NCBI RefSeq assembly: GCF_943912825.1
Contig: NZ_CALTUX010000004.1
Location: 2,476 to 66,475, forward strand
Source: an uncultured Anaerococcus sp.
GTDB lineage: Bacteria > Bacillota > Clostridia > Tissierellales > Peptoniphilaceae
DNA: 64,000 nt
Reading direction: 5' to 3'
Shown here: one piece after another, positions 1 to 64,000 of the stretch
How the letters are laid out: each line of letters begins with the position of its first letter
How positions within the stretch are numbered: the first letter of the stretch is position 1
Notes under the pieces: generated by a model
The model's input: the letters and a program-made list of their open reading frames with translations, nothing else
What the model was told of the DNA's origin: nothing
Database searches by the model: none
Program-made: the position numbers and the translations under genes

Positions 1-540
1 CTCCTTGCCCAGGGAGCAGAAATCGACTCCTTTGGTATTGGTGAAAGGCTAATTACAGCCAAATCTGACCCGGTTTTTGGCGGCGTTTATAAGCTTGTTG
101 CTATGGAAAAGGATAGGGACCTTAAGGCTAAGATTAAGGTTTCAGAAAATGTTGAAAAAATCACGACACCTGGCTTTAAAAAGGTCTACAGGCTCTATGA
201 CAAGAAAACTGGCAAAGCCGAGGCTGATTATATAGCCCTTGCCCATGAAGAAGTCGACGATTCTAAGCCTCTTGTAATCTTTGACCCACTCTTTACCTGG
301 AAGATGAAGAAGATGAAGGACTTTAGGGCTAGAGAGATGCAGGTTCAAATCTTTGAAAATGGTAAGCTTGTCTACGATGAGCCAAGCCTAGAAGAAATCG
401 CAGAGTACAGGAAAGAAGAAGTGGCAAGCCTTTGGGATGAGGTGAAAAGGTATGATAGCCCACACAATTACTATGTGGACCTTTCCCAAGACTTGTGGAA
501 TTTAAAGCAAAAACTGATTTTAGAAGCAAAATCTAAATAA
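1..540 (+). CDS. pncB: nicotinate phosphoribosyltransferase, C-terminal part (gene continues upstream of the window)
   Basis: The frame is open from base 1 (LLAQGAEIDSFGIGERLITAKSDPVFGGVYKLVAMEKD...). The C-terminal region IKVSENVEKITTPGFKKVYRLY...WDEVKRYDSPHNYYVDLSQDLW is typical of NAPRT. Confidence 0.85.
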   Translation, partial: LLAQGAEIDSFGIGERLITAKSDPVFGGVYKLVAMEKDRDLKAKIKVSENVEKITTPGFKKVYRLYDKKTGKAEADYIALAHEEVDDSKPLVIFDPLFTWKMKKMKDFRAREMQVQIFENGKLVYDEPSLEEIAEYRKEEVASLWDEVKRYDSPHNYYVDLSQDLWNLKQKLILEAKSK

Positions 541-649
541 GAACCCAAAAACAGGCTACAGACAAATTTATGTATTATTAATATCAGCCTTGTTTATGGG
601 ATTCTTCCTCACTTCGCTCGTCAGAATGACCTGAGAAGATGACCTTATA

Positions 650-699
650 AAAAAATTAAGCTCCAAGCTGGATATTTTCCTGGCTTGGAGCTTTTTTTA
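650..699. terminator. bidirectional rho-independent terminator between pncB and the ROK kinase gene
   Basis: A stem aagctccaagc (658-668) pairs with gcttggagctt (683-693). It is followed by a T-run at 692-699 and preceded by an A-run at 650-656. Confidence 0.7.
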
Positions 700-700
700 T

Positions 701-1564
701 CTATTCATCTTTTAGGGCATCCTTGGCTAGGACATAGCCTCCAATTAGGCCTGCTTCATTTCCTAGTTCTGGGAAGACTATATATTCGTCTGGATCTGGG
801 ATATTTATATAGTGGTTGTCAAGTTTTTTAAATTCTCTTCTGATTTTTTCAATCATACCTTCCTTATTTACAACACCGCCGCCGATTATTATGATGTGTG
901 GTCTTAGGATCATGGTGTAGGTCATAAGGCCCTTGGCTATATATCTGGCGAGGATGACAAAGGCTGGGTCGTCTTTATCAAGATTTTCTCCCCTGACCCC
1001 TGTCCTTAGCTCAAGAGCTGGACCAGCGCAAAGACCTTCAAAGCAAGACTCGTGGAAATCACACTTGCCCTTTACAGTATCGCCTTCTTCTCTGGCAAGC
1101 TCTATATGGCCCATTTCTGGATGGGAAAAGCCCTCAAGTAGGACCCCATCTTGGATATAAGAGCCTCCAACCCCTGTACCTATGGTTAGGTAGAGGGAAG
1201 AACGCTTATCCTTAGCTGCCCCATACTTGTATTCACCAATTCCGCTTGCTCCAACATCAGTTGTAAAGCCTATTGGTAGGTCAAGTTCTTTTTTGATTGA
1301 ACCTAAAAGGTCAAAATTTCTCCAAAGCTTTTTTGGAGTCTCTAGGACAAAGCCGTAGGTCTTAGATTCCTTGTCCACATCAATTGGCCCAAAGGCTCCA
1401 ATTCCAATGCTTTCTACAGGATTAGCCTTTAGAAAATCGACCACATCCTTCATATTTTCCTTAGGATCAGATGTTTCAATCCTAATTTCCTTGATTATAT
1501 TGCCTAATTCATCTAAAACTGCACACCTAATCTTGGTGCCGCCTAATTCAATTGACCCGTACAT
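701..1564 (-). CDS. ROK-family sugar kinase (fructokinase/mannokinase-like)
   Basis: N-terminal ELGGTK ATP-binding motif and ROK zinc motif GKCDFHESCFEGLCAG. 287 aa. Confidence 0.8.
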   Translation of the reverse strand: MYGSIELGGTKIRCAVLDELGNIIKEIRIETSDPKENMKDVVDFLKANPVESIGIGAFGPIDVDKESKTYGFVLETPKKLWRNFDLLGSIKKELDLPIGFTTDVGASGIGEYKYGAAKDKRSSLYLTIGTGVGGSYIQDGVLLEGFSHPEMGHIELAREEGDTVKGKCDFHESCFEGLCAGPALELRTGVRGENLDKDDPAFVILARYIAKGLMTYTMILRPHIIIIGGGVVNKEGMIEKIRREFKKLDNHYINIPDPDEYIVFPELGNEAGLIGGYVLAKDALKDE

Positions 1565-1643
1565 ACTTACTCCTTTTTGCTTTCTTACTTATATTATAAG
1601 CTATTTTGGGAAAAATTGGAAATCGCTTTTTTAAATTTCTCTC

Positions 1644-3017
1644 TTAAAAACCCTTATCTTCGCTTAGTTTCTTAAACCAGGCTCCAGATTTTTTGATAAT
1701 CCTCTTACCTGTATCAAGCTGGTATTCTACAAGGCCGTACCTATTTTTGTAGGAATTTAGCCAGGACCAGCAATCAATAAAGGTCCAAAGCTGGTAGCCC
1801 TTGCAATTTGCCCCCTCATCCATGGCTTTTTTGAGGTAGGTGAGGTGTTCTTTGATAAAGTCAATCCTATAATCATCCTCTATCCTGCCATCTTTTCTGA
1901 ACCTTTCCTCATCTTCGACTCCCATGCCATTTTCAGAAATGAACCAATCGATATTTTTGTAATTGTCCCTGATATTGATAGCAATATCATAAATGGCCTG
2001 AGGATAGATTTCCCAACCCCTGTAAGGATTCATGCGCTTGCCTGGCATGTCGTATGGCAGATAGTACTTAGTAGGCATAAAAATGGCATCATCCTTGTAG
2101 GTGTAAGGATTTTCCATAACTCTAAGGGGTTGGTAATAATTAACTCCTAAGAGGTCTACGGTGTTAGCTTTAATTATTTCAAGCTCTTCTGCTGTGAAAT
2201 CTGGCATGAGGCCTTCTTTTTTGATTATATCGATCAAGTCTTTTGGGTAAGTCCCGAGAACTGATGGGTCTAGGAAGGACTTTTGGGCAAAAAGATCTGC
2301 AATCCTTGCAGCTTCCAGGTCATTTTTGTTCTGGCTTCTCGGATAGGCTGGAGTTAGGTTTAGGATTATGCCGATTTTCTTATTTGGGTCAATCTCTCTT
2401 AGGGCCCTTATGGCCTTGGCTGATGCCAGCTGGGTGTTGTAGGCAACTTGGACTGCCTTTTTGGGATCTACCTCGCATGGGTAATGATATTGATAAAGGT
2501 AGCCACACTCTACATGGACGATTGGCTCGTTGAAGGTAAAAAAGCAATCCACATATTCTCCAAAAAGCTTAAAACAAGTTCTTGCATAATCTAGGTATTT
2601 TTCTACGACCTCTTTATTGGCCCAACCACCAATTTCCTGAAGGTACATTGGCATATCAAAGTGGAAAAGATTTATGAAAAGCTTGATCTTTTTATCCTTG
2701 ATGGCCTTAAAATATGACTTGTAAAAGTCGACTGCTTTTGGATTGACCTTGCCATCCATGGCTGGAATTAGCCTTGACCAAGAGATGGATGTCCTAAAGG
2801 AATTGTGACCAGTTTTAGCCAAAAGCTCGATATTTTCCTTATAATCATAGTAGAAATTGGAGGTCTTTTCTGGTCCTATCAAGTCGTGGAACTTGTAAGG
2901 GTCTTCTTTGTACCAATAATCCCAGATATTATCGGTCTTGCCATCGGTATTTCCCCCTTCTGTTTGGGTGGCTGAGGTTGCAGATCCGAATAGAAAGTCT
3001 TCAGGAAATTTTATCAT
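1644..3017 (-). CDS. glycoside hydrolase family 1 (beta-glycosidase / 6-phospho-beta-glycosidase)
   Basis: FPEDFLFGSATSATQTEGG N-terminus, TFNEP acid/base motif and ISENG nucleophile motif. 457 aa. Confidence 0.85.
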   Translation of the reverse strand: MIKFPEDFLFGSATSATQTEGGNTDGKTDNIWDYWYKEDPYKFHDLIGPEKTSNFYYDYKENIELLAKTGHNSFRTSISWSRLIPAMDGKVNPKAVDFYKSYFKAIKDKKIKLFINLFHFDMPMYLQEIGGWANKEVVEKYLDYARTCFKLFGEYVDCFFTFNEPIVHVECGYLYQYHYPCEVDPKKAVQVAYNTQLASAKAIRALREIDPNKKIGIILNLTPAYPRSQNKNDLEAARIADLFAQKSFLDPSVLGTYPKDLIDIIKKEGLMPDFTAEELEIIKANTVDLLGVNYYQPLRVMENPYTYKDDAIFMPTKYYLPYDMPGKRMNPYRGWEIYPQAIYDIAINIRDNYKNIDWFISENGMGVEDEERFRKDGRIEDDYRIDFIKEHLTYLKKAMDEGANCKGYQLWTFIDCWSWLNSYKNRYGLVEYQLDTGKRIIKKSGAWFKKLSEDKGF

Positions 3018-3883
3018 ATCTTCTCCCTTTCTTCTCTTAATTTGATGTTGGCATAGGCCCCGTAGAGGTTGTTGTCATTAAAAAATGACACCGGCCTTAT
3101 ATTTAGGCTTACTCCAGCAAATATCTCATCTTTTAGCTTTTCTTTTAGGGCCTTCATAAAGTTTTCATCTTCAGAAATCGCTCCGCCTATATAGATGATT
3201 TCTGGATTTATGGAGTAGGCGATATTGTATAGGCCCATGGCAAGATAGGTGAACATCTTGTCAACCTCGCTATAGCAAGGCTCTTGTTTTTTGAGGTAGT
3301 TTTCAAAAATCGTGTAGGTATCAAGGTCAAGCTCATATTTTTCCTTGATGGCTCTTGCCACATTTGGCAGAGTCCCTAGGGTGGAGAGGTTTTTGATCTT
3401 GCCATAATCGTTAAAGAGCATATAACCAAATTCTCCACTTTCTAGGCTAAGGCCCCTTAGGATTTCCTTATCTTTCACCACAGCCCCACCTATGCCAGAA
3501 CCTATAATAACAAAGCAAACCAGGCTTTCTTCAATCTCTTTATAATAAATTTCCCCAAGAGCTGCGCAGTTGGCATCATTTTCTATGGCTACTGGAATTT
3601 TAAATCTCTCTTCTATATGTCTTGCAAAATTTCTCTCACCCAAGTATCCTAAGGCTGTAAGGCCAGCTACCTGAAAGCTTTCGCTATCAACTGTCCCTGG
3701 AGATGAAAAGCCAATTGCCTCTATGTCATATTCTGCCACAAAGCTTTGGACTGTATCTTCAAGAAATTTGATAAATTCATCCATGGTCGGAAGGCTTTTG
3801 GCAGACGCTTTTTTTATTATTTTTTCATTTTCAATTAGTGCATACTTGGTGGATGACCCACCTATATCAAATACTAAATACAT
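3014..3883 (-). CDS. ROK/BadF-type sugar kinase (no Cys zinc motif; possibly an N-acetylglucosamine or hexose kinase)
   Basis: N-terminal FDIGGSSTKYAL actin-fold ATPase motif. 4-bp ATGA overlap with the upstream GH1 gene. Confidence 0.65.
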   Translation of the reverse strand: MYLVFDIGGSSTKYALIENEKIIKKASAKSLPTMDEFIKFLEDTVQSFVAEYDIEAIGFSSPGTVDSESFQVAGLTALGYLGERNFARHIEERFKIPVAIENDANCAALGEIYYKEIEESLVCFVIIGSGIGGAVVKDKEILRGLSLESGEFGYMLFNDYGKIKNLSTLGTLPNVARAIKEKYELDLDTYTIFENYLKKQEPCYSEVDKMFTYLAMGLYNIAYSINPEIIYIGGAISEDENFMKALKEKLKDEIFAGVSLNIRPVSFFNDNNLYGAYANIKLREEREKI

Positions 3884-3923
3884 AATTCCCTTCTTATGTT
3901 ATAATTATCTTAGGAGTGATTAG

Positions 3924-4655
3924 ATGACAAATACTACTTATAATTTCATTATGGATATCATAAGCTCAAAATCTATCAAACTTTCTAAGTCTGAGAGGAT
4001 AATTGTCGAGAAAATCAAGGATATGGACCTTGACCTAAATAAGCTTCATATAAATGAATTTGCAAAGCTTTTAGACCTTTCAAACTCAACCATAACCCGC
4101 TTTGCCCAAAAGCTGGGCTTTGATGGATATTCTGAGCTTAAATTTAATATTTCTCAAAAACCGACTAGGTCCAAGTCCCTAAGCCAGGAAATCTACAAAA
4201 ATTTTATAGATTCCTGCAAGGCCTTTGATGATAAAACTATTGATTTTATCAAAAACCTTGCAAACTTTGGCAAGATTGCCGTAATTGGAATCGGTTCTTC
4301 TGGTCTTTGCGCCAATGAATTTGTCTACAAATTTGGCGAAATAGGCCTTGATAATACCGACTATGCCAAGGAGCCATATTCTATAAATCTCCTTAGCAAG
4401 GGGCTTTCGGCATCTGACCTTTTGATTGCAATTTCCCTTTCTGGAGAAAACCACAACCTCCTTGAAGGAGTGGACAATGCAAAGACTAATAAGGCCAAGA
4501 TCCTTGCCATCACAGGAGATGGGGAGTCAACCCTTGCCAAAGAAGCTTCCCTTGCTATCATCCTTCCACCCTATCCGAAATATTCCTACAAGATTTCAAA
4601 AATATTTCCTGTAACCTTTATGCTGGATATGATTTGTGAGGCCTATCTTAGCTAG
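3924..4655 (+). CDS. MurR/RpiR-family transcriptional regulator (HTH plus SIS sugar-phosphate-binding domain)
   Basis: HTH_6 segment FAKLLDLSNSTITRFAQKLGFDGYSELKF followed by a SIS domain (IAVIGIGSSG...). Divergent from the ROK gene. Confidence 0.85.
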   Translation: MTNTTYNFIMDIISSKSIKLSKSERIIVEKIKDMDLDLNKLHINEFAKLLDLSNSTITRFAQKLGFDGYSELKFNISQKPTRSKSLSQEIYKNFIDSCKAFDDKTIDFIKNLANFGKIAVIGIGSSGLCANEFVYKFGEIGLDNTDYAKEPYSINLLSKGLSASDLLIAISLSGENHNLLEGVDNAKTNKAKILAITGDGESTLAKEASLAIILPPYPKYSYKISKIFPVTFMLDMICEAYLS

Positions 4656-5931
4656 CCTTTATCATTTCTATGCCTAAGTAGCTTAGGACAGCCTCTACAA
4701 AAATCGAATTAGACCAGGAAAACCAATCTCTGGTATATTTTTCTGGATTATCCTTATCAAAACCCTCGTGACACAAATAGGTGCCTGCGTGGGTTTTTTC
4801 AAAATATCCAAGAATTTCCTCCTGCTCTTTTTTATCAGTAGCCGTCATAAGCTGCATGGAAAGAGCCAAGTGCCAGATATAATTTTCTGGAGTATGGTTT
4901 GAGCCAATCCCCTTGGCAGCCTTTCCTTTATAGTAATTTTCATTTTTTTCTGAAAGGATAAAGGCCCTAGTAGCTTGATAAATTGGGTCATCTTTTTCAA
5001 CATAACCCAGGTAAGGAAGGGATAAAAGGCTTGGGATATTGGCATCATCCATGAGATTATATGAACCCAGCCCGTCTGTCTCGTAGGCATAAATCTTTCC
5101 AAAATCATCATCCTCTACTATGCCATATTTTTTTATCCCGCAATCAATCTCATCTGCTAATTTTTTCATCTTTGCTGATAAATCATTTGCCAAATCCTCC
5201 TGATCTAAGCAAGCCGCTAGCCTTCTTAGGGCTACCAGGCAAAAGGCATTGGCTGGAATTAAATATTGGTAGATGCAGGAATCATCGCTTGGCCTAAAGC
5301 CTGTCCAGGACATACCGGTATATCCAACATCTCCTCCCCTAGGCCCTCCCCTTAGCGAATCGCTAGGGGCCCATGGGTCTGGCCTTTCGAAGATGTAGGG
5401 AGAATTTTCGTGCTTTTGCTCTAATTTTATAAGGTCTACCATATCATTCAAAACTCTTAAAAAGTCTTCGTCAAAAATAGTCCCGTCCTTGGTCTTTTCA
5501 TAATAAAGATAGGCTAGTTCCATCACATAGCAAAGGGAGTCTAGCTCGTATTTTCTCTCCCAAACCCAAGGTGATTCAAAATCTGTGATATCCTTATCAG
5601 TCCAACACCTGCCATTAGCCTCAATATTAAAGGCATTAGCATAAAGATCCTTATCTAGAGAAAATATCTGTCTGGCTAGGACTTTTTTTATAAGATCGTT
5701 GGCTTCATCACTATCTATATAAAAAAGCGGTCTAATCTGTCCAGATGAGTCCCTAAGCCACATGGCCTCTATATCCCCAGTGATTACAAAGGCATCGCCC
5801 CTATCAGTTTCTTTTATGGTGGTGGTGAAGGTGTTGTTAATGGCTTTTTTAAAAATCTTTTTAATGTCATCGCTTATTTGGTCAGATTTTTCAACTCTTT
5901 CCACCAAGTCTCTTACAATTTCTTTCATCAA
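4648..5931 (-). CDS. glycoside hydrolase family 125 (exo-alpha-1,6-mannosidase-like, DUF1237)
   Basis: 427 aa cytoplasmic protein with a WLRDSSGQ motif. Translationally coupled downstream of the GH38 gene, as in streptococcal N-glycan loci. Confidence 0.7.
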   Translation of the reverse strand: MMKEIVRDLVERVEKSDQISDDIKKIFKKAINNTFTTTIKETDRGDAFVITGDIEAMWLRDSSGQIRPLFYIDSDEANDLIKKVLARQIFSLDKDLYANAFNIEANGRCWTDKDITDFESPWVWERKYELDSLCYVMELAYLYYEKTKDGTIFDEDFLRVLNDMVDLIKLEQKHENSPYIFERPDPWAPSDSLRGGPRGGDVGYTGMSWTGFRPSDDSCIYQYLIPANAFCLVALRRLAACLDQEDLANDLSAKMKKLADEIDCGIKKYGIVEDDDFGKIYAYETDGLGSYNLMDDANIPSLLSLPYLGYVEKDDPIYQATRAFILSEKNENYYKGKAAKGIGSNHTPENYIWHLALSMQLMTATDKKEQEEILGYFEKTHAGTYLCHEGFDKDNPEKYTRDWFSWSNSIFVEAVLSYLGIEMIKAS

Positions 5932-8549
5932 AGCTCCAATCTATATGTTTTAATCTCAAAGCCTGGCAAGTTTTTATCAATTTCATCCTTTATTTTTCTC
6001 TCACCTAAGATATCATATTCAACTGCCTTAAGATCAATCTTTTTGGCTGATTTTCCTGGATTATAGACTCTTAGGATTGGTTCGTTTTTGTCATTCCTAA
6101 AAAGAGTTGAAAAAATATTGTCACCCAGGTCGATTTTAGGAAGATTTAAATCTTTCTCTTCGATATCATTTTTATCTAGGCCAAGAGATATAAAATCTAC
6201 TCTGGCTTGTAAGATATCTTGCCTATTTTTATCAAAATCATTTGCAAAGCTTGCAAAATAAAATTCAAAGGTCATTTCAGATAAGTCATCTTTTATAAGC
6301 TGGGCATCAGGTGTTGGGAAATATCCCCAATCTCCAAGCTCGCCCACTGACCTAAAGAGGGTCATATAAAGGCCCTCGCCTTTTATCATCTCATATTCGG
6401 CAGGACCGATGGCAGATACTCCAAAGCCCTTTTTATCATTATCCATAACCTGGACATAGCGGTTGAAATTTTGGGAAAAGTCTGGGTTTTTCCATGTTTG
6501 TGGAGGATAGGCATCTCTTTCTACACATTCAAAAATGGATTCTGCATAGACCTTGTCTGTTTCAAGATTATGACCAAAGAGGAGGCGCATCCTGTGGTCT
6601 TTGGCCAAGTTTTTAAGGCTGATTTTTATCTTAAGAGGGATATTTTTATCATATAGGATGATTTCCTTATCGATGGCCATCTCTATTAAGTCACTTGACC
6701 TATTAGCCCTTCTCTGGGTGATATCGTTAAGTCTTATCTGCTCAGCTAATAGCTTATCTTCTGCTGATTTTGGAAGCTTAAAGCTTTCCCTTATCCTAAT
6801 TATGGTCTTGTCATTTTCCCTTATGATTTTTTGACCTATTAGTTTGCCGCCAAGAATCCTTGTCCCATCTGTCGATTGTCTGTAGATATATTCATTGCCA
6901 ATATCGCCTGTATCTTCGATTGCTAGGACGTTTTTAAAGCTAAGTACAGAGTTTTTATCAAATATATCAAGGCTGGCATTATCATTTATACTTAGCTTGT
7001 AAAAGTCATTTTCGATTTGTTTTTCATTTATTTCACAAGATGCAAAGGAAGATTGACCTGTAACTAGACTTAAGATTTTTTTCTCAAAGGCTCCCAATTC
7101 TAAGGAAAATCTAACCCTGACCTTATTTGCAAAATATGGCTTTCTAAACTTATCATCTGGCAAAATATAGGCAAAACCTGTGCCTAAGTAGGTGATTTCT
7201 GCTGGGATTTCTTTCCCCTCCTCATCTACTAATTTCAAAGCTGGGGCGGATTTCCCCGCAAGTTCATCATAAACATCCGGATAATCTATACCGAAAAATT
7301 TCCTGTCTATTTCAATCTCTGTCACCACTTCCTTAATCCTCCTATAAGGGAGGGTATTTATGATGCAGATAGCATAATCATTGACATTGGCAGTGCTTTC
7401 TCTAATCTTTTTCTTGGCGAAATCTTCTAGGTAATCTAGACCTTCATCCACATTCTTAAAGCGTCTTAGATTGCCATCGTGGACAGAATCTACAGAGCAG
7501 CCGCAAATGCTGTCGTGGGGGTGGTTTTTGATTAATTCTTGGTAGAAATAATCTAGCTTTTGGTGAGGATAGGCATCCCTGTCCACAAAAAGAGTGAATA
7601 GGGGTTGGATAACTTCTTCAAAACGCATCTCCAGGCTCTTGTTGTATTTTTTAAGATAATACCTAGATGATGATGTGGAGTTTAGAGTCCACCAGCCATC
7701 AGTCGCCTGACTTCTAAGCTCTCCTTTGATTGTATCAATCTCTCCCACCTCATTTTCAAGGGCCTTAAAATATAGGTCTAAATTTGAATGAACAAAGTCA
7801 TAATCCTCATAAAGAGCATTGGCCTTTTTTAAGATTTGTCCGATATTTTTCTGGACTGGCGAATGGTCGCAACCGTTCATTAAAAGAAGCTGGTTTGTAG
7901 ATGCGTATTTTTCCATATCGGCTATGCGTTTATCCATGTAGGCCTTAAGGTCTTCCTCATCTTCTGGTATATCTAGGCCATTGGCATACCAATTTGCAAA
8001 AAGCACGCTTAGGGTCTTATCCCCATTTGGGCTCTGCCAATAAATTTCAGAATTTTTTGATGTGAAATCTTCTATAACTACATTGTCAAAGCCAGTCGCC
8101 TTAACTCCCCTGCCAAAATATGCCACGTCTATCCCTGCTTTTTTAAGAATTTGGCTGGCCTGGCCAATATTGCCAAAGGTATCTGGAAAATAGCCAATCA
8201 TTGAAGGAGATCCCCACTTTTTTATATTTTTTATGCCAAGGCTTAGATTTTTAAGGTTAGACTCGCCACTTGTAAGGAAGGCATCTTGGAGGATATACCA
8301 AGGTCCTAGCTTAAGCTTTCCAGCTTCTATCAGATTTTTAATTTTTTCCTTGTTTTGAGGGCGAACCTCAAGATAATCTCCTATAGGAAGATAATGGCCA
8401 TCTAGCCAATAGTATTTAAAATCCGGGTCTTCAAAGGCCTCAAGGACTCCATCCATCAGGTCAATTAGGCGCATATGGTGGTTTTCATAAGGCAGGTACC
8501 ACTCCCTATCCCAATGAGTGTGGCTTACCACGTGGACGGTCTTTTTCAT
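5928..8549 (-). CDS. glycoside hydrolase family 38 alpha-mannosidase
   Basis: N-terminus VHVVSHTHWDREWY (GH38 metal-binding signature). 873 aa. 4-bp overlaps with both neighbours. Confidence 0.85.
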   Translation of the reverse strand: MKKTVHVVSHTHWDREWYLPYENHHMRLIDLMDGVLEAFEDPDFKYYWLDGHYLPIGDYLEVRPQNKEKIKNLIEAGKLKLGPWYILQDAFLTSGESNLKNLSLGIKNIKKWGSPSMIGYFPDTFGNIGQASQILKKAGIDVAYFGRGVKATGFDNVVIEDFTSKNSEIYWQSPNGDKTLSVLFANWYANGLDIPEDEEDLKAYMDKRIADMEKYASTNQLLLMNGCDHSPVQKNIGQILKKANALYEDYDFVHSNLDLYFKALENEVGEIDTIKGELRSQATDGWWTLNSTSSSRYYLKKYNKSLEMRFEEVIQPLFTLFVDRDAYPHQKLDYFYQELIKNHPHDSICGCSVDSVHDGNLRRFKNVDEGLDYLEDFAKKKIRESTANVNDYAICIINTLPYRRIKEVVTEIEIDRKFFGIDYPDVYDELAGKSAPALKLVDEEGKEIPAEITYLGTGFAYILPDDKFRKPYFANKVRVRFSLELGAFEKKILSLVTGQSSFASCEINEKQIENDFYKLSINDNASLDIFDKNSVLSFKNVLAIEDTGDIGNEYIYRQSTDGTRILGGKLIGQKIIRENDKTIIRIRESFKLPKSAEDKLLAEQIRLNDITQRRANRSSDLIEMAIDKEIILYDKNIPLKIKISLKNLAKDHRMRLLFGHNLETDKVYAESIFECVERDAYPPQTWKNPDFSQNFNRYVQVMDNDKKGFGVSAIGPAEYEMIKGEGLYMTLFRSVGELGDWGYFPTPDAQLIKDDLSEMTFEFYFASFANDFDKNRQDILQARVDFISLGLDKNDIEEKDLNLPKIDLGDNIFSTLFRNDKNEPILRVYNPGKSAKKIDLKAVEYDILGERKIKDEIDKNLPGFEIKTYRLEL

Positions 8550-9841
8550 TGGTCATATCCTAGTCTTAGGTCTTCGTAGATTTTTTCAAGGACTCTGGAG
8601 GTCTTTACCTTTCTTTGTTCGACTTCATCTTGGGTAAATTCTGTATAAATTTCTACCTTGCAATCTTCTGTATGCTTATAAAGGTCTTTGGCCTTTTCTA
8701 AATCGCCGTCAAGTAGGGCCTTGACTGCTTTTAATAGATAAGAAAGGGATTTGAAAAATTCCTTTACTTCCTCATATAATTTTTCATTTGTGTAATTTTC
8801 AAAATAAGAGTCGATTGCCCCTAATTTTTTATCTATTAGGGCCTCAAGCCTTTGGTAATCCTTATCCTCATAGGCCCTTGCAATTTCGTAATCTTCATGG
8901 AATTTTCTCTCTGTAAACCTATCATAAACCCCAGACCCAAAGAAGGAATCAGAAATTATAAATAGATCATCAGCTACCTTGCTATCCACATAGGAAAGGG
9001 CTGCCTTAAAGGATTTAAGAGGGTCGTAGGCCTTTGGGTCCTTGGCAAAATCTTCTATTTGGTAGATTGAAATCTTTGATAGCTCTGCCTGGTTCATTGG
9101 ATTTGAGAGGATTGACTTGTAAGATATATACCTGGAGTCAAAAAACTCGAAGATTTCCATAAAGATTTGATCTCTTAGGTAATCATTGACCGGCCAATTA
9201 AACCAGATGTCTGCTTCCTTGCCGTAAAGGTCAATAAATTCATCGTTAGATGCCTTGGTGATTGGAACTACAACATCATAGCCTGTCCACATGATAGATA
9301 AATTATCAAGGCCTCTTAAAAGCTTAAAGTATTCACTACCCTTTTCATCAATCCAAGCTGAATTGTACCAAGGATGGACAAAAAGTAGCTCTTTATTTTC
9401 AAAATTTTCTAGGTGGGCTAATATATCTTTTACAAGCCTTAGGTGGAAGTCTCTTTGATCGTAAGCCAAATCCCTATCTATATCATCCATACAAAGGGCA
9501 AAAGATGTGACGCCTGCCGCATGAAGGCTGTCATATTTGGCAAAAAGCTTTGAAATTTCTGCATCGTAGTCGTCAAATTTTATTAGATTTTGTCCAGGAT
9601 GGATGGCCCAGATAAAGTCCACTGACTTTTCCTTGGCAAGGGAAGCTAGTTTACTAAGCTCAGCTAACTTTTCATCTGGATAGGCTTCTCTCCATTTTAT
9701 ATTGTGGTAAGGGTCATCCTTAGGTGCGTAAATATAGCGATTCATACCTATGTCTGATAGGAATTCTATCATTGATAATCTATCTTCAAAGCTCCAAGGT
9801 ATTCCATAAAATCCTTCTATTACCCCTCTTTTTTCTAACAT
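8546..9841 (-). CDS. glycoside hydrolase family 84 beta-N-acetylglucosaminidase (O-GlcNAcase-like)
   Basis: GVIEGFYGIPWS, YIYAPKDDPYH, WREAYP and FALCMDDIDRD (catalytic DD pair) match the GH84/OGA catalytic domain. The start is placed at ATG 9841 (AGGAG 5 nt upstream) rather than the GTG at 9847. Confidence 0.75.
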   Translation of the reverse strand: MLEKRGVIEGFYGIPWSFEDRLSMIEFLSDIGMNRYIYAPKDDPYHNIKWREAYPDEKLAELSKLASLAKEKSVDFIWAIHPGQNLIKFDDYDAEISKLFAKYDSLHAAGVTSFALCMDDIDRDLAYDQRDFHLRLVKDILAHLENFENKELLFVHPWYNSAWIDEKGSEYFKLLRGLDNLSIMWTGYDVVVPITKASNDEFIDLYGKEADIWFNWPVNDYLRDQIFMEIFEFFDSRYISYKSILSNPMNQAELSKISIYQIEDFAKDPKAYDPLKSFKAALSYVDSKVADDLFIISDSFFGSGVYDRFTERKFHEDYEIARAYEDKDYQRLEALIDKKLGAIDSYFENYTNEKLYEEVKEFFKSLSYLLKAVKALLDGDLEKAKDLYKHTEDCKVEIYTEFTQDEVEQRKVKTSRVLEKIYEDLRLGYDQ

Positions 9842-9868
9842 ATTCACTCCTATTTTAAAATTTTATAT

Positions 9869-9882
9869 TGAAAACATTTTCA
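9869..9882. promoter_or_regulatory. 14-bp palindrome TGAAAACATTTTCA, candidate operator in the GH84-GH38-GH125 promoter region
   Basis: Perfect inverted repeat. The same motif recurs at 10004-10017 and 15546-15559. Confidence 0.45.
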
Positions 9883-10003
9883 TTTATAGCTTGACTAGGC
9901 AAATAATGATTGCTAATAATAAAGTTAAATCACGTTCATGTAATTTGTCACTTGCGTTCAAAATGACGTGTTTCGATTAATTGTCCTCGGTCTTGTTTAA
10001 ATT

Positions 10004-10017
10004 TGAAAATATTTTCA
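10004..10017. promoter_or_regulatory. 14-bp palindrome TGAAAATATTTTCA, second copy in the GH84-operon upstream region
   Basis: Read from the sequence; flanked by the same TT/TTT context as the other copies. Confidence 0.45.
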
Positions 10018-10166
10018 TTTTTCTTTGAAAAGATAAAGGGCTGCTGCCCTCGTGAAGATAACCCCCACATCCAGGGAATATCCCTTAGGCTTAGCCTTTA
10101 GTGGATATTCCTCTAATTGTGTGGATTGCTTATTCACTTAAGCAACTGCCCCTCTAATTTTTCTTA

Positions 10167-11702
10167 CTATTTATTGTTCCAAGCGTCTAGTTGTTTTTGA
10201 ACTTCTTCTATTACCTTGTCTATTCCTGCTGTATTTAGTTTTTCTAGGAATTCGTCATAATAGCTTTCATCGAAGGCACCAGTTTTTAGGTTGATGGTGT
10301 ATTCGTTTACTGATTGTTGGATGTTTGCTATTTCTGTTGCGATGTTACTTTCATCTAGGGTGAAGCCAAGAACTGGAGATGGTGCTAGTCTTTCTTCAAA
10401 TTCTTTTGCTTCCTTGTCAAATTCTTCATCGCCGATTCCAGGTGCGCCATCTAGTGGTGTTCTATTTAGTGCTGATAGGAAGGTAAAGGCTGGTACGTCA
10501 TAGTCATTGTCGATACCGTCAGCTTCTTTGTTGTGTTTTACAACCTTGCCGTCTTTGTATTCGAAGTTTTTGCCTTCTATACCATAGCATAACATATCTT
10601 GTAATTTCTTATCTGTGAACATTCTGTTGATAAAGTCCATGGCAAGTTCTGCCTTGTCAGATTGAGAGTTGATTGATACCATCTTACCTTGGGCCTTGTC
10701 ATTTGATACTACTATCTTTTCACCTACTATGTTTGATACTACATCATTACGTGGAGCTACTGACCAGATTGCTGCTGATCCTGGTTCTCCTTCACCTTCT
10801 GTTAGAAGTACTTCATTTTCTGGCATTACTGTTCCAGGTTCAACTTGTGGTGCAGATGGTGAAATATAGCCATTATCCATGTATTCTTTCATCTTCATGA
10901 TTTGTTCTTTGAATAGGTCTGCTGAATAGCGGTTGTAGGCTACAAGTTTGCCATTTTCTTCTTTTACAGCTACACCGTCAGTTACTAGGTATTCTGGTTC
11001 TGGCATGGCAAATAAGAAGTCTTTTGATACGCCAAATGGATATTGCATGCCTTCTTTTTCTTTTACTTCTTTAAAGATTGGTTCTAATTCTGTGATGTTT
11101 TTGATGTTTTTGTAGTCTATGTTGTATTTCTCAACCATGGACTTTGTCCATACAAATTGGTTGGCTGCTACTACACCTGGATAAGCTGCAGGTATACCGT
11201 AGATTTTATCATTCATGCTTACGCCTTTTAGCATGTCTGGGTTGATTAGGTCTACAAATTCTTTTCCCTTCATTAATTCTGTTAGATCCATTAGAGCATT
11301 TTGAGATACTAGAGTCTTATATGGGCCTGCCCAGCTTGCTGTGAAGGCTAAATCCCAATCTTCACCTGTTGATGACGCTAGTTGAAGTCTTTGTTCATAG
11401 TCACCCCAATCGTAGAATACTAGGTTTAGGTGGTAACCTGCTTTTTGTTCATCTAGGTATTCGTTGATTTTTGCTACAGTTTCTTCTGTACCTGCTTGTG
11501 GGGTACCGATGTTAAGATAGGTTAGGGTTGGAATGTCACCTGTTTCAGTTTCCTTTGCCTTATCGTCCTTTTTTTCTGCAGTTTCTGTTGTTTCTGTCTT
11601 TTTTGTTTCTTCTGCTGGCTTTTCATTGTTTCCACATGCTGAAATTCCTAAAGCGAGCATTAGTGCCATTGATGTGTAAGCAAATTTTTTAACTAAATTC
11701 AT
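10167..11702 (-). CDS. ABC transporter extracellular solute-binding lipoprotein (large LplA-type, family 1)
   Basis: Lipobox ALGISAC. 511 aa. Followed by LplB/LplC-type permeases. Confidence 0.8.
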   Translation of the reverse strand: MNLVKKFAYTSMALMLALGISACGNNEKPAEETKKTETTETAEKKDDKAKETETGDIPTLTYLNIGTPQAGTEETVAKINEYLDEQKAGYHLNLVFYDWGDYEQRLQLASSTGEDWDLAFTASWAGPYKTLVSQNALMDLTELMKGKEFVDLINPDMLKGVSMNDKIYGIPAAYPGVVAANQFVWTKSMVEKYNIDYKNIKNITELEPIFKEVKEKEGMQYPFGVSKDFLFAMPEPEYLVTDGVAVKEENGKLVAYNRYSADLFKEQIMKMKEYMDNGYISPSAPQVEPGTVMPENEVLLTEGEGEPGSAAIWSVAPRNDVVSNIVGEKIVVSNDKAQGKMVSINSQSDKAELAMDFINRMFTDKKLQDMLCYGIEGKNFEYKDGKVVKHNKEADGIDNDYDVPAFTFLSALNRTPLDGAPGIGDEEFDKEAKEFEERLAPSPVLGFTLDESNIATEIANIQQSVNEYTINLKTGAFDESYYDEFLEKLNTAGIDKVIEEVQKQLDAWNNK

Positions 11703-11720
11703 AATCTCCTCCTTAATGAA

Positions 11721-12644
11721 TTATTCTTTTACTGCTCCAAGTGTTAGGCCACTGATGAAGTATCTTTGGAAGAATGGATAGGTTATGGCAATTGGCGCTG
11801 TTGTTATAACTACTATGGCCATTCTCAAAGTCTCCTGTGGCAAGGTTTTCATTGCTTGATTGGCTACACCTCCTATTTGGCTACCTCTTGATGCGAGGAA
11901 GGCCGTTGAATTTTGTACTCTTATTAACAGGTATTGGACTGGTATCTTGTTTAAGTCATCTATATAAAGCATAGCATTATACCAATCATTCCAATAACCT
12001 AGTGTTAAAAATAGTCCGATTGTGGCAAGGACTGGCAAAGATAGGGGTAGGACGATTTTGAAAAATATCTGAAATTCGTTGGCCCCGTCTATGGTTGCCG
12101 CCTCTATTAGGGCATTTGGGATGGACGTTTGGAAAAATGTCCTCATTATTATTATGTTAAAGGTACCTAGAAGTAGGGGCAAGATTAGGGCCCACACTGA
12201 GTTTCTAAGGCCTAAAAACTGAGTCATTACTAAATAGCTTGCTACAAGTCCGCCTGAAAAAAGCATGGGAATTGTAGAAACTTTTGTGAAAAATCCCTTA
12301 AATTCAAAGTCATCTCTGGATAGGGCGTAGGCATAAAGGGTTGTCAAGGATAGGGCAAGGATTACACCTACCACTGTTATAAAGATTGACACCTTATAGG
12401 CCTGAATTATAGATGATCCTGACCTAAAGATTAGCTTGTATGCATCAAAGCTTATCTTTTCAGGAAATAAGCTATATCCGTTTGTCGCAAGTGTTGCCTC
12501 ATCTGTAATTGATATGACAAATACAAATAAGAAGGGCAAGATTGCCGAAATGGTCAAAAATATCAAATATATATTTAGGCCGATATTGCTAGCCCTAGAC
12601 ACTTCCAAGGGATCATAATGCTTTTTCTTTTTTATTTCTTGCAT
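11721..12644 (-). CDS. carbohydrate ABC transporter permease (LplC/YtcP-like)
   Basis: Six TM segments with the EAA-like loop IEAATIDGANEFQIFFKIVLP. Confidence 0.85.
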   Translation of the reverse strand: MQEIKKKKHYDPLEVSRASNIGLNIYLIFLTISAILPFLFVFVISITDEATLATNGYSLFPEKISFDAYKLIFRSGSSIIQAYKVSIFITVVGVILALSLTTLYAYALSRDDFEFKGFFTKVSTIPMLFSGGLVASYLVMTQFLGLRNSVWALILPLLLGTFNIIIMRTFFQTSIPNALIEAATIDGANEFQIFFKIVLPLSLPVLATIGLFLTLGYWNDWYNAMLYIDDLNKIPVQYLLIRVQNSTAFLASRGSQIGGVANQAMKTLPQETLRMAIVVITTAPIAITYPFFQRYFISGLTLGAVKE

Positions 12645-12653
12645 AATATCCTC

Positions 12654-13655
12654 CTAGAATAGGGACCTTTGTGGGTCGTATCTCTTGACTAGCTTATTGG
12701 CTCCAATTATTAAGATTGCTCCTACAGCTGATTGCAAGAGTGAAACTGCTGATGATAGGCCTATATCTCCATTTTTCATAAGGGCCCTAAATACATAGGT
12801 ATCGATTACGTTTGTAACAGCATAAAGTGGTCCAGAATCTCTTGGCACCTGGTAGAATAAACCAAAGTCTGCCCTAAAGATATTTGCCAGACTCATTATA
12901 AATAAAACTGTCACAACTGGCTTAAGCATTGGGATTGTGATGTATTTAATCTGCTCCCACTTACTGGCTCCGTCCATAACCGCCGCCTCGTAATATGTCT
13001 TATCGATTCCTGATAGGGCTGAAAGATAGACTACGGTGTTGTAGCCTAGGCCCTTCCAAGCATTGACAATTACCAAGAACACTGGCCACCAGGTCTTAGT
13101 GGTGTACCAATTTATATTTCTTCCACCAAATTTGGTGATAAGGGCATTTAGAAGACCCTTATCTGGTGATAAAAATGCAAATACTGCATAAGAAATAACT
13201 ACCCATGACAAAAAGTAAGGCAAAAAGAGGGAAGTTTGGTAAAACTTCGCAGCCTTCCTATTTAATAGTTCATGGAGGGCAATAGCTGTAAACATTGCAA
13301 GAACAATGTTTACAACTATGAAGGTAGCATTGTACAAAATTGTATTTCTTATGATCACCCAAGCGTCGTTGGATTTAAAGAAGAACTTGAAGTTATCAAG
13401 ACCAATCCAATCGCTGTGGTAGAGATTGTAAAAGAAATTTTTAGAAAATACCTTATAATTTTTAAAGGGGATGATTACCCCAAACATTGGCAGATAGCTC
13501 ATTATGGCAAACCAGATGAAACCTGGCAGGCAAAAGGCCATCAGAGGTAGGTTCTTTTTAAATCTTTGGCTAAATGGTTTTTTGGCCTTTTTCTTTCTTT
13601 CTTTTAATTCTTTTTGGTCAAGGACCTTAGGCTGGCCCAAATTATTATTATCCAT
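12654..13655 (-). CDS. carbohydrate ABC transporter permease (LplB-like)
   Basis: Polytopic membrane protein with the EAA loop YEAAVMDGASKWEQIKYITIP. Confidence 0.85.
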   Translation of the reverse strand: MDNNNLGQPKVLDQKELKERKKKAKKPFSQRFKKNLPLMAFCLPGFIWFAIMSYLPMFGVIIPFKNYKVFSKNFFYNLYHSDWIGLDNFKFFFKSNDAWVIIRNTILYNATFIVVNIVLAMFTAIALHELLNRKAAKFYQTSLFLPYFLSWVVISYAVFAFLSPDKGLLNALITKFGGRNINWYTTKTWWPVFLVIVNAWKGLGYNTVVYLSALSGIDKTYYEAAVMDGASKWEQIKYITIPMLKPVVTVLFIMSLANIFRADFGLFYQVPRDSGPLYAVTNVIDTYVFRALMKNGDIGLSSAVSLLQSAVGAILIIGANKLVKRYDPQRSLF

Positions 13656-13666
13656 TTTAACCTTCC

Positions 13667-14308
13667 TTATAAGTTTTTAACTTTACTTTGGTTTATAAAA
13701 TTGCCCATAAATCCCATAATTATCACCAAGACATAGGTCCAAAGAGAATTTTTTATCATAAGCTCTTCGATCAGACCCCAAATCAGGCAAATAATTATAG
13801 CATATAGGGGATATTTTAAAGCAAGTAGGGCTGAATTTTTGATAGTTTCCACAAAGCCCAGCTCTTTTCTAAAGGCCCTTTGGAGGATGGTATAAAAAAT
13901 TATATTTCTAAAGGCTAGGCTTAAAAATATCCTAAGGATAAAAAGACCTAAGACCTCATTTTCCAAAATCCTCAAAGAATCACAGGAGTAAAAATATAGA
14001 CTAAGCAAAAGGCAATAAGTCGCATATTTTTTGATGGGCCTAGTAGAAAAAAGCTCTTTAAAATATGGTCTATAAAATGATTTTTGATTTACAAATACAT
14101 TCCTCGTTCCTATAAAGGCCCTTTCTATAGCAAGGCCTAAAAGTCCTATAAGGGGCACAAATAGGAAAATATAGGAGATGAGGCTTCTATCTATCAAAAG
14201 ATTTATCAAAATTATAGGCAAAAGGATCAAACTTGTGTAGACTAGGGAAAGAAAAATAAATATTATTATCTCCCCAAGGCTTCCAAGGGATTTTGCTAAG
14301 GACTCCAT
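13667..14308 (-). CDS. YesL-like (DUF624) integral membrane protein
   Basis: 213 aa, 4-5 TM segments. Its position next to the LplABC-type transporter mirrors Bacillus yesL. Confidence 0.45.
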   Translation of the reverse strand: MESLAKSLGSLGEIIIFIFLSLVYTSLILLPIILINLLIDRSLISYIFLFVPLIGLLGLAIERAFIGTRNVFVNQKSFYRPYFKELFSTRPIKKYATYCLLLSLYFYSCDSLRILENEVLGLFILRIFLSLAFRNIIFYTILQRAFRKELGFVETIKNSALLALKYPLYAIIICLIWGLIEELMIKNSLWTYVLVIIMGFMGNFINQSKVKNL

Positions 14309-15399
14309 CAGATAATTCTCATAGTTGTGCCTTTATCAAAAAGGTGGATTTCATCAAGGTTGATATCTAGATTTATCTCATCGTGCTTGTCGACTCCCTT
14401 AAACTTGCCCTGGACTTTGACTGCTATTTGGCTAGCAGCTTCTTCAGCTTGGGCATAAAGGATTGACTCATCACCGAGCATTTCAATGTTTTCTATGACA
14501 GCCTTTATTGATTTTCCGCTTTTTTCATCAAGATTTACGGCAAAGGACTCTGGCCTTATGCCAATGATTATTTCCTTGCCTTCATAAGGCTTGATGGCTT
14601 CTTTCTGGGCATCATTTACAGGGATTTCTTCCTTGCCTATTGTAATTTTGCCTCCGGCCACCCTTCCGTTGAAGAAGTTCATTGGAGGAGAGCCGATAAA
14701 GTTTGCAACAAAGATATTAGCAGGCTTATCATAGATTTCTTCTGGAGTGCCCACTTGTTGCATATAGCCATCTTTCATTACGACTATCCTTGTAGCCATG
14801 GACATAGCTTCAGTTTGGTCGTGGGTTACATAGATTGTGGTTGTATCAAGCTGGTCGTGGATTTTGGAGATTTCTGTCCTCATCTGGACCCTAAGCTTGG
14901 CATCGAGGTTAGATAAAGGCTCATCCATAAGGAAAATATTGGCCTCCCTAACTATGGCTCGACCCAGGGCTACCCTTTGTCTTTGACCACCTGAAAGGGC
15001 CGCAGGCTTTCTGTCTAGGTAGTCTTTTAGCTCTAGCATCTCAGCAGCCTTTTCGACCTTTTTCTTAATCTCAGCCTTGTCTACCTTTTGTAGTTTTAGA
15101 CCAAAGGCCATATTGTCAAAGACTGTCATGTGGGGATAGAGGGCGTAGTTTTGGAAAACCATTGCAATATTCCTATCTTTAGGGCTCACCTCATTCATAA
15201 GCTCGCCGTCTATGTAAAGATTTCCGCCAGAAATCTCTTCAAGACCGGCTATCATCCTAAGGGTTGTGGACTTGCCACAACCAGATGGGCCTACAAAAAC
15301 TATGAATTCTTTATCTTCAATATCCAAATTGAAGTCAAATACCGCTTGGACACCATTTGGATAGATTTTGTCAATGTGCTCTAATTTTAAATTAGCCAT
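14308..15399 (-). CDS. sugar ABC transporter ATP-binding protein (MsmK/MalK/UgpC type), paralogue 1 of 3
   Basis: Walker A GPSGCGKST, signature LSGGQRQR, Walker B FLMDEPLSNLD, C-terminal TOBE domain. Confidence 0.9.
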   Translation of the reverse strand: MANLKLEHIDKIYPNGVQAVFDFNLDIEDKEFIVFVGPSGCGKSTTLRMIAGLEEISGGNLYIDGELMNEVSPKDRNIAMVFQNYALYPHMTVFDNMAFGLKLQKVDKAEIKKKVEKAAEMLELKDYLDRKPAALSGGQRQRVALGRAIVREANIFLMDEPLSNLDAKLRVQMRTEISKIHDQLDTTTIYVTHDQTEAMSMATRIVVMKDGYMQQVGTPEEIYDKPANIFVANFIGSPPMNFFNGRVAGGKITIGKEEIPVNDAQKEAIKPYEGKEIIIGIRPESFAVNLDEKSGKSIKAVIENIEMLGDESILYAQAEEAASQIAVKVQGKFKGVDKHDEINLDINLDEIHLFDKGTTMRII

Positions 15400-15545
15400 A
15401 TTTTCTCCTTTTCTCGTATGAAAAGGATTTTCTTATAGATATATCCCTTTCTTCTAAATATTATTTTATAACATTTGCATAAAAAATGCAAGTAAGTGGC
15501 ACAATAATCACATTTTCATAATTTTTATGCAAGAGCTTCGAATTA

Positions 15546-15559
15546 TGAAAATATTTTCA
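15546..15559. promoter_or_regulatory. 14-bp palindrome TGAAAATATTTTCA in the promoter region of the msmK-permease-SBP operon
   Basis: Identical to the copy at 10004-10017. It lies 147 bp upstream of the msmK start. Confidence 0.45.
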
Positions 15560-15609
15560 TTTTTTATCTCGGAAAATGTTTTACCTAAGTAAAAGGCAAA
15601 ATAGACAAA

Positions 15610-15642
15610 AAAAGATAGGCCAGATGAGTGGTCTATCTATTA
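15610..15642 (-). terminator. putative rho-independent terminator downstream of manA
   Basis: Hairpin agatag...ctatct, followed by a T-run on the minus strand. Confidence 0.45.
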
Positions 15643-15769
15643 AGCTCTTAGCTTTAATTTTCTTTCTACATACCTTTTTTCGACTAAGCGAGCAAAGCGA
15701 GAACATGAAGAAATCTATTTAGTTTTCTTATCTTTATATTTGGGTATTTAGAAAATCATGCCTAAATCT

Positions 15770-16708
15770 TTATTCCACAGGGTTTGACTCAACAAGGGTC
15801 ATCTGGCCCTTAAATTCATAAGATTTAGCTTCATTTGTAATTATAAAGAAATCTCCCCTCTTGAGTGGGTAAGTCTTGCCATCTACTAGGACCTCTCCCT
15901 GGCCAGCTACCACAAACTCTAAAAGGTAAGGCTTAGTCCTTTCTAGTTTAGCAGAAGTCTTTATGGTCATTTCCCTTACTTCAAAATATTCATTGGCTGT
16001 AAGGATTCTTAGGCCATAGCCGTCTTTTTCTTCTACTACGATCTTATCTTCATTTTCAATAATCTTGATGGCTTCCTTGGATTCTTCTAGGTGGAGATCT
16101 CTTAAATTTCCATCATCATCTCTCCTGTCATAGTCATAGAGTCTGTAGGTGATGTCTGATGCTTGTTGGATTTCTAGGATTAGAGATCCCTTTTTTATGG
16201 CATGGACGGTGCCGCTTCTTACAAAGAAGAAATCACCTAATTTTGTTGGAACTTCCTTTAAAAGGTCATCCCATTTTCTCTCATCGATTAATTTGATGGC
16301 TTCTTCTTTACTATCTACATTTAAACCATAGATGATAGAAGCTGGGTCCTCATTTAAAATATACCAGCACTCAGTCTTGCCCCTTCCGCCATGAAGCCTT
16401 GCTGCCATCTCATCATCTGGGTGGACTTGTATTGAAAGGTCATCACCTGCATCTATTAGCTTTACTAAAAGTGGGAATTCTTCTTCTTTGGGATGACCAA
16501 AAAGTTCTTTGTAATCTTTATAAACTTCCCTTAAATTTTTACCTGCTAATTCTCCATTAGTTATGACTGAGCTTTCGCCAGCCATGCCTGAAATCCCCCA
16601 ATATTCTCCGACCTTGCCATCTGATACATCAAGCTTAAAGACAGTCTTTAACTTGTCTCCGCCCCAGATTTTTTCACGATAGTCGCCTTTTAAAAATAAT
16701 ACTTTCAT
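15770..16708 (-). CDS. manA: mannose-6-phosphate isomerase, class I
   Basis: KIWGGDKL N-terminus, QVHPDD and ECWYIL cupin metal-binding motifs. 312 aa. Confidence 0.85.
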   Translation of the reverse strand: MKVLFLKGDYREKIWGGDKLKTVFKLDVSDGKVGEYWGISGMAGESSVITNGELAGKNLREVYKDYKELFGHPKEEEFPLLVKLIDAGDDLSIQVHPDDEMAARLHGGRGKTECWYILNEDPASIIYGLNVDSKEEAIKLIDERKWDDLLKEVPTKLGDFFFVRSGTVHAIKKGSLILEIQQASDITYRLYDYDRRDDDGNLRDLHLEESKEAIKIIENEDKIVVEEKDGYGLRILTANEYFEVREMTIKTSAKLERTKPYLLEFVVAGQGEVLVDGKTYPLKRGDFFIITNEAKSYEFKGQMTLVESNPVE

Positions 16709-16714
16709 CTCTAC

Positions 16715-17599
16715 CTACCTTATGTTTTCAAGTATCCTAAGTGTCTCTTGGATGTGGGAATCGCCTAGGTTATTTATATCGCTATAAGGCACTCCCATTA
16801 CTACTACAATATATTCCTTATTATCCTTTACCGCTAGGGTCGCCCAGCAAAGACCAGCATTATCGGTTGTTCCTGACTTACCTCCGATTATTTCAAAGCC
16901 ATTTTGATGGTAATCTTTAAGGTGCTTAAAGATTGTCGATTCTACATAGACCCCATTTGGGTGATCGGCTGTAGGAGTGGTTTGAAATTCTCTTTTTGTA
17001 AAGATTGCCCTGAAATTTCCATCATTAAGGCTATCTTTTATAAGCATGGCACAGTCCTTGGCTGACTGGTAATTTTCCGGGTCATCCATCCCATCGGCAT
17101 TGGCGTAAGATGTCTGCTTGAGGCCAAGAGCCCTGGCTTCATCATTCATCATCTGGACAAAATCTCCCATGGCCCCTGCCACATTTATGGCAAGAGAATC
17201 TGCCGCCTCCCCTGCTGAAGCCAGCATAGTCGCATAGAGAAGGTCCCTGTAGGTGGTAGGTTCCCCTCCCACAAAGCCTGCCATTGAGGCATTCATATTG
17301 ACAGCCCTCTGGTAGGCCCCCACATCAATCGGGGCAAGGCCTGCCAGGTCGTCTATATGCTTTAGGGCAACCCTTACAGTCATTATCTTAGTAAGGGATG
17401 CCATTGGCAAGGTCATGTTCTCATTTTTGGCTAAAACCTCCTTATCATCAGTCAAATTGTAAACATAAACTGCCTTTGATATATACTTGTCATTTTCAAT
17501 CTTTTTTCTAATCCTAAGGCCTAGGTAGGCTCCTAGGACCAAAAGCAAGATAATAATAAATAAATTTCTAATCTTTCTCATAAGTCTATTGTACACCAT
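16715..17599 (-). CDS. D-alanyl-D-alanine carboxypeptidase (peptidase S11) with N-terminal membrane anchor
   Basis: SxxK motif ASLTKIMT, SxN-like ASAGEAADS, K(S/T)G motif GGKSGTT. Confidence 0.7.
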   Translation of the reverse strand: MVYNRLMRKIRNLFIIILLLVLGAYLGLRIRKKIENDKYISKAVYVYNLTDDKEVLAKNENMTLPMASLTKIMTVRVALKHIDDLAGLAPIDVGAYQRAVNMNASMAGFVGGEPTTYRDLLYATMLASAGEAADSLAINVAGAMGDFVQMMNDEARALGLKQTSYANADGMDDPENYQSAKDCAMLIKDSLNDGNFRAIFTKREFQTTPTADHPNGVYVESTIFKHLKDYHQNGFEIIGGKSGTTDNAGLCWATLAVKDNKEYIVVVMGVPYSDINNLGDSHIQETLRILENIR

Positions 17600-17717
17600 C
17601 TTTTATTTTTTCTTAATTAAATATTTTGTAAGCATAGCTTAGCTTTCTTTAAAAATTTATAAAATAATCTTGAAAGATACTTGCAATTGATTATTTCTAT
17701 CAGATAGTAATAAAGAG

Positions 17718-18596
17718 GTGAAAAAAATGAAAGATATAATAATTATTGGAGCAGGCCCTGCCGGTGTAAGCGCTGCCTTATATGCAAAGGCTCGTGGCAA
17801 GGACCTACTTTTACTAGAAAAAGATAGGGTAGGTGGCCTTATTAGCCATGTTTCCAAAGTTAGTCATTATGCTAGCCTTGCCGATAATGAATCAGGCGAG
17901 GAATTTTCACAAAAACTAAAAGACCAACTCGCCTTTTCTAATATCGATGTAACTTATGAAGAATGCCTATCTATAGAGAAAAAGGACGACTATTTCCTCG
18001 TCAAAACTGACAAAAATACCTATGAGGGCAAAAAGCTAATCTATGCTACAGGATCTCATCTTAAGGACCTAGCCATAGACTACAAGGGCTTTGATGTCAA
18101 ACATTGGCCTTATGGCAATGAAGAAAGCCTTAAGGGAAAGACTGTAATTGTAAATGGTGGATCAGATGGAGCAAGTAAGGAAGCGCTCTATATAGCCAAA
18201 TTTGCCAAGGAAGTTCACATTGTCCAAAACCAAGATTCCCTAATGTGCATTGACGAATTTAAAAAGCAAATCGAGGCATCAGATAAAATAAAAGTCCACA
18301 CAGGAACAAGCCTTAAGGACCTAGAAATAAAAGATAATAAGTGTGTGAAAGCTATCTTAGAAGATTGCGAGATTTGCGATGAAAACGGCATAGAAATCTA
18401 TGTTCAAATCGGCCAAAATGGCTCTACAGACCTCATAAAAGACCTTGCAAATGTCAAAAATACCTTCCTTGATGAAGAAATTTCATCTCAAGTCGATGGC
18501 CTATATTTTGCAGGCGATGTAAGAATTAAAGATGTAAAACAAATAGCAACAGCAGTAGCTGACGGAACCCTTGCAGGAATTAGAGCAAGCAAGTAA
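17718..18596 (+). CDS. thioredoxin-reductase-like FAD/NAD(P)-dependent oxidoreductase lacking the CxxC redox motif
   Basis: FAD motif IIIGAGPAGVSAALYA, NAD(P) motif VNGGSDGASKEALY, C-terminal FAD motif LYFAGDV. The position of the TrxB CATC is occupied by HWPY. Confidence 0.7.
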   Translation: MKKMKDIIIIGAGPAGVSAALYAKARGKDLLLLEKDRVGGLISHVSKVSHYASLADNESGEEFSQKLKDQLAFSNIDVTYEECLSIEKKDDYFLVKTDKNTYEGKKLIYATGSHLKDLAIDYKGFDVKHWPYGNEESLKGKTVIVNGGSDGASKEALYIAKFAKEVHIVQNQDSLMCIDEFKKQIEASDKIKVHTGTSLKDLEIKDNKCVKAILEDCEICDENGIEIYVQIGQNGSTDLIKDLANVKNTFLDEEISSQVDGLYFAGDVRIKDVKQIATAVADGTLAGIRASK

Positions 18597-18599
18597 GAC

Positions 18600-18632
18600 C
18601 TACCCCTTTCAGTCGAAAGGGGATTTTTTTGC
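18600..18632 (+). terminator. rho-independent terminator
   Basis: cccctttc-agtc-gaaagggg hairpin followed by TTTTTTT. Confidence 0.8.
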
Positions 18633-18699
18633 CCAAAAATCGGGACATTTTTCTCATTTTTGCTATATATAAGCAGACTTAAATATCAAAGGAGATCTT

Positions 18700-19500
18700 A
18701 TGACCAAAACTTATTACACAATTTTACCAGCAGATGTTAGGTATGATAAAAGATTATTAGCAAATGAGAAAATTATATATTCAGAAATCCTGGCCCTAGC
18801 CCAAAAAAAGGGCTATTGCCATGCGACAAATGCCTATTTTGCAGAAGCCTTGTCCACAACTGTCACCTCAGTTTCAAAATGGATCAATAAGCTAATCAAG
18901 CTTTCTTATATAAGAGTCGAATACAAATACAGAGAAAATACCAAGTGCATCGAAGAAAGAAGGCTTTTTGTAAATGATTTAGAAAATGAAGATCCTACAA
19001 GCGGCCTTAAAGAGGATATGAAAGAAGATTTAAAGGGCCCTCTTCAAGGAGACTTGAGGGAGGGTCTTGAAGGAGACTTAAAGGATAATAAGACAAGTAT
19101 TAATAATACAAGTATGAATAAGACTAAGACACCCATAGATATTTGGAATGATTTGGGTGGAAAGATTTCAAAAATTACTGACGCTGACAAATACCAAGCA
19201 AGGCTAAAGTCCCTAATCAAAACTTATGGGAATGAGGATATAATTTCCACAATCAAGTCCATAGACAAAAGCAAGTTCCTAAAGGGCGAAGTGGGCCATT
19301 TTGTTATTAGCTTTACTTATTTTTTAAATAATTATGAAAAAATTAGGTCAGGGGCCTATGACGATTGGGATAAGACAGATAGGCACAAAGGCCTGGGGGA
19401 AATTTCCAAATCACAAGCAGAAAACCCATCCCTAGCCCAGCTAGCCAGGGCCAGGAGGCTGGCTAGGATGAGGGGTAAGGGTATGCTTGCAGGCTTTTAG
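18700..19500 (+). CDS. phage replisome-organizer-like / replication-initiator N-terminal domain protein (solitary phage-derived gene)
   Basis: N-terminus YTILPADVRYDKRLLANEKIIYSEILALAQKKGYCHATNAYFAEALSTTVTSVSKWINKL resembles the winged-helix replisome organizer domain. There are no neighbouring phage genes. Confidence 0.45.
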   Translation: MTKTYYTILPADVRYDKRLLANEKIIYSEILALAQKKGYCHATNAYFAEALSTTVTSVSKWINKLIKLSYIRVEYKYRENTKCIEERRLFVNDLENEDPTSGLKEDMKEDLKGPLQGDLREGLEGDLKDNKTSINNTSMNKTKTPIDIWNDLGGKISKITDADKYQARLKSLIKTYGNEDIISTIKSIDKSKFLKGEVGHFVISFTYFLNNYEKIRSGAYDDWDKTDRHKGLGEISKSQAENPSLAQLARARRLARMRGKGMLAGF

Positions 19501-19688
19501 AAAATTTTAAAAATTAAATATATCCTCTCCCTCTGTCATTCTGACTAACAAAGTGAGGAAGAATCCCATAAATAAGGACTTTGTTTTTCGATATGGTAAT
19601 TTAGCCAGAGTAAAAGCCAAAGACCTCTAGGCTTTAAATAATTTTAGCTTTGCATAATAAAAGAGCCCCTAAGGACTCTTTAAAGCTT

Positions 19689-21509
19689 TTACTTGCCTAT
19701 ATATTCTTCAGCGTTTTTTGCTGCATTTCTACCAAATACAACTATGTCTGTTACAGCATTGCCGCCAAGTCTGTTGGCTCCGTGGATGCCTCCTGTAACT
19801 TCGCCTGCTGCATATAGGCCTGGGATGGCATTGCCGTCTTTGTCTAGGACTTCAGACTTAGTATTTACCTCTACCCCGCCCATGGTGTGGTGGATGCCTG
19901 GTGAGATTTGAACTGCATAGTAAGGAGCTACTGATAGGTCGCTTCTTGTTTGATCCATGCCCTCTCTACCAAAGTCTGGGTCTTGGTTATTTTTAACGAT
20001 AGCATTCCAGCCTTCTATGGTCTCTTTGATTGTAGCTTCGTCTGTGCCAATTAAGTCAGCTAGGGCCTTGTAATCATCACATTTTGTGAGAAGTCCCTTT
20101 TCGAAATATTTGGCAATTGTTGATGATTGGTCCATCATTGATTGGTCTACTATTAGCCAAGCTGATGGGTCTTTTTGGCTTAGGATTTCTTTTGAAACGA
20201 AATCTCTTGTTTCAAGCTCATTTACAAATCTCTTACCGTCTTGGTTTACAAGGATTGCTCCCTCTCCCCTTAGGCCTTCTGAGATTAAAGATCCGTCTTT
20301 TTGAACTACTGTTGGGTGGATTTGAATTTCATTCATATCTATGAAATTAGCCCCAACTTCTTCTAAAAATCCTATAGCATCGCCTTGGATTGACTTAGCA
20401 TTTGTTGATACATAGCCCTTTAGGTCTGGGTTATATTTTTCAACTAATTCTTGGTTTGCACCAAAACCACCTGTTGCCACGATTACTGCCTTGGCATTGA
20501 CCTTTAGCTTTTCTCCGTCTGGATAGGTTGCTTCAACTCCAGCGGCCTTTCCATCTTCCATGATTATCTTATCTACCTTAGCATCATAAACTATATCAAT
20601 TCCTAGCTCTTTGGCCTTGGCAGTAAGTTTGCTTACTAGGTAAGAACCTACTGGGATTGATTTGCCTTCGTCATTGATTGGAGCGTGGGTTCTCATCTTG
20701 CTTTGACCACCAGCAAGTTTAAGCTGTTTAAGTGGAGCACCTTGCTCTTCTAGCCAATCAACAGCAGCAGCTGATTCGCCTGCAAGCTTTTCCACTAGTT
20801 CTTTTTTGTTTTTCTCATGGCCACCCTTCATGGTATCTTCGATGAAGGTTGCTACTGTATCATCGATTCCTTCTTCTTTTTGAAGCTTGGTTTCTGCAGC
20901 ATTCATACCAGCTGATGCATAAGATGAGTTACCACCTGTGATGCCTGCCTTTTCGATGATTGTGACATTTTTTCCATCTTCTGCCATTTGGATAGCTGCA
21001 GAAAGGCCAGCTCCACCTGCACCTACAACTACTGTATCTGTTGTTATTTCGGCTTCTCTTCCCTTTTCATCTTCCTTAGCTGCTAGGTCTTCTGCTTTGA
21101 TACCAGCCTGTTCTAGGGCAGAATTTACTGCTGAAAGGAAGGCTGCTGATGAGATTGTCGCTCCAGAAATATTGTCTAGGTCTGTAGAATTTTTGGCAAT
21201 GACTTCTTCCTTGATTCTTTCAAGTCCTGCCCCACCTACTGAGCTTGTCTCCTTGTGGTCTGCTTCGATGGCTGTAATTACACCCTTATCAAGGCTTACC
21301 TTTACCTTTATGTCACCACCGTAACCTTGAGCACTTCCCTCATATGTACCGCTTATACCAAATAGGTCTTTAGCTTCTTTTGCTGCTTCTTCTGTCTTTG
21401 TTTCTGCTTTAGGATTTTCTTTGCTAGCCTCTTTTGTAGCCTGATTGCCACATGCTGCAAGGCTAATAGCCATGGCTAGGGCTAGGCTTATGGATTTAAA
21501 TTTGTTCAT
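19689..21509 (-). CDS. lipoprotein flavocytochrome-c / fumarate-reductase-family flavoprotein with N-terminal FMN-binding domain (FrdA/UrdA-like extracellular reductase)
   Basis: Lipobox LAACG. FMN_bind-like segment GTYEGSAQGYGGDIKVKV...SGATISS. FAD_binding_2 domain VVVGAGGAGLSAAIQ...NGEVIPGLYAAGE. Confidence 0.8.
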   Translation of the reverse strand: MNKFKSISLALAMAISLAACGNQATKEASKENPKAETKTEEAAKEAKDLFGISGTYEGSAQGYGGDIKVKVSLDKGVITAIEADHKETSSVGGAGLERIKEEVIAKNSTDLDNISGATISSAAFLSAVNSALEQAGIKAEDLAAKEDEKGREAEITTDTVVVGAGGAGLSAAIQMAEDGKNVTIIEKAGITGGNSSYASAGMNAAETKLQKEEGIDDTVATFIEDTMKGGHEKNKKELVEKLAGESAAAVDWLEEQGAPLKQLKLAGGQSKMRTHAPINDEGKSIPVGSYLVSKLTAKAKELGIDIVYDAKVDKIIMEDGKAAGVEATYPDGEKLKVNAKAVIVATGGFGANQELVEKYNPDLKGYVSTNAKSIQGDAIGFLEEVGANFIDMNEIQIHPTVVQKDGSLISEGLRGEGAILVNQDGKRFVNELETRDFVSKEILSQKDPSAWLIVDQSMMDQSSTIAKYFEKGLLTKCDDYKALADLIGTDEATIKETIEGWNAIVKNNQDPDFGREGMDQTRSDLSVAPYYAVQISPGIHHTMGGVEVNTKSEVLDKDGNAIPGLYAAGEVTGGIHGANRLGGNAVTDIVVFGRNAAKNAEEYIGK

Positions 21510-21587
21510 ATTACCCCTTTCCTATGTTTTATATATGATATTTTTTAAAATAAAGGGCTACCAATTAAGATAGCCTCTATTTATTTC

Positions 21588-21968
21588 TTATTTTGCGTTT
21601 TTGATAGCTTCTGTTAGGGCAGATTTGAAGGCTTCGCTTGTTACTGTTGCGCCTGATTCGTTGTCTATTTCTGCACTATTAGCAGCTTTTGCAGCTTCTA
21701 CTAATTTTGGAAGAGCATCTTTACCGATTCCTTCTGTTTCAGCTTCTTCGTCGATTGTGATGTCTTTTATTGTATCGCCTTCCATTTTTACAGTAAGTTT
21801 GATGTCTCCACCGTAACCTGCAGCTGTAGCTGTTCCTGTTTTTTCTACTGCTTCTGCTGTTTCTGTTGCTGCTCCATCTTTTGCAGCGTCATCTGCCTTG
21901 TCAGCTGAGTTGCCACAAGCGGCTAAGACTAGAGCAAGGGCTCCAACTAAAAATATATTCTTTTTCAT
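21588..21968 (-). CDS. small FMN-binding-domain lipoprotein (PplA-like)
   Basis: Lipobox LAACG. GTATAAGYGGDIKLTV...SGATVTS matches the FMN_bind fold with the flavinylation S/T site. Confidence 0.7.
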   Translation of the reverse strand: MKKNIFLVGALALVLAACGNSADKADDAAKDGAATETAEAVEKTGTATAAGYGGDIKLTVKMEGDTIKDITIDEEAETEGIGKDALPKLVEAAKAANSAEIDNESGATVTSEAFKSALTEAIKNAK

Positions 21969-22058
21969 AATTTTCTCCTTTTACTTCTGTTTCTATGCAA
22001 GTATACCATTTTTATACAATTTTTTCAAGAAAAAAACCTTGTCATCGTTGATATTGCT

Positions 22059-23423
22059 TTATCTGAATACTTCTTTAATGACTTCTTTAATATTAGCAAG
22101 CTCTCTTACCTTTATTTCCTTAAAGTCCTTTGCATCCAGGGAGTTTTTGGCTAAATATACCTCTTTGTAGCCTAATCTTTCTAGCTCCTTGACCCTATTT
22201 TTGACTTGGGGAACCTTTTTAAGTTCTCCTGTAAGGCCCACTTCTGCTATGAAGACTGTCTTATCTGAAATTGGCTTTTTGAGGTAGGAAGATGCTATGG
22301 ACATGATTATAGCCAGGTTTACAGATGGCTCTGATAATTTTAGGCCTCCTGTGGTCTTGATTATGACATTATAGTCAAAAAGATTTAGGCCTGCACGCTC
22401 CTGAAGGATTGAAATTAGGGTATTTAGGTCATCACGCCTTAGGCTATCGCCGATTCTTTGGGGATAGGGCATGAAGGACTTGGAAACTAGGGATTCTATC
22501 TCTACTTCCAGTAGCCTTGACCCCTCCTTAGTCACCGATATGGCTGATCCTTCGGCTTCTACTTCCCTTTGGGTTATAAAATACTGGCTGGGATTGGATA
22601 TTTCTACAAGGCCCTCTTCATCCATTGAAAATAGGCCAATCTCCCCTGTCCTACCAAACCTATTCTTGCTTGATGTTAAGACCCTTAGGTCCTCATCAGG
22701 ACTCCCATCTAGGATTAGGACTGTATCTACCAAGTGCTCTAGGGTACGTAATCCTGCCATCTCACCTGTCTTTGTCATGTGGCCTACCATGATAAAGGCC
22801 CTTTTCTTGTCAGGGTTTTTGGCCAAGTTTACAGCAGCTCCTGCCACCTCAATTGTCTGGGTAGGCGAGCCCTGCTTGTTGTCAAATTCCTGGAGGCTAA
22901 AGGTCTGGATAGAGTCAAGAATTATAATATCTGCATCTATCTTCTTGATTTCCTTTATGGCTAAATCCATTGAATTGGTCGATAGAATCCAAAGATTTTC
23001 TGGCTCCGAATCCATTATCCTCTGAGCCCTTGATTTTATCTGGCTTTCGCTTTCTTCTCCCGACACGTAAAGGACCCTTAGTCCACTTTTTGCATAAGAA
23101 TTGGATAATTGGAGGAGGAGGGTAGATTTACCTGCTCCAGGCCTGGCTGTAAGGATTGAAACAGAGTCTCTGACAAGGCCTCCACCCACAGCCCTATCAA
23201 ATTCTTCATAAGCTGAGTGAATCCTCTCTGATTCGTTGATTTCAATATCCTTTAGCTTTTTTGCATCCTTATCATCTAGGATTAAAGAGCCCTTGCCCTT
23301 TCTTTCCTTGACTGTAACTTCAATAAGACTGCCCCATTTTTTGCATGATGGGCATTGACCAGCCCAAACATTTTGGGTGTGGCCACAATTTTTGCATTCG
23401 TAAGCTTTTTTGACCTTAGCCAT
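22059..23423 (-). CDS. radA: DNA repair protein RadA/Sms
   Basis: Zinc finger CKNCGHTQNVWAGQCPSCKKWGS, RecA-like Walker A TARPGAGKST, Lon-like C-terminal domain. Confidence 0.9.
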   Translation of the reverse strand: MAKVKKAYECKNCGHTQNVWAGQCPSCKKWGSLIEVTVKERKGKGSLILDDKDAKKLKDIEINESERIHSAYEEFDRAVGGGLVRDSVSILTARPGAGKSTLLLQLSNSYAKSGLRVLYVSGEESESQIKSRAQRIMDSEPENLWILSTNSMDLAIKEIKKIDADIIILDSIQTFSLQEFDNKQGSPTQTIEVAGAAVNLAKNPDKKRAFIMVGHMTKTGEMAGLRTLEHLVDTVLILDGSPDEDLRVLTSSKNRFGRTGEIGLFSMDEEGLVEISNPSQYFITQREVEAEGSAISVTKEGSRLLEVEIESLVSKSFMPYPQRIGDSLRRDDLNTLISILQERAGLNLFDYNVIIKTTGGLKLSEPSVNLAIIMSIASSYLKKPISDKTVFIAEVGLTGELKKVPQVKNRVKELERLGYKEVYLAKNSLDAKDFKEIKVRELANIKEVIKEVFR

Positions 23424-24717
23424 CTAAACCTTCTACAAATTTATTGACTGAAAATTCATAGACGGCTCTTTTTGGGTCTTCCTTGTATATTTTGGCAAAG
23501 ATATCCCTTGGGACGATGCCAAAGTCTAGGAGGGCTTCAAGCTCATCTAAGAACCTATTTTCAAACTCACTTAGGACTGGCCTTACGAGATCGATGATAT
23601 CTAGGACGTGTTGGTAGAGCTCTACATTTTCATAAAGAGCGAAAATCCCCATCCTAGCTGCGTTATATTTAAGCTTAGTAGCCATGTCATAGTCCATTTC
23701 GTTAAAGATGTCATAGACCTTGTCAAAAATTTCCTCATTAAAGAAGACACCCTTAATTAGGGCTAGGCCTGCCATATTATAAGGGAAAGGCACCTCATCT
23801 GCCATCCTTATTTCTATATATTTCTTGGCCCTAACATCTGGAAATACGATGGAAAGGGCGTGGTCTACAAGGGCATCGGCATTGTCTTCTGTCATGAGAT
23901 CTTCAAGGGTTTTTCTACCAACATAGACATCTTCTCCATCCTTATTTATAAAAATCATTGGAGTTTCAAGGATTCTTTCGGCATAAGTTTTATAAGATAG
24001 GTCAGGATCAAAGGAGAAATCATATAGGCCGGTTCTCATCCTGTCTGTATTATCCCAAATTGTCTGTCTGAGGTTTCTTTCGTAATAGATTTCTCCCTCA
24101 AAAATATAGGAATTGTCAAAGACTGAATAAATAAATGGCGAAAGGGCTGAGGCTAGGAAATATTTCCTCCTAAAGTCCTCCTCATCCTTATAATCAACAG
24201 CAAACTGCATGGAGGATGTTCCCTTCATCATATTGTGGGCCATATCGCCACCAAAATCAGCAAAATATTTATACATATAATCGTAGCGAGCCTTTGGAAT
24301 GACCTTGATATCGTCAATCTTAGTCCTTGGGTGGTAGCCAAGGGTCACAAGTAATTGACCCCTTTTTTCAAAAACTGGGACAATCTTTCTCATATTTTCC
24401 TCATAGAGCCTATAAAGGTCTTCTACAGAGGCCTTGGCAGAAATGGCAAGCTCAAATTGGCCTGCAGGCTCGATAGAAATATCCACCCCATGGCCCCTTA
24501 GGGCAAGGCCAGAGTCATCAAGGGCCTCATAGCCAAGATTTTTTAAGTCTTTAAGACTAGCTCCCACGCCATTTTCCCCATAATAGGAAATAGACTCCAA
24601 AGTGTCCTTATCCACAACAAAATGTTCAACTTCAAAACCCAACCTAAAATCAGCAGGATCCTTCTCACCGCTTCTTAGGTAGGCAACAATTTTTTCTAAT
24701 TTTTCTTCTCTATTCAT
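23416..24717 (-). CDS. glutamate--cysteine ligase-family protein (gamma-glutamylcysteine synthetase-like)
   Basis: GFEVEHFVV N-terminal motif and overall size resemble GCS-family enzymes. The assignment is tentative. Confidence 0.45.
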   Translation of the reverse strand: MNREEKLEKIVAYLRSGEKDPADFRLGFEVEHFVVDKDTLESISYYGENGVGASLKDLKNLGYEALDDSGLALRGHGVDISIEPAGQFELAISAKASVEDLYRLYEENMRKIVPVFEKRGQLLVTLGYHPRTKIDDIKVIPKARYDYMYKYFADFGGDMAHNMMKGTSSMQFAVDYKDEEDFRRKYFLASALSPFIYSVFDNSYIFEGEIYYERNLRQTIWDNTDRMRTGLYDFSFDPDLSYKTYAERILETPMIFINKDGEDVYVGRKTLEDLMTEDNADALVDHALSIVFPDVRAKKYIEIRMADEVPFPYNMAGLALIKGVFFNEEIFDKVYDIFNEMDYDMATKLKYNAARMGIFALYENVELYQHVLDIIDLVRPVLSEFENRFLDELEALLDFGIVPRDIFAKIYKEDPKRAVYEFSVNKFVEGLDG

Positions 24718-24847
24718 AATTACCTCAAATCTATAATCATATTATACGATTATTAAAATTTAATACATTTATAAATTTATTTAAAAGAAAATTTTATAGA
24801 AATAAATTTTGACGTATATTAATCCTATAAGAAATTAGGAGGAAAAA

Positions 24848-26329
24848 ATGTCTTGTACAACAATATTAGTAGGTAAAAATGCCTCATACGACGGATCAAC
24901 CTTAGTAGCTAGAAATGAAGATTCAGGCAGCGGAGAGTATTGTCCAAAAAAATTCATAAAAGTTGACAAGAAAGACCAGCCAACTTTATATAAATCAGTC
25001 ATATCCCATGTAGAGATAAGCTTACCAGACAATCCCATGTCCTACACAGCCATGCCAAATGCGGTAGATAATGAAGGAATCTGGGCAGCCTGTGGAGTCA
25101 ATGAGAAAAACGTCTCAATGACAGCCACAGAAACCCTCACAAGTAACGAAAGGGTCCTAGGAGCAGACCCTCTTGTAGTCTACAAAAAGGCAGAAGATGG
25201 TAAGGAGGAGATAATCGGAGGAATCGGTGAAGAAGACATAGTCACCATCACCCTTCCCTATATAAATTCAGCTCGTGAAGGAGTCCTAAGACTAGGAAGT
25301 CTATTAGAAGAATACGGCACCTACGAAATGAACGGCATAGCCTTCCAAGATGAAGGCGAAATCTGGTGGCTAGAAACCATAGGTGGCCACCACTGGATAG
25401 CCAAAAAAGTCCCAGATGATTCCTATGTAATCATGCCAAACCAACTAGGCATCGACTCATTCGACCTAGAAGATGCTTATGGAAAAGGCGAAAACCACCT
25501 TTGCTCTAAAGATTTAAAAGATTTTATAAGAGATAATTTTCTAGACCTATCCCTAGATGGAAAGCTTAATCCAAGAGATGCCTTCGGTAGCCATTCAGAT
25601 GCAGACCACGTCTACAACACACCAAGAGCCTGGATTCTTCAAAGATTCTTCAATCCAAGATCTAACATCTGGGATGGGGAAAATGCAGACATAAGGCCAG
25701 ATGACAATGATATTCCATGGGCAAGAGTCCCTGAGAGGAAAATCACACCAGAAGATATAAAATACGCCCTCTCCCACCACTACCAAGGCACAAAATACGA
25801 CCCATATGGCAAATACGCCAACAAAAAGGGAGCCTTCAGGCCAATAGGCATCAACAGAAACAACTTCCTAGGCCTAGTCCAAATAAGACCATACATGCCA
25901 GAAGGCGTAAAATCCCTAGAATGGTTAGCCCTAGGCTCAAATGTCTACAACGCCATGGTCCCATTTTATCCAAATGTAGACGACACCCCAGCCTACCTAA
26001 GGGATACCACAGGAGATGTAACAACAGAAGACTTCTACTGGACCAACCGCCTAATAGCAGCCCTAGCCGACCCCCACTACGCAGATACAGCAAACCTCAT
26101 CGAACGCTACCAAGAAGAAATGGGCGCCATGGGCTGGGAAATAGTCCACAAATACGATAAAAAAGTAAAAGAAGAAAAGCTAGAGGGAAAGGCCTTAAAA
26201 GAAGAATTAGAAAAGGCCAACCAAGAAATAGCAGCAAATCTTAAAAAAGCAAGCCTAAAACTTTTAGACAAGGTCTTATACGAGGCAAGTAATAAAATGA
26301 AAAATTCCTTTGCTAGAAGTGATGCTTAG
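24848..26329 (+). CDS. C69-family dipeptidase
   Basis: N-terminus MSCTTILVGKNASYDGSTLVARNEDS, with the nucleophile Cys immediately after Met. Confidence 0.85.
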   Translation: MSCTTILVGKNASYDGSTLVARNEDSGSGEYCPKKFIKVDKKDQPTLYKSVISHVEISLPDNPMSYTAMPNAVDNEGIWAACGVNEKNVSMTATETLTSNERVLGADPLVVYKKAEDGKEEIIGGIGEEDIVTITLPYINSAREGVLRLGSLLEEYGTYEMNGIAFQDEGEIWWLETIGGHHWIAKKVPDDSYVIMPNQLGIDSFDLEDAYGKGENHLCSKDLKDFIRDNFLDLSLDGKLNPRDAFGSHSDADHVYNTPRAWILQRFFNPRSNIWDGENADIRPDDNDIPWARVPERKITPEDIKYALSHHYQGTKYDPYGKYANKKGAFRPIGINRNNFLGLVQIRPYMPEGVKSLEWLALGSNVYNAMVPFYPNVDDTPAYLRDTTGDVTTEDFYWTNRLIAALADPHYADTANLIERYQEEMGAMGWEIVHKYDKKVKEEKLEGKALKEELEKANQEIAANLKKASLKLLDKVLYEASNKMKNSFARSDA

Positions 26330-26352
26330 AACTTATTTTCAATAAGATTATT

Positions 26353-26430
26353 AGAGGGAGAGCCCGGGGCTCTCTCCTTTCCTTTATAAAATGATTTTTT
26401 AGGGGCATCCCCTAAAAATCCCCTTTTTTA
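26353..26430 (+). terminator. two consecutive terminator hairpins downstream of the dipeptidase gene
   Basis: ggagagccc-g-gggctctcc (26356-26374), then aggggcatcccct...cccctttttt with a T-run at 26424-26429. Confidence 0.7.
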
Positions 26431-27420
26431 TTATCCAAGATAATAATATTATTGTTTTATTATCCAAGGTAATATTATTATTAACTGTTACTCTTCGTTA
26501 TTTTATCACTAAATAAATTATATTTATATACTATTGAATCTCCGTCTCAAGGGGGAGCCCCAAGGGACCTTCCGCATGGTCCCTCATCGGTCTCCCCCTT
26601 GTACCCCCTCCCCGTTACACCCCCAGGCGGCCCCTAAAGCGGGGAGCATGAACAGAAGCTTGCCTTCGGCAAGCCTCTCTTTGTAGATGTAAACCCTTGT
26701 ATTAGCTATCCATATCCTTACTGATTTTGACATTCCGATGCCTAAAAATCTCAATCTAGTCCAAATTCTTGTTCTGTATAAACTATACATCTCAGTAGTT
26801 ACAGAAATTTAATTTAAACTCGTGCGTCAGGAGATTTTCTTAACGGCATCTCCACTTACAAAATCTCCCGACCTTGGGAGAATTATTTTGTATTCTTAGA
26901 GAATATTAACGTCAAAGTAGGTCTAAGGCTCGTTTGCCTTTGGCAAACATTGAGATAATAGGGTATAAAATACTAATCTATCGGGAGATTTAAAAGCAGA
27001 AGTCACCGTTAAGAAAATCACACTGACAACCATCCTTAAATAAAAATATTGTAACTACTAAGATGACAAGTGACTATAAAAAGCCAATTTGGACTAGATT
27101 GTGATTTTTAGGGGACTTTTGATTTTAAATCAGTAAGAACAAGGCTAGATAAATACGAAGTAATCCGTTATACTAAAGAAGATTTTTGAAAAAAATCTTC
27201 CCCTTTCGCACTCCGCTTTAGGAGCCGGGAGGGGGTGAAATGGGGAGGTTTAAGGAGGGGCATGAGGGGGCATCGGCCGCCCCCTTCGCCCCTCCTTTAT
27301 ACGGAGATTCAATTGTATATAAAAATAATTATCTATAAGACGAAGATACGAAGTATTCATGTTAATAATATTATCTTGGATAAAAAAAAGAGGGTCTTAG
27401 GGGGATGCCCCCTAAAACCT
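26395..27420. repeat. about 1 kb imperfect palindrome (two inverted arms of roughly 500 bp) with GC-rich G-tract cores and terminal terminator-like hairpins
   Basis: Arm-to-arm complementarity traced by eye: ttatccaagataata...attgaatctccg at 26431-26545 against 27297-27383, ctccgctttagg / gggggtg-aa-gggga cores, cttactgattt...caatctagtccaaatt...tagtagttaca...gattttcttaacgg at 26720-26850 against 27000-27130. The centre is near 26907-26947. Confidence 0.7.
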
Positions 27421-27439
27421 TCTTTTAAAAATTGATTAT

Positions 27440-28123
27440 TTATTCATATTTAGCCAACAAGTTATTTGCTTGTTTTATTAATTTTTCTTGTTTGACCATT
27501 AATTGATCAAGCTCTGCCCTTACTGATTTTATTGTTTCTGGTGTGAATTTGATTAGTAAGTGGCAAGCGTTTAAGGTTACTTCTGCTTGTTTTTTGGCTG
27601 CCCTTAGGCCTGCTATGGCTTTTTTGTTTGCTTCTGACTTATCTTTATTTTCTGGCTTTTTATTTTCATCCTTTTTTGGAGCTTCTTTTTCAGGTTTTGC
27701 TTGTGTTTGGTCTAGCTCTCTCATCCTGATTTCTATTCTATCGTCATTTCTATAACCTACAAGAGGTACATCAAATTCACCTTCTGCTACAAATGGCGCT
27801 CCTGGTTCATCCGTTTCTTTTAGCTTGAAGGTTACTCTTTCGCCTCTCTTATATGTTGCTTTATTTGTTATTTTACCGCCCCAAAATTTATTTGGAACTC
27901 CATTGATATAGACATACTCTGCTTTATAATAGTCGTTGTATTCTTTAGATTTACCTACTTTTCTTAAAAGTGTAAATGATAGGTCTATTGTATCATTTTT
28001 TGTAGCTTGTTCTTCTTTTGCATAAGCTACATTGCTATCTAAATTTGCACCTAAGCCAAATCCTAGGGCGCTTATTGATAGGCCTAGGGCCATAGTCATC
28101 ATTATTTTCTTTGATTTTTTCAT
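27440..28123 (-). CDS. secreted hypothetical protein with Lys/Glu-rich coiled-coil C-terminus
   Basis: Signal peptide MKKSKKIMMTMALGLSISALGFGLGA...AYA|KEE. No recognisable enzymatic motif. Confidence 0.55.
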   Translation of the reverse strand: MKKSKKIMMTMALGLSISALGFGLGANLDSNVAYAKEEQATKNDTIDLSFTLLRKVGKSKEYNDYYKAEYVYINGVPNKFWGGKITNKATYKRGERVTFKLKETDEPGAPFVAEGEFDVPLVGYRNDDRIEIRMRELDQTQAKPEKEAPKKDENKKPENKDKSEANKKAIAGLRAAKKQAEVTLNACHLLIKFTPETIKSVRAELDQLMVKQEKLIKQANNLLAKYE

Positions 28124-28248
28124 TTTTTCCTCCCCTTTTCTTCTTATTTATACATTTTATCTTTTAGCTTGTAAGTTTCAAGTTATTTAGCTTGTTTGCT
28201 TTCTTTGATAAAAATATTACCGAGATTTGTATCCCGGTAATATTTTTT

Positions 28249-29334
28249 CTAGTTTATTCTTTCTGTTGTTTCACCATCGAAGAAGTGTAGGGCTTCTGGA
28301 TCTAGGGCGAATTTGGTGTTATCGCCTATGTTGTATTCTAGGTGGCCTGGTTGACTTATTACTAGGTCTGTTCCATCTGCCATCTTTGAATAGATTATTT
28401 GTTCTTTTCCTAGCATTTCTATTACTTCGATGTTAGATTCTACTGTGTTGTAGTCTCTGTCTTCTGCTATAAATCTCTCGCTTCTGATACCGAGGTAGAC
28501 TTTTTTGCCTTCGTAGTTTTTAAGGACTGCTGCGTCTTTGTCGTTGGCTTTTATTTTCATTTGGCCAGAGTTATTGACGAACATTCCATTTTCTACTTTT
28601 CCTTCTATGATGTTCATGGTTGGTGATCCGATGAAGCCTGCTACGAAGAGGTTTTGTGGTCTTTCGTAGAATTCTACTGGAGCTCCTACTTGTTGGATAA
28701 TGCCCTTATCTAGAAGGACGATTTTTGTGGCCATGGTCATGGCTTCTGTTTGGTCGTGAGTTACATAGACACTGGTTGTATCTAGTTGATTGTGGATTCT
28801 TACTATTTCTACCCTCATGTGCTCTCTTAGTTTGGCATCAAGGTTTGATAGTGGCTCATCCATTAGGAATACTGATGGTTTCCTTACTATAGCACGGCCT
28901 AGGGCTACCCTTTGTCTTTGACCACCTGAGATATCGCTTGGTCTTGAGTAGAGGTAGTCTTTTAGCTGTAGGATTTCTGCAGCTTCTTGGACTCTCTTGT
29001 CGATTACTTCTTTTCTCTCATTTTTCATTTTTAATGAGAAGGCCATGTTATCATATACTGTCATATGTGGGTAAAGAGCGTAGGATTGGAATACCATGGC
29101 TATGTCCCTATCTTTTGGCTCTACTGTGTTCATTATCTTATCGTTGAATGATAGGGTTCCTTCTGTTATTGAGTTTAGTCCTGCTATCATTCTGATTAAG
29201 GTTGATTTACCACAACCTGAAGGACCTAGGATTACACAAAAGTCCTTATCGTCTATTTCAAGATTTATATTTCTGATGGTAAATTTATCTCTACCTTCGT
29301 ATTTTTTTCCTAAATTATCTAATGTTACGCGCAT
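28249..29334 (-). CDS. sugar ABC transporter ATP-binding protein (MsmK/MalK type), paralogue 2 of 3
   Basis: GPSGCGKST, SGGQRQRVALGRA, FLMDEPLSNLD, TOBE C-terminal domain. Confidence 0.9.
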   Translation of the reverse strand: MRVTLDNLGKKYEGRDKFTIRNINLEIDDKDFCVILGPSGCGKSTLIRMIAGLNSITEGTLSFNDKIMNTVEPKDRDIAMVFQSYALYPHMTVYDNMAFSLKMKNERKEVIDKRVQEAAEILQLKDYLYSRPSDISGGQRQRVALGRAIVRKPSVFLMDEPLSNLDAKLREHMRVEIVRIHNQLDTTSVYVTHDQTEAMTMATKIVLLDKGIIQQVGAPVEFYERPQNLFVAGFIGSPTMNIIEGKVENGMFVNNSGQMKIKANDKDAAVLKNYEGKKVYLGIRSERFIAEDRDYNTVESNIEVIEMLGKEQIIYSKMADGTDLVISQPGHLEYNIGDNTKFALDPEALHFFDGETTERIN

Positions 29335-29343
29335 TTTTCTCTC

Positions 29344-30237
29344 CTATCCCTTAACTGCACCTGATGACAATCCACCTACTAGCTCATCTTGTAAGAACAA
29401 GAACAAGAGCATGACTGGTATGGCTGATAAGAATCCACCTGCTGCGAAGGCTGGCTGATTCATGTTTCTCATATCGCTTATTAGTGTAAATAAGCCTGTT
29501 GCCAAGGTGTAGTCAGCTGGATTTGTTAGAAGTATCTTTGGCATCATGTAATCTAGGAATGGTCCTATGAAACATTGAAGGGCTATGATTGCAAGCATTG
29601 GTCTTGCTAGTGGCATGATTATTAGCCTATAGACCTGGAAGTTTGAACAACCATCTATCCTTGCTGCTTCGTCTAGCTCAGGGGATATTGAGTCTAGGTA
29701 GCCCTTTAGGATAAAGGTGTTACCTGCTATTGCTCCACCTGAATAGATTAATATCAGCATCATTGAGCGGGAGAATACTGGCACTATACCTGATATGATT
29801 GTGTGGATGGCATAGAAGGCAGTAATTCCTGCAAAGGCTGGGATTATTTGTACGAGCATGATTGTGATTAATGATGCTTTCTTACCCTTAAATCTGAATC
29901 TTGAGTAGGCATAGCCTGTAAAGGATACAAAGATTAGGGTTAAGGCTGTTGTTGCTGTTGCTATCTTTAGTGTATTTACTACCCATCTGACAAATTGAGT
30001 TTTTTGGAATAAAAACTTAAAGTTGTCAAGTGAGAATACGAACTTACTAGTCATAGATATATATTGGCCTTGGTTGCCGTTAAATGATGAAATTACCATT
30101 ATTGCAAGGGGTACAAGAATGATGGCCGCCCATATAAATAAGACTAAATATGATATACCTAAGGCTAGCTTACCTGCAGCTGATAAGGGCTGGAGGTCAG
30201 ATAAATATAGGTCTTTGTTTTTATTTTTCTTTGCCAT
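29344..30237 (-). CDS. carbohydrate ABC transporter permease (MalG-like)
   Basis: Six TM segments with the EAA loop DEAARIDGCSNFQVYRLIIMP. Confidence 0.85.
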   Translation of the reverse strand: MAKKNKNKDLYLSDLQPLSAAGKLALGISYLVLFIWAAIILVPLAIMVISSFNGNQGQYISMTSKFVFSLDNFKFLFQKTQFVRWVVNTLKIATATTALTLIFVSFTGYAYSRFRFKGKKASLITIMLVQIIPAFAGITAFYAIHTIISGIVPVFSRSMMLILIYSGGAIAGNTFILKGYLDSISPELDEAARIDGCSNFQVYRLIIMPLARPMLAIIALQCFIGPFLDYMMPKILLTNPADYTLATGLFTLISDMRNMNQPAFAAGGFLSAIPVMLLFLFLQDELVGGLSSGAVKG

Positions 30238-30238
30238 A

Positions 30239-32254
30239 TTAATACTCCTTAAAGGCTGATGATTTCATGTAACCTATGAAGGAAATAACTATAAGTAAGA
30301 TTGAAATAAATACAGTTATGGCAGCACCTATAGCTTGGTACTGACTATTCATAGTTAAGTTATAAATGTATGAAATCAAAATATCACTTGATCCCGCTAA
30401 GTTACCATAAACCTGTGGATTGAAAGGTCCACCGCCGTTAAATAGGTAAATTATTGAGAAGTTGTTGAAGTTAAATGTATATTGGTTAATTAGCATTGGC
30501 GCTATTTGGAAGAGTACAAGTGGAATTGTAATCTTGGCTGTAGCTTGCCAACCTGTTGCTCCATCTATACTTGCAGCTTCGTAGAGGTCTTTTGGAATGG
30601 CTTGTAATACTCCTGTTGTGAGTAGGAAGATGTAGGAATGACCCAACCATCCTTGGAGGAGTATGAGGGCAGTTCTAGTTTGAACTGTGTTATTTTTGAT
30701 ATCTAAGCTTACATTAAAGACCGAGTTTATCGCCTCTGTTATTACACCACCACGACTTGTCATGATTGAGAAGAACATGATTGTGATAAAGGCTGGTATT
30801 GCCCATGGCAATAGGTAAACTGTTCTAAATACCTTCTTAGCCTTGATTCTTTCGTTATTTACCATTAGGGCAAAGACAAAGCCTAGGACTATTGCTAGAG
30901 TTGATGCACCTAGGGTCCAAATTATTGTCCAAGCAAAGATATGCCAGAAGGCCTTTCCTGCTATACCTTGACCCTTTGCTATGGTTAGGTAGTTGTTTAG
31001 TCCTATCCATTCAAATTTGTTTTGGTGTTGTGGGTCCATGTTGGTAAAGGAAATTAGGATGGCTGTTATGATTGGCACCATTACTATAAATATTATTACT
31101 AGTAGGGCTGGTGTTGAAATCAAATATGGGAAGCCATCTGTTCTCATCATCTTCTTTGTTTCAAAAAATGAGTTTGGTCTGATACCCTTAAGCTGGTCTT
31201 TTTCTGTCTTGTGGGCATCTTTAAAAGAAAATACGTATATTGCCATAGCAAGTACTACAAATACTATAGCAAGTACACCCTCAATCATAAAGATGATTGA
31301 CCTATCTAGTCTCTTGCCGCCTTGGGCTAAAGATACTAGACCTGCTATACCTTGACCTTGGTAGTTACCGAAGCCTAGGGCATATGGTAGGGCTATTAGA
31401 TAGATAAATAGGGCTCCAAGGAAAAACATTATTGCCTTTTGCCATTGGCCGTTTAATAATTGGCCAAGCCCTGGAATAGGTGCTGATAGTATGGACTTAA
31501 TTGCACTTTGGTTTTCTACTTCGACTGGTGTCCTACGTCTGATGTCAGACCTATCTTCTTCCAAAATCTTCATTGAGTGCTTGTAATCTTGTTTAATCTT
31601 GTAATTTAGAGAATCTATTTCTTCTTTGATAGATTTTTCTGGATTTCTGTAGTCAATTTTTAGATTTTGGTCTTTGAATTTTTGTTTTAATTGTTCTTTG
31701 GTTGCCTTATAGGCTTTCTTTGAGATCAGACCTTCTTTGAAAGATTTTTCTAAATCTTTTAGGTCTTTGTCATATTTTTCCTTAAGGGTAGCTCTATCTT
31801 CTTCGATTAATTTAGCTTCAGCCTTGATATTCTCATCTGTTAGGTTCTTTAATCTTTCCTTAGCATTTGCTAGTTGGTCCTTTAGGTATGAATCGTGTTT
31901 GATTATCTCTGGAATAGAAACAAGGTCTAGTTCATTTAATTTGTAATCAAGAAGTGAGTCATAAGAAAGTTCCTTATTTGCCTCATAGAAGTCTTTCATC
32001 TTACTAGCAATCTGACTTTTTTGATGAAGTTGATTTAGGTATTTCTCCCCATGAGAACTATTATCTTTGACTGCTTCTTTGATAGCTTGATCTAAGAGTT
32101 TTTTCTTCTCTTCTTTATATTCCTTAACTTTTTTATTATAAGGGTGGTCAGCCTTTGAGTACTTATTATTGCCTTCGATTTGATCAATTATATATTGATT
32201 CTTTCTTGGATAAGTCTGGCCCCTCCTATCATAAAGGTTTTTTTCATAAGTCAT
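30239..32254 (-). CDS. carbohydrate ABC transporter permease (MalF-like) with a roughly 270-aa Lys/Glu-rich cytoplasmic N-terminal extension
   Basis: C-terminal 400 aa form a CUT1 permease (EAA loop YEAASIDGATGWQATAKITIP). The N-terminal 270 aa are a charged coiled-coil-like region without TM segments. Confidence 0.8.
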   Translation of the reverse strand: MTYEKNLYDRRGQTYPRKNQYIIDQIEGNNKYSKADHPYNKKVKEYKEEKKKLLDQAIKEAVKDNSSHGEKYLNQLHQKSQIASKMKDFYEANKELSYDSLLDYKLNELDLVSIPEIIKHDSYLKDQLANAKERLKNLTDENIKAEAKLIEEDRATLKEKYDKDLKDLEKSFKEGLISKKAYKATKEQLKQKFKDQNLKIDYRNPEKSIKEEIDSLNYKIKQDYKHSMKILEEDRSDIRRRTPVEVENQSAIKSILSAPIPGLGQLLNGQWQKAIMFFLGALFIYLIALPYALGFGNYQGQGIAGLVSLAQGGKRLDRSIIFMIEGVLAIVFVVLAMAIYVFSFKDAHKTEKDQLKGIRPNSFFETKKMMRTDGFPYLISTPALLVIIFIVMVPIITAILISFTNMDPQHQNKFEWIGLNNYLTIAKGQGIAGKAFWHIFAWTIIWTLGASTLAIVLGFVFALMVNNERIKAKKVFRTVYLLPWAIPAFITIMFFSIMTSRGGVITEAINSVFNVSLDIKNNTVQTRTALILLQGWLGHSYIFLLTTGVLQAIPKDLYEAASIDGATGWQATAKITIPLVLFQIAPMLINQYTFNFNNFSIIYLFNGGGPFNPQVYGNLAGSSDILISYIYNLTMNSQYQAIGAAITVFISILLIVISFIGYMKSSAFKEY

Positions 32255-32260
32255 ATTCTT

Positions 32261-32665
32261 TTACCTTTCTTGCCTTGTGATTACTATTAATAGGGCTATA
32301 TCAAGTATTAGGCCTATATAATAAAATACTGAGCCAAATGAGAATTGTAGGAGGTGATTAATTATTCCAATTAGAGTCATTCCTCCAAAAAATATCTTAT
32401 AAAACATATTTATGCCGTATTTTTTAATAGTAAAAAAGGTGTATAAGGATATTACTATTGGATTGATTACCTTTATAAATAAATTAAATATCAGTGCATT
32501 GAGGTAATCTCCATAAGTAAGCTCCTGCTTTACTTTTGCGATTGTACTGTAAATATCTGGGTCTTTTGCCATCATCATTGTCTCAAGCGAGAAGTTTAGG
32601 ATCAAAAGAGCTGATATTATCAGTATCTGGTAGAGAAATCTTTCTCTTTTTTTTGCTATATCCAT
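32261..32665 (-). CDS. small integral membrane protein, hypothetical
   Basis: 134 aa, 3-4 hydrophobic segments. Lies between the SBP and permease genes of the operon. Confidence 0.4.
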   Translation of the reverse strand: MDIAKKRERFLYQILIISALLILNFSLETMMMAKDPDIYSTIAKVKQELTYGDYLNALIFNLFIKVINPIVISLYTFFTIKKYGINMFYKIFFGGMTLIGIINHLLQFSFGSVFYYIGLILDIALLIVITRQER

Positions 32666-32715
32666 AATACTTGAATAAAGGGCAATCCCTAAGGATCACC
32701 CTCTATTTAATTTAA

Positions 32716-34068
32716 TTATTTGTTAAAGTTAGCCATCATTGAATCAAATGAAGCTTTTATTTCTGCATATGCTGCCTTTTCGTCTGCTGGTTTTACAGAG
32801 TTCCAAGATAGGATTGCGTTTTTGTAGGTATCCCAAACATCGCCCCACTCTTTGAATAGTGGTCTTGCTGGAGCTTCTTTGTAAGAAGCGATTGTAGCTT
32901 CAATAATATTTTTATCTACATCTGGAAGATCCATTTCTTTATATTTATCTACTGGTACGTTTTCAAGAATCTTACCTGAAGCCTTGTATAGGTCTGCTGC
33001 AAATTCTGGGTTTACAATTTCTTTGATCATAGCTTCTGCAAGAGCTACCTTGTCAGCATCTTCTTCTATTCTAGCGTTCATTGCAAGTCCCCAACCACCT
33101 TGCCAGTGTGTTAGTGGTTTGCCTGCTAATGTTAGTTGGCCAATTGGATGAATTTCTAGGTTGCCTTCGCCTGCTTGTTCGCCTATAGCAGCTGCATCCC
33201 ATGGTCCACCAAGTCTAGCAACACCGCCGTTGCCTGGTTTGAATGTATCATCTATATAACCCCAACCTGCATCAGCATCAAATAATTGTGTGCCAGCTTC
33301 GTTGTGTTTTTTCCAATAATCGAAAAGTGCCTTAACTGTAGCTTGTTTTTCTGGTTCAAGCTCATCCCATTCTTTAGTAAAGTCTGAGTAAAGTGTTCCG
33401 TCTTCTTTTTTGCCAAGAAGTTCGATATTTGAAGAGTTAGTAGCAGCAACGCCGTACCAAGCATCAAATAATGGGAATAAAACTGTAGATTCATCTGCAA
33501 CATCTTCAATTTCGATAGGTTTAGATAGGTCTACATTCTTTTCTTTAGCATTTGCTGAGTTTACATAAGTGATAAGTGTTTCTATATTGAATGGGAAAGC
33601 AAAATATTCACCATCTATATTGAAGTTTCCACCTAATCCCTTATCAAAGTCATCCCAACCACCGATTTCTTCAGCAAGTTTTTTAGAATCAATTGCGCCA
33701 AGTACGTCATTACCATGTAGACCGTAAAGTCTATCTGCAGGAATTGCAAAAAGGTCAGCAACGTCTTCATTTGTAGCATCTGTAGAATCGATAATATCTA
33801 AGTTGTCAAAAGAACCAACTGTTTTAATCTCGATATCTGCATTAGGGAATTGTTTTTTAACACGTTCTGCTGCAGCTTTGTAATAATCTACCCAACCTTC
33901 TTCAGCTTGAACTGTTAACTTTGTAGCAGCATCGGTATTAGCAGCTTCTTTAGTGTCTGCTCCCTTATCTGCATCCTTAGCTCCACCACAAGCTGTAAGA
34001 ACAACAGCTAGAGATAAAGCCATGAGTGACTTAAACTTATTTTTCATGTATTCCTCCTGTGATTTCAA
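32716..34068 (-). CDS. ABC transporter sugar-binding lipoprotein (MalE-like family 1 SBP)
   Basis: Lipobox VLTACGG. 450 aa. First gene of the SBP-permease-permease-ATPase operon. Confidence 0.8.
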   Translation of the reverse strand: MKSQEEYMKNKFKSLMALSLAVVLTACGGAKDADKGADTKEAANTDAATKLTVQAEEGWVDYYKAAAERVKKQFPNADIEIKTVGSFDNLDIIDSTDATNEDVADLFAIPADRLYGLHGNDVLGAIDSKKLAEEIGGWDDFDKGLGGNFNIDGEYFAFPFNIETLITYVNSANAKEKNVDLSKPIEIEDVADESTVLFPLFDAWYGVAATNSSNIELLGKKEDGTLYSDFTKEWDELEPEKQATVKALFDYWKKHNEAGTQLFDADAGWGYIDDTFKPGNGGVARLGGPWDAAAIGEQAGEGNLEIHPIGQLTLAGKPLTHWQGGWGLAMNARIEEDADKVALAEAMIKEIVNPEFAADLYKASGKILENVPVDKYKEMDLPDVDKNIIEATIASYKEAPARPLFKEWGDVWDTYKNAILSWNSVKPADEKAAYAEIKASFDSMMANFNK

Positions 34069-34235
34069 GTGAAATCGTATTCTTTATACCCATATTATAG
34101 CTTATATTTTCATAATTGTCAAAAATTTGTCTTAAGTATATTAGTTTGTTAACTCACTCAAAAAATAAATTCCGCTTGAATCTTTATAAACTCAAACTTA
34201 TAATATAAAAGTAAAGAAAAATCAAAGGAGAAAAT

Positions 34236-34880
34236 ATGTCAAAAACACTCGGACCCATCCATTATATGATGTATGAAAAAATAAAGTTCCAAGATAAAAT
34301 TACAGACTACCTAATGGATGGTCATATTCAAGATATAAAACAAGATCCGGTTTCAACAAAACCCCTAGAAGAAATTCTAGATCAAGAAAACATCCATGGC
34401 TATTTGCAAGAAAAAATAGATATAGTAGAAACAAGGCTAGCCAAGGCCCTAAACTTAGCCAAAGACCCTGATGAAAAATTATACAAATTAGGACAGGAGT
34501 GTGGCAAAGACAAGGACTTTTCAAGCTTTGAACAAGTCTTTAGGGACCTAAACACCTATCTCCTAGATGGGATGCCATGCGATCAGGGACTTTCTGCCAT
34601 GGTCGATGGAGAAAGCCTCTATCTAATTACAAATAACAACCTCCACTCCAAATACGATGAGGAAATAGACCTAGAAAAATCAAAAGAAGCGACATGTGAG
34701 GGAGGCCACGGCCACGATCACCACGAATCCTTCGAAATCCAAGAAGGAAATCTTGACCTAAAAGAAGAAAATTCCACCTACCACACCCACCGCCTAGCCT
34801 TTCTAAAAGGCTACTTCAGCGACAGCCCCTATGATGTAGAACTTATAAATGGCATAAATTACAAAATATCACCAAGATAG
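34236..34880 (+). CDS. hypothetical protein
   Basis: ORF with a good RBS (AAAGGAG-N7-ATG). His-rich EGGHGHDHHE segment. No recognisable family. Confidence 0.45.
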   Translation: MSKTLGPIHYMMYEKIKFQDKITDYLMDGHIQDIKQDPVSTKPLEEILDQENIHGYLQEKIDIVETRLAKALNLAKDPDEKLYKLGQECGKDKDFSSFEQVFRDLNTYLLDGMPCDQGLSAMVDGESLYLITNNNLHSKYDEEIDLEKSKEATCEGGHGHDHHESFEIQEGNLDLKEENSTYHTHRLAFLKGYFSDSPYDVELINGINYKISPR

Positions 34881-34970
34881 AAAAATCGCCCTAGCTTCAT
34901 GCCGGGGCGATTTTTAATTTTGATGGTCAGATTAAAGAAGAAAATAGTATAATAAAAGCCGAGGTGAAAC

Positions 34971-36044
34971 ATGCAAAAAAAAGAAATCAACGAAATCAGA
35001 AAAATAATCAGACCTGACCAATCAAGGCTTGATACCATCTATACTTACTATATAAATGCAGAGGGAGAAATAATCTTTGAAGATGCCTTTGCCTATGGGC
35101 TTTTAACTATCAGAGAAAAAGACCTTTATGATGAAATTTTCAAAAAAGCCCTCTCAGGTACCCTTGAGAAAAATCTCCTAAACCTAGAATTTACCGGCAA
35201 GTATGAGACAAATTCCCAGCAAGAACTCTTCTACCAAATTTCAAAGGCCAATGAAGAAACTGATGTAAATACCCTAGTAGAAAAGATAAGGAAAAGCTAC
35301 CAGACAGATGGCAACTACGCCATAATCCTAGGCCATGGAGTCTATGATGTAATCGAAAAAGCCCAAGACGGGTCCTATTCAGGCGATAGCGAAGAGACCT
35401 ATTCCTTCTTCATCCTAGCCATCTGCCCGACAGCAAGTCCAAAAGCTAAGCTAATCTATGACCAAGAAGAAAAGAAATTTTCCGAAAGTGAAAACAAATC
35501 TACAGTCAAGGCCCCAGACTTTGGCCTCCTTTACCCATCCTTCACAGATAGGCAATCCCACATCTACGAATGTCTCTACTATGTCAAAAACAATAGCAAA
35601 AGAGACGAGGCCTTCGAAGAGGAAATCTTAGCTTGTACTATGCCAAGCAAGGTAGACTACCAGCAGGACTATTACAAAATCCTAGTCGAAGAATCCCTAG
35701 AAGATAAGAAAACCATCAAAAACCTGGTAAGCCTCAATGACAAGCTCAAAGATCTGTCAGAAGAAGGCAAGGAAAGCGAGATAATCCCAACACTAGAAAA
35801 AGAGGAAATCAAAGAAATCCTAGAATCCCTAGGCGGCAAGGAAGTAGAAATAGAAGAAGACACCAAGCTAATAGTAGATAACATCCTTGCCAAAGACTAT
35901 AAGCTAGTCTCAGATACCGGCATAAAAATCACCATCCCAGAAGATGAAATCACAAGCATAAAAGAAGAAAAAATAGACGGCAAATCCTACATCCTAATCC
36001 CTGCCACAGGCATGGACTTAAATGGGATAAAGTTATCTAAATAG
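34971..36044 (+). CDS. hypothetical protein (DUF4317-like)
   Basis: 357 aa acidic protein. The N-terminal region EINEIRKIIRPDQSRLDTIYTYYINAEGEII resembles DUF4317-family proteins of Firmicutes. The assignment is tentative. Confidence 0.45.
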   Translation: MQKKEINEIRKIIRPDQSRLDTIYTYYINAEGEIIFEDAFAYGLLTIREKDLYDEIFKKALSGTLEKNLLNLEFTGKYETNSQQELFYQISKANEETDVNTLVEKIRKSYQTDGNYAIILGHGVYDVIEKAQDGSYSGDSEETYSFFILAICPTASPKAKLIYDQEEKKFSESENKSTVKAPDFGLLYPSFTDRQSHIYECLYYVKNNSKRDEAFEEEILACTMPSKVDYQQDYYKILVEESLEDKKTIKNLVSLNDKLKDLSEEGKESEIIPTLEKEEIKEILESLGGKEVEIEEDTKLIVDNILAKDYKLVSDTGIKITIPEDEITSIKEEKIDGKSYILIPATGMDLNGIKLSK

Positions 36045-36078
36045 AAAAAATGGAGCTGTTGCAAAACTATGAATAACT

Positions 36079-36220
36079 ATCGTCCCATCATTAGAGAAAA
36101 GCCCGTCGGCTCTTTGAGACTCTCCTAGAAAATTTTTGGGCCGACCGTCGGCTTCGAATTGCCTGCCGGCTCGTGGAGGCAAAATTTTCGTTGAGGTTCC
36201 TCTAATGATTTGGGACGATT
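36079..36220. repeat. about 140-bp MITE-like element bounded by 18-bp terminal inverted repeats; member of a dispersed repeat family
   Basis: TIRs atcgtcccatcattagag (36079-36096) and ctctaatgatttgggacgat (36201-36220). Internal motifs aagcccgtcggctc and ccggctcgtgg recur in reverse complement at 44690-44710 and 44925-44945. Confidence 0.55.
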
Positions 36221-36265
36221 TATTCATTCTGTAACAGCCCCATTTCGGGAGGGATACATTTATTT

Positions 36266-37369
36266 TTATTCTTCTACTAGGTGTCTAATCAAAGAATGTC
36301 CGTCTTCCTTATCAAAATATTTTATTTTCTCAGCATTAAAACTGATATTTATAAAGCTATCCTTAGTATAGGATTCCTTATCGCCCTTTATGATGAATTC
36401 TTCATCTCCTATGCTTGCATAAAAGATTGTGTCAGAGCCTAAAAGTTCTGATAATTTCATATCAGCGTGGAACTTGTTACCATAGTCAGCTTCTGTGCTT
36501 ATATCTTCTGGTCTAATTCCAAATATCAAGTCTTTTCCGTCATAACCAAGGTCTTTTAGTTTTTGATATTGGTCTTCAGGAATCTTTATGGCTAAGTCTT
36601 CGCCTTTTCTTAAATAGCCATCTTCAAGTCTTGCTTCTACCAAGTTCATGGCAGGTGAGCCTATAAAGCTTGCCACAAAGGTGTTGGCTGGGTCATCATA
36701 AAGCTCTATTGGACTTCCAATTTGCTGGATGAGTCCTTCATTCATTATGACTATCCTGTCAGCCATGGTCATGGCCTCTGTCTGATCGTGGGTTACATAG
36801 ATTGTTGTGGCATCTAATTGGTCATGGAGCTTTGAAATTTCAGCCCTCATTTGCATACGAAGTTTTGCATCAAGGTTTGATAGGGGCTCATCCATCAAAA
36901 ATACCTTGGCATCCCTTACTATAGCACGACCTAGGGCCACCCTTTGTCTTTGACCACCAGATAGGTCTGCAGGTTTCCTGTCTAAATATTCATCAAGACC
37001 TAGAACTGCACTTGCTCCCCTTACTTTCTTGTCTATCTCATCTTTTTTATATTTCCTTAGTTTTAGACCAAAGGCCATATTGTCATAGACATTCTTGTGT
37101 GGATAGAGGGCGTAGGATTGAAATACCATTGCAATTCCACGGTCCTTTGAAGGAACCATATTCATAAGCTTGCCATCTATATATAATTTTCCCTTTGTAA
37201 TATGCTCAAGTCCTGCAATCATCCTAAGTGTTGTAGACTTACCACATCCTGATGGACCTACAAAGACTATAAATTCCCCATCTTTTATATCTAGATTAAA
37301 GTCTTTTACAGAATAATCAGTCGCCTTGTCGTATTTTTTATAAACATTTTCTAATTTTATATCTACCAT
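36266..37369 (-). CDS. sugar ABC transporter ATP-binding protein (MsmK/MalK type), paralogue 3 of 3
   Basis: GPSGCGKST, SGGQRQRVALGRA, FLMDEPLSNLD, TOBE C-terminus. Confidence 0.9.
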   Translation of the reverse strand: MVDIKLENVYKKYDKATDYSVKDFNLDIKDGEFIVFVGPSGCGKSTTLRMIAGLEHITKGKLYIDGKLMNMVPSKDRGIAMVFQSYALYPHKNVYDNMAFGLKLRKYKKDEIDKKVRGASAVLGLDEYLDRKPADLSGGQRQRVALGRAIVRDAKVFLMDEPLSNLDAKLRMQMRAEISKLHDQLDATTIYVTHDQTEAMTMADRIVIMNEGLIQQIGSPIELYDDPANTFVASFIGSPAMNLVEARLEDGYLRKGEDLAIKIPEDQYQKLKDLGYDGKDLIFGIRPEDISTEADYGNKFHADMKLSELLGSDTIFYASIGDEEFIIKGDKESYTKDSFINISFNAEKIKYFDKEDGHSLIRHLVEE

Positions 37370-37371
37370 AA

Positions 37372-38247
37372 TTATCCAACCTTTTCTCTTGCCTTATCTC
37401 TTGCTAGGAGGAGTGCTCCGATTATCGCAGATTCGCCATTTCTTTCAGGTTTTACGATGTATTTATCTACATTTTCAACTGAGATATAGTCATTCATTAG
37501 TTTTTTATAATTATCTCTAACCTTTTCTATTAGGCCTTCTTTTTGAATAACACCACCACCTAGGACTATCACATCTGGGTTAAAGGCTAGGACTGTATTA
37601 TAAACGCACTGACCTATATAATAGGCTTCTATATCCCAAAACTCATCTCCTATAGGAAGGTCTTTGCCTGGGATTCCAAATCTCTTTTCGATTGATGGAC
37701 CAGATGCAAGACCTTCAAGGCATGCTCCATGAGCATAACATATTCCATCAAACTTATCATCTGGATGTTTATTCACAATCATGTGGCCTAGTTCTTGGTG
37801 GCCCCTGCCTCCTATAAAGTCCTTATTTTGTATAACTCCTCCGCCTACTCCTGTACCAAAGGTGTAATAGGCTAGGGAATTTTTACCCTTGCCTGCACCT
37901 TCCTTTAATTCCCCATAGGCTGCTGCATTGACATCTGTTGTAAGATATACATCCTTACCAAGTCCCTTTTCTAAGGAACCTACAAAATCAAAGTTTTGCC
38001 AGCCTTTTTTAGGAGTATTTAAGATGTAACCATAGGTCTTAGATTCTGGATTTATATCTACTGGACCAAAGGTTCCAAGGCCTATCGCTTTTAAATCCTT
38101 CTTATATTTGCCAAAGAAGTCTATCATTTCATTGATATTTTCTTCAGGAAGTGTGGTAGGAAATTGAATTTTTTCTATAATATTAAAATTTTCATCACTT
38201 ACGGCACAAATCATCTTTGTGCCGCCAGCTTCTATTGCTCCGTACAT
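37372..38247 (-). CDS. ROK-family fructokinase
   Basis: IEAGGTK N-terminus and ROK zinc motif DGICYAHGACLEGLASG. Adjacent to GH32. Confidence 0.8.
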   Translation of the reverse strand: MYGAIEAGGTKMICAVSDENFNIIEKIQFPTTLPEENINEMIDFFGKYKKDLKAIGLGTFGPVDINPESKTYGYILNTPKKGWQNFDFVGSLEKGLGKDVYLTTDVNAAAYGELKEGAGKGKNSLAYYTFGTGVGGGVIQNKDFIGGRGHQELGHMIVNKHPDDKFDGICYAHGACLEGLASGPSIEKRFGIPGKDLPIGDEFWDIEAYYIGQCVYNTVLAFNPDVIVLGGGVIQKEGLIEKVRDNYKKLMNDYISVENVDKYIVKPERNGESAIIGALLLARDKAREKVG

Positions 38248-39689
38248 TTATTCTCTCCCAGCAGGTCATAAATTCTTATCTCATCAAGCAGATCTTTTTC
38301 TTCTATTATTATCCTATCCAATTCACAATCAGAATAATAGGTATTGGATATAGAATAATCATCATTGATATATACCTGAATTGATGACCTATCTACTATG
38401 ATTTTAAACTTATTCTCATCTTTAAAGTCTAGATCAAAGGATTTTTTATTTATATCAAAATCATGTTCTGTCTTTATCTTGTAGGCCATCTTTGATCTAT
38501 CAAAACTTGCCTTATTATTTGCTAAGTCAAAGTTAAAATCAAAGGCTTCTTTATCATTTGCAAGGCTTAATTTTAAAAGCCCTCTTTGCTTTGTTTCAAA
38601 CTCTATGAAATTGCCATTTTCTAAGCTAATTGGCCCTTCGCTTATATTTTCTTTTTTGACTAGGGTCTTTTTTGCTAAGGCCTTTGGGTGGATGGTTCTT
38701 TTTATCTTGCCATCTTCTTCAAAAATTAATTGAGGAATTGTCATCTGTCCCATCCATTTGTGGCCTTCTTCTCCTGGTATTAGGCTTGAGCCCCAAGCTT
38801 GGTTCCAAGCTATGGCAAAGTAGCCACCATCTTCCTTGGCACTTTGAGGAGCATAATAGTCAAAGCCAAAGTCCATCTCTCTAGTAGATTCTGCCAGGAA
38901 TTTGTAATTATCCCAATCCATCCTTCCTTCTATTAGCATAGTCTTGTGTGGATGTTTTTTGCCTTGGTAATTATAATTCATGGCACTTACTAAGAGGACC
39001 GCCTTATTATCTTCAAAGAGTAAAAGGTCTGGGCATTCTGCCATATCCCCTAGATAGGCTTCATCTGATATGAGTATAGACTTATAGGTCCAAGCTAGCA
39101 TATCTTCTGATTCGTACAATAGAACTGTGCCTATTTTCTCATCTGTCTTTGTTCCTATCACTGCATAATACTTGCCATCTTTCTTGAAGACTTTAGGGTC
39201 TCTGAAGTCTTCTTTTGAGATATTAGCTGGCAGGTCTTTTTCATCAAGAACAGGATTATTGGCATATTTTTCAAAGTTTATATAATCTTTTGACCTAGCT
39301 ATATTTTGATTTTGCCTTACCTGACCGTGGTCAGTTTCTGTAAGGTGGCCTGTATACATTAGGTAGAGCTCATCTCCTACAAAAATTGCAGATCCGGAAA
39401 ATACTCCATTTTTATCATAGGCCATATCAGGGGCTAGGGCTACTGGTAGGTTTTCCCATACTAGTCCATCCTTAGTCCTTGCATGACCCCAATGCATAGG
39501 GCCGTGGCAAGCATCATAAGGATAGTGTTGGTAGAATAGATGATAATAATCATCCTTTACACTGACCCCATTTGGATCGTTAATCCAACCTATTGGCGCA
39601 GCGTAATTTATTTTTGGGAAAAACTTTTTATTGATAGACTCTTTATTCTTTTCTATAAATTCATTGGCGTTTTTCACATTAAATTCCAT
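38232..39689 (-). CDS. glycoside hydrolase family 32 (sucrose-6-phosphate hydrolase / beta-fructofuranosidase)
   Basis: WINDPNG-type motif GWINDPNGV, RDP motif FRDPKVF, EC motif MAECPDL. Confidence 0.85.
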   Translation of the reverse strand: MEFNVKNANEFIEKNKESINKKFFPKINYAAPIGWINDPNGVSVKDDYYHLFYQHYPYDACHGPMHWGHARTKDGLVWENLPVALAPDMAYDKNGVFSGSAIFVGDELYLMYTGHLTETDHGQVRQNQNIARSKDYINFEKYANNPVLDEKDLPANISKEDFRDPKVFKKDGKYYAVIGTKTDEKIGTVLLYESEDMLAWTYKSILISDEAYLGDMAECPDLLLFEDNKAVLLVSAMNYNYQGKKHPHKTMLIEGRMDWDNYKFLAESTREMDFGFDYYAPQSAKEDGGYFAIAWNQAWGSSLIPGEEGHKWMGQMTIPQLIFEEDGKIKRTIHPKALAKKTLVKKENISEGPISLENGNFIEFETKQRGLLKLSLANDKEAFDFNFDLANNKASFDRSKMAYKIKTEHDFDINKKSFDLDFKDENKFKIIVDRSSIQVYINDDYSISNTYYSDCELDRIIIEEKDLLDEIRIYDLLGENKCTEQ

Positions 39690-39697
39690 TATTACCC

Positions 39698-41314
39698 CTA
39701 TTTTTTCTTATAGTCGTCGAAGTTTCTTTGTTTAATTTCTAGCCATTCTTCTAGGCCTAGGCGTTTCAATTCTTCCTTATAAGCATTCCAAGTTTCATCT
39801 GTGATTCCATTTTGTATAAATTCTGCACGACTTCTTTGGATATAAGGTTTAAGATCTGCTTCTATTTGAGCTAGTCTTTCTAGGTCCTCTTTGCTTGCAA
39901 ATAATCTTGGATAGATTTCATCCTTTTCTACATGAGGAGTATATTTTTCTTTTAGGATATCTAGTCTCCATTTAGCATCATCTGGCATAGTTGTATATTT
40001 GTTATAGTATTCATCTAGAATTGCTAGTGGGCCACCTACTTCTGTCTTTTGTCTTAATTCTCCAGGAGCTGTTCCATTTAGTGGAAGATGCTTAAGCATT
40101 GGCTCTCCTGCATCATTTTTAGACATTTCGAAGATGTTTTGTTGGTCTTCATCACCGTAGGTTCCCCAGTTGTTTTGTACTGATTGGAGAGGCTCATACA
40201 TTTTGTCAATCCATTTTGCTGTTAGCTCTAGGTTTTTGTTTGCTGATGTAATTACTAGCCTATCTCTAGAAAAGCCCATGTTATTTGTTCTTGTTACTCT
40301 CTTTACTCCATCTGGACCTTCCATTACATCCATGGCATCGTAGGAATCATTCATTCCACTTACATTTCCCTTATCCCAGGTGAAATACATACCATATCTC
40401 ATATCCTTACCCTTGGCTATATAGGTGTTCCAATCATGTTCAAAGGCTTCAGGGTCTATTAGTCCTTCATTATATAGGTCATTCATATATTCAATTCCTG
40501 CCCTATATTCATCATCATCTGCTGTGAAGTTTAGCTTTCCATCATTGCCTACTACAAGGTGTTGGTCATTGTCCCCATCTCCTCCAAAGGCTGCCATAAT
40601 AAATTTAAAGTCTTCGTTTCCATCGGCATCTATAAAGGAGAATGGTATCTCATCTTTTTCTCCATTACCATTTGGGTCTTTATCCCTAAAGGCTATGAGG
40701 GCTTCTTTAAGTTCTTGAGGATTTTTAGGCATTTCAAGACCTAATTTTTTAAGCCATTCTACATTTATCCATGGGATGTCATTTACAGTGTGGATTGATT
40801 CCTTATCATTTCCTAATTCTTCTATCCAAGGGAAGGAATACATCTTGCCATCAGGACCTACCATCATTGCCTTATATTCTGGATATTTATCATAAATTGC
40901 CTTTAGGTTTGGCATATATTTTTCAACAAGCTCATCAACTGGCACTATTACCCCAGAATCTGCCCAAGTCATTAGGTCAGCATCACTTGCTTCTGAGTTC
41001 CATATAAAGTCTGGCAAATCACCTGCAGCTATATCTAGATTTCTCTTTTCTGCAAAGTCACTGTTATAATTTGTCCAGTCTATGTGAACATTTGTATCTT
41101 CTTCTAATCTCTTATAAATTAGTTTTTCATTTGGGTCTTCTGGTGCTAGAGGTGAACTAGATGTAATACCTTTTAGGCTCACCTTATCTTTTAATGGAAG
41201 GCTTACATCTGTAAGGCCGTAGTCTTCGCTACTTGTTGTCTTAGATTCTTTAGATCCACAGCCTACTAGTAAGGCTGGTATTGTTAAAGCTATAATACAT
41301 TTTTTAATATTCAT
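39698..41314 (-). CDS. ABC transporter extracellular solute-binding lipoprotein (large LplA-type)
   Basis: Lipobox LLVGCGS. 538 aa. Confidence 0.8.
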   Translation of the reverse strand: MNIKKCIIALTIPALLVGCGSKESKTTSSEDYGLTDVSLPLKDKVSLKGITSSSPLAPEDPNEKLIYKRLEEDTNVHIDWTNYNSDFAEKRNLDIAAGDLPDFIWNSEASDADLMTWADSGVIVPVDELVEKYMPNLKAIYDKYPEYKAMMVGPDGKMYSFPWIEELGNDKESIHTVNDIPWINVEWLKKLGLEMPKNPQELKEALIAFRDKDPNGNGEKDEIPFSFIDADGNEDFKFIMAAFGGDGDNDQHLVVGNDGKLNFTADDDEYRAGIEYMNDLYNEGLIDPEAFEHDWNTYIAKGKDMRYGMYFTWDKGNVSGMNDSYDAMDVMEGPDGVKRVTRTNNMGFSRDRLVITSANKNLELTAKWIDKMYEPLQSVQNNWGTYGDEDQQNIFEMSKNDAGEPMLKHLPLNGTAPGELRQKTEVGGPLAILDEYYNKYTTMPDDAKWRLDILKEKYTPHVEKDEIYPRLFASKEDLERLAQIEADLKPYIQRSRAEFIQNGITDETWNAYKEELKRLGLEEWLEIKQRNFDDYKKK

Positions 41315-41317
41315 AAT

Positions 41318-42205
41318 TTATCCTTTCACTGCTCCTACTGAAATTCCTTTTTCAAAATATTTTTGGAAGAATGGGAACATAACTATTAATGGTACACTGG
41401 AAACAACGATAGTAGAATACTTAACTAATTCTGCTATTTTCTTTAGTTCGGCCATAGCTGTTTGCTGGCCAATCATATTCATGTTTGGTTGGTTTTGAAC
41501 CAAAATTTTTCTTAAAACTATTTGCAAAGGTTCTAATTCTGGTGATTTAATATAAATCATTGCATCAAAGTAACTATTCCACATTCCAACAAAGGAATAT
41601 AGGAATATTACAAACATAATTGACTTAGATAAAGGAACTATAATTTTTGTAAAGACTTGGATCTCACTTGCCCCATCTACCTTAGCTGCCTCAATCATCT
41701 CTTTTGGTAAGGTTTTTATATAAACCTGAGCTAAAAACAAGTTAAAGACTGATAAGCATCCTGGCAAGATCAAAGCCCAAACCGTATCTAGCATGCCAAG
41801 ATTTTTGACAAGCAAGTAGGTTGGTACGAGGCCTCCACCAAAAAACATGGTTATTACAAAAAATACGTAAATACCTTTTTTAAAAACAAGGTCATCCCTG
41901 CTCATTGGATAAGCAGCCATCATTGTTACAACAACATTTAAGGTCGCAAAGCCAAATGAGTAGATTAAAGAGTTGAAAAATCCCCTTAAGATACTCTTAT
42001 CACTAAAAACCCTCCTATAGCCTTCTACAGTCCAGTCTGCTGGATTAAGACTAACTCCCTTGCTAAGCAAGGTATCAGGTGCCATAAAACTTGCCAGCAA
42101 GACATAAATCATAGGCACGAGGATCAAAAGCAATATGATTACTAAGCAGATAATATTTATTCTTCTGATATTCTTATCAACCCTAGTCATAGAATTAACA
42201 TTCAT
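41318..42205 (-). CDS. carbohydrate ABC transporter permease (LplC-like)
   Basis: EAA loop IEAAKVDGASEIQVFTKIIVP. Confidence 0.85.
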   Translation of the reverse strand: MNVNSMTRVDKNIRRINIICLVIILLLILVPMIYVLLASFMAPDTLLSKGVSLNPADWTVEGYRRVFSDKSILRGFFNSLIYSFGFATLNVVVTMMAAYPMSRDDLVFKKGIYVFFVITMFFGGGLVPTYLLVKNLGMLDTVWALILPGCLSVFNLFLAQVYIKTLPKEMIEAAKVDGASEIQVFTKIIVPLSKSIMFVIFLYSFVGMWNSYFDAMIYIKSPELEPLQIVLRKILVQNQPNMNMIGQQTAMAELKKIAELVKYSTIVVSSVPLIVMFPFFQKYFEKGISVGAVKG

Positions 42206-42207
42206 AT

Positions 42208-43149
42208 TTACCCCTTCTTCTTTTCAATCTTATTCACAAACAAGTAAGTAACTGCCAATAAAATCAAGTTAATAACTGAGTTAAAAAGCCCTACAGCTGT
42301 TGAATAAGAATAATTTCCCTGCTGTAAACCAATCTTATATACATAGGTAGAGATAATCTCTGATGTAGGTAGGTTAAGAGAAGTCTGCATTAGGTAAGCT
42401 TTTTCATAGCCGATACCCATAATACCACCCACAGCCAAAACAAAGTTTACAATCATAATTGGCTTTAAGGCAGGTAATTCTATATTTATAATCTTTTGCA
42501 AAAGATTTGCCCCATCAAGCTCAGCAGCCTCATACAAATCTGGTGGAATACTAATCAAGGCGCTGGTATATAGGATAGATGCCCATCCCATGCCCTGCCA
42601 AATTCCAGAAGCAATATACAAGGATCTAAAAGACTCTGGATCAGTTAGAAATTGTGGAGGCGTAATCCCCATACTCGTAAGAATCCTAACAATAGGACCA
42701 TTAGCTGAGAAGAACAAAAACACCATACCAACTATAATAACAGTAGATATAAAGTTAGGTGTATAAAGGATAGTTTGAGCATATTGCTTAATCCTATCAG
42801 ACATCAATTGATTTATCATCAAAGCTAAAATAATTGGAGGGAAAAATCCCCACAAGAGTCCATAAATAGAAAGCTTCAAAGTATTTACAAGCAATACATT
42901 AAAATTTGGTGAAGTTAGGAAATTTTTAAAGTGTTCAAAGCCAATCCATTGACTTCCCAAAATCCCCTTCAAAGGGTTATATTGCTTAAAGGCAATCAAG
43001 ATTCCATACATAGGTATATATTTAAAGATAAAAGTAATCAGCAAAGCTGGCAAAAGCAGCAAAAACAACTGATATTGGTCTTTAAGTCTTTGCCAAATAG
43101 TCAGTTCTAATTCATCGTCTGCATCAATCATATTTTTATTTTTTTTCAT
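42208..43149 (-). CDS. carbohydrate ABC transporter permease (LplB-like)
   Basis: EAA loop YEAAELDGANLLQKIINIELP. Confidence 0.85.
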   Translation of the reverse strand: MKKNKNMIDADDELELTIWQRLKDQYQLFLLLLPALLITFIFKYIPMYGILIAFKQYNPLKGILGSQWIGFEHFKNFLTSPNFNVLLVNTLKLSIYGLLWGFFPPIILALMINQLMSDRIKQYAQTILYTPNFISTVIIVGMVFLFFSANGPIVRILTSMGITPPQFLTDPESFRSLYIASGIWQGMGWASILYTSALISIPPDLYEAAELDGANLLQKIINIELPALKPIMIVNFVLAVGGIMGIGYEKAYLMQTSLNLPTSEIISTYVYKIGLQQGNYSYSTAVGLFNSVINLILLAVTYLFVNKIEKKKG

Positions 43150-43173
43150 AAAAGCCTCCTTCCATAAATTTAA

Positions 43174-44139
43174 TCATTTAGTCGTTCCACCCTCCTCGAA
43201 CCTAACTTTTACATAAGAATTAGCATAATAATTCTCATCCTCAATATTTTTAAGTAAGATATCCACACTCCTTGTCGCAATCTCTTCAACATCTTGGACA
43301 ATGGTAGAAACCATATAAGACCTCTCTTCGCTAAGCTTGATCCCATCAAAACCAATCAGCTGGTAATCAACTAAGACTTCCTTACCAATAGCCTTTAAAG
43401 TCTCAATAGCATCCATGCCCACAAAGTCATTGATAGTAAAAATACCATCTATACCAGGATTTTCCTCAAAAATCGCGTATATCTCATCGTCAAATCCCTC
43501 ATAGGGTTCAAGTATATCAATAATGTGGAAAGAAATCTTCTTATCCCTACAAAAATCTTCAAAACCCCTTCTTCTGTCCATGGTAGCATTCATAAATTTA
43601 TTATGACTTCCCACATACAAAAGCTCTTTACATCCCTTACTAAACAAGGTCTCAGCAGCCAAAAGGCCACCCTCGTAGTTTTGACTAGCCACAAAATTAA
43701 TATTCTTATCAAACTTTCTGTCGATACTTACGAAAGGTAAATTGGAATTAATATAAACTTCGATATCAGAATAGGAAATCGCTATTATCCCATCGATCAT
43801 ATTCTTCCTAAGCATCTGCAAATACTGGATTTCACTATCTTCACATCCATTGCTATTGCACAAAAGAAGCTTATAACCCCTCTTTTGTAAAACTTGTTCT
43901 ACATGAAAAGCCATCTCCGAAAAAAACGGGTGCCAGATAGTAGGAATAATTAGACCAATAGTATTAGTTTTATTATTCTTAAGACCACTAGCTAGGTCAT
44001 TTTTTTCATAATTAAGCTTCTCAATAGCATCCATCACCCTCCTATAAGTCTCAGGCTTAACCTCCCTTCCATTAATAACATTACTCACACTTCCTAAGCT
44101 AACCTTTGCCTCGTTAGCAACATCCTTCATAGTAGCCAT
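43174..44139 (-). CDS. LacI-family transcriptional regulator
   Basis: HTH ATMKDVANEAKVSLGSVSNVING plus a periplasmic-binding-protein-like sugar-binding domain. First gene of the GH32 operon. Confidence 0.9.
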   Translation of the reverse strand: MATMKDVANEAKVSLGSVSNVINGREVKPETYRRVMDAIEKLNYEKNDLASGLKNNKTNTIGLIIPTIWHPFFSEMAFHVEQVLQKRGYKLLLCNSNGCEDSEIQYLQMLRKNMIDGIIAISYSDIEVYINSNLPFVSIDRKFDKNINFVASQNYEGGLLAAETLFSKGCKELLYVGSHNKFMNATMDRRRGFEDFCRDKKISFHIIDILEPYEGFDDEIYAIFEENPGIDGIFTINDFVGMDAIETLKAIGKEVLVDYQLIGFDGIKLSEERSYMVSTIVQDVEEIATRSVDILLKNIEDENYYANSYVKVRFEEGGTTK

Positions 44140-44179
44140 CTTGTAACTCCTTTATTTTATCTTGAATAAATTTAATCTT

Positions 44180-44191
44180 TGAAACGTTTCA
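44180..44191. promoter_or_regulatory. 12-bp CG-centred palindrome TGAAACGTTTCA, candidate LacI-family operator 1 of 3
   Basis: Perfect palindrome 41 bp upstream of the lacI-type gene start. Confidence 0.5.
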
Positions 44192-44242
44192 ATTATATCA
44201 TAAAAAAATATATTTTGCACTTAAATTTTTAAAATGAGAATT

Positions 44243-44254
44243 TGTAACGTTTCA
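44243..44254. promoter_or_regulatory. TGTAACGTTTCA, operator-like site 2 of 3
   Basis: Same half-sites with one mismatch. 63 bp from site 1. Confidence 0.5.
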
Positions 44255-44307
44255 AAATTTATCCAAAATAAAAATCCCAGCTTAAACTAATATGAGAATT
44301 AATTTTT

Positions 44308-44319
44308 GTAACGTTTCAT
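44308..44319. promoter_or_regulatory. TGTAACGTTTCA, operator-like site 3 of 3
   Basis: Identical to site 2. 65 bp from site 2. Confidence 0.5.
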
Positions 44320-44439
44320 TTATTACAAGTCCATTATATGATAACATTTTCATCTTGTCAAGAGTTTTTTTGGAAAATCTTAAGTTTTATGGTAGAAAGC
44401 TTTTCAAGCTTCCTTCTTTACCCTTTTTCTTAAGCGTGG

Positions 44440-45165
44440 TCGAGAGAACTATTACTTTCTTTCGAGCTTCGCTCGACCACTCTGCCTCTGCACCAGTCCT
44501 TCCTCAATCTTCTTTCAGAAGATTGGGATAGGGCTTCGCGTGGGGCTCCTCTTCGCGCCGGAGGGGCGTTTTTCAATCCTAAAATAAGCCTAAGAACGAT
44601 AATTTGCAATATTCAAAGGCTTTGTGAAAATTAAGCAAAAGCCTGCCCTAAGTATTTTTTTAACTCCCTACAAAATCTTTAGGCTTGTCTCCTAGAGCCG
44701 ACGGGCTTGATACAAGGTCGAAGCAAGGGAGGGTGGTCGAAGCTAGGTCTCTCTTTTAATTTACTAAGTTAAGGAAGATAATGAATATTATAGTAAAAAG
44801 CCAAATGTCATGTCGAACCCTCCTAGAGGGTGAGATATCCCATTTTTTGATTATTTATTTGAAAACATATGTCTATCTTAGGGGCTTCTTTTTTCGAGCT
44901 TCGCTCGACCATTTCATGGAGAGTCCTCCACGAGCCGGACGGGCTTGTTCCCTTGTCTCGAGCGAAGTCGAGAGACCTATTACGCACACTAAAATTCCAA
45001 AACAAGCCTAAGAGCGATAATTTGCAATATTCGAAGGATTTTGAAAATAAAGTAAAAGCTTGCCCTTTATGTATTTCGACACCTTACAAAACTTTTAGGC
45101 TTCTCCACGTTGGTCGAAGCAAGGGTAGCAGAGGTCGAAGCAAGGGGAATGTTATTCCAAGAAAA
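44440..45165. repeat. tandem duplication (two copies, unit about 400-430 bp) of a non-coding element carrying stem-loops; related to the element at 36079-36220
   Basis: ttcgagcttcgctcgacc at 44461 and 44893; aagcctaaga(a/g)cgataatttgcaatattc(a/g)aagg at 44587 and 45004; ggtcgaagcaaggg at 44716, 45110 and 45132. Internal inverted repeats gtggtcgag...ctcgaccac. Confidence 0.6.
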
Positions 45166-45171
45166 TTCCCA

Positions 45172-45212
45172 GCAAAAAACTAGTCAAGCTTTTCCCTTGA
45201 CTAGTTTTTTTT
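45172..45212. terminator. bidirectional terminator downstream of the GH13 gene
   Basis: aactagtcaag-cttttccc-ttgactagtt hairpin flanked by an A-run and a T-run. Confidence 0.7.
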
Positions 45213-45213
45213 C

Positions 45214-46854
<1,641 letters not shown>

Positions 46855-46937
46855 TCATTGTAATCGATTCAGGGTCAAAGTTCTAGTTTTATATTTATAT
46901 TAAAAAACGAGGATATAAATCCCCGTATTTTAAGCTT

Positions 46938-47906
46938 TTAGTTGATTTTTCTACCCTTTTCGTCATATTTGTAGAAGCCTTCGCCTGCTGCCACGCCGGT
47001 TTTGCCTGCTTGAATTTTTTCTTCAAGCATTTTTACAATCTTACCTGCCATTGTAGATGGGTCATCTGCCCCTTCCTTGTATTTGGCAAGGTTGTATGGG
47101 GTCATAAGGCCTACTATATCTAGGATTTCAAAAGGTCCTCTTGGGGCTCCTGCACCGACTTTCCAAGCCATATCTACATCTTCAAAGCTTGCGTATTCTC
47201 CAGCTACTAGCTCTTGGGCCGCACTTAATAGTGGCACTAGGAGGGAATTTAGAAGATAGCCTGGTCTTTCCTTTTTGATTACTACCGGGATCATGGTGAT
47301 TTCTCTAGCATAGGCTTCCACAGCTTCTCTTGCCTTATCAGATGTTTCTGGTGTTACCATAATCTCTGCAAGGTTGTTTCTCCAGATGTGGTTGGCAAAG
47401 TGGAAATGAAGGTAATTTTCAGGTCTGCCTGCATCATCCTTGAAGGTTGAAGGAAGCATGGTTGATGAATTGGAAGCAAGGATTGTATCTTCTCCCAAAT
47501 AGTCCTTAATCTTTTTAAAGAAGTCGTGCTTTACATCTTCCACCTCAGCTATAGCCTCGATTACAAAGTCAGCCCCTTCCATGGCCTTGGCCAAGTCTGT
47601 CTCATATTTGATTGATTCGTAGGCCTTTTTTACATCCTCTTTTAGCTTATCTATCTCTTCTGGGCTAATATTTTCAAAATCTTCTATCAAGGCCCTTGCA
47701 TAATCTGGCTTTTCCTTGCCAATTTGAGCCTTGGCATGGTCTAGCTCTGCTAGATAGGTCATATATAATTTTTCGATTTTTGGCTTAGCTCTGCCGATTG
47801 ATTCCTCGCTTCTTAGCCAAAAAGTAACATTTTTTCCCCTATAGGCTGATTGAAATCCAATTTGACTACCTAGGACTCCACCGCCTGCAATTACAATATT
47901 TTTCAT
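46938..47906 (-). CDS. 3-hydroxyacyl-CoA dehydrogenase-family NAD-binding oxidoreductase
   Basis: Rossmann N-terminus IVIAGGGVLGSQIG and a 3HCDH-like C-terminal domain. Substrate not inferable. Confidence 0.6.
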   Translation of the reverse strand: MKNIVIAGGGVLGSQIGFQSAYRGKNVTFWLRSEESIGRAKPKIEKLYMTYLAELDHAKAQIGKEKPDYARALIEDFENISPEEIDKLKEDVKKAYESIKYETDLAKAMEGADFVIEAIAEVEDVKHDFFKKIKDYLGEDTILASNSSTMLPSTFKDDAGRPENYLHFHFANHIWRNNLAEIMVTPETSDKAREAVEAYAREITMIPVVIKKERPGYLLNSLLVPLLSAAQELVAGEYASFEDVDMAWKVGAGAPRGPFEILDIVGLMTPYNLAKYKEGADDPSTMAGKIVKMLEEKIQAGKTGVAAGEGFYKYDEKGRKIN

Positions 47907-48009
47907 CTTATCTCCTCTCTTTTCTCTTATAAAATTACCCCATAAAATCTCTTACAAAACACTTTTTGCAAAAAAATGTCAATCTCTAAAAATCACCTGT
48001 CAAGAGCCT

Positions 48010-48903
48010 TCACAATCTTTCAGCTATTTCCAAATACAAATCCAAAAATATGGAGTTCTTGCTGGCCACAATGGACATATCATGGGTCAGATTGAAATCC
48101 TCTAGGTCAACTATCCTAAGCTCCCCTTCCCTTAATTCTTTTTCAACACAAGACTCAAACAAGAAGCTAATCCCGCAGTCTGCCTTAAGAAGCTCAACAA
48201 TGGCGTGCATATTATTAATCTCAATAATATTAGCAAAATCCCTTGTATCTATATTATCCATATAGAGGAAATTTTTAAGAATTGCAAGGGTACCAGACCC
48301 CTCTTCTCTTATGATAATCCTCTCATCAAGCAAATCAGTCAGCTTTGTGATGGGTCTTTGAAAAACATGGTCCCTATGGCAAATACACTGGACCCTATCG
48401 GTCTTATATTTTTTGACAAAATAATCCTTACCATCCAAAAAACCCTCAATAATAGCAAAATCAATCTTTCCACTATCAATATCCCTCAAAATCTCATCGG
48501 TATTTTCATAAAAAATATGAAAATCACAAGTCGCTTTCTCCTTAATCAAGGCAATTAGTTTATCAAGGACTATATACTCACCAACCGACCTCGTAAAACC
48601 AAGAGAAATCTTCTCCCCCTGGGATTTTTTCTTGCCAAGGAGCTTCTTAAGCCTGTGCTCGTCATTTGACATAGAAAGGAGCGCCGCCCTTAAAATCTTA
48701 CCTTGATCAGTCAAAGATAAATTTTTCTTATTCCTACAAAAAAGCTTACAATTATAATAATTTTCCAAATATTTAATATGCTGAGATATGGCAGGCTGGG
48801 TAATATTCAGACTCTCCGCCGCCTTAGTAAAATTAAGATACTCACACACCGCCAAGAAACTTTCAATTCTAAAATCCAACATAAAATCCTCCCTAATAAT
48901 CAT
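48010..48903 (-). CDS. LysR-family transcriptional regulator
   Basis: HTH FLAVCEYLNFTKAAESLNITQPAISQHIKYLE plus a LysR substrate-binding domain. Divergent from the YeiH-like gene. Confidence 0.85.
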   Translation of the reverse strand: MIIREDFMLDFRIESFLAVCEYLNFTKAAESLNITQPAISQHIKYLENYYNCKLFCRNKKNLSLTDQGKILRAALLSMSNDEHRLKKLLGKKKSQGEKISLGFTRSVGEYIVLDKLIALIKEKATCDFHIFYENTDEILRDIDSGKIDFAIIEGFLDGKDYFVKKYKTDRVQCICHRDHVFQRPITKLTDLLDERIIIREEGSGTLAILKNFLYMDNIDTRDFANIIEINNMHAIVELLKADCGISFLFESCVEKELREGELRIVDLEDFNLTHDMSIVASKNSIFLDLYLEIAERL

Positions 48904-48988
48904 AACAAAAATTTATAATATAGTAAATAATTATAATTTTACATTATGATAATCCCTTGCTATAATAAAAAAAGTGGAAGGAGAAAAC

Positions 48989-50023
48989 ATGACAAAATCA
49001 ATAGAAAAAAATATAAGGGGAATCATACTCTGCCTCCTAATAGCGACTATATCTCAAATTATCGGCAAAAAAGTACCCCTAGTAGGACCTGCAGTATTTG
49101 CAATACTCATAGGCATGGTCCTCGGTCAAATAATCAAAAACAAAACACCCTACATGGACGGAGTAAGATTCACCTCCAAAAAAATCCTACAATACGCCGT
49201 AATCCTCCTAGGATTCGGACTAGATTTAGGCCTAGTATTAAAAACAGGAAGAGAATCACTACCAATCATCCTATCAACCATATCAAGCTCACTATTAGTA
49301 GCATTCATAGCCAGCAAAACAGGCCTCATCAAAGACCACATAGCAACACTAATAGGAGTAGGCTCATCAATTTGTGGAGGATCCGCCATAGCAGCCGCCG
49401 CACCAGTAATAGATGCAGACGAAGATGAAATCGCCCAAGCCATATCAGTAATATTCTTTTTTAACATCCTAGCCGCTCTTCTTTTCCCAAGCCTGGGACA
49501 GCTAATCGGCTTTAGCCACGCCAACGGTCATGCCTTCGGAATATTTGCAGGATCAGCAGTAAACGATACATCATCAGTCACAGCCACAGCATCCACATGG
49601 GACACAATCTTCAACCTAGGCAGCCAAACCCTAGATGAAGCAGTCACCGTCAAGCTAACCAGGACCCTTGCCATAATCCCAATATGCCTAGGCCTAGCCT
49701 TCATAAGAATGAAAAATACAGACACAGATGATAGCAAAAAAATATCCATCAAACAAATATTTCCATTTTTCATAATATATTTCATAATAGCAAGCCTAAT
49801 CACAACCATAGCCCTCGCCAAGGGAGTAGACATAGGATACTTCAAACCCTTCAAAGACCTATCCAAATTTTTCATAGTAATGGCAATGTCAGCCATAGGC
49901 TTCAACAGCGACATAGTAAAACTAGTAAAATCAGGCTCCAAACCCCTAGCCCTAGGAGGAACATGCTTCATAATCATCACATCAATAACCCTAATAGGAG
50001 AAAAACTCATCGGGCTGTTGTAG
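48989..50023 (+). CDS. YeiH/UPF0324-family membrane protein (putative sulfate exporter family)
   Basis: Polytopic protein with conserved GVGSSICGGSAIAAAAPVI. The start is placed at ATG 48989 (GGAGG RBS at 48977-48983) rather than the GTG at 48974. The LysR-YeiH divergent pairing is as in E. coli yeiE-yeiH. Confidence 0.7.
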   Translation: MTKSIEKNIRGIILCLLIATISQIIGKKVPLVGPAVFAILIGMVLGQIIKNKTPYMDGVRFTSKKILQYAVILLGFGLDLGLVLKTGRESLPIILSTISSSLLVAFIASKTGLIKDHIATLIGVGSSICGGSAIAAAAPVIDADEDEIAQAISVIFFFNILAALLFPSLGQLIGFSHANGHAFGIFAGSAVNDTSSVTATASTWDTIFNLGSQTLDEAVTVKLTRTLAIIPICLGLAFIRMKNTDTDDSKKISIKQIFPFFIIYFIIASLITTIALAKGVDIGYFKPFKDLSKFFIVMAMSAIGFNSDIVKLVKSGSKPLALGGTCFIIITSITLIGEKLIGLL

Positions 50024-50045
50024 ACAAAAAATAAAGATAAAAGCA

Positions 50046-50088
50046 AAACACCCACTCATATCTAAGATTGAGTAGGTGTTTTTGTTTG
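50046..50088 (+). terminator. rho-independent terminator
   Basis: acacccactca...tgagtaggtgt hairpin followed by a T-run. Confidence 0.7.
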
Positions 50089-50279
50089 TAGGTTAAATAA
50101 GGAAAAATAAAACTGTTGACCAAAAACCACCAAAAAATCCAGAAAATGTATTTAAAATACTCTCCTGGCTTTTCTGTGATGGGCAACCATATTGTCGCCC
50201 CGGCACTAATCTATTTTTCAACTTAAAATAACTCTAAAAAATATTTAATTATACGTATTGTTTACGCATCAGTTAAAAC

Positions 50280-53036
50280 CTACAGATAATTCTTATAGTT
50301 TCTAATTATAAAATGATCATCTGATTCTGCTTTAGATTTTATAAATTCATACGCTTCAACATCTATTGATTTGATGCTTTCTAAATTTTTTAATATCAAA
50401 AACTTTATGTGTGCGCTATCAAAATTCATCATTTTATTAATCCTACTGATTATAGATTTTTTATTATATACTCTCAACATATATAACATAGCTTCTACAG
50501 AACGGTATCTTACACTAAGATTACTGTCATACGATTTTTGTAAAACAAATTGCAAAATTGCCGCTTTTATATCATCTTTAGCATTAGATATATAACCATA
50601 TTTACAGATATTAAAAATTGTACGAAGTGATTCAATCTTGTCAAAATCATCTACATCTGTGTATGTAGCTAATAATAGAATTAAATCATCAATCTCAAGT
50701 TTATCTAAAACTAATTTTAAAATAGAAAATTTAAAATTTAAAGTAAATTGTGATTGCATTCCTATGAAGTTAGAATCTCTTACATTTAGTATAGTCTCTT
50801 CATTTTCTAACATATACTTAATATTTTTATTTTCCTTATATTCTTCACTATTATTTAAAATCGAAATAATCAAATCAAGCGCTCCGCATTTTTCATAAAT
50901 CAGCTGATTTTCAGCTAACAAAGTCTCTACGCATGCATCTATAATTTCATATTTTATATCATTTTCAATCTCAATTTTTTTAACATCTATTATATTTCTT
51001 ATATTTGTATATGGGTCATATCCTGACATAGAATATTTTCCATCAACACCCTGACTCTTATTTCTTTCATGAATAATTTGTATATTTTTATTTATAAATT
51101 CTAAAATCACATCTTGATTATTAGTTTCTAACACTTTATATATCATCTTTGTAATTTCAGGAAAATATTCGTTTACTATTAAATCTACTTTTGTATTAAT
51201 TTTAATGTTGTCAGAAAAGCATTTATTAATATTAGAAAATAACTCAGCTAAATTATCATAATTGATGGATATCCCATCTAAGTTTATAATTTTAATAATT
51301 TTATCGAGTAATTTCACTATAGTTTTGATATTAATGCTTTGTATATCTACATCCCCTAATAAAGATACTATATTGCGATAGAATCGCGATAAGTCATTAT
51401 CAATGAATAAAATTATTATATTTACAATTTCTTCACCGCATATTCTTTTAATATTGTATTCTATAGCATCAAAAAAATAATATCCTAAATTTATAACTCT
51501 ATTTTTATCAGATATCCATGTCAGAATATAAGCGTGTAATTCTTCCCAAACCTCAGTAAAAAAATCATCATTAAAGTAACAACCTAAATATTGAAAGCAT
51601 AAAAATTTTCTAATATTTCTCCTATGAACAATAGGATAATTCTCAATGCTTTTATATATTTCTCTCGCAGTTGTACTATCCATTTTTCCATAGATATCAT
51701 TAAATAAATTGTAGACTTTTTTTATTTCTTTAGGTCTTTCTGAAATAAGTGTTGTCTTTATTAGAAATTTTCTAAAATTCCAATCATCATACTCATCACA
51801 CAGTTGATAAACCATTAACTTCATCATATCAATAATTGAAATTAAATGAGATAAAGATCCGTAATAAATAGCTGTAATATAATAATTTGATATATACATT
51901 ATATATTTAGAAATATTATTCCCATACCTTACAGTACTTGGACTCTTTGATGCCTCATTTATTGTTTCTTTAATTATTTCTTTATATAAATTTTTTTCAT
52001 TTCTATCATTTAATGGATAATATAATGGCTTCTTATTCGATAATATCTTTTTCTGTTCTTCATTGGATATAACAATCTTATTATTTATTTCATTATCAAA
52101 ATTCCTGAGATTTCTTAAATCTATCGTAATATCTTGTAAATACCAGTTAGGAAGCTTGTTATTTTTTGCTATATCATATGCTTTATTCATATCAATAATA
52201 GCTTTGTCTATGTCGCCCTTAAAATAATTTACTATGGCATTCCACCTAGATTCAGTAACTTCAGAATATTTTTCACTTTGATTTTTGCCAATCTCGAAAA
52301 GTAAATGTGGTTTATCAAATCTATATATTGAATCATTATAAAATAACACATCTAAAAACTGACTAGATAGAATATCAAATTTATTAGTGCGATCTTCAGG
52401 AATATCTGATTCTAATCCTATTAACTCACATAGCTTATTTTTAGTTACATTAATACTAGAATACAAGCTTTTATCTATTTCATCGGCTGATTCAAAGTCA
52501 TTATCATTAAAGTTATCTATTCCATTATTATTAATATCATAAAAATTTGTAGAGACTAAGTGCCCCCTACAATAATTAGCATATATCTCAATAATTTCAA
52601 TAATTAGACTTTCATAAACTGTCTCTTTTAACTTATCAAATTCATTAATAGTTTTATATTTGGGACCATTATTATCACGAATTTCTTGCTGCAGCCGTGT
52701 TATTTTTTTGTTATCGTCATTACAAAATATAAATATCGATTTCTTAGATAATATTAAGGAACGTCTATACTCTGTTACAACCCCTTCTGGAACATCTTCT
52801 TCATTAGATATTAAAAATAAACAAACATCTGAATCATTGAGTTTATTTAAATAAGAATCTCTTGCAGTCATTGAACTAGCCATGGTACCTTCAAAAACAT
52901 ACGCGCTAATAAAGCCTGTTTCTTCTAAAAGTAATTTTAATTCATTTCTAATAGTATCATATTTTTCATCACCGCACTTAGAACTTATAAAAACCTTAAT
53001 CTTGTCTTCAAATTTAATATTATAATTCAATAGCAT
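50280..53036 (-). CDS. 918-aa hypothetical protein with N-terminal DUF4062-like domain and long alpha-helical repeat region (candidate defence protein); very AT-rich gene
   Basis: N-terminus KVFISSKCGDEKYDTIRNELKLLLEETGF...DVCLFLISNEEDVPEGVVTEYRRSL matches the DUF4062 pattern (FISS...acidic...hydrophobic core). The remainder is Leu/Ile/Asn-rich helical repeats. GC is visibly far below that of the flanking genes. Confidence 0.5.
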   Translation of the reverse strand: MLLNYNIKFEDKIKVFISSKCGDEKYDTIRNELKLLLEETGFISAYVFEGTMASSMTARDSYLNKLNDSDVCLFLISNEEDVPEGVVTEYRRSLILSKKSIFIFCNDDNKKITRLQQEIRDNNGPKYKTINEFDKLKETVYESLIIEIIEIYANYCRGHLVSTNFYDINNNGIDNFNDNDFESADEIDKSLYSSINVTKNKLCELIGLESDIPEDRTNKFDILSSQFLDVLFYNDSIYRFDKPHLLFEIGKNQSEKYSEVTESRWNAIVNYFKGDIDKAIIDMNKAYDIAKNNKLPNWYLQDITIDLRNLRNFDNEINNKIVISNEEQKKILSNKKPLYYPLNDRNEKNLYKEIIKETINEASKSPSTVRYGNNISKYIMYISNYYITAIYYGSLSHLISIIDMMKLMVYQLCDEYDDWNFRKFLIKTTLISERPKEIKKVYNLFNDIYGKMDSTTAREIYKSIENYPIVHRRNIRKFLCFQYLGCYFNDDFFTEVWEELHAYILTWISDKNRVINLGYYFFDAIEYNIKRICGEEIVNIIILFIDNDLSRFYRNIVSLLGDVDIQSINIKTIVKLLDKIIKIINLDGISINYDNLAELFSNINKCFSDNIKINTKVDLIVNEYFPEITKMIYKVLETNNQDVILEFINKNIQIIHERNKSQGVDGKYSMSGYDPYTNIRNIIDVKKIEIENDIKYEIIDACVETLLAENQLIYEKCGALDLIISILNNSEEYKENKNIKYMLENEETILNVRDSNFIGMQSQFTLNFKFSILKLVLDKLEIDDLILLLATYTDVDDFDKIESLRTIFNICKYGYISNAKDDIKAAILQFVLQKSYDSNLSVRYRSVEAMLYMLRVYNKKSIISRINKMMNFDSAHIKFLILKNLESIKSIDVEAYEFIKSKAESDDHFIIRNYKNYL

Positions 53037-53203
53037 ACCTCATCACTTTCATTTAAAATAAACAGAATCTAATCTTTATAGTTACCTCTATTGTACTTTA
53101 ACTGTCCATAAAGCTCAAAGATGGTGAAATGTTTTGCTATTTAAGTTTAATGAATTAAATGATATAATATTTATTAAGTAATAATATTATAAAACTAATA
53201 TTT

Positions 53204-54157
53204 GTGAATAGATTTGAGGTTATTATGAAACAACCGTTGATTGATTTTTCTTCTTATCCTGTTAGGCTTACGCTAAAGCGTTTGCTTAAGGATAAGTCTA
53301 CTAAAAAAAATATAATATGGGCCACTAATAACTATGAAGACTTTGGTCAGGCTTTTAATGATAGGGCTGAAATTACTGAAGCTGTTTTTGATCATGGATT
53401 TATCCTTGAGCCTAGGACTAGCAAGTCGGCTGAGACTCAGCTGGAACGTACTAGGAAGAAGGCTGAAGTCTATACCCCTACTTGGGTGGTTAATTTTATG
53501 AATAATTATTGCGATGAGGTCTATTTTGGTAGGAAGGATGTCTTTAATATTCCAAAGGATAAGACATGGGTCCCTCTTAGGGAGAAAATTTCTTTTCCTG
53601 AAGGGAAATCCTGGCAAGACTATGTTGATTCTCCTAGGCTTGAAATAACTTGTGGAGAGGGCCCTTATCTTGTATCTAGATATGATGTGGCGACTAGTCA
53701 CTTAATTAGACATACCATAGACAGGATTGGCTTTCTGGATAGGAAGCTTAGGATAGTTAATGAAAATACTGACTCTAAGGAAGACTGGACACATTGGGCT
53801 ATAAGAGCTGTTCAGGCCTCTTATGGCTATGAATACCAGGGTGACAGCTTGTTACTAGCTAGGATAAATGTCCTACTTACCTTTGTAGAATATTATGAAC
53901 AAAGATGGGATGAGGATGTGGCTAAAGATATCCTAAATAAGCTTGCCAATATCATCAGCTGGAATATCTGGCAAATGGATGGACTTACTGACACAGTACC
54001 CTTTGGAGCGCCAGTGCCTAATAATGAACAAATGAGTATATTTGATTTATTTGAAGATAAGAAAGATGAAGAAGAAAGTAAACTCATAGCCTGTAGGATA
54101 TTTGATTGGAAAGCCAACAAGTCCCAGACTTTCGCATCACTTAAGGAGCATATATGA
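53204..54157 (+). CDS. N-terminal half of a split gamma-class N6-adenine DNA methyltransferase (motifs X, I and II/III; no NPPY)
   Basis: AEVYTPTWVVNFM (motif X; compare TaqI GRVETPPEVVDFM), LEITCGEGPYL (motif I) and YGYEYQGDSLLLARINVLL (GxExD...A..N region). Its stop overlaps the next ATG (ATGA). Confidence 0.6.
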   Translation: MNRFEVIMKQPLIDFSSYPVRLTLKRLLKDKSTKKNIIWATNNYEDFGQAFNDRAEITEAVFDHGFILEPRTSKSAETQLERTRKKAEVYTPTWVVNFMNNYCDEVYFGRKDVFNIPKDKTWVPLREKISFPEGKSWQDYVDSPRLEITCGEGPYLVSRYDVATSHLIRHTIDRIGFLDRKLRIVNENTDSKEDWTHWAIRAVQASYGYEYQGDSLLLARINVLLTFVEYYEQRWDEDVAKDILNKLANIISWNIWQMDGLTDTVPFGAPVPNNEQMSIFDLFEDKKDEEESKLIACRIFDWKANKSQTFASLKEHI

Positions 54158-55179
54158 AAAAATTTGATTTTGTAATTGGGAACCCACCTTATAATGAAAC
54201 AGTAGAAGGCAGAAGTGAAGATCCACCAATTTATCATTTCTTTTACGATGCATCAATTGATATTGCTGACAGTATAACATTCATAACTCCTTCACGATTT
54301 TTATTTGATACAGGAAAAACACCTTCTAAATGGAATAAAAAAATGTTAAATAGTTCTCACTTTAAAATATTAAGGTATGAACCAAATGGAGCTAAAGTTT
54401 TTCCAACAACCGATATAAAGGGTGGTGTTGCCATAACCTCGTGGAATAATAACAAAATTCATGAACCTATTGGAACCTTTTATCCTAATCCAGAAATCAA
54501 AGAAATCATTAAAAAAGTAAAAAATATAAATAGTAATTTTTTTGATAGTATTATATTTTCTAATACAAGTTATAAATATACCGAATTGTTTTACGATGAA
54601 AATCCCGAATTTAAAGATAGAGTATCAGGTGGTTCAAGAAGATATTTATCGTCTACCTGCTTTGAAAAATTCCCAGAATCTTTTTTAGATAAAAAATCAA
54701 ATAAAGATGATGTCACAATAATTGGAAGACAAGACTATAAAAGAAAAACAAAATATTTCAATATTAACTATTTAAATCCACCAGAAAATTTTAATAGTTA
54801 TAAATTGGTACTACCTAGCTCTAATGGTAGTGGAAAATTTGGCGAAACATTAAGTGACCCATTTGTAGGAAACCCATGTGAAGGATATACAGAAACTTTT
54901 GTAACATTTGGTAATTTTGAAAAATATGAAGAAGCAAATAATAGTCTAACTTATATTAAAACTAAATTTGCAAGAGCTATGCTAAATTCAAAAAAAATCA
55001 CTCAAGGAAACAAAAATTCAAAAGTTTGGGAAAATGTACCACTCCAAGATTTCACAGAAAACTCTGACATTGATTGGAGCAAGTCCATTGCTGAGATTGA
55101 CCAACAATTGTACAAGAAGTATTGCCTATCTCCTGAAGAGATTGACTTTATTGAGGAAAAAGTACAGGAGATGAAGTGA
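54154..55179 (+). CDS. C-terminal (catalytic plus putative target-recognition) half of a split gamma-class N6-adenine DNA methyltransferase
   Basis: Begins FDFVIGNPPY (motif IV) followed by PIYHFFY...ITFITPSRFLF (compare TaqI YPIHVFK...LVFVVPATWL). Own RBS AAGGAG 7 nt upstream, and a stop 4 codons upstream in-frame. Confidence 0.7.
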   Translation: MKKFDFVIGNPPYNETVEGRSEDPPIYHFFYDASIDIADSITFITPSRFLFDTGKTPSKWNKKMLNSSHFKILRYEPNGAKVFPTTDIKGGVAITSWNNNKIHEPIGTFYPNPEIKEIIKKVKNINSNFFDSIIFSNTSYKYTELFYDENPEFKDRVSGGSRRYLSSTCFEKFPESFLDKKSNKDDVTIIGRQDYKRKTKYFNINYLNPPENFNSYKLVLPSSNGSGKFGETLSDPFVGNPCEGYTETFVTFGNFEKYEEANNSLTYIKTKFARAMLNSKKITQGNKNSKVWENVPLQDFTENSDIDWSKSIAEIDQQLYKKYCLSPEEIDFIEEKVQEMK

Positions 55180-58100
55180 TGAATAGACCTAATATTAATA
55201 CTAGCAAGGAAGTTATACCTGTCTGCTATGCCTACACCACACCTGGTGTGACCTATCATGAGGGATGGACCAAGATTGGTTTTACTGAAAGAGATGTAGA
55301 AACTAGGGTCAGAGAACAAGTCGGCACTGCTGGCATAAGGTATAAGATTGAGTGGGAAAAAAACGCCGTCTATGAAGGCTCAAACCAAACCTTTAGGGAT
55401 TCTGATTTTCATAAATACCTTGAAAATAATAATATCGAGAGGGAACCAGGACTTGAGTGGTTTAAAATTGATCCCTTACTTGCCAAACATAAATTTGATG
55501 AATTTAAGGAAAATAGAGGTCTTATAGAGACAAACCTTAAGCCGGCTCCTTATAAACTTAGAAACGAACAAGATGAGGCTGTCGCTAAGACTATGGCTTA
55601 TTTTACTTCTCATTATGAGGGCGAATTTCTTTGGAATGCCAAGCCTCGTTTTGGCAAGACCCTTGCTTCTTATGACCTTTGCATGAGGATGGGTTTTGAA
55701 AATGTCCTAATTGTCACAAATAGGCCTGCTATTGCTGATTCTTGGTATGGAGACTATGTCAAATTTGTAGGACCGGCATCTGGCTATATTTTTGTAAGCC
55801 ATGTCGATACTATTAAGAATGAAAAATACGTCTATAGTAGAAAAGAATTTGTCGATATCTTGCCTTCTGTTGAAAATTATAAGGGCTGTATAGAATTTGT
55901 AAGCCTTCAAGACCTCAAGGGTTCGATTCATTTTGGCGGTAGCCATGACAAGCTAGATGAAATTAAGGATACTAATTGGGATATATTAATTATCGACGAA
56001 GCCCACGAGGGTGTTGATACCTACAAGACCGATGTGGCCTTTAATCAAATCAAGAGGAAAAACACCCTTCACTTGTCAGGTACACCTTTTAAGGCCCTTG
56101 CCAATGACAAGTTTCCAGATGATGCCATCTACAATTGGACCTATGCAGATGAGCAAAGGGCTAAGAGGGACTTTTCAAGCTCTGATTTAGAGGAAAATCC
56201 TTATGCGACTCTGCCAAGACTAAATCTTTTTACCTACCAAATGTCAGATATTATCAGAGATAAAATCGAAGATGGGATTGAACTTGATGGGGAAAATGTT
56301 GAATATGCCTTTGACCTCAATGAGTTTTTCTCAACTGACGAGAGAGGAGCCTTTGTCTACAAGAATGATGTAGATAAGTTTTTAGATGCCTTAACCCAAA
56401 ATGAGAAATTTCCTTTTTCTACACCTGAACTAAGGGATGAAATCAAGCACTCTTTTTGGATTTTGAACAGGGTTGATTCAGCCAAGGCCCTTAAGAAAAA
56501 ACTTGAAGTCAATCCTATTTTTAGGGACTATGAGATTGTCCTAGCTGCTGGTGATGGCAAGACTGATGATGAGATTATTAATGAGGATTCCCTTAATCGT
56601 GTTAAGGATGCTATCAAAAAATACGATAAGACCATTACCCTTTCTGTAGGCCAGCTTACAACAGGTGTGACCATTCCAGAATGGACAGCTGTCCTTATGC
56701 TTGCCAATATGAAATCCCCTGCCCTCTACATGCAGGCTGCCTTTAGGGCACAAAACCCTTGCCTATTTTCTAATAATGGCAAACATTTTAGGAAGGAAAA
56801 CGCCTATGTTTTTGACTTTGACCCAGCAAGGACCCTAGATATTTTCGAAAAATTTGCAAATGATCTTTCCCCTACTACATCAGCCGGTGGTGGAGATTTA
56901 GGAACTAGAAAGAAGCATATCAGAGATCTGTTAAACTTCTTCCCTGTCTATGGTGAGGATGAAGATGGTCAGATGGTGCTTTTGGATGCTGAAAAAGTCC
57001 TAACTATACCTAGAAAAATTAAGTCAGTAGAGGTTGTGAACCGTGGCTTTATGTCCAATTTCCTTTTTAAGAATATTGCTAATATTTTTAGGGCTCCTAG
57101 TCAAGTTAGGCAAATTTTAGAAAAACTTAATCCGACCAAAGAAGGAAAACCAATTAAGATTGATGATGATACAGCCGATGAACTAGATATAAATGATGAT
57201 GGCGATGTAGATATTGAGCAAACAAAAATAATAGGCAAGGCCCAAGATGTATTTGGTCCAAAAATTTATGATGATATCAAAGAAGATTTGTTAATATTCG
57301 AAAAAGATCTGGTAACCGATCGTAAAAAATCTGGTCTTGATGATATAGTTGAAAAAATTACCGAACCAATAATTGCTCCTATTATAGACAGAAGCAAAGA
57401 AGTCTATGGTAATAAATTGAGAAGGACAGTCGAGAAAAATATCGAAAGAGACATCAAGGATAAGGCAAGTGCAATCATTAAAAAAGGCTATATCGAATTT
57501 GAGATTGAAAATAATAAGCTTGAAGCACAAAAGGAAAAAGACCTTAATAACTCAAAGTCTTCAACAGAATCTAGTCAGATAGAAAGTAAGTATGATGATA
57601 TTTTCAAGGCAAAAAGGGAAGAATTGGCCAAGAAAATAAACGAAGACTTGGAAAATTATAACATAATTGAAGATTCTATTATGACAGCCACTGAGAAAAT
57701 CGAAACAGATGTGAAGGAAAAAGAAAAACGTACTATTGAAGATGATGTTAGAGATAGGCTCAGAGGATTTTCTAGGACTATTCCATCTTTTCTTATGGCC
57801 TATGGGACTTTTGATACAAAATTATCTAATTTCGATAAAATAATCCCAAATGATGTCTTCTTAGAAGTCACTTCTATTAGCATAGAGGAATTTAAAGACT
57901 TACGTGATGGCTTTGACTATACCGATCCAGAAAGCGGAGACCTTATGCACTATGAAGGTGGACTCTTTGATGAATTAGTATTTAACGATTCTGTGGCAGA
58001 GTTTTTGAATAAGAAAATAGACTTAGCCAATTATTTTGACCCTGCAATCAAGAGGGATATTTTTGATTACATTCCTCCACAAAAAACTAACCAAATATTT

Positions 58101-58490
58101 ACACCAAAGAAAGTTGTAAAGGAAATGGTGGATTTGTTAGAAAAGGAAAATCCTGGATGCTTTGATAATCCAAACTTCACCTTTATTGATCCTTATATGA
58201 AGTCAGGTTTATATGTAGCAGAAATCGTAAAAAGATTATACAGGAGCGAAAAAATTAAAGAATTCTATCCTAACGATAAAGAAAGGCTAAACCATATTTT
58301 CGCTAAACAAGTCTATGGCCTTGCCCCAACAGAAATAATTTACAAAATTGCAAAAAACTTCGTCCTAGGTTTTAGCGATGAAATAGAGATTGAAAAACAT
58401 AAGCTAAGGCTTTTAGATTCTCTAGCAAGTATCCAAGAGGATAGGTTTGAAGAGGATTTGGTAAAATTATATCCAGAACTTAAGGATTGA
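55176..58490 (+). CDS. 1104-aa multidomain protein: T5orf172/GIY-YIG-like N-terminal domain, SF2 DEAH helicase core, and a C-terminal second copy of the methyltransferase N-half (motifs X, I and II/III) ending just before where NPPY would lie
   Basis: T5orf172-like CYAYTTPGVTYHEGWTKIGFTERDVETRVREQ. Walker A AKPRFGKT, DEAH IIDEAHEG, motif VI QAAFRAQNP. C-terminus QIFTPKKVVKEMVDLL (X), FIDPYMKSGLYV (I), QVYGLAPTEIIYKIAKNFVLG (compare ORF 53204-54157). Confidence 0.65.
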   Translation: MMNRPNINTSKEVIPVCYAYTTPGVTYHEGWTKIGFTERDVETRVREQVGTAGIRYKIEWEKNAVYEGSNQTFRDSDFHKYLENNNIEREPGLEWFKIDPLLAKHKFDEFKENRGLIETNLKPAPYKLRNEQDEAVAKTMAYFTSHYEGEFLWNAKPRFGKTLASYDLCMRMGFENVLIVTNRPAIADSWYGDYVKFVGPASGYIFVSHVDTIKNEKYVYSRKEFVDILPSVENYKGCIEFVSLQDLKGSIHFGGSHDKLDEIKDTNWDILIIDEAHEGVDTYKTDVAFNQIKRKNTLHLSGTPFKALANDKFPDDAIYNWTYADEQRAKRDFSSSDLEENPYATLPRLNLFTYQMSDIIRDKIEDGIELDGENVEYAFDLNEFFSTDERGAFVYKNDVDKFLDALTQNEKFPFSTPELRDEIKHSFWILNRVDSAKALKKKLEVNPIFRDYEIVLAAGDGKTDDEIINEDSLNRVKDAIKKYDKTITLSVGQLTTGVTIPEWTAVLMLANMKSPALYMQAAFRAQNPCLFSNNGKHFRKENAYVFDFDPARTLDIFEKFANDLSPTTSAGGGDLGTRKKHIRDLLNFFPVYGEDEDGQMVLLDAEKVLTIPRKIKSVEVVNRGFMSNFLFKNIANIFRAPSQVRQILEKLNPTKEGKPIKIDDDTADELDINDDGDVDIEQTKIIGKAQDVFGPKIYDDIKEDLLIFEKDLVTDRKKSGLDDIVEKITEPIIAPIIDRSKEVYGNKLRRTVEKNIERDIKDKASAIIKKGYIEFEIENNKLEAQKEKDLNNSKSSTESSQIESKYDDIFKAKREELAKKINEDLENYNIIEDSIMTATEKIETDVKEKEKRTIEDDVRDRLRGFSRTIPSFLMAYGTFDTKLSNFDKIIPNDVFLEVTSISIEEFKDLRDGFDYTDPESGDLMHYEGGLFDELVFNDSVAEFLNKKIDLANYFDPAIKRDIFDYIPPQKTNQIFTPKKVVKEMVDLLEKENPGCFDNPNFTFIDPYMKSGLYVAEIVKRLYRSEKIKEFYPNDKERLNHIFAKQVYGLAPTEIIYKIAKNFVLGFSDEIEIEKHKLRLLDSLASIQEDRFEEDLVKLYPELKD

Positions 58491-58604
58491 ACGATAAATA
58501 CAATTTTGTGATTTGCTAAAGTAAGCAACTCTTAAGTATTGCTTAATAGTTGCCGCCAACTCTTAGGAATTTCCTAATAGTTCAAAAAAATATTTACAAA
58601 TATC

Positions 58605-58637
58605 AAAGAGCAGGCTCAAATAGTCTGCTCTTTTTAT
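58605..58637 (+). terminator. rho-independent terminator
   Basis: agagcag-gctcaaatagt-ctgctct followed by TTTTT. Confidence 0.75.
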
Positions 58638-58732
58638 ACTTCTTTACAAAAGGCCCAATTTCCCACAAATAGGCCAGCTTTTTGAGGCTTTTCTTGTTGA
58701 TTTTTCCCTTAATTTCTATATAATATATCTAT

Positions 58733-60142
58733 ATGAGTAAAGGGAGTATTATGATAATTAATTTTAAGAAAACTCTAGCGACTTTTATGGCTTTTGGGCT
58801 CTTTGTAGGACTTTGTGGCCAATCTTTTGCTAGTGATGAAAATATAGAAAACAAACAAACAAGTAGCTTATTCGAGATCCTTGCCGGCGATGTGGTTGCT
58901 GATAAGGCGACTTCTGAGATTAAGGTGGATTATGCGGATGATCCTGCCTTTAAGGAGGAATTTGATGCTAGATTTGCCCTTCTTTCTAGGATTGAAGAGG
59001 CTAGAAATATCGAAGGTCTTGATTTGACTGAATTTATCAAGCTTTTAAATACCAAGGCTGCTGATAAGGATAAGCTAAACACAGGTCTTGATTCTTTGAA
59101 TAAGCTTATCGAGGAAAGTGGCCAGAAGGTCGCTGTGGACCTTGATATTGCACCTATCAAAGCTAAGGTCAATGATTATATCCTAAAGGGTATGCTTTTC
59201 TATGCTGATAAGCTTGATAAGACTGATGTGACCACCCTTCATGCCTATTATGAGGCAGTTGTTGGTTCGCTTTATTACAAAAATGCTAATGAAGAGGGCA
59301 GGAAGTCTTATGATGAGACCCTTAAGGGAATTTATGAGACCTTGACTAAGGCTAATGAAAAAATCGAAGTCGGTGAGGAATTCACTGATGAAGAAAAGGC
59401 TAATTTTAAAGATTCTTTTGATAAGCTTGACCAAATGGTTAAGGAAAAGACTTCTAAGCCTCTTAAAAATGAGACCACATCTCTTAGAAATGGAATCTAT
59501 TTAGCTAGCGCCAACGAGATGAGTGTGAGCGAGAATAAAGATGGCGAAAATAAAGACGATGAGAATAAAATCAATGAAAATTCTGCCTTCTACAAGTCAG
59601 CAAAGACTGGAATTAAGGAAGCTTACGAGAAGTTATCAGCTGATCAAAGGAAAAAACTTGACCAGATGAATACCAATAACGATGACCTATTATCAGATGA
59701 CGAGCTAAAGGCAGACGGTGAATTCACCCTACCTTTATCTGATGACCACTACTTTAAGCCATTTACAGCCAATGTAAGCGGCTCATCAAGCTCTACTGAC
59801 ACAAGCTCAAGCCAGTCAACTACTAGCGGGTCAAGCACAAGCCAGTCAAGCACTAGCCAAACTACCACACCTAGCACAACAACATCCACTAGTAGCCAAA
59901 CACCTACAACTACCGCCCAAAGTCCAATTGGCGGCACACCAGAGACTGTCACCATCGGTGGAGCAGAAAATAAATCAGCTGACCAAACAAAAAAAGAAGA
60001 CGACAAGAAAGACGCCCCAACCAATACCACATCTACATCCTATGTAAAAACAGGTATAAAGGGAATCGCCTACGTGGGAATAATCCTACTAGTAGCAATC
60101 GGCGCCTACACTCTTCTTAACAAAAACAAAGACAAGAAATAA
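58733..60142 (+). CDS. surface protein with signal peptide, Ser/Thr-rich linker and C-terminal sorting-signal-like anchor
   Basis: Signal peptide ...GLCGQSFA|SDE. A Ser/Thr tract of about 70 aa. C-terminus YVKTG followed by a hydrophobic segment and the NKNKDKK tail (an LPXTG-type architecture with a non-canonical motif). Confidence 0.6.
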   Translation: MSKGSIMIINFKKTLATFMAFGLFVGLCGQSFASDENIENKQTSSLFEILAGDVVADKATSEIKVDYADDPAFKEEFDARFALLSRIEEARNIEGLDLTEFIKLLNTKAADKDKLNTGLDSLNKLIEESGQKVAVDLDIAPIKAKVNDYILKGMLFYADKLDKTDVTTLHAYYEAVVGSLYYKNANEEGRKSYDETLKGIYETLTKANEKIEVGEEFTDEEKANFKDSFDKLDQMVKEKTSKPLKNETTSLRNGIYLASANEMSVSENKDGENKDDENKINENSAFYKSAKTGIKEAYEKLSADQRKKLDQMNTNNDDLLSDDELKADGEFTLPLSDDHYFKPFTANVSGSSSSTDTSSSQSTTSGSSTSQSSTSQTTTPSTTTSTSSQTPTTTAQSPIGGTPETVTIGGAENKSADQTKKEDDKKDAPTNTTSTSYVKTGIKGIAYVGIILLVAIGAYTLLNKNKDKK

Positions 60143-60144
60143 GA

Positions 60145-60178
60145 TCAAAGCCCGGGACCCAAATCTCGGGCTTTTGGT
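60145..60178 (+). terminator. terminator hairpin
   Basis: aaagcccggg-acccaaatc-tcgggcttt followed by a T/G-rich tract. Confidence 0.55.
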
Positions 60179-60361
60179 GTGGGGAAATTGAATACGAGTT
60201 GGATCAGATTTTACAAAATATCTATCTAATCGACAATCTACAATCATATGAATAACCTAGAATTATATTTTTTTCTATAGACTGTTCCAAATACAGTTCA
60301 TCTTAAATATATTCAAATAAACACCAATTGATAATAGTAATCAGTATTTTTAGACTCTACA

Positions 60362-60545
60362 AAAAAACGCCCCAACCGCTGTATTTTCAAGCAGAATGTA
60401 ATGACAAGTATAAATGCAATCGCCTACGTAGGAATAATCCTACTAGTAGCAACCAGCGCCTAGGCTCTTCTTAACAAAAACAAAGACAAGAAATAAGATC
60501 AAAGCCCGGGGTTCAAATCTCGGGCTTTTGGTGTGGGGAATTTAA
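60362..60545 (+). repeat. degraded duplicate of the 3' end plus terminator of the surface-protein gene (second copy of a roughly 355-bp tandem duplication)
   Basis: acgccccaacc...atgtaa...caagtataaa...aatcgcctacgtaggaataatcctactagtagcaaccagcgcctaggctcttcttaacaaaaacaaagacaagaaataagatcaaagcccggg mirrors 60008-60185. An in-frame TAG replaces TAC. The downstream aaacacc(a/c)attgataat motif is also duplicated (60321 and 60681). Confidence 0.6.
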
Positions 60546-60753
60546 TAAGTTCAATCTAATTAAGAAATAAATCATATATAAGCAGCTTTCTAGACTATAA
60601 TAACCATTGTAATTACAATAGATCACAATTATTTTAATTAAACTATTTAATGATAAGCTAGCAAATAAAGCTAACTAGTAAACACCCATTGATAATGATA
60701 ATTAATCTTTATAATTAGCTTTTTCCATTTAAAAAGAGACCCTTTTCGGTCTC

Positions 60754-62145
60754 TTAATTTTGTATTTGGCTTTCTATGCTTTGGAGGGATTGTCTGTAGG
60801 TGCCTGTTTCTATGTCTGGGGTGGTTGGGTTTTCTTCGTTTATTGTTCCGTCTGGGGCGTAGCCTAGGGTGTTGGTGTAGGTAAAGACTAGGCCTGAATT
60901 TGGGAGGACTGAGTTGATTACTCCAAGTGTTATCCCGTCGCCTCCGGTTTGGCTGCCTACTATGGTGGCAAATTCTGTGTGTTTGATGAAGGATGCGAAG
61001 CCTTCTGCTGCTGAGAATACGTCTTTATCGACTAGGAGGAAGATTTTGCCTTCGTAGCCGTTGTCTTTTTTACTTTCGTCTGGGTTTATTGTTACGACGT
61101 CTTTAATGTAGTAGGTGAAGTCTTTTAGGTCTTCTGCGTGGTCTAGCTTTATGCCTGTGATGTCTACGTTTGAGAGTTTCTCTACATTTAGGGTGTCATC
61201 TGACAGGAGGATTCTGGCCTTGGCTGAGTCTTTGAAGAACATGTGGTTTATGACTTGTTTTTGCTCTGTGGCTAGCTTTGGTATGAGGAAGTTTTTCCAA
61301 TATTCCATGTTGCCGCCTACGTTGTCCCTTATGTCTATGACAAGTCCCTTGTACATGTGTTTGTTTCTTAGGAATTCGTCTAGGATTTCCTCATCTTTTT
61401 CGATTGACTTGTCATCTAGCATTTGGCTTACTTTTAGGATGGCTAGGTCGCCTTCGCTTGTTAGACTTAGGTTTGCAGCAGTTTTTGCTTCCCCTGACTT
61501 TTTCCTTCGCACTTTGCCTGAGTTGGCCCTGGATTGGACGCCTTCTAGGTCGTACCTATTTCTGACTGCCTGCCTGTTTAGATTGATAAATTCATAATAA
61601 ATTGATGGTTGATTCCAATTTTGTGAATAGTAATCGAGGGTGGTTTTGACGTAGGTCCTGTCTGCGACTTTGGCGTGGTAATTGTGGAGCTCTCCCATGA
61701 TGTCTGTTATGGCGTCGATGAATTCTTGGTCATTTTCGCAAGATTTGATCCTTGCCAGATAGATGTCGTGATTGTTTAGAAAATCTATCTTGTATTTCCT
61801 GTCTAGGACTCCAAAGAAGGGATAATTTTCCTTTAATTCTTCAAATAAATATTCAAAGTCTTCTACCATTTCAGCCTTGGTGAGCTTTTTGGGCTCTTGT
61901 GGGGCTGGGAGTTTGAGCTTGGCTGGAGCTTTTAGGGCCTTGAACCACTTTAGGTATTTTTCTTCGTTGAATTCTGCGATTTTGTCTGGATAGAAGCTTT
62001 CTGTAAGCGGGCTGATATTTTCCTGCATATCTCTTTCTATCTTTGATTTTTCAAGGCTCGCTATCCTTCTTTTGACGCAAGATGTGGAGCTTAGACCTAT
62101 TAATATGAGTAGGCAGAGAAAGATTAGCTCTTTACTTTTTCTCAT
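60754..62145 (-). CDS. S41-family peptidase (C-terminal processing protease-like), probable lipoprotein
   Basis: Active-site region DKDVFSAAEGFASFIK (Ser nucleophile) and a downstream Lys region. N-terminal signal with Cys (LSSTSC). Confidence 0.7.
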   Translation of the reverse strand: MRKSKELIFLCLLILIGLSSTSCVKRRIASLEKSKIERDMQENISPLTESFYPDKIAEFNEEKYLKWFKALKAPAKLKLPAPQEPKKLTKAEMVEDFEYLFEELKENYPFFGVLDRKYKIDFLNNHDIYLARIKSCENDQEFIDAITDIMGELHNYHAKVADRTYVKTTLDYYSQNWNQPSIYYEFINLNRQAVRNRYDLEGVQSRANSGKVRRKKSGEAKTAANLSLTSEGDLAILKVSQMLDDKSIEKDEEILDEFLRNKHMYKGLVIDIRDNVGGNMEYWKNFLIPKLATEQKQVINHMFFKDSAKARILLSDDTLNVEKLSNVDITGIKLDHAEDLKDFTYYIKDVVTINPDESKKDNGYEGKIFLLVDKDVFSAAEGFASFIKHTEFATIVGSQTGGDGITLGVINSVLPNSGLVFTYTNTLGYAPDGTINEENPTTPDIETGTYRQSLQSIESQIQN

Positions 62146-62479
62146 CTAGGCCTCCTCTTATGACCCAATCTCTCTTGTAGATGTCAAAGAGTATGGCAAT
62201 ATTTCCCAAAGGGTTGACTAGGGAATAGATTATTAAAAGTAGGCTTAAGATGGCTAGCCTTCCTTGTTCGGTTTTTTTGATTGCTACTTGGTTTTGCCTA
62301 GTAGATAAGGTAGCTAGTCCATAAATTATTGCCACCGGCCCAAAGATTTTCTCAAATATTTCCTTATAATAGATCCCAAAGGCAAGTATGCCTAAACCGG
62401 CTAGGACCCAGATTAGGCTTGAAATTTTGTTTAGTTTATTATATTTTTTTAATGATGAATTTTTCTTTCTTCTTTTCAT
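62132..62479 (-). CDS. small membrane protein, hypothetical
   Basis: 115 aa, basic N-terminus then 2-3 TM segments. Overlaps the S41 start by 14 nt. Confidence 0.4.
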   Translation of the reverse strand: MKRRKKNSSLKKYNKLNKISSLIWVLAGLGILAFGIYYKEIFEKIFGPVAIIYGLATLSTRQNQVAIKKTEQGRLAILSLLLIIYSLVNPLGNIAILFDIYKRDWVIRGGLDEKK

Positions 62480-62480
62480 A

Positions 62481-63491
62481 TCATAATTCTAGGTTGGGAT
62501 AGACTTTCATGAACTTGTCATCCCTTATACCTGCCTGGTAATCAAGATAGCCTGCCATGGCAATCATGGCTGCATTGTCTGTACATAGGATTGGTTCTGG
62601 ATGATAAAAACCTATATTTCTCTTGCCTAGTTCTTCTTCAAATCTCTCTTTTAATCTTGAATTGGCTGCGACTCCTCCTGATATGGCGAAGTTTTTGTAG
62701 CCTGTTTCTTCTAAAAGTCTTAGAGACTTGGCGACTAGGACATCTACTACTGCTTCTTGGAAGCTTGCTGCAAGGTCTGCCTTGTTGACTTCCCTACCCT
62801 TTTGCTCTTCTTGATTGGCGTAGTTTAGGACTGCTGTCTTAAGGCCTGAGAAGGAGAAGTCGTAGGAGTCTTTTTCTAACATGACCCTTGGAAAATCAAT
62901 GGCTGCCCCGTTGCCTTCCTTAGCTAATTTGTCAATTTTTGGGCCGCCTGGATAGCCTAGGCCAATCTTTCTTGCTATCTTATCATAAGATTCGCCGGCT
63001 GCATCATCTCTTGTGGTGCCGACTACTTCTATGTCTGTGTAGTCCTTGACCTTGCAAAGATAGGTGTGTCCGCCTGATACGACTAGGCAGATGAAAGGTG
63101 GCTTAAGGTCTGGGTTTGACAAGTAATTTGCGCAGATATGGCCTTTCATGTGGTTTGCTCCTACAAGGGGTGCACCAGTGGCAAGGGCTAGGGCCTTAGC
63201 TGCTGATATTCCAACAAGAAGCGACCCTATTAGGCCTGGGCCCTTGGTTACTGTAATTAAATCTATATCCTCATAGTTAAGTGCCGTATCTTTTAGGGCC
63301 TTTTCTATGAGGGGGTTGATGGCTTCTAGGTGCTTCCTAGAGGCAATCTCCGGAACAACCCCACCGAAGAGCGCATGGATATCGATCTGGCTTGAGATGA
63401 GGTTGGTTAATAATTCTCTTTCGTTTTTTAGGATGGCTACAGAGGAATCATCGCAAGATGTCTCTATGGCCAAGGTATAAAAATCACTCAT
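62481..63491 (-). CDS. tsaD: tRNA N6-adenosine threonylcarbamoyltransferase
   Basis: LAIETSCDDSSVAIL N-terminus with His-His metal motif region MKGHICANYL. 336 aa. Confidence 0.9.
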   Translation of the reverse strand: MSDFYTLAIETSCDDSSVAILKNERELLTNLISSQIDIHALFGGVVPEIASRKHLEAINPLIEKALKDTALNYEDIDLITVTKGPGLIGSLLVGISAAKALALATGAPLVGANHMKGHICANYLSNPDLKPPFICLVVSGGHTYLCKVKDYTDIEVVGTTRDDAAGESYDKIARKIGLGYPGGPKIDKLAKEGNGAAIDFPRVMLEKDSYDFSFSGLKTAVLNYANQEEQKGREVNKADLAASFQEAVVDVLVAKSLRLLEETGYKNFAISGGVAANSRLKERFEEELGKRNIGFYHPEPILCTDNAAMIAMAGYLDYQAGIRDDKFMKVYPNLEL

Positions 63492-63924
63492 GTATCTTCC
63501 TTATCATGTTGTAGGCATCTTCGCCTGTCTTTTGGTAGTAATTTTTTCTGATTTTTTGGCTAACAAAGCCGAATTTATTGTAAAGTTTGATGGCGGCAGT
63601 ATTTTTGGTAGAAACTTCTAACCAAATCTCATTTACATTACTCGCCTCGCTTCTTTTTATAATATCGTCTAAAAGGATTGAACCAATGCCCTCTGCCCTG
63701 TGGTTCTTATCCACAGCAATGGTGAAGATTTCAACCACATCGAGGATATGGCTTATTATGTAAAAGCCAACAACCTCCCCATCCTTTTCATAGACTATGT
63801 GTTTTAGAAATGAGTTGTCTTCAAATTCTTTAAGGAGCTGTTTCTTGGTCCATGGCTCAAAAAAGGATTCATTTTCTATTTGATAAACCTTATCTGTATC
63901 ATTTACAGTCATTTCTCTTATCAT
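63484..63924 (-). CDS. rimI: ribosomal-protein-alanine N-acetyltransferase (GNAT)
   Basis: GNAT motifs (VGFYIISHILDVVEIFTIAVDKNHRAEGIGSILL). Canonical tsaB-rimI-tsaD arrangement. Confidence 0.8.
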   Translation of the reverse strand: MIREMTVNDTDKVYQIENESFFEPWTKKQLLKEFEDNSFLKHIVYEKDGEVVGFYIISHILDVVEIFTIAVDKNHRAEGIGSILLDDIIKRSEASNVNEIWLEVSTKNTAAIKLYNKFGFVSQKIRKNYYQKTGEDAYNMIRKIHE

Positions 63925-64000
63925 TTTTCAAAAATTCCCTTTCCGCCTGGCTTTTTCTGAGGTAATTAGGACTAATCTCAAAAAGAGGTCTTGGCTTATA
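63899..64000 (-). CDS. tsaB: tRNA threonylcarbamoyladenosine biosynthesis protein TsaB, C-terminal end (partial; gene continues beyond the window)
   Basis: Minus-strand frame ...YKPRPLFEISPNYLRKSQAEREFLKNDKRNDCK* overlaps the rimI start. YLRKS(Q/E)AE is a typical TsaB C-terminus. Confidence 0.5.
   Translation of the reverse strand, partial: YKPRPLFEISPNYLRKSQAEREFLKNDKRNDCK

What the first reader, a model, noticed from the sequence alone, without database searches (positions are those of the whole stretch)
26395..27420. About 1 kb imperfect palindrome filling an entire intergenic region, with G-quadruplex-like G-tract cores and terminator hairpins at both outer ends
The two roughly 500-bp arms are reverse complements of each other at about 75-80% identity, all the way from the outer TTTTAGGGGCATCCCCTAAAA hairpins to a central GTTTGCCTTTGGCAAAC hairpin. 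Each arm carries a 100-nt GC-rich core in otherwise AT-rich DNA. On the outward-reading strand the core has five or more GGGG tracts (for example 27222-27290 GGGAGGGGGTGAAATGGGGAGG...GGAGGGGCATGAGGGGG). The left-arm core also contains UUCG-tetraloop-type stems (gcttgccttcggcaagc). There is no ORF with an RBS and no transposase. A candidate sigma-A promoter (TTGGCA-18 bp-TATAAAAT, 26939-26971) would drive a roughly 440-nt rightward transcript ending at the 27397-27425 hairpin. The options are a pair of divergent structured ncRNAs with rG4 potential, a non-autonomous foldback element, or a recombination hotspot.
Basis: seen in the sequence. Interest (0 to 1): 0.7.

Follow-up and report, generated by a model that had tools for sequence, protein, structure and literature searches.

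The report
Head-to-head pair of structured RNA-like repeats
The 1-kb "palindrome" is real, but it is two diverged copies of a roughly 0.5-kb, highly structured, probably RNA-coding unit placed back to back; the pair belongs to an undescribed repeat family found at eight or more intergenic sites in a few Anaerococcus genomes.

Summary
Window 26383-27431 is an imperfect inverted repeat (arms about 490 and 450 nt, 67-79% identical) lying between two convergent genes.

It is not a functional foldback. Each arm is one unit of a dispersed family with three paralogous arm types (L, R, C). Units always occur as divergent pairs, at eight or more unrelated intergenic sites in Anaerococcus. Arms of one type at different loci are 88-92% identical; the two partners within one element are only 74-84% identical.

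Within the arms, hairpins are kept by compensatory changes (97% of cells paired, 11 of 27 pairs changed on both sides). Wobble pairs lie almost entirely on the outward-reading strand (56 G·U against 2 A·C).

I found no match in Rfam or in the phage, plasmid or viral collections, and no conserved ORF or transposase.

Best reading (about 0.5): two divergently transcribed 450-560-nt structured ncRNA genes. Candidate promoters sit in the 110-bp centre and bidirectional terminators at the outer ends.

Copies exchange modules, attract IS3 and IS110 insertions, and appear to mediate rearrangements.

Transcription, G-quadruplex folding and the RNA's function are untested.

The parts
26383..26871 (-). 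Left arm: an L-type unit read outward on the - strand, about 490 nt
   Evidence: It is homologous to the right arm. It is 81-93% identical to L-type arms at 8 or more other loci. The RNA fold z-score is -7.4.
26981..27431 (+). Right arm: an R-type unit read outward on the + strand, about 450 nt
   Evidence: Homology is shown. R-type arms also occur in L009, L010, L012, L014, L015, L022 and L034. The RNA fold z-score is -7.3.
26872..26980 (.). Non-palindromic centre, presumed to be a divergent promoter/control region
   Evidence: It is 100% identical between the window and L015-L017, while the arms differ by 3-11%. It aligns across 14 elements.
26932..26948 (.). Central hairpin GTTTGCC-TTT-GGCAAAC
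   Evidence: It is present in all 14 centres. The half-sites GTTTGC/GCAAAC are kept, and the loop or spacer varies between 4 and 5 nt.
26887..26915 (-). Candidate outward promoter for the left arm: TTGACG-17-TACAAA. An overlapping alternative is TTAATA-16-AATAAT at 26909-26882.
   Evidence: TTGACG-17-TACAAA was read from the sequence; the alternative was found by the scan. The hexamers are only partly conserved in other copies. This is an inference, not a demonstration.
26940..26971 (+). Candidate outward promoter for the right arm: TTGGCA-18-TATAAAAT
   Evidence: Read from the sequence. TAAAAT or TATACT is kept in 5 of the 6 R-arm centres aligned; L014 has TAATAA. The consensus scan does not report it. 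This is an inference.
26723..26871 (-). 5' domain of the left unit: nested long-range stems P1 (GAUUUUG/CAAAAUC), P1b (GAUGCC/GGCAUC) and P2 (GAAAAUCUC/GAGAUUUUU)
   Evidence: The stems covary with the R and C types: P2 is CACA/UGUG in R and UU/AA in C, and P1b is AAGUC.CC/GG.GACUU in R.
26987..27131 (+). 5' domain of the right unit (P1 GAUUUAAAA/UUUUAAAUC, plus P1b and P2)
   Evidence: RNAalifold on the R-type arms alone predicts the nested stems. They correspond to inverted repeat I12.
26540..26681 (-). GC-rich 3' core of the left unit: hairpin H (26658-26674), a small hairpin, a G-rich segment (26600-26627) and the long hairpin (26548-26602)
   Evidence: The covariance model scores 152.8 bits here. 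Covariation is shown.
27174..27306 (+). GC-rich 3' core of the right unit: hairpin H (27178-27201), a G-rich segment (27227-27250) and the long hairpin (27252-27298)
   Evidence: The covariance model scores 117.5 bits here. Covariation is shown.
26431..26472 (.). Two copies of the TTATC-N3-GATAA motif (TTATCCAAGATAA and TTATCCAAGGTAA) in the A/T-rich tail of the left arm
   Evidence: There are 5 near-matches in the window against 0.38 expected, and 3 of them are in the element. The motif is present near the outer end of most arms.
27371..27383 (.). TTATCCAAGATAA motif in the tail of the right arm
26396..26418 (.). Outer hairpin of the left arm, terminator-like on both strands
   Evidence: The scan reports it on both the + and the - strand. 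pepD has its own terminator just upstream, at 26356-26376.
27386..27425 (.). Outer hairpin of the right arm: an A-tract, the stem (core 27397-27415) and a T-tract, so terminator-like on both strands. It is also the first terminator after the 227-aa gene.
   Evidence: One search reports it on both strands. The terminal 50 nt are 92-94% conserved at orthologous loci even where the arm type differs.

Best explanation
**What it is.** The region is one copy of a dispersed, protein-free repeat of about 1.1 kb, restricted to a few Anaerococcus species. It consists of two paralogous units of about 0.5 kb placed head to head.

**How each unit most likely works.** Each unit is most likely a gene for a large (450-560 nt) structured non-coding RNA.
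- Transcription runs outward from the shared 110-bp centre (inferred).
- The RNA ends at a bidirectional intrinsic terminator at the outer edge (consensus match only).
- It has an A/U-rich 5' domain closed by nested long-range stems.
- This is followed by a short hairpin and a G+C-rich core. The core holds a G-rich, largely unpaired segment and a long hairpin that tolerates inserted extra hairpins.
- It ends in an A-rich tail carrying TTATC-N3-GATAA motifs.

**Shown here.**
- The multi-copy family and its three arm types.
- Conservation of structure within each arm through compensatory changes.
- The bias of G·U pairs to the outward strand.
- The lack of any selection for complementarity between the two arms.

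**Inferred only.** That the units are transcribed, and where the promoters are.

**Unknown.** What the RNA does. My guess is a scaffold or sequestering RNA that uses the conserved single-stranded blocks and the G-rich segment.

**Side effects of being a multi-copy quasi-palindrome.**
- Module exchange between copies.
- Termination and insulation of neighbouring genes.
- A preferred landing site for IS3 and IS110 elements.
- Chromosomal rearrangement.
- Assembly breaks.
For: **A dispersed family.**
- A spurious ORF in the left arm recovered 21 related 'proteins'.
- Their contigs show the element at eight or more different intergenic sites: PepD|227aa, M20|MFS, holin|RNR, CNNM|CorA, MetK|MreB, M16|GFO, LrgB, ATP-grasp.
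- One assembly holds at least three copies.
- A covariance model of the core finds two strong divergent hits in each element recovered whole; truncated or IS-interrupted copies give one or a weak second hit. Nothing else in the window matches.

**Paralogous units, not a foldback.**
- Same-type arms at different loci are 88-92% identical. Partner arms in one element are 74-84% identical.
- L pairs with either R or C, even at the same locus.

**Conserved structure.**
- In the core alignment of 16 arms, 97.4% of cells pair.
- 11 of 27 pairs change on both sides.
- 0 of 500 shuffles reach the covariation score.
- Slid controls pair at only 52-64%.
- The nested 5' stems covary among the L, R and C types. 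One pair passes through U·G, C-G and U-A.
- Fold z-scores are -7.3 and -7.4.
- Optional 80-nt inserts fold as self-contained hairpins inside the long hairpin.

**Strand.**
- There are 56 G·U cells against 2 A·C cells in the outward sense.
- The outward consensus has 27 pairs at -28.8 kcal/mol; the inward has 21 pairs at -25.1.
- Outward minimum free energy is lower than or equal to inward in all 12 arms tested, by up to 35 kcal/mol.

**Non-coding.**
- The 68-aa ORF has a stop at codon 2 in most L copies.
- It has no counterpart in R or C arms.
- The ATG inside the core is ATA in three copies.

**Terminators.** Terminator-like sites number 8 in the region against 1.7 expected, and they include both outer hairpins.
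Against: - There are no expression data, so transcription and its direction are inferred.
- Candidate -35 and -10 hexamers are mediocre and not well conserved across copies.
- Much of the covariation is between the three arm types and between shuffled modules. The number of independent events is therefore smaller than the cell counts suggest. The effective sequence number of the model is only 1.68.
- The consensus structure was derived on the outward strand, which inflates its advantage somewhat.
- R-type arms show almost no energy difference between the two strands.
- The TTATC-N3-GATAA motif shows no consistent strand bias in its wobble positions, so it may act as double-stranded DNA (read from the sequences).
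- G·T-tolerant hairpins could also form in single-stranded DNA.
- No function can be assigned to the RNA.
Confidence: 0.5

Rival explanations
1. It is a non-autonomous DNA transposon (a MITE-like or foldback element). The arms are long terminal inverted repeats. The TTATC-N3-GATAA motifs are transposase-binding sites. The hairpins matter at the DNA level. Any RNA is incidental.
For: - There are many copies at unrelated intergenic sites.
- It has no coding capacity.
- It has an inverted-repeat architecture.
- A near-palindromic motif is repeated close to both ends and enriched (5 found against 0.38 expected).
- That motif shows no strand-consistent wobble.
- The copies are 80-92% alike.
Against: - No target-site duplication can be recognised. 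The flanks at the window are only A/T-rich look-alikes, and none is seen at L028.
- The outermost hairpins differ in sequence between loci, and some arms lack them. There is therefore no sharply conserved terminus.
- No empty site was found. The element is present at every orthologous copy of the 227-aa-gene locus examined.
- No associated transposase was found. The IS3 and IS110 genes seen are insertions into the element, with their own ends.
- Compensatory changes and the G·U strand bias deep inside the arms are not expected for transposase-bound inverted repeats.
Confidence: 0.2
2. The transcribed units are short inward-reading sRNAs of about 140 nt. Each starts just outside the GC-rich core, presents the C-rich single strand (CCCCCUCCCC, as in Firmicute sRNAs that target Shine-Dalgarno sequences) and ends at hairpin H, which is followed by CUUCUUU. 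The A/T-rich tail with the TTATC motifs would then be the promoter and operator region.
For: - The scan reports a + strand promoter-like site, TTATCA-18-TATACT, at 26503-26532.
- It also reports a + strand terminator-like site at 26658-26674 followed by CTCTCTTTGT.
- In L011, L023 and L028 the outer module (core plus tail) occurs with a very different inner module, so the two halves are separable.
Against: - On the inward strand, 56 of the cells that pair on the outward strand become A·C mismatches. Seven of these lie in hairpin H, the proposed terminator.
- The TATACT site is replaced by a different sequence (a GTCATCA...TGATGAC hairpin) in many copies.
- This model leaves unexplained the 5' domain, which is the most conserved part within each arm type.
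Confidence: 0.1
3. It is a passive product of an inverted duplication that spread by recombination. It is kept only as a convenient terminator or insulator block, like REP/BIME or BOX elements, with no dedicated RNA product.
For: - The outer hairpins serve as terminators for converging neighbours. The right one is the first hairpin after the 227-aa gene.
- The composition is a mosaic of modules.
- Small GC-rich hairpins such as GAGCCGACGGGCT are shared with other intergenic repeats in the window.
- The element region is more variable than its flanking genes.
Against: - Terminator function needs only the outer 40 nt of each arm. It does not need about 450 nt of covarying structure.
- The three arm types keep the same nested architecture despite 20-30% divergence.
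- The centre is 100% conserved among close relatives.
- Several long single-stranded blocks are nearly invariant among 13 L copies.
Confidence: 0.15

Closest known systems
Modular intergenic repeats: BOX (Streptococcus pneumoniae), REP/BIME and ERIC (enterobacteria), Correia elements (Neisseria). Compared from general knowledge.
   Same: - Multi-copy and intergenic, with no coding capacity.
- Imperfectly palindromic.
- Built from modules that are present, absent or shuffled between copies.
- They can act as terminators.
- They are favoured targets for IS elements; IS110-family elements insert into REP sequences.
   Different: - This element is 3 to 10 times larger (1.1 kb).
- It is made of two 0.5-kb units, each with an elaborate covarying fold.
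- It has an internal non-palindromic centre with promoter-like sites.
- It shows no sequence similarity to any of those families.
- It is restricted to a few Anaerococcus species.
Large 'ornate' bacterial ncRNAs (OLE, ROOL, GOLLD, HEARO/IscB omega-RNA, raiA)
   Same: - The size class is the same (several hundred nucleotides).
- Both have many conserved stems with covariation.
- In both, G+C-rich structure stands out in A+T-rich genomes.
- Some of these RNAs (HEARO, ROOL, GOLLD) are multi-copy or associated with mobile DNA.
   Different: - No Rfam model matches any copy.
- This element is arranged as divergent gene pairs.
- It has no associated protein gene.
- It has a much narrower taxonomic range.
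- It has not been shown to be expressed.
MITEs and foldback transposons
   Same: It has an inverted-repeat architecture, is non-coding, occurs in many copies, and has repeated short motifs near its ends.
   Different: - It has no target-site duplication.
- It has no conserved terminal nucleotides.
- No empty sites were found.
- No parent transposon was found.
- Its arms are three diverged paralogue lineages, not copies of each other.
Multi-copy sRNA gene families in Firmicutes (for example LhrC1-5 and the csRNAs)
   Same: Several paralogous RNA genes per genome, each with its own promoter and terminator.
   Different: Those RNAs are 50-150 nt, are not head-to-head pairs, and are not embedded in a repeat that moves as a block.

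Membership tests
Any Rfam 15 family (including OLE, ROOL, GOLLD, HEARO, raiA, group I/II introns, self-cleaving ribozymes) | The covariance model matches at or near the gathering score | tested here: not met
   - There were no gathering-score hits in the whole window.
- At E of 1 or less, only chance miRNA-like hits of 18-27 bits appeared.
- Nothing matched within the elements of six other loci at E of 0.1 or less.
MITE / foldback transposon | Terminal inverted repeats | tested here: met
   The arms are inverted homologues, including the outer 70 nt (pairs I2, I5, I6). However, the outermost hairpin sequence differs between loci.
MITE / foldback transposon | Target-site duplication flanking each copy | tested here: not met
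   - The window flanks (CCTTTCCTTTATAAAATGATT and CCTTCTTTTAAAAATTGATT) are A/T-rich look-alikes that also read as an inverted repeat.
- No duplication is seen at L028.
- The element's ends are fuzzy, so this test is weak.
MITE / foldback transposon | Presence/absence polymorphism (empty sites) among related genomes | tested here: not met
   All 8 loci carrying homologues of the 227-aa gene (63-80% protein identity; L034-L041) carry the element or end within it. Only this one locus could be tested.
MITE / foldback transposon | A related autonomous element that encodes a transposase | tested here: not met
   - None was found among the 40 real loci.
- The IS3 (rve) and IS110 (DEDD) genes found are separate insertions interrupting the GC-rich core.
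- Whole genomes could not be scanned.
REP/BIME, BOX or ERIC-type intergenic repeat | Short (under about 300 bp) palindromic unit, multi-copy, intergenic, modular | tested here: inconclusive
   The multi-copy, intergenic and modular features are met. The size (1.1 kb) and the internal promoter-like centre do not fit. There is no sequence homology that could be tested.
Type I toxin-antitoxin locus | A conserved small hydrophobic toxin ORF with overlapping antisense RNA | tested here: not met
   - No ORF is conserved across arm types.
- The 68-aa ORF is basic rather than hydrophobic.
- That ORF has a stop at codon 2 in most L copies.
IS200/IS605-derived PATE, or a TnpB/IscB guide-RNA end | Asymmetric left and right ends with subterminal hairpins on one strand, plus an adjacent or related tnpA, tnpB or iscB gene | tested here: not met
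   - The ends are symmetric, with the favoured strand being outward on both sides.
- There is no such gene in the window or the loci.
- There is no HEARO hit.
Intrinsic (Rho-independent) terminator, for the outer hairpins only | A G+C-rich stem followed by a T tract | tested here: met
   The scan reports 26396-26418 on both strands, and on the right 27397-27415 (+) and 27393-27419 (-). It found 8 sites against 1.7 expected. This is a consensus match; function was not tested.
Canonical G-quadruplex motif (G3+ N1-7, four tracts) | Four G tracts of 3 or more, with loops of 7 nt or less, on one strand | tested here: inconclusive
   - The strict motif is met in the window's left arm and in 6 of the other 24 arms examined (7 of 26 in all). 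It is not met in the right arm.
- The G4Hunter maximum is 1.64-2.44 on the outward strand in all 26 arms.
- One of the tracts is also the 5' strand of the covarying long hairpin.
- Folding cannot be tested with these tools.

The most novel reading that the evidence does not exclude
The arms encode a new class of large (about 0.5 kb), ornate ncRNA. It is carried in head-to-head gene pairs by a protein-free repeat present in many copies per genome. The RNA itself, through its invariant single-stranded blocks and its G-rich, G4-prone segment, would have a cellular or selfish function, for example sequestering a protein or taking part in the element's own spread or homogenisation.
Probability: 0.25. 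Interest if true: 0.8.

Novelty: new variant of a known kind. Interest (0 to 1): 0.58.

Why it matters
**For RNA biology.** Large structured bacterial RNAs with covariation support are rare, and they have repeatedly turned out to have unusual biochemistry. This would be a previously unrecorded family. It has an odd genomic format (divergent paralogue pairs, three arm lineages, expansion hairpins), and its host is a human-associated anaerobe genus that is poorly studied.

**Even if the RNA has no function of its own.** The element still matters in practice:
- It breaks assemblies of Anaerococcus genomes.
- It is a hot spot for IS3 and IS110 insertion.
- It exchanges modules between copies.
- It appears to mediate chromosomal rearrangements.
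- Gene callers annotate spurious 42-75-aa 'proteins' inside it.

Tried and rejected
- **Rfam.** Searches at the gathering threshold and at permissive E-values, on the window and six other copies, found nothing relevant.
- **Plasmid and phage collections.** blastn in distant mode found no match.
- **Viral contigs.** Two pattern scans found no match.
- **Genome-contig scan.** A strict 25-base pattern found only A. kampingiae.
- **Metagenome scan.** It returned three real loci and one chance hit, L013, which was rejected on inspection.
- **tRNA or tmRNA.** None found.
- **Coding explanations.**
  - The 68-aa and 66-aa ORFs are not positional homologues and are not conserved.
  - A possible 18-aa ORF after an SD-like AAGGGGGAG was rejected because its ATG is ATA in three copies.
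- **Hammerhead or k-turn reading of the CGAUGAGG internal loop.** Rejected by inspection and by the lack of an Rfam hit.
- **DnaA box or Fur box reading of TTATCCAAGATAA.** The match is only partial (7 of 9 to TTATCCACA), so I did not pursue it.
- **Functional foldback (long hairpin of the whole 1 kb).** Rejected on the identity pattern.
- **Search for an empty site at the orthologous locus.** None was found.
- **Literature.** Four full-text searches found no description of such an element in Anaerococcus or its relatives.
Full report
**1. The observation**

Window 26383-27431 is an imperfect inverted repeat.
- The repeat finder reports a collinear series of inverted blocks from the outer ends inward: I2/I5/I6, I10, I3, I13, I9, I1, I4.
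- MAFFT of the left arm against the reverse complement of the right arm gives 79% column identity. The largest gap is a 32-nt stretch holding the extra TTATCCAAG motif copy in the left arm.
- blastn gives 66.8% over 976 nt, E = 4e-52.
The cores are the two longest of only six places in the 64-kb window where 60-nt windows reach 62% G+C.

The central 110 bp (26872-26980) is not palindromic apart from its small hairpin.

**2. Genomic context**

The region fills the gap between two convergent genes.
- One is a C69 dipeptidase (24848-26329, + strand), which has its own terminator at 26356-26376.
- The other is a 227-aa protein with no Pfam match and an N-terminal signal-peptide-like sequence (27440-28123, - strand).

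The neighbourhood is ordinary chromosome: RadA-like protein, GCS2, ABC transporter, flavocytochrome. Source databases call the 227-aa protein 'uncultured Anaerococcus sp.'. The window contains no tRNA and no Rfam family.

**3. It is one copy of a dispersed family**

DNA pattern scans gave few relatives: A. kampingiae in genome contigs (L009) and three metagenome contigs (L010-L012).

A more productive route came from a gene-calling artefact. Gene callers annotate a spurious 68-aa ORF in the left arm. Searching that 'protein' returned 21 related sequences, and their contigs are further copies of the element.

The element lies in at least eight unrelated intergenic sites:
- PepD | 227-aa gene (the window, L001, L015-L019)
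- M20 peptidase | MFS transporter (L014)
- holin | ribonucleotide reductase (L022)
- CNNM | CorA (L021, L028, L029)
- MetK | MreB (L023-L027)
- M16 peptidase | GFO oxidoreductase (L030-L032)
- beside LrgB (L033)
- beside an ATP-grasp-like gene in A. kampingiae, identified by eye from its sequence; no Pfam scan was run (L009)

One high-coverage assembly (ERZ14212856) carries at least three copies.

A covariance model of the core finds two strong, divergently oriented hits in each element recovered whole. Truncated or IS-interrupted copies give one hit or a weak second one. In the 64-kb window the model hits only 26540-26681 (-) and 27174-27306 (+).

No copy was found in the phage, plasmid or viral collections.

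**4. The 'palindrome' is two paralogous units head to head**

The arms fall into three types that share one architecture:
- L, the window's left arm
- R, the window's right arm
- C, the partner of L in L011, L019, L021, L023, L028, L030, L033 and L038

Over the first 210 nt, same-type arms at different loci are 88-92% identical. Arms of different types are 77-79% identical, and the two partners within one element are 74-84% identical.

L pairs with either R or C. At the PepD locus itself, one metagenome (L019) has C where the window has R.

Complementarity between the two arms is therefore not what selection maintains. A 1-kb foldback, whether RNA or cruciform DNA, is not the functional form.

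One caveat applies: retrieval went through an L-arm ORF, so whether L is obligatory is unknown.

**5. Each arm has a conserved fold, and the outward strand is favoured**

*3' core (16 distinct arms).*
- RNAalifold finds hairpin H, a small hairpin and a long two-tier hairpin.
- 97.4% of cells pair.
- 11 of 27 pairs show changes on both sides.
- 0 of 500 column shuffles reach the covariation score.
- Sliding the partners by 1-3 columns drops pairing to 52-64%.
- Example: hairpin H is GGCUUGCC/GGCAAGCU in L, GAUUUUU/AAAAAUC in R and GAUUGCC/GGCAAUC in C.

*5' domain.*
- Nested long-range stems recur in all three types with different sequences:
  - P2: GAAAAUCUC/GAGAUUUUU (L), GAAAAUCACA/UGUGAUUUUU (R), GAAAAUUU/AAAUUUUU (C).
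  - P1b: GAUGCC/GGCAUC (L), AAGUC.CC/GG.GACUU (R), GUCAGC or GUCGGC/GCUGAC (C).
- One pair in the C-type P1 stem occurs as U·G, C-G and U-A.
- For L arms, RNAalifold prefers an alternative local 5' hairpin. Substitutions in three copies break that hairpin without compensation, so the 5' fold of L is not settled.

*Strand evidence.*
- In the outward sense the core helices contain 56 G·U cells and 2 A·C cells. On the other strand pairing would fall from 97.4% to 84.7%.
- A consensus derived independently on the inward strand has fewer pairs and a worse energy (21 pairs at -25.1 kcal/mol against 27 pairs at -28.8).
- Single-sequence minimum free energies favour the outward strand by up to 35 kcal/mol in L and C arms. 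In R arms the difference is small (0-11 kcal/mol).
- Whole-arm folds have z-scores of -7.3 and -7.4.

*Inserts.* Optional inserts in the core fold as self-contained hairpins branching from the long hairpin. They include an 80-nt block shared by some L and R arms, and a GUCUCCAUGAGCCGACGGGCUG block in L014 and L022. They are shared across arm types.

*Limits.*
- Much of the variation is between arm types or between shuffled modules.
- The effective sequence number is low (1.68).
- The counts are cells, not independent events.

**6. Not coding**

- The 68-aa ORF (left arm) and the 66-aa ORF (right arm) occupy non-equivalent positions.
- Most L copies have a stop at codon 2 of the former (AUGUAG...). 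The called 'proteins' range from 42 to 75 aa.
- An SD-like AAGGGGGAG followed by AUG in the core is not a start, because the AUG is AUA in three copies.
- No conserved small hydrophobic ORF is apparent by inspection in the arms; no systematic scan of the inward strands was made.

**7. Ends, centre and the TTATC motif**

*Outer hairpins.*
- They are terminator-like on both strands. The right one has an A-tract, a stem and a T-tract, so it is bidirectional.
- It is also the first terminator after the 227-aa gene.
- Its 50 nt stay 92-94% identical at orthologous loci even where the rest of the arm is of another type.
- The sequence of the outermost hairpin differs between loci, and some arms lack it. 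The element therefore has no sharply conserved terminus.

*The TTATC-N3-GATAA motif.*
- One to three copies of TTATCCAAGATAA lie just inside the outer hairpins, and sometimes just outside them. The window has 5 near-matches against 0.38 expected, 3 of them in the element.
- Its variant positions give wobble pairs on one strand in some copies and on the other strand in others. I read this from the sequences.
- It may therefore be a double-stranded DNA site for a dimeric protein rather than an RNA hairpin. This is inference.

*The centre.*
- It is the best-conserved part among close relatives: 100% identical in L015-L017, against 89-97% for the arms and 94-99% for flanking genes.
- It contains the hairpin with half-sites GUUUGC/GCAAAC and a 4-5-nt loop.
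- Outward promoter candidates exist: TTGACG-17-TACAAA or TTAATA-16-AATAAT for L, and TTGGCA-18-TATAAA for R.
- These candidates are mediocre and only partly conserved.
- Promoter placement, and transcription itself, are inferences.

**8. G-quadruplex claim**

- All 26 arms have a G4Hunter maximum of 1.64-2.44 on the outward strand.
- The strict four-tract motif with loops of 7 nt or less occurs in only 7 of the 26 arms, including the window's left arm.
- One tract is also the 5' strand of the covarying long hairpin. In L arms another tract can pair with CUCCCCG.
- G4 potential is real at the sequence level. It competes with supported helices, and it is untested.

**9. Dynamics**

*Variability.* Among closely related genomes the ABC-transporter gene is 97-99% identical. 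The arms range from 70% to 97%, and arm types and modules differ. This points to exchange between copies rather than point mutation.

*Apparent rearrangement.*
- L034 joins the 227-aa gene and an R arm to an L arm followed by CorA.
- L019 joins PepD and an L arm to a C arm.
- Together these look like the reciprocal products of an exchange between the PepD|227aa element and the CNNM|CorA element.
- This fits the data but is not proven, because L019 ends in the C arm.

*IS insertions into the core.*
- IS3-family ends (TGTAGGACTCCCCAAAAGTTGTAG and TGGTACCCCCAAAAAGTTGTAG) interrupt the core in L009, L011 and twice in L021.
- An IS110-family element sits between CCGATGAG and AGGGACC in L030.
- All of these lie within about 20 nt of the internal loop of the long hairpin.

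*Assembly breaks.* Many contigs end inside the element.

**10. Mechanism**

Best-supported reading (about 0.5): each arm is an outward-transcribed gene for a 450-560-nt structured ncRNA, and the pair shares a central control region.
- Shown: the family, the paralogous arm types, structure conservation, the strand bias and the lack of coding.
- Inferred: transcription, promoters and termination.
- Unknown: what the RNA does.

Rivals:
- A non-autonomous DNA transposon with long inverted repeats (0.2). It is disfavoured by the lack of target-site duplications, defined termini, empty sites or a parent element, and by the RNA-type covariation deep in the arms.
- Short inward C-rich sRNAs (0.1). These are disfavoured by the 56 A·C mismatches they would imply, including in their proposed terminator.
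- A passive terminator/insulator repeat of the REP or BOX kind (0.15). It is disfavoured by the extent of conserved architecture.

These readings are not fully exclusive. A selfish dispersed element whose arms are RNA genes would satisfy the first two in part.

**11. Comparison and novelty**

In behaviour it resembles modular intergenic repeats (BOX, BIME, ERIC, Correia). In size and structure it resembles the large ornate ncRNAs (OLE, ROOL, GOLLD, HEARO). It matches no Rfam model and fails the defining tests for MITEs, PATEs and type I toxin-antitoxin loci.

Four full-text literature searches found no description of it.

I rate it a new variant of a known kind: a new family with an unusual head-to-head, three-lineage format and a narrow host range. 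Its interest is moderate to high for RNA and mobile-element specialists, held back by the absence of expression or functional data.

Noticed in passing
L030:4149-5727; L021:1930-3497; L009:about 6810-6839; L011:about 4385-4419: An IS110-family element (L030) and IS3-family elements (L009, L011, and L021 twice) are inserted within about 20 nt of each other. All lie in the internal loop or inner stem (CGAUGAG|GGACC) of the long core hairpin in different copies, so this spot is an IS insertion hot spot. These insertions probably explain why many contigs end there.
   Followed up: partly
L034:5690-6840 and L019:1-1180, compared with window 26383-27431 and L028:3250-4340: L034 has the 227-aa gene, an R arm, an L arm and then CorA. 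L019 has PepD, an L arm and a C arm. Together they look like the reciprocal products of recombination between element copies at two chromosomal loci.
   Followed up: partly
window 27440-28123 (- strand): The neighbouring 227-aa protein has a signal-peptide-like N-terminus and no Pfam match. It is hypervariable: 72-99% nucleotide identity between genomes whose adjacent ABC-transporter gene is 97-99% identical.
   Followed up: partly
window 36050-36250; also L009:3591-3762 and L034:7849-8004: This is a second, smaller GC-rich intergenic repeat of about 200 nt. It contains AGCCCGTCGGCTC, the same small hairpin as the optional insert (GAGCCGACGGGCT) in the core of the L014 and L022 arms. It has no Rfam hit.
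   Followed up: no
window 44400-45130: A 0.7-kb intergenic stretch contains two direct repeats about 420 nt apart (blocks of 23-49 nt at 78-96% identity), GC-rich patches, and the GAGCCGACGGGCT-type hairpin again. It has no Rfam hit and its nature is unknown.
   Followed up: no
window 44167-44323: Three copies, spaced about 64 nt apart, of a palindromic TTTG(A/T)AACGTTTCA motif lie upstream of the - strand gene at 43174-44139, the first of a run of - strand ORFs whose functions were not checked. They look like LacI-family operators.
   Followed up: no
window 50001-54000: G+C content drops sharply, to 0.25-0.31 against about 0.38 elsewhere. The drop coincides with a 918-aa ORF (50280-53036, - strand) and may mark acquired DNA.
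   Followed up: no
L010:3066-3090 and L012:3691-3736: These public metagenome contigs (OJLW01...) end in a Nextera adapter sequence (CTGTCTCTTATACACATCT...). This is untrimmed adapter, not biology.
   Followed up: yes
L023:7454-7571: An FMN riboswitch (102.6 bits) lies upstream of an ECF riboflavin-transporter gene. It is an ordinary feature unrelated to the element.
   Followed up: no
window 26584-26790 (- strand) and its equivalents in other copies: Gene callers annotate 42-75-aa 'hypothetical proteins' inside the element, for example NH286_08685 in Anaerococcus sp. NML200574. These are almost certainly spurious, but they are useful as handles for finding copies.
   Followed up: yes

Follow-up and report, generated by a model that had tools for sequence, protein, structure and literature searches.

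Is a DNA methyltransferase whose fold is divided between two genes a broken enzyme or a genuine two-subunit one, and does its catalytic half serve one partner or two? This question is raised by two overlapping reading frames within a 64,000-nt stretch of DNA from an uncultured Anaerococcus sp., the whole of which is called the window here. An earlier note on this DNA had interpreted the two frames as the halves of a TaqI/Eco57I-like adenine methyltransferase. Here, we analysed both frames (genes A and B), the gene behind them (gene C) and their homologues in other genomes. Coordinates are those of the window, and all features lie on the + strand.

Genes A and B carry one set of methyltransferase motifs

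Gene A (53225-54157) encodes a protein of 310 aa that is predicted to be the SAM-binding N-terminal half of a gamma-class N6-adenine DNA methyltransferase. It contains motif X (EVYTPTWVVNFM, 53462-53500), motif I (LEITCGEGPYL, 53639-53671), motif II (YGYEYQGD, 53822-53845) and motif III (CRIFDW, 54092-54109). Neither NPPY nor any other catalytic motif IV was found in gene A or in the open reading frame 53204-54157 that contains it, which agrees with the motif content that had been noted for that frame. Its previously assumed start, GTG at 53204, was replaced. Most likely, gene A begins with the ATG at 53225, because all homologues begin with M-x-x-x-L-I-D and the identical database protein P0001 has 310 aa. 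The homologues share a mean column identity of 68%, and motifs X, I, II and III are all invariant in the alignment. Over its full length, gene A matched the PADLOC model MTase_II PDLC03390 (E 1e-97). A Pfam search with gene A alone gave no match, and no match to its sequence was found among solved structures at E <= 1. Compared to CamA and M.BseCI, gene A has large insertions between motifs I and II and between motifs II and III, as well as an additional N-terminal region.

Gene B (54154-55179; 341 aa) is the putative catalytic half, comprising motifs IV-VIII, a target-recognition domain and a conserved C-terminal tail. It opens with MKKFDFVIGNPPY, that is, with the beta-4 strand FDFVIG followed by NPPY at 54181-54192. 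Both the FDFVIGNPPY start and the target-recognition-like C-terminal part had been pointed out before and are present. The Pfam profile Eco57I (PF07669) aligned to residues 2-83 of B with 60.6 bits (cut-off 25.3) and covered positions 73-171 of 171; since it is matched only from position 73, the start of gene B falls midway through the domain model. The profile (4-171) runs across the A-B junction in the fused homologue L007. Gene B also matched PADLOC MTase_II PDLC03375 and positions 1012-1359 of the model REase_MTase_IIG, and GNPPY is retained in all intact B homologues.

The junction between the two genes (54143-54157) consists of an AAGGAG ribosome-binding site (54143-54148, 5 nt before the ATG), which sits inside the conserved L-K-E codons of A, and of an ATGA stop/start overlap (54154-54157). 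A TAA at 54142-54144 closes the reading frame of B four codons upstream. All three elements are present in the sequence as the earlier note had described them.

Modelled as one joined chain, A and B (pLDDT 79.7, pTM 0.75) adopted a single CamA/M.BseCI-like methyltransferase fold and matched CamA, M.BseCI, BrxX, DrdV, BpuSI and MmeI with probabilities of 0.99-1.00 in Foldseek. For this model, and likewise for the model of C and B described below, the chains were artificially concatenated and the halves thereby forced together. Motifs and model support the assignment of A and B as a two-subunit gamma-class N6-adenine methyltransferase, while activity has been shown for no member of the family. 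That both proteins are required for activity is inferred only from the division of the motifs, with the SAM motifs in A and NPPY in B.

Gene C and the single catalytic half

Gene C (55176-58490; 1104 aa) starts at GTG 55176 or ATG 55179 and overlaps the stop codon of B. The three genes are translationally coupled, and in the window all three reading frames are intact with all motifs. No terminator-like sites were found between A, B and C, and a terminator-like hairpin with a 12-bp stem followed by a T-rich tail (58605-58633) closes the operon. The homology to the Anaerococcus locus L005 stops at about 58550. Both the three-gene operon and the second, equally truncated N-terminal half in its third protein had been overlooked previously.

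The protein C begins with a nuclease-like T5orf172/MUG113 domain of the GIY-YIG superfamily (about 55233-55475; MUG113 E 4e-5, T5orf172 E 3e-4), followed by an SF2 helicase with Walker A GKT and DEAH motifs (about 55551-56850; ResIII 46.5 bits) and a variable K/E-rich linker (about 56850-57815). Gene C also matched PADLOC REase_MTase_IIG. The C-terminal domain, here called Cc (57816-58487), is predicted to be a second, divergent SAM-binding methyltransferase N-half, with motif X (QIFTPKKVV), motif I (FIDPYMKSGLY), a motif II-like element (QVYGLAPTE) and motif III (LRLLDS). It terminates with ...LVKLYPELKD and a stop codon, exactly where related proteins run on with MKFDVVIGNPPY, the expected NPPY start. 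About 40 representative full-length C proteins terminate at Cc according to an exhaustive profile search. A word-indexed protein search with Cc returned only fragments of ~230-390 aa, missed the C protein of the window itself and was unusable for questions of architecture.

Evidence for Cc includes a match to N6_Mtase and a column identity of 76% with invariant motifs. Natural Cc-B fusions exist in the form of roughly 1350-1450-aa proteins and of P0185 and P0191. The latter two (510-537 aa) were considered as stand-alone Cc-B methylases, but are located at contig ends and are probably the tails of longer C-B proteins. A direct homology between A and Cc was not upheld either, as BLASTP and hhalign aligned motif X only; the two are distant paralogues at best. 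The model of Cc joined to B (pLDDT 88.7, pTM 0.78), for which the alignment included the natural fusions, matched CamA and, with Foldseek E values of about 1e-11, the methyltransferase-recognition unit of the Type ISP enzymes LlaBIII/LlaGI (4XQK, 5FFJ).

Homologues of A were found in at least 580 species representatives, and architectures were counted in 81 species-level loci. As separate proteins, each half has thousands of homologues, of about 306-330 aa for A and about 340-350 aa for B. The genes A and B are split in 39 of the 81 loci and fused in 28, while in 6 B is fused to the downstream protein. Gene C comes next in nearly every locus with sufficient downstream sequence. The B module was found in 73 loci, free, fused to A or fused to Cc, and we observed it always as a single copy beside two N-halves; a second B was not found in the window. 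Gene A is always present where B is found, which also holds for the loci retrieved from the C-B side. NCBIfam has no model for A, B or C. Full-text literature searches that covered adenine methylases of split or heterodimeric type, variants of Type ISP and T5orf172 together with Eco57I found no description of the A-B-C family, and the literature searched contained no biochemical or methylome data for any family member.

In the reading that we prefer, with a probability of roughly 0.6, A-B-C constitutes a Type ISP-like restriction-modification operon with a heterodimeric methylase, the B subunit of which also docks onto C. The methyltransferase fold would be divided between strands beta-3 and beta-4, with A providing motifs X and I-III and B providing NPPY, motifs IV-VIII and the recognition domain. 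Non-covalent association of A with B, which is inferred, would yield an m6A methyltransferase protecting the host DNA. C would act as the restriction component, consisting of a T5orf172/GIY-YIG-type nuclease and an SF2 translocase without a DNA-recognition domain of its own, and its C-terminus would be another SAM-binding half, truncated where A is. By docking also onto C, the single B would generate a Type ISP-like enzyme with a specificity that could not differ from that of the A-B methylase. Replacement of the B gene would then re-target modification and restriction together and appears to be recent in this locus. The anatomy of the locus, the conserved split, the constant ratio of two N-halves to one B and the exchange of the cassette have been shown, whereas the methylation and restriction activities are inferences, as is the sharing of B with C.

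No more than tentative is the further proposal that a free and exchangeable B completes either A, giving the protective methylase, or the tail of C, giving the restriction enzyme, and that fused A-B and C-B genes still release B from a conserved internal start. In the fused A-B genes, a Shine-Dalgarno sequence and a start codon are kept at the B boundary in 26 of 28 cases, compared to 11% for other internal Met codons. This conservation may also be a relic of frequent fission and fusion. Moreover, where A and B are fused, B would be accessible to Cc only if domains were swapped or if free B arose by internal initiation.

The main competitor, which we consider unlikely, dispenses with any sharing of B by fold complementation. 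It takes A-B as a two-subunit Mod-like methylase and Cc as a vestige of a single-chain Type ISP ancestor, retained only as a module for docking or for sensing SAM, by which C is kept on the complete A-B methylase, as Res is on Mod in Type III systems. Such an arrangement would easily account for the 28 fused A-B genes that are still paired with a C lacking B, if C binds complete A-B, and it is consistent with the strong divergence of A and Cc and with the absence of the canonical acidic residue of motif II from Cc, which may bind SAM abnormally. It is less easily reconciled with the truncation of Cc exactly at the complementation boundary and with the residues of its motif X (TP), motif I (D..MKSG.Y) and motif III (D), which are as invariant as when Cc is joined covalently to B. 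Pure docking also leaves unexplained why A persists with all its SAM motifs intact in loci where B is fused to C, and the internal ribosome-binding site and start codon for B that are kept in fused genes speak against it as well.

Conservation of the split and exchange of gene B

The break point lies between motif III and the beta-4/NPPY strand in all 39 split loci. The junctions at this point differ and include ATGA, a stop codon followed by 1-3 nt and ATG, and a stop codon followed by 2 nt and ATGGG. In some loci, A and B are separated by 0.2-3.4 kb of other genes, among them a HEPN/MNT toxin-antitoxin pair in L009 and an IS256 element in L097. The search for split pairs in other genomes that the earlier note had suggested found the split conserved, and with thousands of homologues of each half existing as separate proteins, the pattern is far beyond chance. 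The jumbo phages PTm1 and PTm5 of Tenacibaculum carry the inverted order B, HTH regulator gene, A, and lack C, which argues that A and B are sufficient for methylation, itself an inference.

The claim of a genuine two-subunit methyltransferase rather than a fresh frameshift is supported by the common break point with its varied junctions and inserted genes, by strong purifying selection on both halves, by the inverted order in the phages and by the folding of the A+B model as one methyltransferase. The arrangement is labile, since fused A-B genes are nearly as common and the two states, which are interleaved on the tree of A, interconvert often. Within the family, the split is a labile polymorphism rather than a fixed trait.

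Gene B stands out by its composition. Its body has a GC content of 27.6% and a GC3 of 14%, compared to about 37-39% and 33-35%, respectively, for A and C. DNA identity to L005 drops from 75-91% to 49-68% across positions 54200-55000 and returns to 76-92% from 55001. Another locus, L006, has the same type of B allele as the window, with 70-82% identity. This stretch of foreign composition between conserved ends is a horizontally exchanged specificity cassette (54200-55000) that appears to have been swapped recently. The earlier note had not recognised it as such.

The exchange bears on a second alternative, namely that the split is neutral noise. The loop between motifs III and IV would tolerate breakage, fused and split states would drift, and the locus might be decaying or be a methylase-only relic without restriction, as was proposed for DnmA-YeeB-YeeC. 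Fission and fusion have indeed occurred frequently along the A tree, and decay is visible in several loci: L001, L066 and L073 have a broken B, others such as L026 and L064 lack B, and C is broken in L042 and in L085, one of the fragments retrieved with Cc, in which the break falls in the linker. In addition, a cluster made up of the same kinds of parts is reported to have no defence phenotype (PMC9973331). We nevertheless regard this explanation as improbable, because the A, B and C frames of the window are intact and coupled, the family has been held together over at least ten phyla, plasmids and phages, and the recent replacement of the B cassette speaks for specificity still being under selection.

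A third alternative, in which the real product is a single fused A-B protein and the split reflects a fresh frameshift, an error of sequencing or programmed ribosomal frameshifting, is already largely refuted. In its favour, the frames of A and B are one base apart, a run of six A follows the ATG and fused homologues read ...KEKEMKKFDFVIGNPPY through the same point. Against it, independent assemblies of Anaerococcus and Peptoniphilus (L001, L005 and L006) have the same ATGA junction, and in other clades the junctions differ or whole genes lie between A and B. The A-run follows the stop of A, so that slippage there cannot restore the frame. The lack of a slippery heptamer ahead of the stop and of conservation among the junctions also speaks against programmed frameshifting.

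Among DNA methyltransferases a divided fold had been called rare. This is correct for the literature searched, in which only a couple of natural C5-cytosine enzymes are known to be divided in this way, but not for genomes: the A-B family is large, extends over many phyla, plasmids and phages and has an adenine methylase cut cleanly into its cofactor-binding and its catalytic sub-domain. Methylome annotation pipelines in which the two halves are labelled separately as "Type II methylase" or "restriction endonuclease subunit M" will assign motifs wrongly. For split-enzyme tools of targeted methylation, an adenine methyltransferase that is split by nature and has interchangeable recognition modules is a ready-made scaffold. 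If the helicase-nuclease truly shares B, restriction-modification systems would have a new means of locking the specificities of modification and restriction together, and both could be changed in one recombination step.

Comparison with known systems

The order of motifs is that of gamma-class Eco57I/TaqI-like enzymes, with X, I, II and III in A and NPPY and the recognition domain in B, but the criterion of a catalytic domain on one polypeptide is not met, as a stop codon lies between motifs III and IV. Over their whole length, CamA of C. difficile and M.BseCI are the structures that the A+B model and the Cc+B model both match best, and they likewise combine a methyltransferase domain with a DNA-recognition domain at the C-terminus. 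They are, however, single polypeptides of orphan or Type II character, and the sequence identity is only 10-16%.

Enzymes with a catalytic domain encoded by two genes, both of which are needed, have been described for C5-cytosine methylation, namely M.AquI and M.EcoHK31I (PMC3404938). As in these, A and B are separately translated and jointly carry one set of catalytic motifs. M.AquI and M.EcoHK31I are split in or after the variable region and their small subunits contain motifs IX-X (M.AquI) or IX alone (M.EcoHK31I), whereas the enzyme considered here belongs to the gamma-class N6-adenine methyltransferases, is cut between motifs III and IV, separating the SAM-binding from the catalytic sub-domain, and its catalytic half may serve two partners. 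In H. pylori, the split "Type ISP" genes are due to ordinary frameshifts.

The DnmA-YeeB-YeeC operon of B. subtilis and Vibrio combines an MmeI-like gamma-class adenine methylase, an SF2 helicase and a T5orf172/GIY-YIG protein (PMC9973331). These are three complete separate proteins, in contrast to the A-B-C operon, with no split fold and no second SAM-binding half, and the B. subtilis cluster showed neither restriction nor phage defence (PMC9973331), which weighs against the reading preferred here.

Type I and Type III systems use one specificity subunit (HsdS or Mod) for modification and restriction, so that a swap re-targets both, and their restriction subunit is an SF2 motor with a nuclease that lacks its own DNA recognition, as does C. 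What they share is an entire domain or protein, and it binds complete methyltransferase subunits, whereas here half a Rossmann fold with a recognition domain is proposed to be shared. The definition of Type III, with a beta-class Mod and a Res with C-terminal PD-(D/E)xK nuclease, is not met by the gamma-class order and the N-terminal T5orf172-type nuclease-like domain.

Type IIG systems of the Eco57I type share the PF07669 family, and C and B together match the corresponding PADLOC model REase_MTase_IIG (PDLC03626). They also share the logic of a stand-alone methylase beside a restriction protein that bears methyltransferase sequence. Both proteins of the Eco57I system possess a complete methyltransferase together with a recognition domain of their own, whereas here two SAM-binding halves go with one catalytic/recognition half only.

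Also among the closest systems are the Type ISP enzymes LlaBIII/LlaGI, with a nuclease, an SF2 motor, a gamma-class adenine methyltransferase and a C-terminal target-recognition domain in the order that C and B would have if taken together. The Type ISP nuclease is an N-terminal Mrr-family domain of the PD-(D/E)xK type (PMC4666363), unlike the T5orf172/GIY-YIG-like N-terminus of C. Behind its helicase, C has only a SAM-binding half in place of the full methyltransferase and recognition domain, and three genes, cut inside the methyltransferase fold, stand in place of a single polypeptide. The C-B fused relatives (about 1350-1450 aa) are single-chain proteins as in Type ISP, yet A is still found alongside them. 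The A-B-C operon thus differs from Type ISP in that the catalytic/recognition half is a separate gene placed upstream and that a conserved extra SAM-binding half, A, is always present.

Anatomy of the divided methyltransferase and its operon

The earlier note had read 53204-55179 as two overlapping ORFs that encode the halves of a gamma-class adenine methyltransferase, and both are present as described. The junction also holds: the A stop codon and the B start codon overlap as ATGA, with AAGGAG 5 nt upstream and a TAA closing the B frame four codons 5′ of its ATG. The GTG at 53204 is most likely not the start of the first gene; homologues and an identical 310-aa database protein give ATG 53225, placing A at 53225-54157 and B at 54154-55179. 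A carries motif X (AEVYTPTWVVNFM), motif I (LEITCGEGPYL), motif II (YGYEYQGD) and motif III (CRIFDW), and its stop codon lies 15 residues past motif III. At the N-terminus of B, MKKFDFVIGNPPY, strand beta-4 leads into catalytic motif IV. B starts mid-domain, since its Pfam Eco57I match begins only at profile position 73 of 171; A had no match in Pfam. PADLOC, the restriction-modification models of which derive from REBASE, assigned a distinct full-length 'MTase_II' model to each. In the public annotation A is a 'restriction endonuclease subunit M' and B an 'Eco57I ... domain-containing protein'. By the top database matches of both, the window belongs to an uncultured Anaerococcus species.

In the predicted structure of A joined to B (pLDDT 79.7, pTM 0.75), beta-1 (LEITC), beta-2 (YGYEY) and beta-3 (RIFD) come from A and beta-4 (FDFVIG) onward from B, with low confidence only in loops and at the junction. 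The top matches among solved structures, CamA, M.BseCI, BrxX/PglX, DrdV, BpuSI and MmeI, are full-length gamma-class adenine methyltransferases with C-terminal recognition domains. Model and matches together indicate that the cut leaves the SAM-binding sub-domain on one side and the catalytic sub-domain with the recognition domain on the other, with the caveat that chain concatenation forces the halves close.

The operon A-B-C was observed to have coupled starts and only one strong terminator-like hairpin, at 58605-58633. Directly upstream, in divergent orientation, lies a 918-aa ORF (50280-53036, minus strand) with 24.6% GC versus 37.6% for the window. Its N-terminus has a weak DUF4062 match (24.1 bits, just below the cut-off) and PADLOC returned no match; it looks like a second foreign insertion beside the restriction-modification operon and is possibly another defence gene. 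Downstream of the terminator, 58733-60142 (plus strand) encodes a 469-aa protein whose N-terminus resembles a signal sequence and whose C-terminus has a hydrophobic anchor, with a long stretch rich in Ser/Thr; it is unrelated to A-B-C and probably located at the cell surface.

Conservation of the split and exchange of B

Separate matches to A (~306-330 aa) and B (~340-350 aa) number in the thousands among database proteins, and when one genome per species was scanned, at least 580 species proved to have an A homologue. The best 80 loci of that scan belong to Bacillota, Bacteroidota, Actinomycetota, Spirochaetota, Fibrobacterota, Verrucomicrobiota, Chloroflexota, Planctomycetota, Synergistota and one methanogen bin. 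BLASTP of segments running from stop to stop was used to classify the arrangement at 81 species-level loci. This search for split pairs in other genomes, which the earlier note had proposed, found A and B split in 39 loci (29 with intact B) and fused into one protein of 650-690 aa in 28. A stands alone in six, adjoining a ~1350-aa protein with B at its C-terminus, and no B was found in eight (decayed, or at contig ends). The split is therefore real and conserved, yet labile.

Where A and B are split, the junction takes several unrelated forms: ATGA in Anaerococcus and Peptoniphilus, stop plus 1-3 nt plus ATG, stop plus 2 nt plus ATGGGxAAG, and inserts of 0.2-3.4 kb, including a HEPN/MNT toxin-antitoxin pair and IS256 on a Bifidobacterium plasmid. 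In a neighbour-joining tree of A, loci with split and with fused genes are intermingled, which implies many transitions. Whole clades are uniformly split. A is strongly constrained (mean column identity 68%, all four motifs invariant) and GNPPY is kept in every intact B. A fresh frameshift, an assembly artefact and programmed frameshifting are excluded by the conserved split, the varied junctions and inserts, this constraint and the phage pairs combined. The same evidence supports the earlier view of a genuine two-subunit arrangement and speaks for A and B functioning as separate polypeptides.

The A-B junction is also an insertion hot spot, occupied by a nucleotidyltransferase/HEPN toxin-antitoxin pair, an IS256 transposase or 1-3.4 kb of other genes (homologous loci L009/L004, 8948-9543; L097, B. 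longum plasmid NZ_CP065398, 7900-9237; further L012, L025, L028, L031, L061 and L073).

In the Tenacibaculum jumbo phages PTm1 and PTm5 the order is inverted relative to the window: a B-like protein (344 aa, N-terminus KFDIIVGNPPY), an HTH regulator and an A-like protein (335 aa, all four motifs). No homologue of C was found in either phage. The halves in the virulent PTm1 (NC_049340, 3540-5972), which lacks the helicase-nuclease, could be a self-protection methylase or, speculatively, a decoy titrating the host B or A subunit.

B was observed to be exchanged as a cassette. The GC content of its body (54200-55000) is 27.6%, against 38.6% in A, 36.5% in C and 37.6% in the window, and its GC3 is 14% versus 35% in A and 33% in C. 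DNA identity to another Anaerococcus locus, L005, is 75-91% over A, 49-68% exactly over 54201-55000 and 76-92% from 55001; locus L006 has the same B type as the window (70-82%). Protein identity to relatives ranges from 24% to 76% for B and is ~50-80% for A and C. These patterns mark B as the variable, specificity-bearing module and the window's allele as a recent import from a lower-GC donor. Recombination can be anchored by the conserved 5′ end of B (NPPY region) and its 3′ tail (SDIDWSKSIAEIDQQLYKKY...).

Gene C and the single B per locus

The earlier interpretation is supported but incomplete, as the context of C downstream had not been seen. C (55176/55179-58490, 1104 aa, start overlapping the B stop) has at its N-terminus a MUG113/T5orf172 domain (GIY-YIG superfamily), then an SF2 helicase (ResIII, GKT, DEAH), a long variable K/E-rich linker and, in its final 200-odd residues, the domain Cc with QIFTPKKVV as motif X, FIDPYMKSGLY as motif I, QVYGLAPTE as a motif II-like element and LRLLDS as motif III. 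C ends ...LVKLYPELKD where the database proteins P0185 and P0191, which have Pfam N6_Mtase and a complete Eco57I domain, run on as ...LVKAYGGEQ-MKFDVVIGNPPYQ. C thus ends in a second SAM-binding half, cut at the boundary of A. A and Cc are very divergent, and their alignment is limited to motif X. In C proteins without B, Cc has 76% column identity, with TP, D..MKSG.Y and the motif III Asp invariant. An exhaustive profile search found Cc in 1193 representative clusters; among the best 150, ~40 full-length proteins stop right at Cc and ~28 are C-B fusions with 320-370 residues beyond it.

The linker (57100-57700) is the least conserved part of C, with 50-65% DNA identity to close relatives. This is where C falls into two ORFs, of 825 and 231 aa in a close relative (L085, 5380-8696) and of 679 and 466 aa in L042, and many ~230-aa database 'proteins' starting MAYG... 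are Cc fragments of this origin. A word-indexed search with the 224-aa Cc returned short proteins only and missed the window's own C; length distributions can mislead when a domain of a long protein is the query.

All loci with a detectable B have A, one Cc-bearing nuclease-helicase and exactly one B, which either stands by itself or follows A or Cc in a fusion. A second B was found in none of the loci classified, and the window also holds only one. A is likewise upstream in loci reached from the C-B side (L091, L093, L094), and its motifs X, I, II and III are unchanged in C-B fusion loci even though A lacks a B partner of its own at these sites. Fused A-B genes have an in-frame start (ATG in 26 of 28, GTG in two) directly before K(K/L)FDxVIGNPPY, preceded in 26 of 28 by a Shine-Dalgarno-like sequence, versus 11% at the remaining internal Met codons within these genes; C-B fusions have the same junction form, ...KE.MKFD....

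On the 10-kb plasmid pRS5 of a Pediococcus pentosaceus wine isolate (NC_012031), A (306 aa) lies upstream of a 1417-aa C-B protein, and the two genes (2188-7364) take nearly half of the sequence; with only two genes, this compact form of the system is suited to experiments. Gene order is not absolutely fixed, since on a metagenome contig (L088) an A homologue (43% identical, 2720-3463) comes after a Cc-B fusion and a Bro-N gene instead of upstream.

Proposed assemblies and known systems

We infer with fair confidence that A and B would assemble over the beta-3/beta-4 edge into a host-protecting m6A methylase, and that C may act as an ATP-dependent restriction component; assembly and activities are inferred. 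With equal confidence, C would have to obtain its specificity from B because it lacks a recognition domain. B may even complete Cc directly to form a Type ISP-like enzyme, A-B and C-B being alternative assemblies of one shared half; we put the probability of this reading at about 0.35-0.45. A single B per locus, the intact motifs of A in C-B loci and the starts kept inside fused genes form a pattern that is expected if both N-terminal halves need access to B, which is no proof of such access. The predicted structure of Cc joined to B (pLDDT 88.7, pTM 0.78) is more confident than that of A with B and matches CamA first, followed by the Type ISP enzymes LlaBIII and LlaGI. The main rival is that Cc is a docking or SAM-sensing remnant that keeps C attached to a complete A-B unit, as in Type III systems. 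A half Rossmann fold shared by methylase and restriction enzyme would, if true, be new in kind.

The system is a widespread, apparently undescribed Type ISP/IIG-like restriction-modification system, its activity being inferred, with a naturally split gamma-class adenine methylase; our literature search found no description of the A-B-C family or its split. The naturally two-polypeptide DNA methyltransferases in the literature searched, M.AquI and M.EcoHK31I, are C5 enzymes cut elsewhere in the fold (PMC3404938). In the DnmA-YeeB-YeeC cluster, parts of these kinds occur as complete, separate proteins, and the cluster showed no defence in B. subtilis (PMC9973331). Eco57I-type Type IIG systems pair a fused restriction-methylase protein with a stand-alone methylase, and a specificity subunit is also shared in Type I and Type III systems. 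The nearest functional analogues, the Type ISP enzymes, have the domain order that C followed by B would give, but as single chains with an Mrr nuclease (PMC4666363).

What the first reader, a model, noticed from the sequence alone, without database searches (positions are those of the whole stretch)
55176..58490. T5orf172/GIY-YIG-like nuclease-helicase fused to a second methyltransferase N-half; proposed split Type ISP-like restriction system sharing one NPPY subunit
The 1104-aa protein has a T5orf172-type N-domain, a complete SF2 DEAH ATPase, and at its C-terminus a paralogue of the stand-alone methyltransferase N-half (QIFTPKKVVKEMVDLL, FIDPYMKSGLYV, QVYGLAPTEIIYKIAKNFVLG). The protein stops about 40 aa later, exactly where the NPPY strand should follow. 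Both N-halves thus terminate at the point where ORF 54154-55179 begins. This suggests that the single catalytic/TRD subunit can pair with either partner. With the free N-half it would form a modification methyltransferase. With the helicase-nuclease fusion it would form a Type ISP-like (LlaGI-type) translocating restriction complex. The domain set also recalls the Bacillus YeeA/YeeB/YeeC module in a fused and rearranged form. This is inference and is not documented to my knowledge.
Basis: inference. Interest (0 to 1): 0.85.

Follow-up and report, generated by a model that had tools for sequence, protein, structure and literature searches.

The report
Three-piece restriction system sharing a methylase half
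This is a real, widespread DNA restriction-modification cassette in which the methyltransferase fold is cut in two, and one catalytic/DNA-reading half seems to serve two different partner halves, one free and one on the end of a helicase-nuclease.

Summary

ORF3 ends within one residue of the point where longer relatives (1360-1530 aa) continue with MKFDxxIGNPPY and an ORF2-like half "C". ORF1 ("A") and B are only distant homologues, not close paralogues.

About 160 related loci hold the same three modules in several arrangements:
- A|C|R-B (this window)
- A-C|R-B
- A|R-B-C
- A|R-B|C
- R-B-A-C

There is one C per system, plus spare or inverted C genes in a few loci. Genes that fuse C to one N-half keep a start-capable codon at the junction, usually with a Shine-Dalgarno site. 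This suggests free C is still made.

C evolves independently of A, B and the helicase, like a swappable specificity cassette.

Best reading: a modular Type ISP-like restriction-modification system in which C completes A to methylate and completes B to target the helicase-nuclease. Physical B:C pairing and restriction are inferred. A single-holoenzyme model with B as a docking domain remains open.

I rate it a new variant of a known kind.

The parts
53204..54157 (+). ORF1 = module A. Stand-alone SAM-binding N-half of a gamma-class N6-adenine methyltransferase, with motif X EVYTPTWVV, motif I LEITCGEGPYLV, motif II YGYEYQGD and motif III NIWQMDGL. The likely start is ATG 53225 (310 aa).
   Evidence: PADLOC MTase_II PDLC03390 at 1.2e-97 over the full profile. 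It is 62% identical to the N-half of the fused 657-aa Eco57I-family methylase of Peptoniphilus senegalensis. The family is mostly 306-330 aa.
54143..54157 (+). ORF1/ORF2 junction. SD AAGGAG lies at 54143-54148. The ATG of ORF2 (54154) overlaps the TGA of ORF1 (54155-54157).
   Evidence: Sequence read. The same SD+ATG is kept inside fused A-C genes.
54154..55179 (+). ORF2 = module C. It holds the catalytic C-half of the methyltransferase fold, starting at strand b4 (MKKFDFVIGNPPY), plus a variable target-recognition domain and the conserved tail DIDWSKSIAEIDQQLYKKYCLSPEEIDFIEEKV.
   Evidence: Pfam Eco57I 2.6e-16 over profile positions 73-171. PADLOC PDLC03375 at 1.2e-29, and the C-terminal third of REase_MTase_IIG PDLC03626. 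It is 29-46% identical over its full length to the C-halves of long-form R-B-C proteins and 49% to the C-half of the fused methylase.
55167..55181 (+). ORF2/ORF3 junction. GGAG lies at 55167-55170. The TGA of ORF2 (55177-55179) overlaps the ATG of ORF3 (55179-55181).
   Evidence: Sequence read. The NCBI protein P0001 is 1103 aa.
55176..55520 (+). ORF3 residues 1-115: T5orf172/GIY-YIG-like putative nuclease domain.
55521..57095 (+). ORF3 residues 116-640: SF2 DEAH helicase-like ATPase (putative translocase).
   Evidence: Pfam ResIII 4.9e-12. PHROG 16 DNA helicase 1.8e-24. Invariant Walker A, DEAH, SGTP and motif VI residues.
57096..57725 (+). ORF3 residues 641-850: variable, charged, probably helical linker.
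   Evidence: Poorly conserved stretch in alignment A1. No family match.
57726..58490 (+). ORF3 residues 851-1104 = module B. It has a helical subdomain plus a divergent methyltransferase N-half, with motif X QIFTPKKVV, motif I FIDPYMKSGLYV, b2 QVYGLAP and motif III LLDSL. It ends one residue before the position of the junction Met of R-B-C relatives.
58605..58633 (+). Terminator-like hairpin after ORF3, the probable end of the three-gene operon.
   Evidence: 12-bp stem followed by a T-run. This is a consensus match only.

Best explanation
ORF1-ORF2-ORF3 is a translationally coupled operon. It encodes a three-polypeptide form of a widespread ATP-dependent restriction-modification system with Type ISP-like domain content: a T5orf172/GIY-YIG-like nuclease, an SF2 DEAH motor, a gamma-class N6-adenine methyltransferase and a target-recognition domain (TRD).

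The methyltransferase Rossmann fold is cut between strands b3 and b4. ORF2 (C) carries b4-b7 with the NPPY catalytic loop and the TRD. It is made as a free subunit and is exchanged between systems like a specificity cassette.

Two different SAM-binding N-halves compete for or share C. With ORF1 (A, canonical motifs X, I, II, III), C forms the host-protecting methyltransferase. With the C-terminal domain of ORF3 (B, divergent motifs), C forms the sequence reader and methylation sensor of the helicase-nuclease. Both activities therefore always have the same specificity. The principle is the one behind the shared HsdS subunit of Type I systems, but here it is achieved by splitting the methyltransferase fold itself.

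Shown: the domain identities, the half-fold nature of B, fusions of C to either N-half, conservation of junction start sites, and the modular evolution of C.

Inferred: physical B:C complementation, SAM binding by B, ATP-driven translocation, DNA cleavage by the T5orf172 domain, and protection by A:C methylation.
For: Domain assignments.
- (sequence families).

Operon structure. ATGA and TGATG overlaps with SD sites.

Long-form relatives. 1360-1530-aa relatives continue from B straight into an ORF2-like half. ORF3 end plus ORF2 start aligns to them without a gap.

Census of about 160 loci.
- A|C|R-B: 45 loci.
- A-C|R-B: 35 loci.
- R-B-C with an adjacent stand-alone A gene: 19 of 19 assessable loci. 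One is the complete 10-kb plasmid pRS5, which has no second C.
- A|R-B|C: 2 loci.
- R-B-A-C without a separate A gene: 1 locus.
So each N-half is kept even when C is fused to the other one.

Junction start sites.
- First set: all 28 A-C fusions keep an in-frame start, 27 ATG and 1 GTG. A strict SD is present in 22/27, against 8/274 other internal Met codons (Fisher 3e-22).
- Second set: A-C fusions have ATG in 18/18 and SD in 14/18. B-C fusions have a start-capable codon in 22/22 and SD in 12/22. The control rate is 64/1220.
- All 7 non-ATG junction codons are TTG or GTG. From gene codon usage this has a chance of about 1e-5.
- The three all-in-one R-B-A-C proteins lack the junction Met.

Modular C. 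Pairwise-distance correlations are 0.5-0.74 among A, B and the helicase, but 0.0-0.27 between C and any of them. Extra or inverted C genes occur in L098, L114, L123 and L145.

B:C co-variation. Partial Mantel of the C catalytic part against the B Rossmann half, given A and helicase: r=0.20, p=0.0025.

No decay of B. Its motif residues (TP; D.Y.KSG; Q..G.AP; D) are equally conserved in 164 short and 56 long forms.
Against: - No physical or functional data exist for any member that I could find.
- In the R-B-A-C single-chain relatives, A lies next to C and B lies upstream. This is what a model with B as a non-complementing docking domain predicts.
- The fused or split state flips fast. R-B pairs at 80-90% identity differ in state 36% of the time. 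Junction SD and start sites could therefore partly be recent relics.
- B lacks the acidic residue after b2 and has K in place of the first glycine of motif I. SAM binding by B is therefore uncertain.
- Partial Mantel tests are weak and prone to phylogenetic artefacts. Raw correlations of C with A (0.20) and with B (0.27) are similar.
- The distantly analogous DnmA-YeeB-YeeC cluster of B. subtilis showed no restriction or anti-phage phenotype (PMC9973331).
Confidence: 0.55

Rival explanations
1. Single holoenzyme. A always completes C to form the only methyltransferase/TRD core. B is an ancient duplicate N-half that no longer complements C. It serves as the docking or coupler domain that ties the nuclease-helicase to the A:C core. 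In this model there is one R-B:A:C complex, built from 1, 2 or 3 polypeptides as a true Type ISP analogue, and not two alternative complexes.
For: - All architectures contain exactly one each of R-B, A and C.
- The all-in-one fusion has the order R-B-A-C, with A contiguous to C and no separate A gene.
- A has canonical SAM motifs, whereas B lacks the acidic residue after b2.
- A and the B Rossmann half co-vary beyond the helicase background (partial Mantel r=0.42, p=0.0005). This could reflect direct A:B contact.
Against: - It does not predict conserved start-capable codons and SD sites at the junction of fused genes, or their loss only in the all-in-one fusions.
- A three-strand half Rossmann domain with an exposed b1 edge is unlikely to be stable without a b4 partner. 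This is an inference from the model.
- In R-B-C proteins, B abuts b4 with canonical spacing, exactly as A does in A-C proteins.
- B's ligand-loop residues are invariant, which is not expected for a mere docking module.
Confidence: 0.3
2. Decayed or non-restricting relic. ORF3 would be a truncated remnant of a long R-B-C enzyme that lost its reader. The cassette would now act only as a split orphan methyltransferase for epigenetic regulation, as proposed for DnmA-YeeB-YeeC in B. subtilis.
For: - B. subtilis dnmA-yeeB-yeeC gave no restriction or phage phenotype (PMC9973331).
- Some loci show frameshifts elsewhere in C or R (for example L031, L040, L043, L062 and L137).
Against: - The short R-B form is intact and 1085-1150 aa long in the great majority of loci across many phyla. 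At least 527 candidate stretches in species-representative genomes encode a relative.
- Nuclease, ATPase and B motifs are invariant.
- B is not less conserved in short forms than in long forms.
- The three genes are translationally coupled.
- The system is frequent on plasmids and in low-GC islands, as defence genes are.
Confidence: 0.08
3. Sequencing or annotation artefact. ORF1/ORF2 would be one frameshifted methylase gene, and the resemblance of ORF3's C-terminus to a methyltransferase would be a chance motif match.
For: Fused A-C genes exist in close relatives. BLASTP of ORF1 against ORF3 is not significant.
Against: - The split with an ATGA overlap and SD recurs in 45 loci and in identical contigs from several samples.
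- PADLOC has separate full-length profiles for each half.
Confidence: 0.02

Closest known systems
[quoted passage not shown]
   Different: - The nuclease is T5orf172/GIY-YIG-like rather than Mrr/PD-(D/E)xK.
- There is no detectable sequence similarity to the LlaBIII chain.
- There are two N-halves, A and B, for one catalytic/TRD half.
- In the window the system is made of three polypeptides.
- Translocation and collision cleavage are untested.
Type I restriction-modification systems (HsdS shared by the M2S methylase and the R2M2S endonuclease)
   Same: One specificity-bearing subunit serves both the modification and the restriction assemblies. That subunit is recombinationally mobile and sometimes present as spare or inverted cassettes.
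   Different: Here the shared subunit also carries the catalytic NPPY half of the methyltransferase fold. The partners are half-domains, not a whole HsdM. There is no HsdR or HsdS homology.
Eco57I-family / Type IIG-IIL methyltransferase-endonucleases (Eco57I, MmeI, BpuSI) and PADLOC 'REase_MTase_IIG' PDLC03626
   Same: ORF2 matches Pfam Eco57I and the C-terminal third of the 1359-position PADLOC IIG profile. ORF3 matches its helicase part. The motif order is X-I-II-III-IV.
   Different: Characterised Type IIG enzymes have no ATPase motor and cut at a fixed distance. They are single chains with one N-half.
DnmA(YeeA)-YeeB-YeeC cluster of Bacillus subtilis and its Vibrio homologues
   Same: The same three functions cluster together: an Eco57I/MmeI-like N6A methyltransferase, an SF2 helicase and a T5orf172 protein (PMC9973331).
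   Different: There the three functions are three whole proteins with an unsplit methyltransferase and no second N-half. Homology to the window proteins was not tested here. The B. subtilis cluster showed no restriction.
Naturally or artificially split DNA methyltransferases (M.AquI and M.EcoHK31I two-polypeptide C5 enzymes, from my own knowledge; bisected M.HhaI/M.SssI)
   Same: A methyltransferase fold reconstituted from two polypeptides.
   Different: Those have one N-part and one C-part. None has two alternative N-halves, and none has one of them fused to a helicase-nuclease.

Membership tests
Type ISP restriction-modification enzyme | N-terminal Mrr-like PD-(D/E)xK nuclease | tested here: not met
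Type ISP restriction-modification enzyme | SF2 helicase-like ATPase following the nuclease | tested here: met
   ResIII 4.9e-12. Invariant Walker A, DEAH, SGTP and motif VI.
Type ISP restriction-modification enzyme | Gamma-class N6-adenine methyltransferase plus TRD in the same polypeptide as the motor | tested here: not met
   In the window only the N-half (B) is on the motor protein, and NPPY plus the TRD are on ORF2. The feature is met in R-B-C and R-B-A-C relatives.
Type ISP restriction-modification enzyme | ATP-dependent translocation from an asymmetric site and cleavage on head-on collision; one-strand methylation | not testable with these tools
   This needs biochemistry and methylome data.
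Eco57I-family gamma-class N6-adenine DNA methyltransferase (ORF1+ORF2) | Motif order X, I, II, III, then IV (NPPY), followed by a C-terminal TRD | tested here: met
   ORF1 carries X, I, II and III, and ORF2 starts at FDFVIGNPPY. Pfam PF07669 on ORF2 at 2.6e-16. Together they are colinear with the fused 657-aa orthologue, at 62% and 49% identity.
Eco57I-family gamma-class N6-adenine DNA methyltransferase (ORF3 C-terminus + ORF2) | Complete SAM-binding N-half (glycine-rich motif I, acidic residue after b2) | tested here: inconclusive
   The fold is that of an N-half. Motif I reads D-P-Y-M-K-S-G, and b2 is followed by an invariant A-P instead of D/E. SAM binding cannot be judged from sequence.
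T5orf172 / GIY-YIG nuclease superfamily | Sequence match to PF10544, and a b-b-a-b-a core with conserved Tyr, Arg and Glu | tested here: met
DnmA(YeeA)/YeeB/YeeC module | Homology of the three proteins to B. subtilis YeeA, YeeB and YeeC | not tested
Only the shared domain classes are known from PMC9973331.
Type IIG restriction enzyme-methyltransferase (PADLOC PDLC03626) | Full-length match to the 1359-position profile | tested here: inconclusive
   ORF3 matches profile positions 335-626 (6.2e-20) and ORF2 matches 1012-1359 (1.5e-18). The profile therefore looks like a fused relative, but the nuclease and B parts are not matched.

The most novel reading that the evidence does not exclude
A single catalytic/TRD half of a DNA methyltransferase is a free, exchangeable subunit that alternately completes two different SAM-binding half-domains. 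With A it makes the modification enzyme. With B it makes a reader, possibly methylation-incompetent, that arms a T5orf172 nuclease-helicase. Fused genes would keep an internal translation start precisely to supply the second copy of this half. This would be a new way to couple restriction and modification specificities, and a natural case of fold complementation with alternative partners.
Probability: 0.4. Interest if true: 0.8.

Novelty: new variant of a known kind. Interest (0 to 1): 0.66.

Why it matters
**Enzymology.** If the shared-half model is right, it adds a new solution to a core problem of restriction-modification systems: keeping restriction and modification locked to the same sequence while allowing fast changes of specificity. 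Swapping one small gene (C) would re-target both activities at once.

**Protein architecture.** The system would be a natural example of a Rossmann fold assembled from interchangeable halves. It would also be an example of internal translation initiation kept inside fused genes to balance subunit supply.

**Practical reach.** The family is common. At least 527 candidate stretches in species-representative genomes encode a relative, and it occurs on many Enterococcus and lactic-acid-bacteria plasmids. Current annotation splits it into an unrelated 'helicase', 'subunit M', 'N-6 DNA methylase' or 'hypothetical protein'. Recognising the unit would improve defence-system and methylome annotation, and would help predict transformation barriers in gut and food bacteria.

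Tried and rejected
**Searches that found nothing**
- Direct BLASTP of ORF1 against ORF3 gave no significant match.
- phmmer and profile searches against PDB sequences returned no methyltransferase or Type ISP hit. This held for ORF3, the B profile, the whole-family profile and the fused methylase. Only weak UvrB/XPD helicase hits appeared.
- NCBIfam gave no useful match.
- Literature searches found no description of this architecture. The terms covered T5orf172 with helicase and methyltransferase, split methyltransferase, Type ISP with GIY-YIG, Eco57I with helicase and GIY-YIG, pRS5, and the lactococcal plasmidome.

**Ideas considered and rejected**
- ORF1/ORF2 as a frameshifted pseudogene. 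The split recurs with SD and an ATGA overlap in 45 loci.
- The 918-aa DUF4062 neighbour (50280-53036) as part of the system. It co-occurs only in the same strain.
- A phage origin. Only 5 weak or partial phage records match.

**Limits of the tools**
- AlphaFold could not discriminate between A:C and B:C pairing. The tool returns no coordinates or contacts, and only two jobs were allowed. They were used on B and on the N-domain.
- The promoter scan of the cassette was not above shuffled expectation.
- The tandem-repeat check of L022 found no junction repeat, unlike L028 and L055.

Full report
**What is in the window**

Three same-strand ORFs lie head to tail:
- ORF1, 53204-54157 (317 aa). NCBI aa, starting at 53225.
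- ORF2, 54154-55179 (341 aa).
- ORF3, 55176-58490 (1104 aa). The more likely start is ATG 55179, giving 1103 aa.

The ORF1 stop overlaps the ORF2 start (ATGA), with AAGGAG 5 nt upstream of the ATG. The ORF2 stop overlaps the ORF3 ATG (TGATG), with GGAG upstream. A hairpin with a T-run follows ORF3 at 58605-58633.

The cassette and a divergent 918-aa gene sit in a GC trough of 25-33%, against 38-41% in the flanks. The organism is an Anaerococcus species; identical proteins are on record from 'uncultured Anaerococcus sp.'.

**Checking the observation**

*ORF1 and ORF2.* ORF2 begins MKKFDFVIGNPPY. It matches Pfam Eco57I from profile position 73 onward (2.6e-16). ORF1 matches a full-length PADLOC 'MTase_II' profile (1.2e-97) and ORF2 matches another (1.2e-29).

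*ORF3 ATPase.* ORF3 matches ResIII (4.9e-12) and has DEAHEG, NAKPRFGKT, SGTP and QAAFRAQN, all invariant in the family.

ORF1 (A) and B are not close paralogues:
- BLASTP is not significant.
- Profile-profile comparison gives only P=6e-4 over colinear motifs X, II and III.
- Compact A-type proteins bridge the two families, hitting the B profile at up to 8e-8.

**ORF3 stops at the start of the NPPY half**

An exhaustive search with B found 1004 homologues. The full-length ones fall into two length classes, about 1100-1150 aa and about 1360-1530 aa. The long ones read straight on from B into '...MKF(D/T)xVIGNPPYQ...' and an ORF2-like half. That half ends with the same DIDWS...LYKKYGLS..EI.FIEEKV tail as ORF2.

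ORF3's last 75 residues joined to ORF2's first 30 align to these proteins without a gap. D1104 falls on the residue before the junction Met. ORF2 is 29-46% identical to their C-halves, and B is 44-56% identical to their B domains.

**The same three modules in several arrangements**

The phyla covered include Bacillota, Actinomycetota, Bacteroidota, Spirochaetota, Pseudomonadota, Planctomycetota, and one contig binned as a Methanocorpusculum MAG. I added 80 metagenome loci, then classified all ORFs with profiles of A, B, C, the N-domain and the helicase.

| Arrangement | Loci |
|---|---|
| A\|C\|R-B (as in the window) | 45 |
| A-C\|R-B (one 630-710-aa methylase gene, e.g. Peptoniphilus senegalensis) | 35 |
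| R-B-C with a stand-alone A gene next to it | 19 of 19 assessable |
| A\|R-B\|C | 2 |
| R-B-A-C in one chain, no separate A gene | 1 |

- The stand-alone A gene beside R-B-C is about 300 aa or a compact form of about 240 aa. It lies upstream or downstream and is often overlapping.
- About 20 more divergent R-x-C + A systems were also found.
- The complete 10,153-bp plasmid pRS5 of Pediococcus pentosaceus carries A (annotated as hypothetical) plus R-B-C, and no other C.
- Many Enterococcus plasmids carry 'N-6 DNA methylase' (compact A) plus R-B-C.

So every system has one A, one B and one C, apart from a few with spare C genes. C can be attached to either N-half at the same structural point, or to neither.

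**Evidence that C is made as a free subunit even when it is fused**

*First set.* All 28 A-C fusions keep an in-frame start at the junction, 27 ATG and 1 GTG. A strict SD core lies 4-16 nt upstream in 22 of 27, against 8 of 274 other internal Met codons (Fisher 3e-22). Mean anti-SD duplex energy is -8.3 versus -3.1 kcal/mol (p=5e-15).

*Second set.*
- A-C fusions: ATG in 18/18, SD in 14/18.
- B-C fusions: a start-capable codon in 22/22 (ATG in 18), SD in 12/22.
- Control: 64/1220.
- The SD-less cases have A-rich leaders.

*Start-capable codons.* Where the junction residue is not Met, it is Leu encoded by TTG (3/3) or Val encoded by GTG (4/4). From the genes' own codon usage, the chance of this is about 1e-5.

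*SD selection.* The peptide encoded by the SD region varies widely, while the purine-rich motif is kept.

*Exception.* The three all-in-one R-B-A-C proteins lack the junction Met; L089 has GTC there. The Met is therefore not a structural requirement.

*Caveat.* The fused or split state flips quickly. R-B pairs at 80-90% identity differ in state 36% of the time, and below 60% identity the states are random. Part of the signal could therefore be recent history rather than selection.

**C behaves as a swappable cassette**

Across 82 short-form loci, pairwise distances of A, of both parts of B and of the helicase correlate with each other at 0.50-0.74. The catalytic part of C and its TRD correlate with each other (0.68) but hardly with the rest (0.00-0.27).

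Some loci carry extra C genes (L098) or inverted C genes (L114, L123, L145). Two loci have pentanucleotide repeats right at the junction (L028, L055).

Partial Mantel tests gave:
- Catalytic part of C against the Rossmann half of B, given A and the helicase: r=0.20, p=0.0025.
- Catalytic part of C against A, given B and the helicase: r=0.03, not significant.
- A against the Rossmann half of B, given the helicase: r=0.42, p=0.0005.

These tests are suggestive only.

**B is not a decaying remnant**

The same residues are conserved in 164 distinct short forms and 56 long forms:
- T976-P977
- D1005, Y1007, K1009-S1010-G1011
- Q1045, G1048, A1050-P1051
- D1081

B differs from canonical N-halves in having K for the first glycine of motif I and no acidic residue after b2. 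Whether it binds SAM or supports methyl transfer is open.

**Mechanism I consider most likely (confidence about 0.55)**

C is a free catalytic/TRD subunit. A:C is the modification methyltransferase. R-B:C is the restriction complex: C reads the site and the methylation state, the DEAH motor translocates, and the T5orf172 domain cuts. Sharing C locks the two specificities together, and replacing C re-targets both.

It is strengthened by fusions in both directions, by the junction start sites and by the cassette behaviour of C.

Shown: domain identities, the fold of B, the architectures, start-site conservation, and the modularity of C.

Inferred: B:C complementation, SAM use, translocation, cleavage, and protection.

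**Main rival (about 0.3)**

In this model there is one holoenzyme. A always completes C, and B is a pseudo-half that docks the motor.
- It fits the R-B-A-C order and B's odd motifs.
- It does not explain the junction start codons or the invariance of B's ligand loops.
- It has trouble with an unpaired half Rossmann domain.

A relic or orphan-methylase reading (about 0.08) is disfavoured by the conservation of all motifs. An artefact reading (about 0.02) is disfavoured by the recurrence of the split.

**Comparison with known systems**

- *Type ISP.* The system works like a Type ISP enzyme and B looks like the LlaBIII methyltransferase N-part. It fails two membership features: the Mrr nuclease and, in the window, the single polypeptide.
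- *Type I.* It shares with Type I systems the logic of a shared, mobile specificity subunit.
- *Eco57I / Type IIG.* It belongs by sequence to the Eco57I methyltransferase family. PADLOC profiles derived from predicted Type II/IIG entries catch it. The family is therefore already in databases as 'RM'.
- *DnmA-YeeB-YeeC.* This cluster (PMC9973331) has the same three functions as whole proteins. Sequence homology was not tested.

I found no paper describing two alternative N-halves for one catalytic half, or internal initiation in these genes. The searchable library is incomplete.

**Verdict**

I rate it a new variant of a known kind, with interest 0.66.

Noticed in passing
window 50280-53036 (-): 918-aa ORF with about 25% GC. 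It has a weak DUF4062/TIR-like N-terminus (4.3e-5) and no other family match. It is divergently oriented next to the cassette. It co-occurs with the cassette only in loci of the same Anaerococcus strain (L001-L003), and in none of about 160 related loci. It may be a separate defence-island gene.
   Followed up: partly
L055 1-55; L028 about 1-45: Perfect pentanucleotide repeats, (CAACG)x11 in L055 and (ACAGC)n in L028, lie directly upstream of the C-half strand 'KFYAVIGNPPY'. The contigs break there. This looks like a phase-variable tract at the A/C junction.
   Followed up: partly
L098 10528-12837; L114 1203-3337; L123 5998-7011; L145 9031-14004: Extra or inverted copies of the C-half gene lie next to the system. 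They resemble the spare or invertible hsdS cassettes of Type I systems. No recombinase or inverted repeats were looked for.
   Followed up: no
P0250 (1381 aa), residues about 1100-1381: This is an R-B protein in which B is followed not by the NPPY half but by an unrelated C-terminal domain containing '...GDGDFTTEDTVWDFKVSK...'. It may be a PD-(D/E)xK nuclease.
   Followed up: no
L089 4705-9183 (P0299); also P0357, P0363: These are all-in-one R-B-A-C proteins of 1470-1534 aa. A compact canonical N-half is inserted between B and the NPPY half. There is no junction Met, and in L089 no separate A gene.
   Followed up: partly
L171 = NC_012031.1 (plasmid pRS5, Pediococcus pentosaceus) 2188-7364: A complete 10-kb plasmid carries A (annotated as a hypothetical protein) plus R-B-C (annotated only as an Eco57I methylase domain protein), next to a YafQ/PhD toxin-antitoxin pair. 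It would be a convenient minimal replicon for experiments.
   Followed up: partly
window 55176-55181 and 53204-53227: The ORF finder's GTG starts are probably not the real ones. ATG 55179 (TGATG overlap with the ORF2 stop) and ATG 53225 match the database proteins of 1103 and 310 aa.
   Followed up: yes
window 58733-60142 (+): 469-aa ORF with a signal-peptide-like N-terminus, a long Ser/Thr/Gln-rich low-complexity tail and a C-terminal hydrophobic anchor. It is probably a surface protein and is unrelated to the cassette.
   Followed up: no
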